Origin: an uncultured Myxococcales bacterium
GTDB lineage: Bacteria; Myxococcota; Myxococcia; Myxococcales; Myxococcaceae
DNA length: 20,582 nt
Assembly: GCA_903911905.1 (NCBI GenBank)
Contig: CAIWFK010000823.1
Location: 1 to 20,582 of the forward strand
Reading direction: 5' to 3'
In this document: in pieces, positions 1 to 20,582 of the stretch
Layout of the letters: each line of letters starts with the position of its first letter
Position numbering within the stretch: the first letter of the stretch is position 1
Made by a program: the position numbers and the translations under genes
Notes under the pieces: generated by a model
The model's database searches: none
Seen by the model: the letters and a program-made list of their open reading frames with translations, nothing else
What the model was told of the DNA's origin: nothing

Positions 1-1086
1 ATTCGCACCCCCATGAACGGGGTGCTGGGCATGACCAGCGTGATGCTGGGGCTAAAGGGGCTGCCGCCCGAGGTGCGCGAAGGGCTGACCACCATTCAGC
101 AGAGCGGCAGCACCTTGATGGCCGTCATCAACGACATTCTCGACTTCTCGAAGATCGAATCGGGCCGCATGGTGCTCGAGCGCGAGCCCATCGACCTGCG
201 CGCCGAGTTCTCGGCGCTCAAGGCGCTGCTCGAAGGCGTGGCGACCGAGCACGACAACCACTTCGTGCTCACCATTTCCGACGAGGTGCCCTCGTACGTC
301 GCGGGTGACCCGGTGCGGCTGCGCCAGGTGGCGCTCAACCTGCTGTCGAACGCGCTCAAGTTCACCACCGTCGGCCGGGTCGAAGCGCGGCTCTTCGTGC
401 GCGAGGGCCAGTTGGTGCTCGAGGTCACCGACAGCGGCATCGGCATGAGCCCGCAGGTCCTCGAGCGGCTCTTCCAGCCCTTCACCCAGGCTGACGCCTC
501 GACGACCCGCCGTTTTGGCGGCACGGGCCTGGGCCTGGCCATCGTGCGGCGCCTGGTCGAGGCCATGAAGGGCTCCATCACCGCGAGCAGCGTCGTCGGT
601 CGGGGCAGCACCTTCACCGTGACCCTGCCGATGGACGTGGTGCCCCCGCCGCCGAACGCCACCCCCACCCCGGTTCGCGCCGCGCGCACGCTGCGGGTGC
701 TGCTGGCCGAAGACAACCCCATCAACCAGCGCGTGGCGCGCGGGCTGCTCGAGCAACTGGGTCACGAGGTGGTGATGGCCGACGACGGCCAGCAGGCGCT
801 CGACCGCCTCACCGCCGCCGACTTCGACATCATCCTCATGGACTGTCACATGCCGGTGATGGACGGCTTCGAGGCCACCCGCATCGTGCGCGAGCGCAAG
901 GGCCGCACGCAGCCCATCATCGCGCTGACCGCCGCCTCGCTGCCCGAAGAGCAGACCCGCTGCCTCGAGGCCGGCATGGACGCGGTGTTGCTCAAGCCCG
1001 TCAGGCGCGAAGACCTGCGGGCCATGCTCGAGCGCTACGCCGGCCCCTCAGGCGTCGCTCCCTTGCCCGCCCAGCGCGCCGAGTGA
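1..1086 (+). CDS. Hybrid sensor histidine kinase, 5'-truncated by the window edge. It carries the tail of HisKA, a HATPase_c domain and a C-terminal receiver domain.
   Basis: The frame is open from nt 1. The first residues 'IRTPMNGVLGM' are the end of an H-box (HELRTPxNxI). ATPase boxes are present (NLLSNALKF, DSGIGM, GGTGLGLAIV). The receiver domain has 'RVLLAEDNPIN', the phospho-Asp context 'IILMDCHMPVMDG' and 'LLKP'. GC3 bias is strong. The stop is TGA at 1084-1086. Confidence 0.9.
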   Translation: MRTPMNGVLGMTSVMLGLKGLPPEVREGLTTIQQSGSTLMAVINDILDFSKIESGRMVLEREPIDLRAEFSALKALLEGVATEHDNHFVLTISDEVPSYVAGDPVRLRQVALNLLSNALKFTTVGRVEARLFVREGQLVLEVTDSGIGMSPQVLERLFQPFTQADASTTRRFGGTGLGLAIVRRLVEAMKGSITASSVVGRGSTFTVTLPMDVVPPPPNATPTPVRAARTLRVLLAEDNPINQRVARGLLEQLGHEVVMADDGQQALDRLTAADFDIILMDCHMPVMDGFEATRIVRERKGRTQPIIALTAASLPEEQTRCLEAGMDAVLLKPVRREDLRAMLERYAGPSGVAPLPAQRAE

Positions 1087-3189
1087 CACCGGCAGTCGTG
1101 CGAGCAGCCGCTCGGCGACGTCGGCCACCGAGCCTCCTCCCAGAATGGCCAGTGGCGACAGGTTCTCGGTCAGCGCGGCGGCCAGGTGCTGGTTGCCCAG
1201 CGACTTCAAGGTGGCGATGAGCTCGGGCGCCAGGGCGCCCATCTGCTTCTGGAAGGCCTCGACGCTGGCCTCGAGGCGGGTTCGCTCGACGGCGGCGAGG
1301 CGGCTCTGCGCTTCGGCCTGCGCGGCGCTGCTGAGGGCGAGCGCCTGGGCCTCGTTCTGCGCGCGGCCGACCACGTCGACCCGCTGGGCCTCGACCGTGG
1401 CCTCCGCCTTCGCCACTACCAGCGTGCGGCGCGCGTGCTCGAGCGCCACCGTGGCCACGAGGGTGGCGCGCTGGGCCTCGGCGATGCCGCGGTTGACCTC
1501 TTCCTTCGCGCGCTCGTTGACCAGGCGCAGGTCTTCCTTGCGGCGGGTGACCTCGCTGGCGATGGCGGTGCGCTGGGCGTCGGTGAGCAGCTTCTGAACG
1601 TCTTCGTCGAGAATGCGTACGTCGAGCACCTCGACGTCGTAGACGAGCATGCCGTTCTCTTCGAACTCGCGCCCCTCGCGTCGGCCGGCGTCGACCTTCT
1701 TGCCCAGGATGGCGCCTCGAATGAGCTCCGTACTGGTGCGGTGCAGCAGCTCGATGGGGCAGGCCCTCACCGCCGCGCGCACGATGGACCCCAGGTGGTC
1801 GCACAGCAGGGCCACGTAGTTCTTCACGTTGAACCACCGCACGTCGGGCTTGCTCTCGTGCGAGCTGAAGCTGACCCGGTACGAGAGCTCGAGCTCGAGT
1901 TCGACGTGGTCGCTGGTGCGCACCGTCACCTGGTCCGAGACCCGGTTGCCGTCGACCAGCAGGAAGCAGGTGGGCAACAGCGCGTCGTCGCGCTTGGGGG
2001 TGCCGGTCGAGAGGGTCAGCACCTCGAGCTCTTCGTCGTGGTCGAGCACCCGCACCTGTGGGCCCTTCACCACTTCGCGGCGGTGCGTGCCGGTGACCAG
2101 CACCGCGTAGCTGGGGGGAATGGTGATGACCGGGGCGCGCTTGCTGTCCACCTTGCCCAGGCCCCACAGCGCGGCCACCTCGGGCGGCACCGGGCGCGAG
2201 AGCAGCTCGACGCGCGTCGGGTCGGGCAAGTAGGTGGTGGGCCCGGCGATGGTCGAGATGACGCCGGTGCCGATGTCTCGCACCGAGATGGCTTCCTTGT
2301 CGGCGAGCGGAATCGCCGCCACTTCGCCGAGCACCTCGAGCTCCTCTGTCGGAAAGACGTAGCCCTCGTGCCCCGAGAGGAACAGCTCTTGCCCGCCCTC
2401 GTACTTGCCCGGTGGCACCTGGTCGCCCGCCTTGGCCTCGAAGCTGCGCAGCACGCGCACGTGCAGGCCCCGCTCGCGCCGCAGCGGAAAGGCGGCGAAG
2501 GCGCGTCGACCCTCGTGGGTGACGAAGTCCTCCCAGGCCTCGGGGAAGACCACGCCGGGGCCTCGCACGAAGCGGCGGCGACCGCGGGGCCCGCGCAGCA
2601 CGCAGTACTGGCCTTCGAGCAGGGTGACGGCGTTGCGCACGAAGGCGCCCTTCTCGTCGGGCAGCACCTCGAGGCCGGTGCGCGGAATCCAGAAGCTGAC
2701 GTCGTGGCCCGAGACGATGCGCTCGGTGCCGATGGGGCCGGCCTCGGGGCCGTCGACCAGGTCGTAGACGCGAATGCGCAGGTATTGGTCTTCGGCCAGC
2801 TCGTGCCCGGCGAGCACCTTGGCCCGCTGCCCCGGCCAGAGCGGGAAGGTCGCAGGGCCCGGCACCACCACGCGGCGGCCGGTGAGCAGCTCGGCCGACG
2901 AATTGCTGCCCTTCACGGGCCTCGCGGCCGCTTCCTTGAGGGGGTTCTCGAGCACCACGTACTGCGCGCTCGAGGCGGTGACGAAGGGGCTGACGCCGCC
3001 GCCGCCGTCGTCGCTGCGCACCGGCGCGAAGCGACCCTCGCGGTACTCGACCAGGCGCTCGGTGTTGGACAGCGAAATCTTGGTCGGGCCGACGTAGAGC
3101 ACGATGTCGCCCTTGGTCAGGTCCTGCACGTAGGCGTACTCGTTGGCGGCTACCAGAATGTCGCGTTCGCGAAGGTCGCGCTCGGCCAT
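1048..3189 (-). CDS. Major vault protein (MVP) homolog: N-terminal MVP repeats, an SPFH/band-7-like shoulder domain and a C-terminal A/E/Q-rich cap-helix region.
   Basis: 713-aa ORF. The N-terminus 'ILVAANEYAYVQDLTKGDIVLYVGPTKISL' aligns with human MVP '[29 protein letters not shown]'. The segment 'EAISVRDIGTGVISTIAGPTTYL' matches MVP '[23 protein letters not shown]'. The segment 'LEVLTLSTGTPKRDDALLPTCFLLVDGNRVSDQVTVRTSDHVELELELSYRVSF' matches MVP '[53 protein letters not shown]'. The C-terminal 'ATLKSLGNQ' matches MVP 'LQSLGLKSTL'. There is a good SD (AGGAG) 8 nt upstream of the ATG at 3189. The 3' end overlaps the convergent kinase by 39 bp. Confidence 0.88.
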   Translation of the reverse strand: MAERDLRERDILVAANEYAYVQDLTKGDIVLYVGPTKISLSNTERLVEYREGRFAPVRSDDGGGGVSPFVTASSAQYVVLENPLKEAAARPVKGSNSSAELLTGRRVVVPGPATFPLWPGQRAKVLAGHELAEDQYLRIRVYDLVDGPEAGPIGTERIVSGHDVSFWIPRTGLEVLPDEKGAFVRNAVTLLEGQYCVLRGPRGRRRFVRGPGVVFPEAWEDFVTHEGRRAFAAFPLRRERGLHVRVLRSFEAKAGDQVPPGKYEGGQELFLSGHEGYVFPTEELEVLGEVAAIPLADKEAISVRDIGTGVISTIAGPTTYLPDPTRVELLSRPVPPEVAALWGLGKVDSKRAPVITIPPSYAVLVTGTHRREVVKGPQVRVLDHDEELEVLTLSTGTPKRDDALLPTCFLLVDGNRVSDQVTVRTSDHVELELELSYRVSFSSHESKPDVRWFNVKNYVALLCDHLGSIVRAAVRACPIELLHRTSTELIRGAILGKKVDAGRREGREFEENGMLVYDVEVLDVRILDEDVQKLLTDAQRTAIASEVTRRKEDLRLVNERAKEEVNRGIAEAQRATLVATVALEHARRTLVVAKAEATVEAQRVDVVGRAQNEAQALALSSAAQAEAQSRLAAVERTRLEASVEAFQKQMGALAPELIATLKSLGNQHLAAALTENLSPLAILGGGSVADVAERLLARLPVSLGALGGQGSDA

Positions 3190-3330
3190 GGTCGTGCTCC
3201 TGTGCAGCGGGGAGCCGACGGGTGGTGCGAGCGCGGTGCCAGCCGGTCGCTCAGGCGGTTGCGGGCGCGAGCTGCGCCAGTTCGGAGCGAGGGCGGTGTG
3301 AGTGCATCGTGCCGGAATGGGGCGACCGCG

Positions 3331-3561
3331 TCAGCCGCCACCGCCGCGCAGGGTCCACACCTCGCGACCGGTCTTCAGCTTCTTCACGTCGACGGAAAAA
3401 GCGGCGTTTTCGGCGTCGGCCATCGCCTTGAGCTCGGCGAGGTCGGCGGGCGTGCCGTCGCAGAAGCCCATGGGGCGGGTGGTGTCGGGCAGCAACAACT
3501 GCACCTTGAACTCGCCTTTGTCCCACCGGGTCTGCGTCTGGTTGTTGAAGGGGTGAATCAT
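3331..3561 (-). CDS. Hypothetical small protein of 76 aa (MIHPFNNQ...WTLRGGGG). The C-terminal Gly-Gly tail is reminiscent of beta-grasp / ubiquitin-like modifiers.
   Basis: GC3 bias is strong across the whole ORF. The ATG at 3561 is preceded by 'TAGGGTGGTCGGC' (a GGTGG SD about 7 nt upstream). An alternative GTG start lies at 3570. The protein ends ...REVWTLRGGGG. It has no recognisable family by eye. Confidence 0.5.
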   Translation of the reverse strand: MIHPFNNQTQTRWDKGEFKVQLLLPDTTRPMGFCDGTPADLAELKAMADAENAAFSVDVKKLKTGREVWTLRGGGG

Positions 3562-3571
3562 GCCGACCACC

Positions 3572-3781
3572 CTACACGGTCGGTCGACGGGCGGGGTGCC
3601 GCAGCGGGCAGGGGTACTTGCCCACGGCCAGGCGTACGCCGTCTTCGGCCGTCAGCAGGTGATGCTCGTCGAGCCGCGCGGTGATGACGCAGCCGCAGAC
3701 CAACTCGAGCGTGGCGTCGATGCGCCCGTCGGCCGAGGGCCTGGCTTCGTGCACGATGCGGCGTACGGCCTGCGAGGTCAT
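3572..3781 (-). CDS. Hypothetical small protein of 69 aa, containing LVCGCV and YPCP motifs.
   Basis: GC3 bias is strong. The stop (TAG 3572-3574) lies 10 nt upstream of the start of the next small gene, which suggests one transcript with the MVP gene. No family assignment was possible. Confidence 0.45.
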   Translation of the reverse strand: MTSQAVRRIVHEARPSADGRIDATLELVCGCVITARLDEHHLLTAEDGVRLAVGKYPCPLRHPARRPTV

Positions 3782-3832
3782 GGCTCGCGACGGAACACGG
3801 GCTCGGGGGTGGGGTCAAGCGGTGGGAAGCGG

Positions 3833-4786
3833 TCACCAGCCCGCGAACTTCTCGAGCGCGCCGAGCGTGCCGTTGAACACGTCGCGGTCATAGCTCGGGC
3901 CGTCGTTGTACTGCACGAAGGGCACGTTCGAGGGCACCGAGCCGCCCCACTTCGCTTCCCACAGGGGCGCGTTGGGGACCGCCTGCTTCGCGCGCGCGAC
4001 CTCGCTGCCCGACGTGTAGACCAGCGGCCAGAGGCCGGTGACGCGGTGAATTTCGGTGGCGGCGTCGTGCAGGGCCCTGGGGTCCTTGAGCGCCGAGGCT
4101 TCCCAGTCGAGCGCCAGCCGCGTGCCGGCAGCGAGCTTGCCGTGAATGCCCAGTTCCTTCATGAAGAACTGCGCCTGGGCCTTGCCGTTGCCGGGGCGCA
4201 TGAAGTGGTACGCGATGCGCAGCTTCATCGAGCCCTTCTTGATGGCGGTGCCCAGCTCGGCCCAGCGCTTCCGGAAGGTGGGGTCGACGTAGCTGGTGCC
4301 CTCGGTGGCTTTGATGGAGCTGAAGCGCGCGCCGCGAATCGACTGCTGGAAGGTGGCTTCCGACTGGTAGTGCGAGGTGTCGGCGCCGTACAGGTGACCG
4401 GGGCCGGGCTTCCACGGCTGGGTGGGCGGCCTGGCGGTGGGGGGCTGGTGCGCGGGTGGCGCCTTCACCGGGGGCAGGCCGAGCAGCTTGCGGTCGGCGT
4501 CGAGCTCCGTGCGGCTCATGGCGCTGGCGGCTTTGGCCAGCAGCGGCGCGGCGGCCTTCTTGTCGGCGGCGACGCGGGCGTCTTCGACGGTCGTGATGGC
4601 GCCCTTCATCGCACCCAGGGCGAAGGCCTTCGAGACCAGCGCGAGCGAAGGTGCGGCGAGGAACTGGTCGACGACCTTCTTTTCCTGCACGTCGATGGCG
4701 GCGAGGGCCTTGCGTTCCTTCGCCTCCTCGTTCTTGAGGGTGGTGATGGCGGTGCGGGCCCGGGCGACGGTGAGGTTCGAGGTCAT
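3833..4786 (-). CDS. Glycoside hydrolase family 25 lysozyme/muramidase with an N-terminal Ala/Lys-rich helical extension of about 120 aa and a Pro-rich linker. No signal peptide.
   Basis: GH25 hallmarks: 'LYGADTSHYQ' (the N-terminal Asp box), 'GARFSSIKATEG', 'YHFMRP', 'LALDWEA', 'PLVYTS', 'LWEAKWG', 'FVQYNDGPSYDRDVFNG'. The N-terminal 120 aa are coding (good GC3), but they are neither hydrophobic nor signal-like. Confidence 0.8.
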   Translation of the reverse strand: MTSNLTVARARTAITTLKNEEAKERKALAAIDVQEKKVVDQFLAAPSLALVSKAFALGAMKGAITTVEDARVAADKKAAAPLLAKAASAMSRTELDADRKLLGLPPVKAPPAHQPPTARPPTQPWKPGPGHLYGADTSHYQSEATFQQSIRGARFSSIKATEGTSYVDPTFRKRWAELGTAIKKGSMKLRIAYHFMRPGNGKAQAQFFMKELGIHGKLAAGTRLALDWEASALKDPRALHDAATEIHRVTGLWPLVYTSGSEVARAKQAVPNAPLWEAKWGGSVPSNVPFVQYNDGPSYDRDVFNGTLGALEKFAGW

Positions 4787-4939
4787 GTCTGGTTGTCGGC
4801 AAGGGGCGGCGAGACGATTTCGCGCGCGGGTGCGACGACCGTTGACGTTTCGAGCCGCATTTCGGCGCGAATTTCGGGCATGAAAAACTCCACCCTCCTG
4901 GTCGGGGGGTGGAGTCGGGCCCTGCGGCCAGGCTGACTT

Positions 4940-5470
4940 TCAGAGTTCGCGGCTCATCAGCAGGCGAAGCTTGCCGCTCTTCTTCGAGACCACGGTGGCG
5001 ACGGTGGTGAAGCCGGCCTTGCGGTAGAAGCTGACCGCGGGAGAATTTGCGGGGTCGACGCGCAGGGCCAGGGTCTTGCGGTTCATGTCGCGGGCGAGCG
5101 TGAGGCCCTGTTCGAGCACCACGGCGCCCATGCCCTTCTGCCGCAGTTCCTGCTTCACGACGATGTTACGCATGTACGCGGCGCCCGGCACCGGGCCGTC
5201 GCGCTCGATGGTGACGTAGCCGACGACCGCGCCGCCGAGCTTGGCCACCGAAATGAAGGGGCGCAGCTTGGTGAGCGCCTCGAGGCTCTCGCCCTGGGCT
5301 TCACCGCGGGCCTTCCATGGCTCTGACGCACTGCGGAGCGTGGCCAGCGCGTTCATGTCTTCGTCGGTGGGCACGGCGAACTTCACCTGCCCCTTGAAGT
5401 CGGCCGGCAACGTCACCGGCGGAAGCGTGGAATTCGCGCCAGTGGAGGTGTCAATCTGCTTGTCGGTCAT
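4940..5470 (-). CDS. GNAT-family N-acetyltransferase.
   Basis: 176 aa. The acetyl-CoA motif region is 'IVVKQELRQKGMGAVVLEQGLTLARD' (Q/RxxGxG/A). The C-terminal 'VSFYRKAGF' is typical of GNAT. SD 'AAGGGA' lies 6-11 nt upstream of the ATG at 5470. Confidence 0.75.
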   Translation of the reverse strand: MTDKQIDTSTGANSTLPPVTLPADFKGQVKFAVPTDEDMNALATLRSASEPWKARGEAQGESLEALTKLRPFISVAKLGGAVVGYVTIERDGPVPGAAYMRNIVVKQELRQKGMGAVVLEQGLTLARDMNRKTLALRVDPANSPAVSFYRKAGFTTVATVVSKKSGKLRLLMSREL

Positions 5471-5684
5471 GGTTCCCTTTCGATGCCCCGCATCTACAGC
5501 TTCGGCTCGGCCGCCCTTGATCCTAACAAACGCATGGGGCGCGCAGGAATTTCAATGGCGTGGATCAAGCGTAGGTGGCGAACCCACAAAGACATCGATG
5601 TCGGTGTCGGGCGCGAGGGCGACTGGTCGAAAGTCTTGAGAAACACTGGGCAGCCGTCGCGTTTGGCCGCACAATCAGGTCACC
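5471..5684. promoter_or_regulatory. Divergent intergenic region, presumed to hold the promoters for the GNAT and MglA-like genes. Its GC content is noticeably lower than the flanking sequence.
   Basis: AT-enriched stretch (e.g. 'tcctaacaaacgcatgg', 'aaagtcttgagaaacactgg'). The only ORF here (5483-5710) has poor codon usage. Confidence 0.3.
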
Positions 5685-6389
5685 GTGCAACTGAACCACG
5701 CCCAGCGTGAGCTGACGGTCAAGATCGTCTACTACGGCCCCGGCCTGTCGGGGAAAACGACCAACCTGCAGATGGTGCATCAGCGCACGGCCAGCGACGT
5801 GCGCGGCCGCCTGCTGACGGTCGAGACCCACGACGATCGGACCCTCTTCTTCGATCTGCTTCCCGTCTTCTTCAGCACCGCCAACGGCTTCAAGGTGAAG
5901 GTCAAGCTGTTCACCGTGCCCGGGCAGGTCATTCACAACGCGACCCGACGCATCGTGCTGCAGGGCGCCGACGCGGTGGCCTTCATCGCCGACAGCCGCC
6001 GCTCGATGGGGCCCGACAACAACGCGTACTGGAAGAACCTGCTCGAGAACATGCGCGAGAACGGGCTCGACCCCGCGCAGGTGCCGGTGGTCATTCAGTA
6101 CAACAAGCGCGATCTGCCCGACGCCAAGACCGACGCCGAGATCGAAGAGACCCGCAAGAAGGGCAAGGAACCGGTGGTCGGCGCCATCGCCATTCGCGGC
6201 GTGGGCGTGCTCGAAACGCTGCACGCGGTACTGCAGGTGGGCTACCGCGCCATCGACGCGCGCGCCGGGCTGACCAAGAACATCGGCCTGACCGAACGCG
6301 AATTCCTGGGGCAGGTCTTCGCCAACATCGACACCACGGGCACCGAGCTCGAAAAGGCGTTTCCGCCGCGCAAGGTGGAAGCGAAATGA
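5685..6389 (+). CDS. MglA-family Ras-like small GTPase paralog with a C-terminal extension of about 40 aa.
   Basis: GTG start. '[22 protein letters not shown]' is near-identical to Myxococcus MglA '[22 protein letters not shown]'. Switch I is '[11 protein letters not shown]' (intrinsic Arg retained). Switch II is 'FTVPGQV' (Gln retained). 'VIQYNKRDL' is the NKxD box. '[13 protein letters not shown]' is the SAK-like box. The protein is 234 aa, versus about 195 aa for canonical MglA. Its stop overlaps the next start (ATGA). Confidence 0.9.
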   Translation: [234 protein letters not shown]

Positions 6390-7864
6390 GGCAGGGCGAG
6401 TCGGTGCTGCAGCGTCGAATCTCGCTCGGCGAGATGCTCGACGGCGAGTCCTTCACCGAAGTGGTGAAGGGCTTCGTCGAGCTCTACCGCGTGGGCATCA
6501 AGGTGTTCGACGACAAGGGCGCGAAGCTCGCCGACATCAAGATCAACAACGGTGACTTCTGTGGCTACGTCTTCAGCTTTCCCGAAGGGCGTCGCCGCTG
6601 TACGGCCACCGTGGGCCGGGTGAAGGACGGCCCGGTCGCCACCACCCACGGTGCGCGGCTGCCGGTGCTCGAGAGCGACCTCGTACCGCAGGCCAGGGGC
6701 ATGGTGACCGTGCCCTGCTTTACCGGGCTGCGGTACCTGATCATGCCCATTCTGTGGGAAGGCGACACCATGGGCCGGGTGGTGTTCGGGCCCTTCACGC
6801 CCGAAGACCTGGTCGACTTCCCGCCGCGCTCGCTGACCGAGGTCACCGACGCCTTCGACGTCGGCAACGCGAAGACCCTGGTCGAGAAGGTGCGGCGCGC
6901 GCCCGAGAGCACCATCGCCCGCATCATGCTGCACTTCGGTCAGTTGATGCAGACCATGCTCTTCGCCGGTCAGAAGATGTTCCTGACCAGCCAGTTGCAC
7001 ATCGAGGCCACGCTCGAACAGAACCGCGAGCTCGAGGAACGCAACCGCAAGCTCGAGGACATGAACACCCGCCTCAAGGAACTCGACCGGCTCAAGAGCG
7101 CGTTCCTGGCCACGGTCAGTCACGAGCTGCGCACGCCGCTGACCAGCATCATCGGCTATTCGGAAATGCTGGCCGAGGGGCTGGCCGGCACGCTCAACGA
7201 CGAGCAGGTCGACTACGTGCGCACCATCATGGAAAAGGGCGAGACGCTGCTCAAGCTGATCAGCAGCATTCTCGACATCTCGCAGATCGAAGCCGGCAAG
7301 GTGCGGCTCAACTTCGAGCCGATGGACGCCATCGAGCTGGTGACCTCGTCGGTGAGCAGCTTGAAGCCGCAGGCGCACAAGAAGGGCGTGGTGCTCGAGG
7401 CCAGGGTGCCCTCGCGAGTCGCCCAGGTGAACGGCGACCGCGATCGCCTTCGCCAGGTCATCGTCAATCTGCTCGCCAACGCGGTGAAGTTCACGCCCAA
7501 GGCCGGTCGGGTCACCGTGACCTTGAGCGAGGTGGGGCACCAGCCCGACCTGAACGCCCAAGGCTACCGCATCATCGTCGAGGACTCGGGCGTGGGCATT
7601 CCCGCCGACCAGTTCGACAAGATCTTCCACAGCTTCTACCAGGTCGACTCGAGCTCGACGCGCGAGTACGGCGGCGCGGGCCTGGGGCTGGCCATCGTCA
7701 AGAGCTTCGTCGAAGGCCACGGCGGCGTGGTGCGGGTGGCCAGTGAAATGGGCCACGGCAGCCGCTTCACGCTGATTCTGCCGGTGGTGCCGTCGTTGCA
7801 GCCGCAGGTGCAGATCACCCCTCCGGTGACCGCGCTGCAGGCACCCGTCGACGACCGCTTCTAG
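6386..7864 (+). CDS. Cytoplasmic sensor histidine kinase: an N-terminal PocR-like sensory domain, a coiled coil, HisKA and HATPase_c. No TM segments and no receiver domain.
   Basis: The N-terminus 'VFDDKGAKLA...DFCGYVFSFPEGRRRC...VPCFTGLRYLIMPILWEGDTMGRVVFGPF' fits the PocR pattern (dxdG...FC...G..rC....ChaGl.d..pI...G..iG.....gp). The coiled coil is 'LEQNRELEERNRKLEDMNTRLKELDRLKSAFLA'. The H-box is 'VSHELRTPLTSIIGYSEML', followed by N, G1, F and G2 boxes. SD 'AAGGTGGAAG' lies upstream. The start overlaps the stop of the MglA-like gene. Confidence 0.88.
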   Translation: MRQGESVLQRRISLGEMLDGESFTEVVKGFVELYRVGIKVFDDKGAKLADIKINNGDFCGYVFSFPEGRRRCTATVGRVKDGPVATTHGARLPVLESDLVPQARGMVTVPCFTGLRYLIMPILWEGDTMGRVVFGPFTPEDLVDFPPRSLTEVTDAFDVGNAKTLVEKVRRAPESTIARIMLHFGQLMQTMLFAGQKMFLTSQLHIEATLEQNRELEERNRKLEDMNTRLKELDRLKSAFLATVSHELRTPLTSIIGYSEMLAEGLAGTLNDEQVDYVRTIMEKGETLLKLISSILDISQIEAGKVRLNFEPMDAIELVTSSVSSLKPQAHKKGVVLEARVPSRVAQVNGDRDRLRQVIVNLLANAVKFTPKAGRVTVTLSEVGHQPDLNAQGYRIIVEDSGVGIPADQFDKIFHSFYQVDSSSTREYGGAGLGLAIVKSFVEGHGGVVRVASEMGHGSRFTLILPVVPSLQPQVQITPPVTALQAPVDDRF

Positions 7865-7865
7865 G

Positions 7866-8564
7866 TCAGGCCAGCCCGACGAAGATGGTCTGCACGTCGT
7901 CGTCTTCGTCCATCTCGGCCAGGAAGTCGTCGACCTCGGCGCGCTTGGCCGGGTCGTCGAGCGTCACCGGGTTCTTCGCGCGCCAGACCAGCGCCGCGGT
8001 CTCGACCTTCCAGTGCGCGGCCTCGAGCGCCTTGCGGACCGCGTCGAGGTCGGTGGCCTCGGTGAAGAACCGGGTCGCGCCGTCTTCGCCAGCCTCGAGG
8101 TCCTGCGCGCCAGCTTCGATGGCTGCGGTCTCGGCGTCGGCGCCCGCGGGCGGCGTCGCTTCGATGGCGCCCAGCCGCGCAAAGTCCCACGAGATGGCGC
8201 CGGTGGCGGCGATCTGCCCCTTGCGGAAGAGCTGGCGCACGTTGGCCGCGGTGCGGGCGCGGCTCTCGGTCAGGCACTCGACGATGACCGGCACCTGGTG
8301 CGGCGCGAAGCCTTCGTAGGTGACCAGCTCGTAGTTGACCGCTTCGTCGAGCAGCCCCGCGCCCTTCTTGATGACGCGCTCGAGCGTGTCCTTCGTCATC
8401 TGCGCCTTCTTCGCCTGCTCGATGGCCAGGCGCAGGCGCGCGTTGCTCGACGGGTCGGCGCCGCCCTTCGCGGCCATGAGGAGTTCCTTGGCGGCCTTGC
8501 TCAGCAGCTTGCCCTTCGCTGCCGCGTTCGCCGTGCGACCCTTGTGCTTCCACTGTGCGCCCAT
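7866..8564 (-). CDS. YebC/PmpR-family (DUF28) transcriptional regulatory protein.
   Basis: The ORF was trimmed to the internal Met ('MGAQWKHKGRTANAAAKGKLLSKAAKEL...GGADPSSNARLRLAIEQAKKAQMTKDTLERVIKKG...YEGFAPHQVPVIVECLTESRARTAANVRQLF...DDDVQTIFVGL'). This gives colinear similarity to YebC along the whole length. The upstream 72 codons of the ORF are low-complexity and unlikely to be translated. Confidence 0.85.
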   Translation of the reverse strand: MGAQWKHKGRTANAAAKGKLLSKAAKELLMAAKGGADPSSNARLRLAIEQAKKAQMTKDTLERVIKKGAGLLDEAVNYELVTYEGFAPHQVPVIVECLTESRARTAANVRQLFRKGQIAATGAISWDFARLGAIEATPPAGADAETAAIEAGAQDLEAGEDGATRFFTEATDLDAVRKALEAAHWKVETAALVWRAKNPVTLDDPAKRAEVDDFLAEMDEDDDVQTIFVGLA

Positions 8565-8647
8565 GGCCGCCGCATAGCCGAAAACCGGCCCCGCCGTCGC
8601 GTCGCGCGCGCTCGAAAACGGCGTGGAGCTGCGGGCGTCGCAGCAGT

Positions 8648-8717
8648 GGTGGGGCGGCGTTTCGGGGGCCAACCGACGGTGCGGGGTCGGTGGGCCGTCA
8701 CACGAGCGGTGGGGCGC
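8648..8717. repeat. Phased GGTGGGG-type direct repeats in the divergent intergenic region. Three to four copies are spaced 30 bp apart, and two longer imperfect 33-bp copies are spaced 60 bp apart.
   Basis: GGTGGGGCGG at 8648, GGTGCGGGG at 8678, GGTGGGCC at 8689, GGTGGGGCGC at 8708. The extended copies are 'GGTGGGGCGGCGTTTCGGGGGCCAACCGACGG' and 'GGTGGGGCGCGGTCTCGGGCGCCAACGAAGCG'. Confidence 0.6.
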
Positions 8718-8801
8718 GGTCTCGGGCGCCAACGAAGCGCCCCGTCTTCTCGCGGGGCCTGTTCCGACCGACTGGAACACCAGGCCGTGCCCCCGTGTTG
8801 A

Positions 8802-11800
8802 GTGGAGGTTAAGGTCCCACTCGTGTTCGAGCCGTCCGTCCCGTCACCGCCACCCGAAGCTCCCCGACCTGCGCCCGCTTCGACTGCGGGTCGTGGGCTC
8901 GCGTTGCTCGACGAGGTGCGCGAAGCCCAGCGCCACTCGTTGCAGGCGCGTGGCGTGCTGCTGGGTCTGGCGGCGGCCGTCGCGTTGGTGCTGGCCGGCG
9001 CCTTCGTGGCTGGCGCGCTCTCGGTGCCGGTCGGTCGGGTGTTGTTGGTCGCCGGGCCCCTGGTCGGCGGTGCCCTCGCCGGGCTGCTGGGCGTGTGGTT
9101 GGTCTCACGGCGGGTCGGCGACGCCGAGCGCACCGCGCGACTGCTGGCGACCGAGCTGCCCGAGCTCAACCTCGACCTGTTGGCGGCGGTCGAATTGTCG
9201 AAGGCGCTCGGCACGCCCGACGACTTCTCACCCGACCTCGCGCGCGCCTTCCTCGCCGACGTCGACCGTCGTGCCGCCCGGCACCCGGTGGCCACGCTGG
9301 TCGACCCGCGCCCGGTTCGCACCGCCGCGCTCCTCTTCGGCGCCGTGCTGCTGGTGGGCGGTGGCCTGCTGATCTGGCGGGGGCCGGTCGCGCGCCAGGG
9401 CGTGGCGCTGGCCTTCGCCTCGGCCGACGAAGCGGTGCTGGCGCGCTCGCCCATCACCGGCGACTTCGAGCTGACCTACCACTACCCCGCGCACACTGGC
9501 CTCGAGGCGAAGACGGTGGCGGGCACTGGCGACATCGCCGCGCCCGCGGGCACCGAGGTGGTGGTCAAGACCCACGCCGACCGCGACGTCGACGCCGCCG
9601 CGCTCGTCATCAACGGCCAGCGCACGCCGATGGTGGTGACCGGCCGCGCGCTCGACGCGAAGTTCGTGCTCGAGACCTCGGGGCAGTACCACGTGGCCTT
9701 CCTCTCGGGCTCGCGGGTGCGCGCCGAGGGCCCCGACCTGACCATCACCGTCGGGGCCGACCAGGTTCCGCAGGTGCGCATCAGCTCGCCGGCCGACAAC
9801 GTCGAGCTCGACGCCAGCAAGCAACAGGTCGCCATCAACTACGAAGCGAGCGACGACTACGGGCTGACCGCGCTCGACCTGGTCTACCGCGCGTCGGGCG
9901 GTGCCGAGCAGCGCGTTCCGCTCAAGCCCGACGACGGTCGCACCACCCGCGGCAGCTACACGTGGGACGTCTCGGGCCTCTCGCTGCGGCCGGGTCAGAC
10001 GGTCAGCTACTTCCTCGAGGCCACCGACAACGACGCGGTCAAGGGCCCGAAGAAGGGCGTGTCGGGCACGCTGCAGCTCAAGCTCTACAGCGTCGAGGAG
10101 CATCGCCGCGAAGCGCTCAAGAAGACCGAAGCGCTCTGGGAACGACTCATCACCCACGTCGCCGACCGACTCGAGGGTGCCGACCGCGCCGCGCCCACCA
10201 CGCCCACCGCGGCGCTCGAGGGCAAGCCGGTCGACACCCGCGCCCAGCAACTGGGTGAAGACCTGGTGCAATTGGCGAAGGACCTCGACGAGGACCGCGA
10301 CCCGCCCGAAGAGCTCATCGGCGCCCTGCGCAACGTGTCGACCGAGCTGGCGCGCGACCAGTCGACCATCGCCGTCAACCGCCGCCTGCTGTTGCGCATG
10401 GCCGGGAAGGACGGCTCGAAGACCGAGCCCGAGCCGGCTCCCGCGCCCCGCACCGCCGAGGTGGGCCGCCGCCTGGCCGCCGCGCTGGCCCGCGACGCGG
10501 TGCACGGCGAAAAGAACGTGCTGTACCTGGAAGCGCTGCTCGACCGGCAGAAGATGGAGGCCATCAAGTCGCTGGCGAAGGAGCTCAAGGAAGACCGCCG
10601 CGAGCTGTCGAACCTGCTCGAGCAGTACGCGAAGACGAAGGACGAGAAGACCCAGTCGCAGTTGCTGCAGCAGATGGATCAACTCAAGGCCCGCATGCTC
10701 GAGCTGCAGCAGCGCATGGCCGAACTGGCGCGCGGCGTGCGCGACGACTTCATGAACGCCGAGGCCATGCAGCAGATGATGGAAGACGAGAACCTCGGCG
10801 GCTCGCTCGACGAGGTCGAGAAGCTCATTCGCGAAGGCAAGGCCGAAGAGGCCTTGAAGAAGATGCAGGAACTGTCGATGCAGATGGACGACTTCCTCGA
10901 CAAGCTCGACGACGCGGCCGACAAGGCCGACCAGCAGGCCGACCCCGAGCTGGTCGAGAAGTTCTCGAAGTTCCAGGAAGACCTCGAGCAGACCATCGCC
11001 TCACAGGAAGCCCTGAGCGAGAAGACCCGCGCCCTGCGCGACAAGTACCGCGACGCCCAGAAGGAACGCATCGCCAGGGAAGGCGCGCAGCTCAAGCGCG
11101 AGCTGGGGCAGCGGCTCGACGAACTCGACAAGAGCTGGAAGCAGCTCGACGCCGACCGCTACGGCGCGCGCTTCCAGGAGCACCGAGCGCAGGCCCAGCG
11201 CTCGCTCGAGAACACCCGCCAGGCGCTCGAGGCCAACGACTTCGACCTCGCTTCCGAATCGGCCGACCACCTCGAAGAGCAGACCCACCAGATGGCCGAG
11301 CAGGCCGACGAGCAGCGCCGCCTCGACGAGATGTTCCAGAACCCCAGCGACGTGCGCCGCGAATCGAAGCAACTGCGCGACCGGTTGACCCGCGACGCGA
11401 AGAAGGCCGACGAGGTGGCGCGCGCGCTGCGCGACCTCTTCCCCCAGCCGGGGCAGCAGCTGAGCGAGGCCGACCGCCAGCAGATGCAGGACTTGGCCCG
11501 TCAGCAAAAGGGGCTGCAGCAGAAGAGCCAGCAACTGGGCCAGCAGATGGACGAACTGGGCGAGCGCGCCCCCATCTTCGACGAAGACGCCCAGCAGCAG
11601 ATGCAGCAGGCCGGTCAGCGCATGGGCAACGCCCAGGAACGGCTCTCGGGGCGTGACCCCAGCCGCGGCTTCGGCGAGCAGCAGGGCGCGCTGCAGTCGC
11701 TCAAGGGCCTGCAGCAGTCGATGCAGCAGCAGGGCAAGAAGGGCGGCAAGGGCGGCATGCCGTTGCCGATGAAGGGCGCTCGTTCGGGCCACGGCCACCG

Positions 11801-11945
11801 CAACGAGAAGGTCGAGATTCCCGACGCCGACCCGAATGCCGCGCCCCGCGAGTTCCGCAAGGACGTGATGGACGCCATGAAGCAGGGCGCACCCGACCGC
11901 TACCGCGACCAGAACAAGAAGTACTACGAGGAGTTGGTCAAGTGA
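8802..11945 (+). CDS. Large membrane protein (1047 aa) with four parts: a Pro-rich N-terminus, three TM helices, a beta-rich extracytoplasmic region of about 250 aa, and a highly charged, Gln-rich coiled-coil region of about 600 aa ending in a Gly/Lys tail. Function unknown. The architecture is reminiscent of DUF4175-type proteins, but this is from memory and unverified.
   Basis: First start is GTG 8802, immediately after an in-frame TGA. An alternative GTG lies at 8823, downstream of GGAGG at 8804-8808. The TM segments are 'LLGLAAAVALVLAGAFVAGAL', 'VLLVAGPLVGGALAGLLGVWLV' and 'AALLFGAVLLVGGGLLIW'. Long heptad-like, E/K/R/D/Q-rich sequence runs from about aa 430 to 1000 and includes repeated 'QQMQ' units. 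The C-terminus is 'GKKGGKGGMPLPMKG...KKYYEELVK'. Confidence 0.75.
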   Translation: MEVKVPLVFEPSVPSPPPEAPRPAPASTAGRGLALLDEVREAQRHSLQARGVLLGLAAAVALVLAGAFVAGALSVPVGRVLLVAGPLVGGALAGLLGVWLVSRRVGDAERTARLLATELPELNLDLLAAVELSKALGTPDDFSPDLARAFLADVDRRAARHPVATLVDPRPVRTAALLFGAVLLVGGGLLIWRGPVARQGVALAFASADEAVLARSPITGDFELTYHYPAHTGLEAKTVAGTGDIAAPAGTEVVVKTHADRDVDAAALVINGQRTPMVVTGRALDAKFVLETSGQYHVAFLSGSRVRAEGPDLTITVGADQVPQVRISSPADNVELDASKQQVAINYEASDDYGLTALDLVYRASGGAEQRVPLKPDDGRTTRGSYTWDVSGLSLRPGQTVSYFLEATDNDAVKGPKKGVSGTLQLKLYSVEEHRREALKKTEALWERLITHVADRLEGADRAAPTTPTAALEGKPVDTRAQQLGEDLVQLAKDLDEDRDPPEELIGALRNVSTELARDQSTIAVNRRLLLRMAGKDGSKTEPEPAPAPRTAEVGRRLAAALARDAVHGEKNVLYLEALLDRQKMEAIKSLAKELKEDRRELSNLLEQYAKTKDEKTQSQLLQQMDQLKARMLELQQRMAELARGVRDDFMNAEAMQQMMEDENLGGSLDEVEKLIREGKAEEALKKMQELSMQMDDFLDKLDDAADKADQQADPELVEKFSKFQEDLEQTIASQEALSEKTRALRDKYRDAQKERIAREGAQLKRELGQRLDELDKSWKQLDADRYGARFQEHRAQAQRSLENTRQALEANDFDLASESADHLEEQTHQMAEQADEQRRLDEMFQNPSDVRRESKQLRDRLTRDAKKADEVARALRDLFPQPGQQLSEADRQQMQDLARQQKGLQQKSQQLGQQMDELGERAPIFDEDAQQQMQQAGQRMGNAQERLSGRDPSRGFGEQQGALQSLKGLQQSMQQQGKKGGKGGMPLPMKGARSGHGHRNEKVEIPDADPNAAPREFRKDVMDAMKQGAPDRYRDQNKKYYEELVK

Positions 11946-13639
11946 GCGCCCTGCTGCTCGTCGTCGCCGTGCTCGCCGCCGAGCCTGCCCCCGAGGTCAA
12001 GGGTGAGGCCAAGGCCCGAATGCAGAACCTCGAGCAGGCGCTCAACGACTGGGACCTCGAGGGCGCGCGCGTCGAACTGGCCGAACTGGCGAAGCTGGCG
12101 CCGGCCGACTCGGCGCCGCTGGCCTATTTCGAGGGGCGGGTGGCCTTCGAAGAGGGGCGCTACGACGACGCCGTCGAGCGGCTGACCCGCGCCGGCATCA
12201 GCGACAAGACGGGCACCTGGCTCACCCTGGCGCAGCAGACGCGCGACGTGGTCGGCCACCACGAGCGAATCGAGAGCGAGCACTTCGTCTTCCTCTACGC
12301 GAAGGGCTCGAAGGACCAGGCGCTCGCCAACTGGGCGCTCGACGCGCTCGAGCACCAACGCGCCGCGCTCGAGAAGGACCTGGGCTACGTGCCGCCCGGC
12401 AAGATTCGCATCGAATTCGTGGGCAGCGCTGGAGAGCTCTCGAAGGTCTCGACGCTCTCGAAGGAAGCCATTCGCACCACCGGCACCATCGCCATCTGCA
12501 AGTTCAACAAGCTGATGGTCACCAGCCCTCGCGCCGTCATCATGGGCTACGACTGGCTCGACACGGTGGCGCACGAATACACGCACCTGGTCATCTCGAA
12601 GAAGAGCCACAACACCGTGCCCATCTGGATGCACGAGGGCCTGGCCAAGTACCTCGAGTCGCGCTGGCGCGGGCCGTACGGCGGCGCGATGACGCCTTCG
12701 ACCCTGGCGCTGCTGGGCAGCCGGGTGCGGGCCAATACCCTGGTGCCCTTCGAGAAGATGCACCCCTCGATGGCGCTGTTGCCCACCGCCGAAGACGCGG
12801 CCACCGCCTTCGCCGAGGTCTTCTTCGCCATCGAGCTCATTCACCAGCAGGGGCCCGATTCGCTCTCGCGGCTGCTCGACAAGATGGCCAGCGGCGTCAC
12901 CGACCGCGTCGCCGTCGAGGCCGTCACCACCCGCAAGTGGCCGGAGTTCGAAAAGGCGTGGATGGCGCACCTGCGCAAGCAACCCTTCCCCAGAGCGCTC
13001 ATTCCGCGCAGCTCGAACGAGAAGAAGGAGCTGGCCGAGCACCAGGGCGAGCAGGACAAGAAGAAGTCGCACCGCGAGGTGTCGTTCGGTGACTTCAAGG
13101 AAGTCACCGAGGTCGACGCCCGCCGCGACGCGCACCTGGGTGAGCTGTACCGTGAGCGACAGCGCATGGGTGCCGCCGCCGAGGCCTACGCCCGCGCGTG
13201 GAAGGTGGCCGGAGATAAGTACGAATCGGTCAGCAACAAGTACGCGCTGACGCTGCTGGAACTGAAGCGCTTCGACGAAGCCGAGAAGGTGCTCGAGGGC
13301 AGCCTCACCATGCACCCCGGCTCGGCCAGCACCAACGTGCACCTGGGCCGCATTCGCCTGCGCGCCAGGGCGTGGAAGCGCGCGACCCAGGCCTACCTCG
13401 ACGCGCTGGCGGTCAACCCCTTCGACCCCGAGGTCTTCGTCGCGCTCTACGCCGCGGCCTCGGCGTCGGGTGACCCGGCGCTCGCGGCCCGTGCGCTCGC
13501 GGGGGCCAGGCTGCTGCTCAAGCTCGACGACAAGCAGGTTGCCGAAGTGGCGCGTCGCTTCGTGCGCAACGAAGACCTCAGCGACGTCGACCTCTCGACC
13601 CCGGCCGCGACGTCTGCGCCCGCTCCCGACGCCGGCTGA
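11942..13639 (+). CDS. Signal-peptide-bearing TPR-repeat protein with a central HExxH zinc-metallopeptidase domain (peptidase MA-like).
   Basis: GTG start, overlapping the upstream stop (GTGA). SD GAGGAG lies 10 nt upstream. The N-terminal 'MSALLLVVAVLAAEPAP' is signal-like. 'VAHEYTHLV' is the HExxH motif. 'PIWMHEGLAKYLE' is the downstream Glu/ligand motif typical of peptidase-MA domains. TPR-like helices flank it at the N-terminus (LEGARVELAELAKLAP, FEGRVAFEEGRYDDAV) and the C-terminus (AEAYARAWKVAGDKYES...NKYALTLLELKRFDEAEKVL...QAYLDALAVNP). Confidence 0.75.
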   Translation: MSALLLVVAVLAAEPAPEVKGEAKARMQNLEQALNDWDLEGARVELAELAKLAPADSAPLAYFEGRVAFEEGRYDDAVERLTRAGISDKTGTWLTLAQQTRDVVGHHERIESEHFVFLYAKGSKDQALANWALDALEHQRAALEKDLGYVPPGKIRIEFVGSAGELSKVSTLSKEAIRTTGTIAICKFNKLMVTSPRAVIMGYDWLDTVAHEYTHLVISKKSHNTVPIWMHEGLAKYLESRWRGPYGGAMTPSTLALLGSRVRANTLVPFEKMHPSMALLPTAEDAATAFAEVFFAIELIHQQGPDSLSRLLDKMASGVTDRVAVEAVTTRKWPEFEKAWMAHLRKQPFPRALIPRSSNEKKELAEHQGEQDKKKSHREVSFGDFKEVTEVDARRDAHLGELYRERQRMGAAAEAYARAWKVAGDKYESVSNKYALTLLELKRFDEAEKVLEGSLTMHPGSASTNVHLGRIRLRARAWKRATQAYLDALAVNPFDPEVFVALYAAASASGDPALAARALAGARLLLKLDDKQVAEVARRFVRNEDLSDVDLSTPAATSAPAPDAG

Positions 13640-13642
13640 GCG

Positions 13643-15394
13643 TCACTGGGTGCGGGTCGACCACTTCTGCGTCGCGCTGTCGAAGGTGACGATGGTGGTC
13701 TGGTCGGGCAGCACCACCGCGCGGGTACTCGACGAGCTGCCGTCGGCCAGCTTCACGGTGATTTTCAGCGACCCGGCCGGCACCCGGTGATTGACCGGCG
13801 GCTCGCCCCAGTCTTCGCTGCCCACCGCGATGGTGGCGCGGGCCCCGCTGACGTTGATGCGCAGCTTGCCTTCGCCCACCGGAATGGCGGCCTCGACGGG
13901 CGCGGGCGTGCTCGAGGGCGCGTCCTTCTTTTCCGGCACGTCTTTCGGCGGGCGGGGCGGTCTGGGGGTCGTCGGGCGCGGGGCCGGCACTGGCGGCACC
14001 GTCGGCGGCGCTGGCACGGGGGCTGGTGTCGGCGCGACGGGCTCGGCCGCAGGTTCTTGTCGAACGTCGACGTCGGGCACCGCGATTCTTACCGCCGGTC
14101 GAGGTGGTTCGACGGCGGTCGCCACCGGCGTGGGCGGCTCACCAGGCGGCAGCGGGCTGGGCACGCCGGCATCGGTCAGCAACACCACCAGCCCCACGCC
14201 CAGCGCGATGCTGGCCAGGAACGACAGCGCGACCAGCACGGTCTTCGCCGAGGTGCGCCGGGGCGGCACCGGGTCGAGCCGCTCGGTGCGCATGGGGCGA
14301 GGCGGTCGAACCGGGCCCGGCGCGGTGATGACAGGGGCGGGCAGCGGCCGCTCGTTGACCCGCTCGTCGAGCGTCTGGGCCGGAGGAGGCGGCGGGGGCA
14401 GCGGCGCGGGCGCAGGCACCTGCACCGCGGGGAAGATGCTCGAGCGACTGCCTCCGCCCGAGGTGAGCGTGCCCTGGTCGTCGACGTAGCCCAGCAGGCT
14501 CGACTGGCTCAGGCGCACGCGGGCATCGAAGGCGGCCTTCTCGAGCGCCTCGCGCATCTCTCGCGCGCTCTGGTATCGCTGCTCGGGCTTGACCATCAGC
14601 GAGCGGGTCACCACCGCGCTCAGGCCTTCGGGCAGTCCGGGGAAGGCCTGGTCGAGCGACTTCCACTGCCCGCGTACCAGCGCCGCGTGGCGGTCGGCGA
14701 GGTTGGTGAAGTCGTCGAAGGGGGTCGCGCCCGAGGCCAGCTTGTAGAGCGTGACGCCCAACGAGAAGAGGTCGCTGCGACCGTCGAGCCGCTTGCCCAT
14801 GGCCTGCTCGGGCGAGAAATAGCCCGCCTTGCCCTTGGTGACGCCGGGCATGGTGAGGTTGCGGTTGGTGGCGGCCTTGGCAATGCCGAAGTCGATGAGC
14901 TTCAAGGCCCCCGCGCTCGAGAGCAGCAGGTTGTGCGGCGAGACGTCGCGGTGCACCAGGTCGACGGTGCCGCCCTCGACGGTGAGCGCGTGCACGGCCT
15001 CGAGCGCGCCACAGCAGGCCACGCCGATGGCGAAGATGGCCTCGTCCGAGAAGCGCTGTTCCCTGCCTCGCATGATGCGGTTGATGGTGGCGAGCGTCTC
15101 GCCGGCCACCAGTTCCATCACCATGAAGAGCTGCCCGTCGTCGCTCTCACCCACCTCGTAGATGTGCACGATGTTGGGGTGCGAGAGCGTTCAGGCGGTG
15201 CGCGCCTCGTCGAGGAACATCTCGCGGAACTCGCTCGACTCGGAATACTCGGGCCGAATCACCTTCACCGCGACGGGGCGGGTGATGCCTCCGGTGAGGT
15301 CCTGCTCGGCGCGGTACACCTCGGCCATGCCACCCTGCGCGATGAGGCGCGAGATGGTGTAGCGACCGATGCGGGTACCGGCGTCGAGTGACAT
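13643..15394 (-). pseudogene. Membrane Ser/Thr protein kinase with a C-terminal PEGA-like domain, interrupted by an in-frame TGA at 15191-15193. The catalytic loop is degenerate.
   Basis: ORFs 15191-15394 and 13643-15169 are in the same frame, separated by a single TGA: '...FREMFLDEARTA*TLSHPNIVHIYEV...'. The N-lobe has 'IAQGGMAEVYRA' and 'VAVKVIRPE'. The catalytic loop is 'HRDVSPHNLL' (Lys of HRDLKPxN replaced). The DFG and SPE motifs are 'LIDFG' and 'GYFSPE'. The protein continues with a Pro-rich linker, a TM helix 'VLVALSFLASIALGVGLVVLL', a Pro-rich spacer and a PEGA-like beta domain ('GKLRINVSGARATIAVGSEDWG...HRVPAGSLKITVKL'). Confidence 0.7.
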
Positions 15395-15413
15395 CGAAGA
15401 GACGACCCCGCGG

Positions 15414-16565
15414 TCACCAACTGGTCAGAATGTCGGTCGTCGGAATCGTCACGCAGCCGCCGCCGGTGACGGGCATGTCGTTGGTGAGGTCCCATTCCTG
15501 GAAGGTGGCCGGGCCGGTGAGCGTGAGGTGCGCGGTGCCGGCGTCGGCGCGGTCGGCGCGGGTGGCGGTCATGCTGCCGCTGCGGGCGAAGTAGTTGGGG
15601 CCGGTGCAGCCGCCAGTCGACGTGCAGTTGGTGCTGTAGCTCGCGCAGAACAGGCAGTTGCTGAAGTTGGGCTCGCTCGCCAGGTTCCGGGTGCTGGGCA
15701 CCACGACGCCGGTGGGCGTGTTGCCGAGCGACCACACCACGTCGAGCTCGAGATAGGCGGTGGACGCACCCTTCAGGCCGGCCGTCAGCTCGAACGAGCC
15801 AGGCTGGTTGACGTAGCCGCCACTGACCGTGCTGGGCAGGGTGATGGGGGTGCAGCCGCCGCCACCCGCGCCACCGGTGCCCGTGCCGCCACCGGTCGCG
15901 GTGCCACCGCCGGTGCCAGCGGTCACGCAGCCGAAGGGCGTGCAGCTCTGGCCCGACTGGCAGGCCATGCAGCGCGCGCCGCCGGTGCCACAGAACGACA
16001 AGCTCTGCTGCGCGAAGGTGACGCAGTTGCCGTTGAGGTCGGTGCAGCCCGAGCAGGTGGTGCCGCCGCCGCCGCCGGTCGCCCCGGTGACGCAGGTGCC
16101 CGTCGAGGCATTGCACGCCAGCCCGAGCCCGCTGCAGTTGGTGCACACCTGCCCGTTGCGGCCACAGCTCGTCGCACCGGTGCCCAGCTGGCAGCCTGCG
16201 GCGGTGCAGCAACCGTTGCAGGTCGACGGCGAGCAGCTCGTCGTGCCGCCGCCACCGCCGGTCGCGAACCCGCCGCCCGTGGCGAAGCCACCACCGGTCG
16301 AGCCGTTGCCGCCACCCGCGCTGCCCAGCAGGCACACGCCCTGGTTGCAGGAGTCTCCGAGCGGGCACATGCGGCACTGGTTGCCCGACGCGCCGCAGGC
16401 CGCCACGTCGCTGCCGGGCTGGCAGTGGTTGGTCAGGTCGCAACAGCCGCTGGGGCAGCTGCGGGCGTCACAGTGCGCGGCGGTGCCACCGCCACACGAC
16501 GCGCCGAGGGAAAGGAGAAAACCGAGAAGGAAGCCGGGAACGAGCCAGCGCCAGGGGCCGTGCAT
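15414..16565 (-). CDS. Secreted modular Cys/Gly-rich protein: a signal peptide, then three Cys-rich modules separated by poly-Gly/Thr linkers, then a C-terminal beta-rich domain.
   Basis: The start was chosen at the internal Met 'MHGPWRWLVPGFLLGFLLSLGAS-CGGG' (classic n/h/c signal regions). The ORF extends to 16619 (alternative start MLAARHG). Module 1 is 'CDARSCPSGCCDLTNHCQPGSDVAACGASGNQCRMCPLGDSCNQGVC'. The linker 'GGGFATGGGFATGGGGG' follows. Modules 2 and 3 have the same C-x(2,4)-C / G-x-C rhythm. GC3 is strong. The gene lies 19 nt upstream of the kinase gene on the same strand. Confidence 0.6.
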   Translation of the reverse strand: MHGPWRWLVPGFLLGFLLSLGASCGGGTAAHCDARSCPSGCCDLTNHCQPGSDVAACGASGNQCRMCPLGDSCNQGVCLLGSAGGGNGSTGGGFATGGGFATGGGGGTTSCSPSTCNGCCTAAGCQLGTGATSCGRNGQVCTNCSGLGLACNASTGTCVTGATGGGGGTTCSGCTDLNGNCVTFAQQSLSFCGTGGARCMACQSGQSCTPFGCVTAGTGGGTATGGGTGTGGAGGGGCTPITLPSTVSGGYVNQPGSFELTAGLKGASTAYLELDVVWSLGNTPTGVVVPSTRNLASEPNFSNCLFCASYSTNCTSTGGCTGPNYFARSGSMTATRADRADAGTAHLTLTGPATFQEWDLTNDMPVTGGGCVTIPTTDILTSW

Positions 16566-16651
16566 GGGCCCCACATCCACCACTGTTGGGGCTCGAAGTC
16601 CATGCCGGGCAGCCAACATGGCGCGCTGGGGTTGTGACAGAGTGCGCGCCC

Positions 16652-17488
16652 ATGAAACGCCTCATCGTGCTGACCCTCCTCGCTGCGGCCGCCTGCGGCG
16701 GCAAGGACTCGAGCAAGCGCACGGCTGATCAACTCGCCGCGCTCGAAAAGAAGCGGGCCGAGGAAAAGAAGGCCGAGAAGGTCGACAAGCTGGCGCCCCT
16801 GGTGGCCGAAGTGCTCCACCTGCCCGCGCCCTACGACGAGAGCGGCGCGCTGGTGGTGCTGCCCGACGGCCCGTGCCCCGACGGCCTGTGGGCCTTCTTC
16901 CCGGGGGAAGCGCCCGGCAGCACGCCCGACGAGAAGAAGGCCAACGCTGCGCACCGCAAGGACCTGGTGGCGGCGCTCAGCAGCCGAACCATTCTGGTGA
17001 AGCTGCGCTCGCCGGCCACGGTGACGCTCTCGCCCTACGACGCGCCCAACGGCAAGTTCCTCATCGACGTGGTGGGCACCATCGACTGCACCGATTCCCT
17101 GGGCCGCATCGCGCTGGCGTGGACCGACGCGAAGGCCACCACGCCCGGCAATTCGGCCGCGAAGGAAGGCGCCGACCTGACCCAGAACGTGTGGGTCGCG
17201 CCGCCAGTGACCTTCGAGTTGTTCATCAAGTCGCTGACCGAGGCCAAGACCTTCAACGACAAGAACCGCTTCGGGCTCTCGGCCCGCGTGGCCTTCACGC
17301 CCGGCAAGGCCGAGGTCGACAAGAAGGTGACGAAGGTGAAGAAGGTGAAGGCCGAGGCGGCGGGCGAGAAGCTCTCGTTCGGCGGCGGCAGCGAAGACTG
17401 GGGTGCCGGTCGCCTGCTGCGCGGCACGCTTCAGGGCGTGCGCGTCGCCACCGAGCAGGAAAAGAAGGAGCTGTTCAACAAGAAGTGA
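16652..17488 (+). CDS. Putative lipoprotein of unknown function.
   Basis: Trimmed to 'MKRLIVLTLLAAAACGGKD' (signal peptide plus lipobox-like LAAAAC). The mature protein is Lys/Ala-rich at both ends with a central globular part. It is divergent from the Cys-rich gene, with 87 bp between starts. Confidence 0.6.
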   Translation: MKRLIVLTLLAAAACGGKDSSKRTADQLAALEKKRAEEKKAEKVDKLAPLVAEVLHLPAPYDESGALVVLPDGPCPDGLWAFFPGEAPGSTPDEKKANAAHRKDLVAALSSRTILVKLRSPATVTLSPYDAPNGKFLIDVVGTIDCTDSLGRIALAWTDAKATTPGNSAAKEGADLTQNVWVAPPVTFELFIKSLTEAKTFNDKNRFGLSARVAFTPGKAEVDKKVTKVKKVKAEAAGEKLSFGGGSEDWGAGRLLRGTLQGVRVATEQEKKELFNKK

Positions 17489-17697
17489 CGGGTCAGCGGC
17501 GTTGCTGCGGGCGCCGCGAGCGAACCGGTACGGGCACCGGTGCCGGCCTGCCAAGCGCCTTGCCCAACAGCGCCGCCGCCGCCCCAAGAACAATCGCCCC
17601 CAGCACTGGCAACACCACCGTGACGTCCATGAATCAAAGCTAACCATGAGCGCCGCGCACTGCAAAAGGGGCCAGGGTAGGTCGAAGGCCCACCCGA

Positions 17698-18375
17698 ATG
17701 GTGCCGTGGTGGATCGCCCTGTTGCGCGAGCGGCAACTCACCTGCGCCATGACGGCACTGCTGGCGCACATGTCCAATGACTTCGCGGCTCGAGCGGCCC
17801 AGTCGAACGAGGTGGTCGACCCGCTGCGGGCCCTTGCGCTCGCCGCCCGCGATGGAGAATCGGCCGCGTTCTCGCGCCTCTACGAGCGCACCCGCGATCA
17901 GGCCTGGCGGGTGCTGTACCGCGTGGTTGGAAATTCGCCCGATCTCGAAGACCTGCTCCAGGAATCGTACATTCAACTGATGCGGGCCCTGCAGTCGTAC
18001 CGGGGAGAGTCGCGGGTCTCGACCTTCCTGCACCGGGTCTGCGTGAACGTGGGGTTGATGCACCTGCGCAGCAAGAAGCGCCGCCGCGAAGAGTTGAGCG
18101 ACGAGGTGCCCGAGACGGCCGCGCCCGAAACGACCGACCCGCACCGCGCCGCGCAAATCAAGCAGGCAGCCGATCTGGTTCAGCGTGCCCTGAGCACCCT
18201 GAGCGAAGAGAAGGCCAGCGTCTTCGTCTACCACGACCTGCTCGGCCTCAAGCCCGAGGAGATTTCCGAGCTGCTCGACTGCCCCGCCAACACCGTGCGC
18301 AGTCGGCTCAACCGGGCGCGCGCCGACTTCACCGACGCCGTCGGTGCGCTGACCCGCGAAGGGAAGGCCCCATGA
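17698..18375 (+). CDS. ECF (group IV) RNA polymerase sigma factor.
   Basis: Region 2 is 'FSRLYERTRDQAWRVLYRVVGNSPDLEDLLQESYIQLMRAL...STFLHRVCVNVGLMHLR'. Region 4 is 'VFVYHDLLGLKPEEISELLDCPANTVRSRLNRARADF'. The start is uncertain: ATG at 17698, 17749 or 17773. The 3' end overlaps the anti-sigma start (ATGA). Confidence 0.85.
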   Translation: MVPWWIALLRERQLTCAMTALLAHMSNDFAARAAQSNEVVDPLRALALAARDGESAAFSRLYERTRDQAWRVLYRVVGNSPDLEDLLQESYIQLMRALQSYRGESRVSTFLHRVCVNVGLMHLRSKKRRREELSDEVPETAAPETTDPHRAAQIKQAADLVQRALSTLSEEKASVFVYHDLLGLKPEEISELLDCPANTVRSRLNRARADFTDAVGALTREGKAP

Positions 18376-19877
18376 GCCACCTCGAACACGAGCACCTCTG
18401 GGCCCACGTGCACGACGGCGCGCCACTCGGCGAAGCCGCCAGGGAGCACCTCGAGGGCTGCTCCGACTGCACCGCCACCCTCGACGACATTCGCGTCGCC
18501 CTCTCGGCGCTCGCCGCGCTTCCGCCCGTGCCCGACCTGCCGCTCGCCGTGGCGCGGCGGGTGGGCGACGCGCTGGCCGAAGAAGCCGACCGCCGCGCTG
18601 CCCGTTCCTTCGCCCCCTGGTGGCGGCGCCTGCTCGAGCCCCGCTTCGCGCTCGCCGCCGTGGCCGCCGTGGCGCTGGTGCTCTGGGCGCTCGCCACGGT
18701 GGTGACGCCGCGCCCGGTGCAGGGGCCCGTGGCCGTGCTGCCGCCCGCACCGCCGGTCGCGCCCGTCGAGCCGCGGGTCGACCCCGCCGTCGCGCCCGCG
18801 CCGCCTCCCCTGCCCGCACCCCAGCCCGTGCGTCACCCGCTGACCGCCAGCGTGGCCAGCGCGTCTCGCGCCTCGGTGGGAAACCAGAGCGCGAAGCGCG
18901 CGCAGCCGCTCGGTGAAGGCAGCGTGCTCGCCACCGCTCCCGGCGGCAGTCTGTGGCTGCGCTTGCCCGACGGCACCCGCGCTGGCTTGACGGGTGCTTC
19001 CCAGGTGACACTCGCCACCCTCGAGCAGGGCACCCTCGCGCTCGAGCTGACTCACGGCAGCCTGGCGATGGTGGTGCCGCACCGCGCCGATCGGCTGCTC
19101 ACCGTGCACGCCGGTGAAGTCGTGGTGAAGGACCTCGGTACCCGTTTCCTGGTCTCGACCGATTCGCCCGGTCGCGTGCTGGTCGCGGTCGAGGAAGGCG
19201 AAGTCGAAGTCACCACGCCCGTCGGCTCCCAGACGCTCAAGGCCGGCCATGCCGTGCGCTGGGCCAACGGCAAGGTCGACCCCTTGACCTGGGAAAGCAC
19301 GCCCGCCGCACCGACCTCGACGCCCACGCCGGCCTCGCGACTGCACGACGACGAGAGCGACGAGGCCGACGTGTTGCCCGACGCGCAGCAGCTCGAAGTG
19401 ACCCCCGCACCGGCCCCTGAGCCGGAACCAGCCACCACCGCTCCGGTGCCGCACACTGCTTCGAGCGAAGAGGAATGGGCCCAGCTCCCGCCGCAGGGCC
19501 GCGAGCCTGCGCCAGGCACCGTCTCGCCTGGCCCGCCGCGCCCGGTTCCTGCGCCGACCCCGCGCGTGAACGAGACGGGCTTCAGCTTGCGCCTGCTCGA
19601 GAAGAAGCTGCTCGAGGTGCAGAAGGGGCTGCCGTTCGTGGGCGTGGCCGCCATTCGCGAAGGTCAGGTGCGCACCATCACCCATCTGGCCGATGCGGGT
19701 GACTGTGGCGCGGCGCTCTCGGCGGCGGACCAGTGGCTGGCCTCGGTGCCCACCGAGAACCGCAACGAGCTGCGCTGGCGGCGCGCGGTGCTGATGCAGA
19801 AGATGCGGTGCCTCAATCGCCTGGGCCGGGTGACCGAAGCGAGCGCGGTGAAGGCCGAACTCGAGGTCGGGCCGTGA
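18372..19877 (+). CDS. Membrane anti-sigma factor: an N-terminal zinc-binding anti-sigma (ZAS-type) motif, one TM helix, a periplasmic FecR-like domain, a Pro-rich linker and a C-terminal helical domain.
   Basis: 'HLEGCSDC' is the H-x3-C-x2-C motif. The TM helix is 'FALAAVAAVALVLWALATVV'. The FecR-like beta region is 'LWLRLPDGTRAGLTGASQVTLATLEQGTLALELTHGSLAMVV...GEVVVKDLGTRFLVST...GEVEVTTPVGSQTLKAGHAVRW'. The gene is translationally coupled to the sigma gene. Confidence 0.8.
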   Translation: MSHLEHEHLWAHVHDGAPLGEAAREHLEGCSDCTATLDDIRVALSALAALPPVPDLPLAVARRVGDALAEEADRRAARSFAPWWRRLLEPRFALAAVAAVALVLWALATVVTPRPVQGPVAVLPPAPPVAPVEPRVDPAVAPAPPPLPAPQPVRHPLTASVASASRASVGNQSAKRAQPLGEGSVLATAPGGSLWLRLPDGTRAGLTGASQVTLATLEQGTLALELTHGSLAMVVPHRADRLLTVHAGEVVVKDLGTRFLVSTDSPGRVLVAVEEGEVEVTTPVGSQTLKAGHAVRWANGKVDPLTWESTPAAPTSTPTPASRLHDDESDEADVLPDAQQLEVTPAPAPEPEPATTAPVPHTASSEEEWAQLPPQGREPAPGTVSPGPPRPVPAPTPRVNETGFSLRLLEKKLLEVQKGLPFVGVAAIREGQVRTITHLADAGDCGAALSAADQWLASVPTENRNELRWRRAVLMQKMRCLNRLGRVTEASAVKAELEVGP

Positions 19878-19883
19878 CCGTCG

Positions 19884-20360
19884 CTACTTGATGCGCGAGA
19901 GCACCGCGTCGAAGAGCGCCATCTCGAGCCGCTCGGCGTTGGCGTCGCTGATGGTGTCGATGGAACACGAGATGCGCGTGTTGCCCTGCTGCTTGAGCGC
20001 GGTGATGACCTTGCCACGCCCCGTCACCGGGTCCTCGCCGCGCTTCAAGACGAACGAGAAGGCCAGGGGGTCGCCTTCCTTCATCGACGTGGGAACGATG
20101 GTCGAGAAGCCCGAGCGCGAGATGTCCTTGGTCAGGCCCTGGTAGAGGTTGTTGATTTCCACGGTGTAGACCTGCGCCACGCGGAAGAACCTCCGCGCGT
20201 TCTGCCCTTCGGGCACGGTCAGCCCCTGCGAGGAGACCAGCGAGCGCGCCAGCTCTTCGCGCATCGACAGGTAGCGACGGGTCTCGCCTTCGCTGAGCCG
20301 GCCGGCGCGCATCTTCTCGTGCTGCTCACGAAAGCCCGAAAGCCACTGCCCTGGGTCCAT
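19884..20360 (-). CDS. PilZ-domain (c-di-GMP-binding) protein.
   Basis: Trimmed to 'MDPGQWLSGFREQHEK...' (158 aa). SD GGAGAGG lies 9-15 nt upstream. The PilZ motifs are 'RRFFR' (RxxxR) and 'DISRSGFS' (D/NxSxxG), at the correct spacing. The ORF upstream extension (MGVALRTPRGPRPMRLRARP...) is Arg/Pro-rich junk. Confidence 0.75.
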   Translation of the reverse strand: MDPGQWLSGFREQHEKMRAGRLSEGETRRYLSMREELARSLVSSQGLTVPEGQNARRFFRVAQVYTVEINNLYQGLTKDISRSGFSTIVPTSMKEGDPLAFSFVLKRGEDPVTGRGKVITALKQQGNTRISCSIDTISDANAERLEMALFDAVLSRIK

Positions 20361-20476
20361 GTCGGCAGCCTCTCCGGGTTCTCGTGGTGAGTCAATTTGC
20401 CACGTTGGAAAATTACACTTCCGACGAAACGGGCGCGCCCGAAGCCGCATTGGTCGCGGGCCCCGAGGAGTGCGAA

Positions 20477-20582
20477 GAGCCACGCCCATGCCCTTCCGGC
20501 TGATGCCGCCCGCGCTGCGCTTTGCTCCCGACGAGCTGTACCGGGTGCCGACCGAAGACGGCAGCGCGGTGGCGATGGGGCG
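20477..20582 (+). CDS. 5' end of an unidentified gene (MPFRLMPPALRFAPDELYRVPTEDGSAVAMG...) running off the window.
   Basis: An ATG follows an AT-richer promoter-like stretch, and the frame is open to the window end with good GC3. Too short to classify. Confidence 0.35.

Follow-up and report, generated by a model that had tools for sequence, protein, structure and literature searches.

The mammalian vault is a closed shell of two halves, a 78-mer with D39 symmetry, and its function has been a puzzle for about 40 years. To our knowledge, vaults are widely described as absent from prokaryotes. Major vault protein (MVP) homologues in bacteria, myxobacteria included, have nevertheless been reported in silico since 2013 (Daly et al. 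2013, PMC3762200; Sokolskyi 2019, 10.1101/872010; Santos et al. 2023, 10.1101/2023.11.10.566534), the carriers being Corallococcus coralloides (H8MNI3), Plesiocystis pacifica, Enhygromyxa salina, Melittangium boletus, Hyalangium (A0A085WQF1), Saprospira and Microscilla. These proteins, compared here by their published description, are described in silico only and annotated as hypothetical; they belong to the same family as the protein presented below and partly to the same phylum (Myxococcota). Their average length is about 822 aa (Santos 2023), as compared to about 700-765 aa with seven repeats in the subfamily studied here. The Hyalangium protein singled out by Sokolskyi 2019 is without a Pfam Band_7 match, like our 713-aa protein. 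The myxobacterial gene is therefore a good new example and not a discovery. It adds seven repeats, no conserved partner genes and a subfamily that scores closest to eukaryotic MVP, and no new concept.

MVP homologues have also been described in Asgard archaea; their predicted structure has fewer repeats beside the shoulder and the cap helix, and a smaller closed cup was proposed for them (PMC12962969). Set side by side by that description, the Asgard representative, from another domain of life, has five repeats and our protein has seven. In the literature MVP is treated as an SPFH-family cage (PMC12915596). From the other SPFH cages (flotillin, HflK/C, prohibitin, erlin, stomatin and QmcA) the bacterial MVP-like protein differs in having neither a membrane anchor nor a Band_7 match, and in carrying seven extra N-terminal beta-repeat modules.

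The gene and its domain architecture

The window, by which we mean the whole 20.6-kb stretch of DNA analysed, carries on its minus strand an intact ORF of 713 aa with an ATG start (1048..3189), as given in the first-pass annotation. Its codon-position GC (0.74/0.45/0.92) follows the pattern common to the other genes of this 70% GC window, an AGGAG lies before the ATG and homologues align starting at residue 1; the ORF is therefore a real gene. An identical 713-aa protein is called in two independent assemblies, the same locus having been recovered from the second. A sigma-70-like promoter was searched for in 800-5700 of the window and none was found. An antisense ORF of 832 aa (1186..3684, plus strand) has a mirrored codon-position GC (0.91/0.48/0.71) and was rejected as a GC-rich shadow ORF. 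The AF2 model of the protein (mean pLDDT 78.3) consists of seven five-strand modules, a shoulder, a long helix (529-652) and C-terminal helices. The features are as follows.

1048..3189, minus strand: complete CDS of the MVP-like protein, 713 aa plus stop codon (stop 1048-1050); ORF list, translation, GC3 0.92
3197..3201, minus strand: Shine-Dalgarno-like AGGAG, 7 nt upstream of the ATG, read directly in the sequence
2995..3168, minus strand: MVP repeat 1, aa 8-65; five-strand AF2 module, repeat HMM matching human R8 (E 5e-4) and also the protein's own R6
2809..2994, minus strand: MVP repeat 2, aa 66-127; AF2 strands, Vault_2 below cut-off, repeat HMM matching human R6 (E 5e-4)
2641..2808, minus strand: MVP repeat 3, aa 128-183; AF2 strands, repeat HMM matching human R6 (E 1e-4) and R3 (E 3e-3)
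2497..2640, minus strand: MVP repeat 4, aa 184-231, aligned with human R6; AF2 strands, repeat HMM matching human R6 (E 2e-3)
2320..2496, minus strand: MVP repeat 5, aa 232-290, aligned with human R7; AF2 strands, colinear with human 323-378, repeat HMM matching human R3 (E 7e-6) and R7 (E 1e-3)
2140..2319, minus strand: MVP repeat 6, aa 291-350, counterpart of human R8; repeat HMM 34 bits (E 1e-11), Vault_4 below cut-off
1954..2139, minus strand: MVP repeat 7, aa 351-412, counterpart of human R9; repeat HMM 29 bits (E 7e-10), Vault_3 over cut-off
1975-2013, minus strand: 'keyhole loop' equivalent, aa 393-405, within repeat 7; LSTGTPKRDDALL aligns with a 13-residue segment of human MVP
1606..1953, minus strand: shoulder, predicted SPFH2-type alpha/beta domain, aa 413-528
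1234..1605, minus strand: cap-helix domain of 124 residues, aa 529-652, predicted to be helical without a break (AF2 model read with DSSP, pLDDT 60-78); aligned to human MVP about 647-779
1051..1233, minus strand: C-terminal segment, aa 653-713, with predicted helices 655-683 and 688-697 and a disordered tail 699-713 (AF2 model)
13..1086, plus strand: hybrid histidine kinase, convergent, overlapping the 3' end of the MVP-like gene by 39 nt

Each of the seven repeat HMMs matches at least one human MVP repeat at E < 0.01, and the G-[PH] repeat signature is found in all seven. The sub-profiles cross-match several MVP repeats with no unique partner, and repeats 1-3 can therefore not be assigned to particular human repeats. 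The pairwise phmmer alignment begins in repeat 4 (query 189 to human 275), and a phmmer search of the PDB with residues 1-190 alone returned no MVP, the best match being ribosomal protein S19 (E 1.7). Repeat 1 is the most conserved domain of the subfamily, with 19 of 53 positions invariant among 52 homologues. A loop of low confidence is present in repeat 2 (aa 90-101). The count of seven in the AF2 model agrees with the earlier estimate of 6-7 repeats and differs from the nine of vertebrate MVP, the shoulder starting at aa 413-415 as compared to 520. We regard repeat number as a variant feature of the MVP family and no ground for exclusion, since it varies across the prokaryotic family and is five in the Asgard homologues. 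The protein had been described as about 180 aa shorter than vertebrate MVP, which is true of the human protein (893 aa, 180 longer) but not of the rat protein (861 aa, 148 longer).

The cap helix, with 124 residues as compared to about 155 in eukaryotic MVP, is the least conserved domain of the protein. Periodicity of 3.5 residues along this helix, taken as a proxy for helix packing, is not significant in either hydrophobicity or conservation (21% and 35% of shuffles have at least as much power). The C-terminal segment of about 60 residues starts with a helix break at P655, which is invariant in the subfamily, as are F646 and M650. F646 and P655 positionally match F795 and P804 of human MVP, where the stretch F795...G803-P804 marks the beginning of the vault cap disk (PMC12915596), and it is possible that the segment is a counterpart of that disk. 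In a local HMM comparison with human 791-812 the segment falls short of significance (p 0.28), and no Pfam match at E <= 10 links it to the cap disk or to the flotillin C-terminus; homology to the cap disk is not supported statistically. BLASTP alignments of some subfamily members extend to human MVP residues 854-871. The predicted pI of the protein is 5.7, and no transmembrane segment was detected, the highest 19-residue Kyte-Doolittle mean (1.25) falling inside the shoulder domain.

Relationship to eukaryotic MVP and to prokaryotic relatives

Pfam MVP_shoulder (PF11978) matches aa 415-528 over model positions 3-118 of 118 with 101.4 bits (cut-off 25, E 4.4e-29), and Vault_3 is also over its cut-off (30.1 bits against 28.8), while Vault_4 (18.9 bits, in repeat 6) and Vault_2 (14.9-17.8 bits, in repeat 2) remain below theirs. 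No match to Band_7 (PF01145) was obtained even at E <= 1. With phmmer, human MVP (PDB 11dr) is matched at E 6.6e-30 from query 189-645 to MVP 275-779, and human and rat MVP both give E of about 1e-29 over 457 residues. When a family profile was searched against the PDB, MVP chains were the only matches (E 5.5e-54). Foldseek with the AF2 model matched vault chains from human, rabbit and rat at full length (E between 1e-31 and 3e-37), and the next structural neighbours were flotillin, HflK/C, erlin, prohibitin, stomatin and QmcA, all of them cage-forming SPFH proteins; an SPFH alpha/beta fold followed by a long helix is likewise seen in the model. At the level of sequence the similarity to MVP is far above chance. 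Judged by HMMs, profile search and predicted fold together, the gene product is a genuine MVP homologue that combines a repeat region, shorter in repeat number than that of vertebrate MVP, with a shoulder and a cap helix. The first-pass annotation had claimed homology across these three regions and named Pfam searches and a predicted structure as checks; all three regions are present in the model, the repeat region as seven tandem MVP beta-repeats.

The domain order is the same as in eukaryotic MVP (human Q14764, PDB 11dr, 9r86 and 9bw5; rat 4v60 and 4hl8). Each of the last two repeats has a single equivalent, R8 and R9 respectively; the shoulder is matched over its full length, and both proteins have the T-x-D-H motif and the L-S-x-G-x-P-K core and are without a membrane anchor. 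Identity to human MVP is 27-28%.

A scan of 185,579 species genomes placed the protein in a tight subfamily of about 700-765 aa, present in 58 species-level genomes of Myxococcota, Planctomycetota and Acidobacteriota. All 58 loci come from metagenome-assembled genomes and none from a cultured isolate. Members from the three phyla are 49-71% identical, which together with the 19 invariant positions of repeat 1 suggests functional constraint. The wider prokaryotic MVP-like family comprises 1,596 clusters at 50% identity with E <= 1e-3, of which 708 have E <= 1e-30, and the earlier description of such genes as sporadic in bacteria is therefore an understatement. Longer relatives (800-980 aa, P0121-P0269; the 809-aa protein of the huge phage LR756501; Harvfovirus A0A3G5A4K1) have the same MVP_shoulder and Vault_3 matches, and their C-terminal helix is long. 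With a shoulder that begins at residue 444-679, as compared to 415 here, they have more repeats, and several of them match Band_7. They are also farther from human MVP (median about 100 bits) than the subfamily (130-171 bits), which by these scores is the closest to eukaryotic MVP among the prokaryotic groups sampled. The higher scores fit the placement of Myxococcales MVPs as sister to a cluster of eukaryotes and cyanobacteria (Santos 2023, 10.1101/2023.11.10.566534).

MVP is best known from eukaryotes, and a eukaryote-to-bacterium direction of transfer was raised as a possibility by Daly et al. 2013 (PMC3762200). A recent transfer of this kind, or a eukaryotic contamination of the assembly, is nevertheless extremely improbable here. 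The GC3 of the gene (0.92) resembles that of the host, its ribosome-binding site is bacterial and so are its neighbours on the 20.6-kb contig, the same locus is present in a second assembly, identity to human MVP is only 27-28%, and the gene lies within a large and diverse prokaryotic family (the 708 clusters at E <= 1e-30). An NJ tree recovers the subfamily as monophyletic, with human MVP attached outside it by a long branch; with its single eukaryote, this tree can exclude only that human MVP is nested inside the subfamily. Of the two origins weighed in the first-pass annotation, transfer from a eukaryote is thus effectively refuted in its recent form.

Gene neighbourhood and proposed assembly

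The convergent kinase and the two small ORFs upstream of the MVP-like gene, of 79 and 69 aa and in its orientation, are placed as first described, and a GH25 lysozyme gene upstream and a GNAT gene are also among the neighbours. As a functional argument this context does not hold. In a tblastn search with all window neighbours, the kinase, the two small ORFs, GH25 and GNAT were found next to a homologue in 0 of the 58 related loci, and all-against-all clustering of flank ORFs gave no recurrent family in more than 9 of the 58. Since these neighbours are not conserved, the context is uninformative on function. The small downstream genes at a Planctomycetota locus and at a Blastocatellia locus are unrelated to each other. 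A conserved operon partner or cargo gene was therefore rejected: the gene is autonomous, and no partner or cargo gene travels with it. In contrast to the eukaryotic vault with TEP1, PARP4 and vault RNA, the 20.6-kb window holds no TROVE (TEP1), PARP (PARP4) or vWA gene, and no vault RNA or other structured RNA reaches an Rfam gathering score in it.

One neighbour could place the gene in a phage-derived or defence island, as cargo of a mobile element or as a defence gene. The adjacent GH25 protein resembles phage endolysin families in its matches (phrog_291, E 1.4e-22), MVP-like proteins of 34% identity occur in huge phages (462-735 kb), and gut phages with MVP-like genes have been reported (Santos 2023, 10.1101/2023.11.10.566534). 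We consider this very improbable, as the MVP-like protein has no match in PADLOC or PHROGs, the window is without tRNA, integrase, other phage structural genes or a compositional break, and the GH25 gene accompanies none of the 58 other loci.

The reading that we prefer, at a probability of roughly 0.6, is that of a soluble cytoplasmic member of the MVP family, a branch of the SPFH superfamily, which would self-assemble into a vault-like or SPFH-like closed cage; sequence and predicted model point to the family, and analogy with solved structures to the cage. The earlier notion of a shell or nano-compartment is a reasonable candidate reading. As in the solved vault and SPFH cages, many protomers would pack side by side, with their long helices arranged as a parallel barrel and closing it off as a cap, and with a wall made of the shoulder and the repeats. 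Such packing would give a hollow dome that is less tall than one half of the eukaryotic vault. In the eukaryotic vault, R1 of MVP pairs the two halves at the waist; more speculatively, the highly conserved repeat 1 of the bacterial protein may form an open rim by which two domes pair to make a closed particle. No partner or cargo gene accompanies the MVP-like gene, and the content of such a cage would therefore be either encoded elsewhere or taken up non-specifically. Counted against a cage are the cap helix being the least conserved domain, its lack of significant periodicity and its pLDDT of 60-78. The preferred reading is also weakened by the cap-disk match below significance, the failure of residues 1-190 alone to retrieve MVP, the absence of vault partners from the window, the exchanged NAD+-pocket residues and the lack of a cultured carrier among the 58 loci.

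That the seven-repeat clade forms free closed vault-like particles in the bacterial cytoplasm is a tentative proposal to which we give somewhat less than an even chance, and in the literature we found no report of vault-like particles in bacteria. If true, they would give prokaryotes their first vaults and serve as a living model for the ancestor of the eukaryotic organelle, with a size, symmetry and cargo logic different from those of eukaryotic vaults. A short, highly conserved, stand-alone bacterial MVP without TEP1, PARP4 or vault RNA would be expected to express well in E. coli. With it one could learn whether cages were already formed before eukaryotes arose and what minimal sequence specifies the shell, and it could give a smaller engineerable protein container.

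The same fold could instead serve at a membrane, as a single cap-closed cup whose rim of repeat 1 docks from inside the cell on the cytoplasmic membrane, or else on some other cellular structure. By analogy with flotillin, HflK/C, prohibitin, erlin and stomatin, such a dome might organise a membrane patch or enclose a client. The closest structures after MVP are all membrane-abutting SPFH cages, some longer bacterial relatives match Band_7, and strong conservation of R1 would be expected of a specific docking surface. We nevertheless think this unlikely: the 713-aa protein has no transmembrane or strongly hydrophobic segment and no Band_7 match at E <= 1, its N-terminal wall is made of MVP repeats, which in eukaryotes build a soluble particle, and no membrane protein gene is conserved beside the gene. 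The poor conservation of the cap helix and its lack of packing periodicity would also suit a protein that forms no cage at all, for example a monomer, small oligomer or filament acting as a nucleotide-binding or sequestering scaffold, and so would the loop core L-S-x-G-x-P-K and the T-x-D-H motif, which are invariant in the subfamily and common to human MVP. A role in gliding motility, speculated for bacterial MVPs by Sokolskyi 2019 (10.1101/872010), would be of this kind. Such a role seems rather improbable, given that every structurally characterised protein with a shoulder and a long helix forms a closed ring or cage (PMC12915596) and that most NAD+-contacting basic residues of human MVP are lost; the link to motility is a taxonomic correlation only, and the gene is also found in Planctomycetota and Acidobacteriota. 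An encapsulin or bacterial microcompartment shell (HK97-type or BMC/Pfam00936-type) was rejected, since fold searches gave only MVP and SPFH proteins and no adjacent gene is conserved.

The keyhole loop and its pocket residues

In human MVP, a 'keyhole' pocket for NAD+/ADP-ribose is formed by R437, R504, K506, R507, H509, R511, L517, D521, F522 and W545 (PMC12280208). In the phmmer alignment K506, R507 and L517 are kept as K399, R400 and L410, of which K399 is invariant in the subfamily, as are L393, S394 and P398 of the same loop. In place of R504, H509, R511, D521, F522 and W545, the bacterial protein has T, D, L, N, R and V, respectively. Conservation of the loop makes it possible that a ligand site is present at this position. 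Since most of the basic ligand-contacting residues are replaced, the ligand of the bacterial loop probably differs from the NAD+/ADP-ribose of the human protein.

The MVP gene and its family membership

The major vault protein (MVP) gene of the window is intact and correctly delimited:

1048-3189, minus strand: MVP gene, 713 aa, ATG start; GC at codon positions 1/2/3 of 0.74/0.45/0.92, as in its neighbours

A Shine-Dalgarno-like AGGAG lies 7 nt 5' of the ATG and the alignments with homologs begin at residue 1. A separate assembly yielded another contig on which the identical protein was called, with 99.9% identity over 6.2 kb. Real genes of the window, where GC is about 70%, were told by a test of GC at the three codon positions; a plus-strand ORF of 832 aa overlapping the MVP gene gives the mirror pattern (0.91/0.48/0.71) and was set aside as a shadow ORF. 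The second assembly of the locus (ENA ERZ27313614, k141_96804) reaches beyond the window start.

The window protein almost certainly belongs to the MVP family, and the first-pass annotation, which had proposed an MVP homolog from the sequence, is borne out by both profile searches and predicted fold. The Pfam model MVP_shoulder is matched from end to end (101 bits, cut-off 25, E 4.4e-29) and Vault_3 is above its cut-off, while Vault_4 and Vault_2 remain sub-threshold; NCBIfam has no model for the protein. A phmmer search against all PDB chains retrieved human, rat and rabbit MVP at E ~1e-29, residues 189-645 being colinear with human MVP 275-779, and the next match was flotillin-2 at E 0.27. 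A profile of 52 homologs matched MVP chains only in the PDB (E 5.5e-54). The AlphaFold2 model built with this 52-homolog alignment has a mean pLDDT of 78.3 (85-94 over residues 130-530). Its first Foldseek matches are solved vault chains (720-840 columns, E 1e-31 to 3e-37), and SPFH cage proteins come next (E 1e-5 to 3e-7).

Domain architecture and putative assembly

DSSP assignment of the model resolves seven modules sharing one five-strand pattern, so that the earlier estimate of six to seven repeats was correct. The predicted domains are as follows.

aa 8-65: repeat R1
aa 66-127: repeat R2
aa 128-183: repeat R3
aa 184-231: repeat R4
aa 232-290: repeat R5
aa 291-350: repeat R6
aa 351-412: repeat R7
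aa 413-528: shoulder
aa 529-652: cap helix, a single helix of 124 residues
beyond a helix break at P655 (invariant): C-terminal segment of two short helices, then a disordered tail

An x-V-x-G-[PH] signature, which also marks the human repeats, is present in each of the seven modules. For comparison, the human MVP sequence was checked residue by residue against PDB chain 11dr_A and an HMM of each window repeat was scored against the nine human repeats, whose boundaries we take, approximately, after Tanaka et al. 2009. All seven HMMs match one or more human repeats at E < 0.01. The counterparts of R6 and R7 are human R8 (34 bits, 1e-11) and human R9 (29 bits, 7e-10), respectively; R4 and R5 align colinearly with human R6 and R7, and R1-R3 have no unique human counterpart by these HMMs. 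The cap helix is shorter than that of mammalian MVP, which we take to comprise about 155 residues (647-802). Alignment and PMC12915596 place the human cap-helix end at G803, and the break at P655 falls at the position of human G803/P804, the point at which the D39 symmetry of the vault stops and the cap disk starts (PMC12915596); the C-terminal sequence similarity at this break is not significant on its own. The window protein has two repeats less than mammalian MVP, and both its helix and its tail are shorter, which accounts for the approximately 150-180 residues that are absent.

A counterpart of the human NAD+/ADP-ribose 'keyhole loop' is clear, with LSTGTPKRDDALL aligned to the human loop and its L, S, P and K invariant in the subfamily of compact homologs. 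However, the basic contact residues of the human keyhole are mostly replaced. A ligand site in this loop is therefore possible as judged from sequence, and the ligand, if any, is probably not the same as in human MVP.

Fold and domain order are established at the level of the model, and from there we infer the assembly. The solved proteins that combine an SPFH domain with a long helix, as retrieved by the fold searches, are MVP, flotillin, HflK/C, prohibitin, erlin, stomatin and QmcA, and all of them form a closed ring or dome in which the helices make up wall and cap (PMC12915596). By homology, the window protein would form a cap-closed barrel with a wall lengthened by its seven repeats. This barrel would be soluble, since the protein (pI 5.7) has no hydrophobic segment fit for a membrane anchor. 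The cap helix has no significant 3.5-residue periodicity. We put the probability that the window protein forms a cage at roughly 0.6.

Whether two such barrels would join depends on the reading of R1, the most conserved domain in the subfamily (19 of 53 positions invariant; mean entropy of 0.52 bit versus 1.63 bit in the cap helix). Among its invariant residues are Q22, D23, T25-G27, G34-P35 and N42-R45. In the human vault R1 provides the waist contact joining the two halves (PMC12280208), and its conservation here is compatible with pairing of two halves as well as with docking of the barrel to another surface. With low certainty, we favour pairing of R1, which would yield a closed particle, over docking.

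Relatives, phylogeny and earlier reports

A search of 5.8 billion proteins gave 425 matches at E <= 1e-5. Among the best 120 of these, identity is 54-72% (the self-hit, search handle P0001, aside) and length 672-832 aa; named sources are Archangium, Myxococcaceae, Myxococcales, Planctomycetes, Gemmataceae, Blastocatellia and Acidobacteriota, and most entries are labelled hypothetical, with a few JGI labels of 'major vault protein' or 'HflC'. In 185,579 genomes, one per species, a scan detected at least 58 loci at 49-71% identity, every one metagenome-assembled; the count is a minimum, since the patterns used were particular to the subfamily. Carriers in Myxococcota are Archangium, Myxococcaceae, Polyangiales, Haliangium, Labilithrix and Kofleriaceae, and the others are Planctomycetota, Acidobacteriota and one MAG labelled Clostridia (locus L019), which may be a binning error. 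Identity between Myxococcota, Planctomycetota and Acidobacteriota is 54-61% (loci L001-L058), which points to either very strong constraint or inter-phylum transfer.

The family profile matched 1,596 clusters at E <= 1e-3 (708 at E <= 1e-30) in a library of 1.84 billion representatives, where the window subfamily amounts to about one cluster. The other representatives are mostly 800-950 aa long and their shoulder starts anywhere from residue 444 to 679; repeat number therefore varies among them. Against human MVP the short subfamily scores 130-171 bits (27-28% identity), compared with a median of ~100 bits for the longer representatives. A distance tree recovers the subfamily as monophyletic, and the long human MVP branch joins a short internode between the subfamily (with two representatives) and the other 70. 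With one eukaryote included, the tree rules out an origin from eukaryotes in recent times and no more. This is in line with the placement of Myxococcales MVPs by Santos et al. 2023 as sister to a cluster of eukaryotes and cyanobacteria.

Bacterial MVP homologs have been reported in Corallococcus, Plesiocystis, Microscilla, Saprospira, Flexibacter and Herpetosiphon (Daly et al. 2013, PMC3762200) and in Myxococcales, Cytophagales and Oscillatoriales, including a Hyalangium protein without a Band 7 match (Sokolskyi 2019, 10.1101/872010). Corallococcus and Melittangium are examples of cultivable bacteria with a related gene. Phage copies were added by Santos et al. 2023, and a 2026 study described Asgard MVPs with five repeats (PMC12962969). 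Because such homologs are already published, the surprise for a specialist is low, and the novelty implied by the first-pass annotation does not stand beside the homology, which does. In these papers we did not meet the seven-repeat architecture of a tight subfamily, its confinement to uncultured lineages (as seen in the species-genome scan), its comparatively close resemblance to eukaryotic MVP or its complete lack of conserved neighbours. Earlier work on prokaryotic MVPs is all computational; our literature search found no experimental study of native prokaryotic MVP assembly, and a 2022 paper still describes prokaryotes as being without vaults (PMC9778704). The window protein is a convenient and well-defined candidate for asking whether prokaryotes build vaults.

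MVP-like proteins are also encoded by three huge-phage genomes labelled 'uncultured phage' (462 kb, 735 kb; LR756501.1, LR756500.1 and LR756503.1), with 34% identity to the window protein at 81-94% coverage. One ORF matched MVP_shoulder (E 1.2e-28), Vault_3 (43 bits) and Band_7 (26 bits):

L064:1492-3921 (locus handle; LR756501.1, ~17.2-19.6 kb), plus strand: 809-aa phage ORF

Phage MVPs published so far are from gut Caudoviricetes (Santos et al. 2023). The giant-virus protein A0A3G5A4K1 in BFVD (Harvfovirus sp., 802 aa), annotated 'prohibitin domain-containing protein', matches the whole MVP-like model (798 columns, Foldseek E 1.8e-15), which suggests that giant viruses of the Klosneuvirus type have MVP-like proteins too.

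Genomic context

The window is myxobacterium-like. Besides the genes listed below, it encodes a GNAT acetyltransferase, YebC, a DUF4175 protein, a Ser/Thr kinase, an ECF sigma factor with FecR and a PilZ protein.

13-1086, plus strand: hybrid histidine kinase (HisKA-HATPase_c-REC), N-terminus cut by the window start
3331-3570 and 3572-3781, minus strand: two small ORFs of 79 and 69 aa, GC3 0.90
3833-4786, minus strand: GH25 protein, 317 aa, muramidase domain at aa 136-289
5685-6389, plus strand: small Ras/Arf-like (MglA-type) GTPase
6386-7864, plus strand: histidine kinase with a PocR sensory domain
15414-16619, minus strand: 401-aa ORF, gene-like GC3 of 0.89, unusually high GC2 of 0.69

The hybrid kinase gene converges on the MVP gene, with a 39-nt overlap at the 3' end of the latter, and the two small ORFs and the GH25 gene lie upstream on the same strand as the MVP gene after a gap of 141 nt. 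From the position between a two-component kinase and two tiny genes, a shell or nano-compartment role had been argued. This argument is not borne out, as the window neighbours adjoin the homolog in 0 of the 58 other loci. No flanking ORF family occurs in more than 9 of the 58, the small ORFs and the GH25 protein have no linkage to MVP homologs elsewhere, and in three loci read gene by gene the neighbours are unrelated and the MVP gene appears to be monocistronic. PADLOC and PHROGs gave no match for the MVP protein, and no Rfam family or tRNA was found in the window. Genomic context is therefore uninformative as to function, and the MVP gene behaves as an autonomous unit.

The HisKA match of the hybrid kinase starts at model position 17; automatic gene calling on k141_96804 broke this gene up into a fragment of 36 aa and an ORF on the opposite strand. 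The two small ORFs have no Pfam, PADLOC or PHROGs match and no hydrophobic stretch apparent on reading. The GH25 domain resembles phage endolysins (phrog_291, E 1.4e-22) and is preceded by a 135-residue N-terminal extension. The 4-nt overlap of the GTPase and PocR kinase genes suggests a signalling pair. A plus-strand ORF of 422 aa that overlaps the 401-aa ORF shows the antisense GC pattern; the 401-aa ORF has no Pfam match and probably encodes a low-complexity protein.

What the first reader, a model, noticed from the sequence alone, without database searches (positions are those of the whole stretch)
5685..7864. MglA-paralog GTPase translationally coupled to a soluble PocR-domain histidine kinase, with no MglB GAP
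The first gene is a very close relative of the motility/polarity GTPase MglA. The P-loop, the intrinsic Arg, the catalytic Gln, NKxD and SAK boxes are all intact. Unlike canonical mglBA, no roadblock/LC7 (MglB) gene precedes it. The protein carries an extra C-terminal tail of about 40 aa. Its stop codon overlaps the start (ATGA) of a cytoplasmic histidine kinase. That kinase's sensor is a PocR-like small-molecule-binding domain, and it has no cognate response regulator adjacent. This is a non-canonical pairing of a Ras-like polarity switch with two-component signalling. It could represent either a GTPase-regulated kinase or a kinase acting as GAP, GEF or effector.
Basis: partly seen in the sequence, partly recalled or inferred. 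Interest (0 to 1): 0.75.

Follow-up and report, generated by a model that had tools for sequence, protein, structure and literature searches.

The report
SofG-type GTPase coupled to histidine kinase
A small Ras-like switch protein of the MglA family, probably the counterpart of the pilus-polarity GTPase SofG, is always encoded back-to-back with one particular soluble sensor kinase, which points to an undescribed partner for a GTPase whose regulation is still poorly understood.

Summary
Window 5685-6389(+) encodes a 234-aa MglA-family GTPase. Window 6386-7864(+) encodes a soluble 492-aa PocR-HisKA-HATPase_c kinase. The two genes overlap by ATGA. No Roadblock/MglB gene lies in the 20.6-kb window.

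The pairing is not strain-specific:
- All 55 species-level Myxococcota MAG loci with sequence downstream of the GTPase gene carry it.
- Six more divergent lineages carry it too (GTPase identity down to 49%, kinase about 30%).
- In every locus checked at DNA level the kinase start overlaps the GTPase stop by 4 nt, or 1 nt in three loci.
- One relative is a single-chain GTPase-PocR-kinase fusion.
- More than 80 clusters from Acidobacteriota fuse an MglA-like domain to a GAF kinase.

The GTPase is not a "very close" MglA relative. It is 44% identical, whereas true orthologues are 88-91%. By size, orphan status and a GNAT neighbour it is most likely the SofG (MXAN_6703) type of paralogue. That assignment is inferred, not proven.

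The best reading is a two-protein signalling module in which the G-protein state and the kinase regulate each other. The kinase's N-terminal domain has a GAF/IclR/Roadblock-like fold.

I found no paper linking SofG or MglA to this kinase. I rate it a new variant of a known kind, of moderately high interest.

The parts
4940..5470 (-). GNAT acetyltransferase, divergently transcribed from the GTPase gene. It is a synteny marker shared with the M. xanthus sofG locus (MXAN_6704).
   Evidence: Pfam Acetyltransf_1, E 1e-13. It is present divergently upstream in all 50 paired loci with GTPase identity of at least 72%. MXAN_6704 is described as a GNAT in PMC4048283.
5471..5684 (.). Divergent intergenic region of 214 bp, presumably holding the promoter of the two-gene operon.
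   Evidence: No sigma-70 consensus match and no Rfam family. Only patchy conservation among 21 loci. The start context GTGCAACTG is conserved.
5685..6389 (+). MglA-family small GTPase of 234 aa, SofG-type, carrying a C-terminal extension of about 42 aa.
   Evidence: PDB MglA hit at E 6e-51. 44% identical to M. xanthus MglA. It falls in its own clade in a neighbour-joining tree. More than 8000 homologues, the top 120 at 82-97% identity.
5736..5759 (+). P-loop (G1), GPGLSGKT, aa 18-25.
   Evidence: Read from the sequence. Conserved across the family; the L054-L057 group has GPALSGKT.
5832..5855 (+). Switch I, DDRTLFFD, containing the intrinsic Arg52 (equivalent to MglA Arg53).
   Evidence: Alignment to M. 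xanthus MglA. The DDRTLFFD stretch is conserved in the family members shown.
5913..5927 (+). G3 / switch II, TVPGQ, with Thr77 (the TxxG signature of MglA) and the catalytic Gln81.
   Evidence: The TxxG signature of MglA is described in PMC3000849.
6102..6113 (+). G4 motif, NKRD.
6285..6320 (+). Conserved tail motif [12 protein letters not shown] (aa 201-212), predicted to be helical. This motif is found across this clade but not in canonical MglA.
   Evidence: Conserved down to members at 49-60% identity and in the fusion protein P0126 (GLSTDEFIEAIF). In the AlphaFold2 model of P0126 it forms helix 205-216, with pLDDT about 94 for residues 201-210, followed by a disordered linker at 219-235.
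6386..6389 (+). ATGA overlap: the kinase start codon ATG overlaps the GTPase stop codon TGA, giving translational coupling.
   Evidence: An NTGA overlap, or a 1-nt overlap (TAATG/TGATG), is available in every locus checked at DNA level that carries both genes. A 4-nt overlap is also seen in L072, JGI 3300071325 and JGI 3300059473.
6386..7864 (+). Soluble histidine kinase of 492 aa: PocR-like sensor domain, signalling helix, HisKA (DHp) and HATPase_c (CA).
   Evidence: Pfam. PDB kinase cores such as HK853 match at E 1e-47 or better. No transmembrane segment.
6431..6964 (+). PocR-like N-terminal domain (aa 16-193) with three conserved Cys: Cys59, Cys72 and Cys111. Its fold is of the GAF/IclR/Roadblock class.
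7118..7141 (+). H-box SHELRTPL with the phospho-acceptor His246.
   Evidence: Conserved in all partners aligned except the L061/L062 lineage (SDQVKKPL).
7433..7786 (+). Catalytic ATP-binding domain with N box (NLLANAVKFT), G1 (DSGVGI), F (FHSFYQ) and G2 (GGAGLGL).
   Evidence: Pfam HATPase_c, E 6e-31. Motifs located.

Best explanation
This is a conserved two-gene operon. It encodes a SofG-type MglA paralogue and its dedicated cytoplasmic histidine kinase.

Shown directly:
- The two genes are co-oriented, and the kinase start overlaps the GTPase stop.
- Both proteins keep all their catalytic motifs.
- The pair is inherited together across deeply diverged Myxococcota lineages whose flanking genes differ.
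- Homologous domains occur as one polypeptide: G domain, then tail helix, then a flexible linker, then PocR, then the kinase core.

Inferred:
- The two proteins form a complex in roughly 1:1 amounts.
- The GTPase docks on the dimeric N-terminal PocR domain of the kinase. That domain belongs to the same fold class as GAF domains and as the Roadblock domains that serve as GTPase platforms.
- The GTP/GDP state of the GTPase gates kinase versus phosphatase activity, so the G protein acts as an input module placed ahead of the sensor domain, as it is in the fusions.
- The PocR domain adds a second input, a small molecule or a redox signal sensed through the Cys59/Cys72 pair, and may in return alter nucleotide hydrolysis or exchange.
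- Output goes through a response regulator encoded elsewhere.

If the SofG assignment is right, the pathway feeds into polar placement of the type IV pilus ATPases.
For: - Pair present in all 55 GTDB species-level loci with sequence downstream of the GTPase gene, down to 60% GTPase and 45% kinase identity.
- Start-stop overlap available in every one of those loci.
Three of these have a 4-nt overlap, and all sit in unrelated gene contexts.
- These GTPases, together with the fusion protein, form one clade separate from canonical MglA.
- The fusion P0126 keeps the tail motif and the PocR-kinase part. More than 80 clusters of MglA-like + GAF + kinase fusions exist.
- The catalytic motifs of both proteins are intact.
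- The PocR domain is under constraint: mean 72% identity, against 88% for the G domain and 92% for DHp.
- SofG assignment: SofG is 239 aa and an orphan. Cultured Myxococcaceae each have one orphan of 237-241 aa plus canonical mglBA (PMC4316618 text and Table S2). MXAN_6704, next to sofG, is a GNAT (PMC4048283), matching the GNAT at 4940-5470(-).
Against: - No direct evidence of physical interaction. The AlphaFold2 model of the fusion has confident domains but pTM 0.49 and a disordered linker, so no docking pose is supported.
- P0126 is a single sequence from one 6.5-kb contig. Two other apparent PocR-type fusions (P0271, P0272) look like assembly or frameshift artefacts.
- In the L061/L062 lineage the phospho-acceptor His is replaced by Asp. 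There the kinase cannot signal by autophosphorylation on that residue, which argues that GTPase-to-kinase phosphosignalling is not the whole story.
- SofG orthology rests on size, orphan status and one neighbouring gene. The PilT paralogues that flank the M. xanthus locus (MXAN_6705/6706) are absent within the fetched flanks (mostly about 6 kb) here. I could not read MXAN_6702.
- No cultured genome was hit in the genome scan, although that scan needs exact 8-residue matches.
Confidence: 0.6

Rival explanations
1. The GTPase is the output and the kinase protein is its regulator. In this view the PocR domain, sensing a ligand or redox state, acts as the GAP, GEF or scaffold of the SofG-type GTPase. 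It would take the place that the MglB Roadblock dimer holds for MglA, and that CvnA/CvnB hold for CvnD in conservons. The His-Asp chemistry would be secondary or dispensable.
For: - No mglB gene lies at any of the fetched loci.
- The L061/L062 lineage keeps the coupled pair although the phospho-acceptor His is lost.
- The alpha5 lysines of MglA that bind the acidic C-terminal helix of MglB (Lys181, Lys185; PMC6785124) are His and Gln here. This suggests a different regulator surface.
- Wuichet 2014 proposed that the GTPase is the output of the conservon.
Against: - The fold match is not specific to Roadblock domains, and there is no sequence homology to MglB.
- All other lineages aligned keep every catalytic box of the kinase at 80-92% identity, so phosphotransfer is under selection.
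- In the fusions the G domain sits at the N-terminus, where kinases place their inputs.
- MglB is reported to stimulate SofG in trans (PMC13408092), so a second GAP is not required.
Confidence: 0.25
2. The two proteins are co-expressed but do not interact directly. The overlap would be an old, vertically inherited piece of operon architecture, and the two proteins would act in the same process, for example pilus or polarity control, through separate partners.
For: - The pair sits at an ancestral chromosomal position next to thiL in many lineages, so vertical inheritance explains part of the conservation.
- The pTM of the fusion model gives no support for docking.
- Known SofG partners in the literature are BacP, PilB and PilT, not a kinase (PMC4085708).
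Against: - Flanking genes turn over completely between lineages (GNAT, Lon, the dcw cluster, a P-type ATPase), while the pair and its overlap persist.
- Recurrent single-chain fusions of MglA-like domains with kinases argue for physical coupling.
- No member of the GTPase clade examined lacked the kinase.
Confidence: 0.12
3. The GTPase is the organism's main MglA, diverged in this lineage, and not a paralogue.
For: No canonical mglBA locus could be tied to the same MAGs.
Against: - It is 44-46% identical to canonical MglA, while orthologues across Myxococcota and Geobacter are 80-91% identical (PMC3000849 Table 2).
- It forms a separate clade.
- Cultured relatives have both types (PMC4316618 Table S2).
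Confidence: 0.03

Closest known systems
SofG (MXAN_6703) of Myxococcus xanthus, in the 'Group II MglA2' class of Fremgen 2010 and the orphan Group 1 MglA class of Wuichet 2014
   Same: - An orphan MglA paralogue of about 239 aa, against 234 aa here.
- About 44% identical to MglA.
- Intrinsic Arg and Gln retained.
- C-terminal extension present.
- No adjacent mglB.
- A GNAT gene next door.
   Different: - Orthology was not tested by sequence, because no SofG sequence was available to the tools.
- The PilT paralogues next to the M. xanthus locus are not present here.
- No searchable paper mentions a kinase partner for SofG. The invariant PocR kinase is therefore the added element.
MglA-MglB polarity module (M. 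xanthus, T. thermophilus)
   Same: - The same G-domain family and catalytic design: P-loop, intrinsic Arg, TxxGQ, NKxD.
- The partner domain belongs to a fold class that includes Roadblock domains.
   Different: - No Roadblock gene at the locus.
- The partner is a histidine kinase.
- The alpha5 lysines that bind the C-terminal helix of MglB are not conserved.
- The GTPase carries an extra helical tail.
Actinobacterial conservons (CvnA kinase, CvnB Roadblock, CvnC, CvnD GTPase; the mfp operon)
   Same: - An MglA-family GTPase genetically locked to a histidine-kinase-type protein.
- No response regulator in the operon.
   Different: - Two genes here, against four in a conservon.
- The kinase here is soluble with a PocR sensor, not membrane-bound with a HAMP domain.
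- No separate Roadblock protein and no CvnC.
- The GTPase is Group 1, with NKxD, intrinsic Arg and Gln, whereas CvnD is Group 2.
- The host phylum is different.
Group 1 Rup GTPase neighbourhoods (Wuichet 2014) and Roco proteins
   Same: A small GTPase is linked to, or fused with, a signalling output enzyme (a histidine kinase, a GGDEF/EAL enzyme or a protein kinase).
   Different: - A different GTPase family.
- Rup systems include two further conserved proteins and lack the catalytic Gln.
- Roco proteins use a COR domain and Ser/Thr kinases.
MglA-like + GAF + HisKA + HATPase_c single-chain proteins of Acidobacteriota (found here)
   Same: The same order of modules (G domain, GAF-class sensor, kinase core) and the same kinase subfamily.
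   Different: - They are fused rather than split.
- The sensor scores as GAF rather than PocR.
- Their G domains form a separate clade without the GL[ST]ExxFL tail motif.

Membership tests
MglA family of Ras-like GTPases (Group 1 sensu Wuichet 2014) | Significant similarity to MglA over the whole G domain | tested here: met
   PDB MglA chains match at E 6e-51 to 6e-49 over aa 3-185.
MglA family of Ras-like GTPases (Group 1 sensu Wuichet 2014) | TxxG in place of DxxG in G3, plus the catalytic Gln and the intrinsic Arg in switch I | tested here: met
   TVPGQ (Thr77, Gln81) and DDRTLFFD (Arg52), conserved in the family alignment.
MglA family of Ras-like GTPases (Group 1 sensu Wuichet 2014) | Canonical [NT]KxD G4 motif | tested here: met
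   NKRD at aa 140-143.
Canonical MglA (orthologue of MXAN_1925) | About 195 aa and at least 80% identical to M. xanthus MglA within Myxococcota | tested here: not met
   234 aa and 44% identity. Canonical copies in Myxococcaceae MAGs are 88-91% identical.
Canonical MglA (orthologue of MXAN_1925) | Encoded next to mglB (Roadblock/LC7) | tested here: not met
   No Robl_LC7 domain in the window. No MglB tblastn hit in any of the loci fetched at that point.
SofG (MXAN_6703) orthologous group | Orphan MglA paralogue of about 239 aa with a C-terminal extension | tested here: met
   234 aa, with an extension of about 42 aa and no mglB nearby. Sizes of SofG and its cultured counterparts are taken from PMC4316618.
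SofG (MXAN_6703) orthologous group | Conserved synteny with the M. xanthus locus (GNAT MXAN_6704; PilT paralogues MXAN_6705/6706) | tested here: inconclusive
   The GNAT neighbour is present. No PilT-like gene lies within the fetched flanks.
SofG (MXAN_6703) orthologous group | Reciprocal best sequence match or monophyly with M. xanthus SofG | not testable with these tools
   No SofG sequence or M. xanthus genome could be reached.
SofG (MXAN_6703) orthologous group | Function: BacP-dependent polar placement of PilB and PilT | not testable with these tools
   This is an experimental property (PMC4085708).
Class I (HisKA) sensor histidine kinases | DHp domain with an H-box His, and a CA domain with N, G1, F and G2 boxes | tested here: met
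   SHELRTPL, NLLANAVKFT, DSGVGI, FHSFYQ and GGAGLGL. HK853-type structures match at E 1e-47 or better.
Class I (HisKA) sensor histidine kinases | Cognate response regulator | tested here: not met
   No conserved receiver gene in the neighbourhood. Receiver hits are sporadic (L049, L042, L051, L023). This fits an orphan kinase.
PocR sensory domain (PF10114) | Match above the Pfam gathering score | tested here: met
   65.5 bits against a cut-off of 23.9, over aa 16-193.
Roadblock/LC7 (MglB-like) GTPase regulators | Sequence membership (PF03259) | tested here: not met
   No Pfam hit. hhalign of the PocR profile against an MglB profile gives probability 0.2%.
Roadblock/LC7 (MglB-like) GTPase regulators | Fold similarity to MglB | tested here: inconclusive
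Conservon (CvnABCD) | Four-gene unit with a separate Roadblock protein (CvnB), a CvnC protein, a membrane HAMP kinase with a C-terminal LPxR motif, and a Group 2 GTPase | tested here: not met
   This is a two-gene unit with a soluble kinase, no Roadblock or CvnC gene, and Group 1 motifs.

The most novel reading that the evidence does not exclude
The N-terminal PocR/GAF-class domain of the kinase may be the built-in equivalent of MglB for SofG-type GTPases, that is, a dimeric platform that binds the switch face. On this reading the pair, and the single-chain versions in other phyla, would be a minimal 'G-protein-gated histidine kinase'. The nucleotide state of a Ras-like protein would be converted directly into His-Asp phosphotransfer controlling type IV pilus polarity. 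The conserved tail helix would occupy in cis the allosteric pocket that the C-terminal helix of MglB uses on MglA.
Probability: 0.2. Interest if true: 0.8.

Novelty: new variant of a known kind. Interest (0 to 1): 0.62.

Why it matters
SofG is one of only two small GTPases known to organise motility polarity in Myxococcus. How its cycle is controlled and what lies upstream of it are still unclear. Wuichet 2014 stated that its GAP was unidentified, and later work assigns MglB a role in trans.

A kinase that is co-translated with the SofG-type GTPase across the phylum, and that is fused to related G domains elsewhere, gives a concrete candidate partner that can be tested at once. It would also extend the link between Ras-like GTPases and two-component signalling beyond the actinobacterial conservon, to a simpler two-protein or one-protein design.

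Tried and rejected
- **Canonical mglBA in the same genomes.** I searched with exact M. xanthus MglB and looked up four MAG-derived MglB proteins. All sit next to a 195-aa mglA, but none comes from an assembly that also yielded the pair. Co-occurrence is therefore not shown.
- **The M. xanthus locus.** I looked for MXAN_6702 and the genes around MXAN_6703 in the literature. Only MXAN_6704 (GNAT) and MXAN_6705/6706 (PilT paralogues) are described. Bulyha 2013 is not held.
- **PocR as a sequence homologue of MglB.** hhalign gave probability 0.2%, so this is rejected at sequence level.
- **Docking from the fusion model.** pTM was 0.49 and the linker is disordered, so the model is uninformative on docking.
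- **P0271 and P0272 as further PocR-type fusions.** Rejected as probable artefacts: one is a read-assembled chimera and the other comes from a 2x long-read contig with a split upstream ORF.
- **All-against-all ORF clustering of neighbourhoods.** It was swamped by spurious high-GC ORFs, so I replaced it with targeted tblastn.
- **thiL as part of the module.** It matches the housekeeping thiamine-phosphate kinase equivalog model, and I treat it as a synteny anchor only.
- **PilT-like genes, regulatory RNAs and tRNAs.** None was found.
- **The afdb50 library.** It was unavailable.
Full report
**What is in the window**

ORF listing and translation show a 234-aa protein at 5685-6389(+) and a 492-aa protein at 6386-7864(+). 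The first starts with GTG, which is the only possible start that keeps the P-loop. The two reading frames share the tetranucleotide ATGA at 6386-6389.

The first protein matches the crystal structures of M. xanthus and T. thermophilus MglA at E 6e-51 to 6e-49. Pfam sees only weak Arf and Roc similarity.

The second protein has PocR (E 6e-18), HisKA (2e-21) and HATPase_c (6e-31) domains. It matches HK853-type kinase cores in the PDB. All catalytic boxes are present, and there is no hydrophobic stretch that could span a membrane.

The gene upstream is a divergently transcribed GNAT acetyltransferase at 4940-5470(-). Beyond it lie a GH25 lysozyme-like gene and a major-vault-protein homologue. Downstream, a YebC-family gene converges on the kinase with one base between the stop codons, so the operon consists of these two genes only.

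No Roadblock/LC7 domain was found in any long ORF of the window, and no tblastn hit to M. xanthus MglB was found. I verified the MglB query as exact against PDB 6h5b_B. The only receiver domain in the window belongs to a truncated hybrid kinase at the left edge. No Rfam family, tRNA or sigma-70 consensus promoter was detected.

**Corrections to the observation**

The GTPase is 86/194 (44%) identical to M. xanthus MglA. Canonical MglA genes that sit beside mglB in Myxococcaceae MAGs are 88-91% identical to M. xanthus MglA and 44-46% identical to the window protein. The window protein is therefore a distinct paralogue, not a close relative.

The P-loop, switch-I Arg52, Thr77/Gln81 and NKRD are all present and conserved in the family. 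There is no SAK box; the G5 region reads AIAIRG, as in MglA itself.

The extension beyond the end of MglA is about 42 aa. It is not low-complexity sequence. It carries the motif G-L-[ST]-E-x-x-F-L-x-x-[IV]-F, which is conserved down to the most distant members.

**Is the pairing conserved?**

A scan of one genome per GTDB species found 56 loci, all of them Myxococcota MAGs. In all 55 loci with sequence downstream of the GTPase gene, a kinase homologous to the window kinase follows the GTPase. This holds down to 60% GTPase and 45% kinase identity. The GNAT gene is conserved upstream in all 50 paired loci with at least 72% GTPase identity.

At the DNA level, all 55 of those loci offer an in-frame ATG, GTG or TTG for the kinase that overlaps the GTPase stop. 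The overlap is NTGA in most loci and TAATG or TGATG in three.

A library-wide HMMER search gave 5979 MglA-like cluster representatives. The nearest representatives, P0121-P0124, P0130, P0131, P0159 and P0160, are 228-268 aa long (P0122 is 292 aa, but its cluster members are 236 aa). They form one neighbour-joining clade with the window protein, separate from canonical MglA.

I inspected the genomic context of every member for which it was available:
- P0131: 49% identity, locus GC 58%.
- P0123: 55% identity, locus GC 73%.
- P0412, in the cluster of P0124: 51% identity.
- The GTPase at L072: 57% identity.
- A 248-aa ORF on JGI contig 3300071325, for which no DNA was available.

Each is followed immediately by a PocR-HisKA-HATPase_c kinase, and three of them show a 4-nt overlap. 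Their flanking genes are otherwise unrelated: Lon protease, the dcw cluster, a P-type ATPase, or Hsp70. In many lineages thiL follows the kinase (it reaches the TIGR01379 equivalog cut-off). I read that as an ancestral chromosomal position, not as part of the module.

**Fusions**

One representative, P0126, is a single chain of 665 aa from a contig with 38.5% GC. It contains, in order, the G domain (49% identical to the window GTPase, tail motif GLSTDEFIEAIF included), a linker, a PocR-like domain, and the kinase core.

It is a single sequence. Two other apparent PocR-type fusions look like artefacts. The PocR-type fusion is therefore supportive but thin evidence.

A search seeded with P0126 returned more than 80 clusters of proteins 690-760 aa long with the architecture MglA-like domain + GAF + HisKA + HATPase_c. 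These come mainly from Acidobacteriota MAGs, some on contigs of megabase size, and one has an added receiver domain. Placing an MglA-like G domain at the N-terminus of a GAF-class sensor kinase is thus a recurrent natural design.

**Structure**

The AlphaFold2 model of P0126 has confident individual domains (mean pLDDT 85). The tail motif forms a helix at 205-216 that belongs to the G-domain module, and residues 219-235 form a disordered linker. The pTM is only 0.49, so no docking arrangement can be read from it.

- Roadblock/LC7 proteins: LAMTOR2 at 11.0, the RagA C-terminal domain at 10.6, p14 at 10.5, M. xanthus MglB at 10.5 (rmsd 2.4 A over 102 residues), T. thermophilus MglB at 10.0, MglC at 9.5 and CvnB5 at 9.1.
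- IclR, GAF and PAS sensor domains at the same level.

Foldseek gives only weak matches. It ranks the CodY GAF domain first and MglB 41st. A profile-profile comparison with MglB shows no sequence signal, with probability 0.2%.

The safe statement is that the PocR domain belongs to the GAF/IclR/PAS/Roadblock fold class. The idea that it stands in for MglB is permitted by these results but not demonstrated.

**What it is in terms of known biology**

Fremgen et al. 2010 (PMC3000849, Table 2) defined 'Group II MglA2' proteins as 225-327 aa long, with a C-terminal extension and no MglB partner.

Wuichet and Sogaard-Andersen 2014 (PMC4316618) list three Group 1 MglAs for every cultured Myxococcaceae genome:
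- the 195-aa protein encoded with MglB;
- an orphan of 237-241 aa (STAU_1215, LILAB_12945, COCOR_07291; 230 aa in Anaeromyxobacter), which in M. xanthus is SofG, MXAN_6703, stated to be 239 aa;
- a protein of about 370 aa linked to a PATAN domain gene.

MXAN_6704, the gene next to sofG, is described as a GNAT (PMC4048283). This matches the GNAT beside the window gene.

On size, orphan status, clade breadth across Myxococcota and this one neighbour, the window GTPase is most probably the SofG-type paralogue. I put this at about 0.65. The main gaps are these:
- I had no SofG sequence to compare.
- The PilT paralogues MXAN_6705/6706 that lie beside the M. xanthus locus (PMC13584747) are absent from the fetched flanks of all loci here.

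The same 2014 survey states that Group 1 neighbourhoods 'vary widely' and names no kinase partner. Searches for MglA with PocR, SofG with histidine kinase, and MXAN_6702 found no paper that makes the link.

On regulation, Wuichet 2014 reports that MglB does not aid SofG and that its GAP is unknown. [quoted passage not shown]

**Mechanism**

Shown directly: co-orientation, start-stop overlap, intact catalytic residues in both proteins, co-inheritance through complete turnover of the flanking genes, and single-chain homologues.

Inferred: the two proteins form a complex. The position of the G domain ahead of the sensor domain in the fusions favours the GTPase acting as an input that gates kinase or phosphatase activity. 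The PocR domain would provide a second input. Its Cys59 and Cys72 are conserved together and are lost together in P0305.

One observation argues against a purely one-way model. The L061/L062 lineage keeps the coupled pair although the phospho-acceptor His is replaced by Asp (SDQVKKPL), while the ATP-binding boxes remain intact. The kinase protein must therefore also have a role that does not need autophosphorylation on that residue, such as regulating or scaffolding the GTPase.

In addition, the two alpha5 lysines of MglA that bind the acidic C-terminal helix of MglB (PMC6785124) are His and Gln in the window protein. This is consistent with a changed regulatory surface.

I therefore give about 0.6 to a reciprocal GTPase-kinase signalling complex with the GTPase mainly as input. 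I give 0.25 to the kinase protein being chiefly the regulator of the GTPase. I give 0.12 to co-expression without direct contact.

No response regulator is conserved nearby. Receiver genes appear only sporadically, so the output component is unknown.

**Verdict**

The GTPase belongs to an already catalogued and partly characterised class (SofG/MglA2). The new element is its invariant, translationally coupled PocR kinase, together with the related single-chain GTPase-kinase proteins.

Compared with conservons, this is a simpler version with two genes and no separate Roadblock protein, in a different phylum and a different MglA group. I rate it a new variant of a known kind, with interest of about 0.6. 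The caveat is that specialists who have looked at the sofG locus may already know the neighbouring gene.

Noticed in passing
window 1048-3189 (-): A 713-aa protein with an MVP_shoulder domain (E 4e-29) and Vault repeat domains. This is a homologue of the eukaryotic major vault protein, encoded on a Myxococcota contig.
   Followed up: no
L061 6668-8044 and L062 2376-3752: The PocR kinase partnered with GTPase P0131 has the phospho-acceptor His replaced by Asp (ISDQVKKPL instead of SHELRTPL), while its N, G1, F and G2 boxes are intact. The same sequence occurs in two independent samples. It may be a pseudokinase that still keeps the coupled GTPase gene.
   Followed up: partly
proteins P0273-P0388, e.g. 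P0281, P0312, P0355: More than 80 clusters of single-chain proteins (690-760 aa) with the architecture MglA-like G domain + GAF + HisKA + HATPase_c, mostly from Acidobacteriota MAGs. One (P0374) also carries a receiver domain. I found no description of this architecture in the searchable literature.
   Followed up: partly
L041, L042, L046, L047, L051, L052, L060-L064, L072 (just after the kinase gene): thiL (thiamine-phosphate kinase, above the TIGR01379 cut-off) lies directly beside the kinase gene in many lineages, but not in the window's subclade. This suggests an ancestral chromosomal position for the pair.
   Followed up: yes
window 6557-6601 and 6710-6727 (kinase aa 58-72 and 109-114): Three conserved cysteines in the PocR domain (FCGY, RRRC, VPCFTG). 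Cys59 and Cys72 lie on adjacent predicted helices and are both replaced in P0305. This hints at a disulfide or metal site.
   Followed up: partly
window 17698-18375 (+) and 18372-19877 (+): An ECF sigma factor gene overlapping by 4 nt a gene for a FecR-domain protein, probably its anti-sigma factor. A PilZ-domain gene lies at 19884-20489 (-).
   Followed up: no
window 8802-11945 (+) and 11942-13639 (+): A 1047-aa DUF4175 protein overlapping by 4 nt a peptidase-MA/TPR protein. The same pair follows the kinase gene in L005 and L031.
   Followed up: no
window 13-1086 (+) and 13643-15169 (-): A hybrid histidine kinase (HisKA-HATPase_c-REC) truncated by the window edge, and a Ser/Thr protein kinase gene. 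The region is dense in signalling genes.
   Followed up: no
representatives P0132-P0270: Most of the nearest MglA-like cluster representatives are 300-800 aa long, with an N-terminal MglA domain followed by long Pro/Ala-rich or otherwise unassigned C-terminal regions. One (P0238) has a CHAT protease domain.
   Followed up: no
L049 7294-7632: In one MAG a CheY-like receiver domain is encoded immediately after the PocR kinase gene. It is a possible cognate response regulator for the family.
   Followed up: no

Follow-up and report, generated by a model that had tools for sequence, protein, structure and literature searches.

The two adjacent genes described here appear to encode the extracytoplasmic arm of a MoxR/Bat-type cell-envelope system (with a rough probability of 0.55), physically detached in this myxobacterial lineage from the MoxR-DUF58-BatA genes. 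The reading draws on a same-strand MoxR-DUF58-BatA array that lies directly downstream of the pair in most other lineages. The window, i.e., the whole 20.6-kb stretch of DNA analysed (20,582 nt), carries the pair as two real, translationally coupled genes. Both ORFs, first proposed in a sequence-only reading of this DNA, were borne out by ORF calls, and the window sequence agrees with the coupling claimed there: an SD GAGGAG precedes a junction at which the stop of gene 1 and the start of gene 2 overlap by 4 bp (GTGA). Homology searches returned 119 homologues of protein 1 and 786 of protein 2, and the DUF4175 profile matched 2233 cluster representatives (50% identity) at E ≤ 1e-30, which rules out chance ORFs. 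The suggested family assignments both exceeded the Pfam cut-offs: DUF4175 (PF13779) for protein 1 (E 3e-19, 68.9 bits, cut-off 27.3) and Peptidase_MA_2 (PF13485) for protein 2 (E 1.9e-11, 44.6 bits, cut-off 32.4), the latter accompanied by matches to TPR families. The features of both genes are collected in Table 1.

Table 1. Features of the DUF4175–peptidase gene pair, in window coordinates.
Feature	Position	Strand	Details
Gene 1 (protein 1, DUF4175 family, inner-membrane, 1047 aa)	8802..11945	+	GTG start, TGA stop; ORF
Pro-rich disordered N-terminal head (residues 1-30), predicted cytoplasmic	8802..8891	+	pLDDT < 50 at 1-29
TM1-TM2 hairpin (residues 52-73, 78-101)	8955..9104	+	Kyte-Doolittle peaks 2.65, 2.18; AF2 helices 31-72, 75-104
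Conserved helical TM2-TM3 loop (residues 102-172), predicted cytoplasmic	9105..9317	+	10 K/R
TM3 (residues 173-192)	9318..9377	+	Kyte-Doolittle 2.14; AF2 helix 170-204
Two tandem Ig/FN3-like beta domains (residues 222-428), predicted periplasmic	9465..10085	+	AF2 strands, pLDDT about 90
Q/E/L/A-rich helical rod region (residues 431-980)	10092..11741	+	~16 helices of 6-66 aa; DSSP on AF2 model
Disordered Gly/Lys-rich linker (residues 981-1012)	11742..11837	+	pLDDT < 50
C-terminal tail (residues 1013-1047, ending ...APDRYRDQNKKYYEELVK), strongly conserved	11838..11942	+	alignment
Coupling junction	11928..11945	+	SD GAGGAG 11928-11933, 8-nt spacer, GTG 11942-11944, overlapping TGA 11943-11945
Gene 2 (protein 2, predicted exported TPR - gluzincin peptidase - TPR, 565 aa)	11942..13639	+	ORF
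Putative short signal peptide (residues 1-13, VSALLLVVAVLAA|EP)	11942..11980	+	Kyte-Doolittle 1.68
N-terminal TPR-like helical domain (residues 18-104)	11993..12253	+	AF2 helices, pLDDT > 90; weak TPR_2 match 61-84
Clan-MA (gluzincin) peptidase domain (residues 108-345)	12263..12976	+	
Zinc site: HEYTH (residues 211-215) and E232 of MHEGLAKYLE (230-239)	12572..12637	+	
Disordered K/E-rich linker (residues 354-384)	13001..13093	+	pLDDT < 50
C-terminal TPR domain (residues 391-542, about 4.5 repeats)	13112..13567	+	

The pairing of DUF4175 and peptidase is near-invariant across distant lineages. Co-conservation had been named beforehand as a point on which the two-gene module might be refuted, and the genes were found side by side: a DUF4175 gene lies directly upstream of the peptidase in 76 of 77 Myxococcaceae/Archangiaceae genome loci, and the peptidase directly downstream of the DUF4175 gene in 64 of 65 diverse metagenome loci. 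Of 144 loci, 128 retain the 4-bp overlap (55/68 metagenome and 73/76 genome), and identity levels of the two proteins covary across clades. A Bacteroidota-like DUF4175 gene at locus L004 is solitary, with neither peptidase nor MoxR.

Downstream of the pair, MoxR was found on the same strand in 37 of 49 metagenome loci, immediately adjacent in 33; DUF58 and BatA/VWA usually come next, with DUF4159 and a GATase1-like gene following in some cases. Loci L001-L003 show the order DUF4175-peptidase-MoxR, the pair heads a MoxR-DUF58-BatA/VWA array in most non-Cystobacterineae loci, and Acidobacterial operons contain the same seven families in a different order. Some Myxococcota retain the linkage between the pair and MoxR; at one such locus (L079), the end of the peptidase gene is followed after about 130 nt by MoxR, DUF58 and BatA. 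In the lineage of the window the pair is detached from this array. Profile searches revealed no MoxR, DUF58 or BatA within the window, these genes are also missing from the 10 kb around the pair in its nearest relatives (loci L006 and L010), and only 9 of 66 Myxococcaceae/Archangiaceae loci have any of them within that distance. These absences, together with the solitary gene of L004, count against the MoxR/Bat-type reading.

The same detachment can be read differently: in Myxococcaceae/Archangiaceae the pair may act independently of MoxR as an autonomous envelope quality-control device, a BepA-like membrane-tethered periplasmic protease that degrades or matures outer-membrane or periplasmic proteins, with DUF4175 as mere anchor and spacer. 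We regard this as possible but rather improbable. The pair stands apart from MoxR in 57 of the 66 genome loci with room for it and is still intact and coupled there, detached pairs are well conserved (55-95% identity), and the peptidase has an invariant active site and is predicted to be exported. However, the same-strand array with MoxR-DUF58-BatA elsewhere suggests a shared function, which separation of the genes need not end, and the strongly conserved cytoplasmic loop of protein 1 would be superfluous in a passive anchor.

Protein 2 is predicted to be an active HExxH...E zinc endopeptidase set between two TPR modules (AF2 model: pLDDT 85, pTM 0.83). The proposed TPR-flanked, peptidase-MA-type site HEYTH...MHEGLAKYLE was found at these motifs, with the Pfam TPR matches in the C-terminal part, and H211, E212, H215 and E232 do not vary across 43 sequences, among them copies as distant as 22-29% identity. 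Export by Sec is likely: homologues bear canonical Sec signal peptides (MRR...AxA), and a hydrophobic N-terminal stretch is present in 139 of 144 orthologues. The claim of a signal peptide holds for the family, but in the window copy the peptide is short, with no basic n-region. As a working analogy, BepA (YfgC) of E. coli comes nearest to protein 2: it is a periplasmic M48 zinc metalloprotease with a TPR domain that takes part in outer-membrane protein quality control. The two share a periplasmic HExxH zinc protease and a TPR domain thought to mediate partner docking, whereas protein 2 has no M48 match (Peptidase_MA_2 instead, with a fold nearest M30, M9 and M1), carries TPR modules on both sides and is translationally coupled to a membrane partner of its own.

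In protein 1 (AF2 monomer: mean pLDDT 83.5, pTM 0.52), the beta-rich domain of the sequence-only reading is present and predicted periplasmic, but it measures ~207 aa as two Ig/FN3-like domains, not ~250 aa. Foldseek matched the region to tandem Ig/FN3 modules (E about 3e-5 to 1e-4), a Big_7 match was weak, and the alignment revealed an invariant DDxG (D351, D352, G354) and D409. The following ~550 residues (431-980) are mostly helical, with 11.8% Q, 11.1% E and a net charge of -22. The single coiled coil of ~600 aa once proposed here gives way in the AF2/DSSP analysis to ~16 predicted helices split by conserved Pro/Gly breaks (P715, P848, P881 and P924 are near-invariant in the family). The region is predicted to form a rod in which helical hairpins or bundles are stacked, and true tandem repeats are absent from the DNA. 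A basic Gly/Lys stretch does exist, as the disordered linker; the conserved C-terminal tail comes after it. The linker motif GGxGG-x-P-x-P (G982, G985, P987 and P989 near-invariant) is visible in relatives of 25% identity. In the tail, M1026, Y1034, Y1041 and Y1042 are invariant and about 20 further positions nearly so; a P..Y..(x)..YYxxL signature is common to several phyla, and at the extreme C-terminus PxxY...YY/YF..L persists in distant homologues, Acidobacterial ones included.

These conserved ends could also belong to a self-processing signalling device, an unlikely reading in our judgement, in which the main substrate of the peptidase would be protein 1 itself. Cleavage in the disordered GGxGGxPxP linker would free or expose the conserved C-terminal peptide, or signal via the cytoplasmic loop. 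A short linear motif in a disordered linker abutting an ultra-conserved tail, down to 25% identity, fits such a scheme, as does the conserved 1:1 translational coupling. However, the cleavage is purely hypothetical, the conserved tails fit docking equally well, and a Pfam search found no transcription factor or anti-sigma domain in protein 1.

Hydropathy peaks and AF2 helices concur on the three TM helices previously proposed for protein 1, the proposed Pro-rich head is present as well, and the bulk of the protein, placed outside the membrane in the same proposal, is probably periplasmic. This topology is supported by the distribution of basic residues, by Ig-like domains typical of extracytoplasmic proteins, and by locus L124, where the gene coupled to DUF4175 encodes DsbA instead of the peptidase. 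K+R density is greater on the predicted cytoplasmic flanks in 53 of 58 sequences, favouring N-in, C-out, although the bias is modest (0.21 vs 0.14 K+R per residue): the 15 aa past TM2 hold a mean of 4.3 K+R, and those flanking TM3 hold 2.2 after vs 2.6 before. The N-terminus and the ~70-aa TM2-TM3 loop, which has many near-invariant positions from G106 to A149, would accordingly lie in the cytoplasm. An inverted topology, with the Ig and helical parts contacting MoxR/DUF58 in the cytoplasm and the adjacent exported peptidase not a physical partner, draws on the weak signal past TM3 and on the cytoplasmic location of MoxR and DUF58, but is very improbable given the 53 of 58 sequences, the tandem Ig-like domains and the near-universal coupling to a signal-peptide protein, or at one locus to DsbA.

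The idea of a TolA-like tether, ruler or gliding-motility component tied to an MglA paralogue is already largely refuted by synteny, and we give it hardly any credence. The neighbour two genes upstream of the pair is indeed a genuine MglA-family GTPase, and protein 1 is membrane-anchored, mostly helical and probably periplasmic. However, the GTPase and a PocR kinase occur upstream only among close relatives of the window (among 80 genome loci, 5 have the GTPase and 7 the PocR kinase at ≥ 72% identity), and an MglA-like GTPase never adjoins the pair in the Myxococcus, Corallococcus or Cystobacter loci among these. The conserved neighbours are MoxR, DUF58 and BatA, and profile searches of the window returned no TolA, TolQ/R, Pal, Glt or Agl family match. 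TolA, with its single TM helix, requires TolQ/TolR, binds TolB through its C-terminal domain III and pairs with the TPR protein CpoB (YbgF), which is no protease. The likeness lies in an inner-membrane-anchored, long helical periplasmic protein whose gene adjoins one for a periplasmic TPR protein, and the TPRs of protein 2 weakly match tol_pal_ybgF (E 0.008); the TolQ/TolR dependence, domain III and single TM are all absent here, and the segmented helices of protein 1 speak against an envelope-spanning ruler.

The Bat (Bacteroides aerotolerance)/MoxR-MRP operon, MoxR - DUF58 - BatA/BatB (VWA) - BatC (TPR) - BatD - BatE (TPR), is a known envelope operon type, functionally unexplained so far, whose mutants show envelope, morphology or stress phenotypes. 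Relatives of the pair are embedded in MoxR-DUF58-BatA/VWA arrays, and in both operon types a cytoplasmic AAA+/VWA module occurs together with TPR proteins and large extracytoplasmic proteins anchored in the membrane; neither has a known biochemical function. The canonical Bat operon differs in having no DUF4175 protein and no metallopeptidase, BatC and BatE lack HExxH, protein 2 scores far below threshold against the BatC model (19.7 bits, threshold 175), and the window lacks the MoxR/DUF58/BatA genes. The logic of the full bacterial array (MoxR, DUF58/VWA, an Ig-bearing membrane protein, and GATase1-like/DUF4159 flavodoxin-like proteins) resembles the archaeal arCOG01314 neighbourhood (Makarova et al. 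2015, PMC5898192), in which a MoxR-type ATPase, a vWA protein, membrane proteins bearing extracellular Ig-like domains and a membrane-anchored flavodoxin-like protein would make up a complex for secretion or membrane remodelling; the archaeal case is a prediction only, with other membrane-protein families and no metallopeptidase. Alphaproteobacterial TIGR02302 proteins belong to the same Pfam superfamily, DUF4175, and hint at an envelope-related role, R. sphaeroides RSP_0730 (TIGR02302/DUF4175) being among the listed targets of the envelope and division regulator CenR. Protein 1 differs from them, with no match to NCBIfam TIGR02302 at E < 0.01.

Under the MoxR/Bat-type reading, protein 1 would insert with its N-terminus and TM2-TM3 loop in the cytoplasm and extend into the periplasm through two Ig-like domains, the helical rod, the flexible Gly/Lys linker and the C-terminal peptide, serving as an inner-membrane scaffold that positions the gluzincin protease. 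Protein 2, leaving via Sec, would dock on it through its TPR modules, most plausibly at the YYxxL tail or the GGxPxP linker, as their conservation suggests. Anchored in this way at a set distance from the inner membrane, the protease may trim or mature envelope proteins or protein 1 itself. Where MoxR/DUF58/BatA genes exist, the cytoplasmic AAA+/VWA module would assemble or regulate the scaffold through the membrane and cytoplasmic parts of protein 1. The sequence-only reading had called the pair not a described system; a literature search indeed found no experimental paper, and of the 4 papers that mention DUF4175 none deals with protein 1, but both families are catalogued and the pair mostly heads a known MoxR/Bat-type array. 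Overall, the pair is an uncharacterised but catalogued envelope module, not a motility device.

The DUF4175 gene and the TPR-peptidase gene directly downstream of it, encoding a 1047-aa membrane protein and a 565-aa metallopeptidase, form a strongly conserved pair, as judged by sequence comparison across genomes and metagenomes. At their junction (GAGGAG-N8-GTGA), the GTG start at 11942 overlaps the TGA stop at 11943-11945, as the sequence-only reading had described for a coupled unit with a 4-bp overlap and a GAGGAG Shine-Dalgarno sequence. A peptidase-alignment scan with one genome per species returned 529 relatives; the best 80 of these all belong to Myxococcaceae or Archangiaceae, and for other phyla metagenomes were therefore scanned with a distant DUF4175 protein (25% identical to that of the window) as the seed, which yielded 80 loci with a G+C content of 37-73% and DUF4175 identities to the window protein of 22-63%. 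Where the contig left room, the DUF4175 gene lay directly upstream of the peptidase in 76/77 genome loci (from the best 80 of 529), and the peptidase lay directly downstream of DUF4175 in 64/65 metagenome loci. The 4-bp overlap itself is kept in 73/76 genome and 55/68 metagenome loci, bearing out the proposed two-gene organization. All features listed in the sequence-only reading are there, with corrections to the coiled coil and to the signal peptide. We read the pair, with a probability of about 0.55, as the extracytoplasmic arm of a MoxR/Bat-type envelope system that became detached from the MoxR genes in the lineage of the window.

The pair was split in only two of the numbered related loci. 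In L013, a 5-kb insertion (4919-9856) carrying an M43/reprolysin-like metallopeptidase and Cys-rich proteins separates the two genes. In L124, a DsbA-like thioredoxin gene (12925-13611) takes the position of the peptidase and has a 4-bp overlap with the DUF4175 stop, while the peptidase lies 9 kb downstream; such coupling agrees with a periplasmic role and is a faint echo of the old "reducing power" hypothesis about Bat operons. One ENA metagenome protein, P0072 (1275 aa), joins DUF4175 residues 35-998 to peptidase residues 17-106. It either occurs naturally as a fusion or stems from a frameshift or an assembly artefact; a genuine fusion would count as Rosetta-stone evidence that the two proteins interact.

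The window has a G+C content of ~70%, and its proteins find their best matches in Myxococcota, the closest being metagenomic (90-95% identity), with those of Archangium, Myxococcus, Corallococcus and Pyxidicoccus at 46-70%. Many spurious long ORFs overlap on other frames, and the real genes were picked out by domain matches. The possibility that the pair itself is spurious was rejected, as homologues and domain matches were found only for these two ORFs, the other overlapping ORFs being high-GC artefacts. The gene upstream of the pair is divergent and the one downstream convergent, so that the two genes form a self-contained unit; a promoter and terminator scan of the operon gave no signal above chance.

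Features of the window (nucleotide positions) and of the DUF4175 protein (residues)
Feature	Position	Strand	Remark
Hybrid histidine kinase	13-1086	+	truncated by window edge
Major-vault-protein-like gene	1048-3189	-	domain matches
GNAT acetyltransferase	4940-5470	-	domain match
MglA-family GTPase	5685-6389	+	overlaps the 6386-7864 gene
PocR-sensor histidine kinase	6386-7864	+	domain match
YebC/TACO1	7866-8780	-	domain match
DUF4175 gene	8802-11945	+	domain match
TPR-peptidase gene	11942-13639	+	domain match
Ser/Thr kinase	13643-15412	-	domain match; convergent to the pair
Lipoprotein-like gene	15414-16619	-	no Pfam match
Lipoprotein-like gene	16586-17488	+	no Pfam match
ECF sigma/FecR pair, PilZ gene			further downstream of the pair, beyond the Ser/Thr kinase
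DUF4175 protein, head	N-terminal		Pro-rich, disordered
DUF4175 protein, hydrophobic helices	52-73, 78-101, 173-192		
DUF4175 protein, TM2-TM3 loop			~70 residues, helical, conserved
DUF4175 protein, beta region	222-428		resembles tandem Ig/FN3 modules
DUF4175 protein, helical region	431-980		mostly helical, Q/E/L/A-rich
DUF4175 protein, Gly/Lys linker	981-1012		disordered
DUF4175 protein, C-terminal tail	after the linker		

The downstream protein matches Peptidase_MA_2 (PF13485; clan MA gluzincins) at 44.6 bits against a cut-off of 32.4, in agreement with the family and the HEYTH...E site first read from the sequence. A short signal peptide is followed by an N-terminal TPR-like helical domain, an alpha/beta peptidase domain, a disordered linker of K/E type and, at the C-terminus, a TPR domain. 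The peptidase domain carries HEYTH (211-215) and the downstream Glu expected as third zinc ligand; in sets of 43 and of 60 sequences, H211, E212, H215 and E232 never vary, not even among copies of 22-29% identity. The domain has the thermolysin-like alpha/beta catalytic fold of the family; by fold it is a clan-MA gluzincin whose nearest enzymes are M30, M9 and M1, and its active site is intact. The signal peptide noted earlier holds in part: it is canonical in the homologues, and a signal-like hydrophobic start was found in 139/144 loci, while the copy in the window is short and has no basic n-region.

Such an exported, TPR-flanked protease could act as an autonomous quality-control enzyme of the BepA kind, a possible but unlikely alternative. 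The hallmark of BepA is a Peptidase_M48 catalytic domain, whereas the window protein has no M48 match and PF13485 is its sole peptidase family. Both BepA and TolA with CpoB are functional analogies only; their defining features are absent from the pair.

The upstream protein matches DUF4175 (PF13779) at 68.9 bits (cut-off 27.3; E 3.2e-19; residues 103-867), confirming the initial family assignment, and its Ig region alone scores 48.9 bits. It keeps the full-length architecture of the family, namely N-terminal TM helices, an Ig-like region, a long helical region and a YY-containing C-terminal tail, and aligns full-length with 57 homologues down to 25% identity. The family comprises 2233 representatives of clusters formed at 50% identity, counted at E <= 1e-30, most of the top 150 being full-length proteins of 980-1150 aa. 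The alphaproteobacterial DUF4175-type model TIGR02302 was not reached, nor did any NCBIfam family match at E < 0.01. A PDB sequence search with profiles of both proteins gave TPR or designed helical-bundle matches only, and hence no solved relative of either family by sequence. The "DUF4175" of AdvA in Acinetobacter was rejected as a relative, this being a division protein that is unrelated and shows only a short match at its N-terminus. A 1167-aa DUF4175 gene stands alone in L004 (8001-11504), a probably Bacteroidota contig, with no peptidase or MoxR nearby and adjoining PorP/SprF and OmpA genes; its product ends in a YYxxxxxxYFxxI-type tail.

A confident AlphaFold2 model built from 58 sequences (mean pLDDT 83.5, pTM 0.52) divides the helical region into ~16 helices of 6-66 residues, parted at Pro/Gly-containing breaks where P715, P848, P881 and P924 are nearly invariant across the family. 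The long helical region that had been proposed is thus predicted here too, but not as one giant coiled coil. A single helix would be ~82 nm long, and the modelled lengths (65 + 31 + 32, then 66 + 27 + 31, and so on) would be better suited by folded-back bundles. The reported "QQMQ" repeats proved to be compositional bias, as a tandem-repeat scan of the operon found nothing above chance. Foldseek dynein-stalk matches to the model were set aside as helical noise, and only the generic tandem Ig match was considered meaningful.

Outside the folded domains, the family conserves the cytoplasmic TM2-TM3 loop, a GGxGGxPxP motif in the disordered linker and a C-terminal P..Y...YYxxL tail recognizable down to acidobacterial and Bacteroidota-like members; neither loop nor tail had an informative Pfam match even at E <= 1. 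The conserved linker could be a site at which the protein is processed by its partner protease, which we consider improbable. Positive charges favour an N-in/C-out topology in 53/58 family sequences, although the bias is modest, and the same orientation is indicated by the Ig-like domains, by the export of the partner protein and by the DsbA gene that replaces the peptidase in L124. We infer this topology from these features together, and an inverted arrangement, which the modest charge bias alone might allow, is very improbable.

The favoured assignment to an envelope system of MoxR/Bat type draws on gene order. Among metagenome loci with room, MoxR lies downstream of the pair on the same strand in 37/49, directly adjacent in 33, with the genes for DUF58 and a VWA membrane protein of BatA type usually next in line; one mid-G+C clade extends this series beyond BatA by DUF4159 and a GATase1-like membrane protein. 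The order DUF4175, peptidase, MoxR is seen with a distant homologue in L001-L003, and linkage to MoxR AAA+, DUF58 and BatA-type VWA genes in one array is present in L001, L005 and L086. The same seven families recur in acidobacterial contigs, arranged there as TPR-peptidase, DUF4159, MoxR, DUF58, BatA, DUF4175 and GATase1-like, the 1100-aa protein of this array exceeding the DUF4175 threshold. MoxR occurs within 10 kb of the pair in only 9/66 Myxococcaceae and Archangiaceae genome loci, and no MoxR, DUF58 or BatA family member was found in the window or within 10 kb in its closest relatives. Several Myxococcota, for example L079 and L040, keep the contiguous pair-MoxR array. The simplest history suggested by these gene orders would be an ancestral array headed by the pair, with the pair later parted from the MoxR genes in the lineage of the window. 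A GH3 (NagZ-like) gene follows BatA in L079 (15799-16929), and an alpha/beta hydrolase gene lies between peptidase and MoxR in L040 (9675-10754), both of them possible hints at cell-wall or envelope turnover.

Of the systems described so far, the Bat/MoxR-MRP operons come closest. In their canonical Bat form they lack both DUF4175 and a metallopeptidase, the TPR-peptidase is not a BatC/BatE orthologue (NF047507 BatC model, 19.7 bits against a cut-off of 175), and the pair of the window, unlike these operons, does not share one array with MoxR, DUF58 and BatA. An archaeal neighbourhood of MoxR, vWA and Ig-membrane-protein genes has been predicted to encode a secretion or membrane-remodelling complex (PMC5898192). 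Our literature search found no study of the DUF4175-peptidase pair, and to that extent the earlier description of it as "not a described system" stands, but both families are catalogued and the arrays are of MoxR/Bat type. As an ordinary orthologue, the locus represents a module that is widespread and catalogued but uncharacterized, and it contributes the connection to operons of MoxR/Bat type.

A TolA-like or gliding role, suggested by the long helical region and a nearby MglA paralog, has very little to recommend it. The protein has three TM helices, whereas TolA has a single N-terminal one, and TolA domain III and tolQ-tolR-tolB-pal neighbours are absent, no window gene matching TolA, TolQ, TolR or Pal. 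The Agl-Glt/MglA gliding module would entail conserved linkage to an MglA-type GTPase or to Glt/Agl genes; among the best 80 genome loci, the GTPase is upstream of the pair in only 5, all close relatives of the window, and no window gene matched a Glt or Agl family. The PocR kinase (>= 72% identity) is upstream in 7/80 (L006, L010, L026, L039, L040, L044, L051), and neither gene was found at the Myxococcus, Corallococcus or Cystobacter loci of this set.

Several neighbours deserve mention in their own right. The MglA-family GTPase (VKIVYYGPGLSGKTTNLQ...) overlaps the PocR-sensor histidine kinase gene by 4 bp, and the two, at 72-91% identity in close relatives, could form a small-GTPase-coupled two-component module. 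YebC/TACO1, between this kinase and DUF4175, was absent from 80/80 related genome loci by tblastn and seems to be a lineage-specific insertion at this site. The 713-aa vault-protein-like ORF adjoining the hybrid histidine kinase matches MVP_shoulder (E 4e-29), Vault_3 and Vault_4. The Ser/Thr kinase gene contains an in-frame TGA at 15191-15193 within the N-lobe (...LDEARTA*TLSHPNIV...); a metagenome contig of almost the same sequence, L167 (38 mismatches over 9.36 kb), reads TGC (Cys) at this codon and encodes an uninterrupted kinase of 583 aa, so the TGA represents either a nonsense mutation at the strain level or an error in sequencing. One of the two lipoprotein-like genes encodes a Cys/Gly-rich protein of 401 aa with repeated C-x-C-containing modules.

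Taking the coupling and co-conservation of the genes, the export signals, the intact active site of the gluzincin and the shared operons with MoxR, DUF58 and BatA as the established features of the system, we propose that the DUF4175 protein would serve as a scaffold in the inner membrane. The TPR modules of the protease may bind to the periplasmic rod and tail of this scaffold, which would keep the enzyme at a defined height within the periplasm, and the MoxR/DUF58/BatA module, where present, would assemble or regulate the scaffold. A bolder version, which we regard as speculative and rather unlikely, makes rod and TPR-flanked gluzincin the effector, on the periplasmic side, of an ATP-driven machine that spans the envelope: MoxR AAA+ and DUF58-VWA would act through BatA and the cytoplasmic loop of DUF4175, and this cytoplasmic module would assemble, extend or gate a tethered protease, which would remodel proteins of the envelope while held at a constant distance from the inner membrane.

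MoxR-MRP/Bat operons are widespread, and in Bacteroides, Francisella, Riemerella and Rhizobium their mutants have envelope, stress or virulence phenotypes. DUF4175, a very large uncharacterized family found in these operons, is nearly always coupled to a metalloprotease with an intact active site, and this partner offers an experimental handle on them, the more so as in Myxococcus, which is genetically tractable, the two genes stand as a clean unit of their own. If the MoxR/Bat link holds, DUF4175, DUF58, DUF4159 and BatA would together acquire a role; and were the ATP-driven machine to prove true, operons unexplained for 25 years would gain a biochemical output, regulated periplasmic proteolysis.
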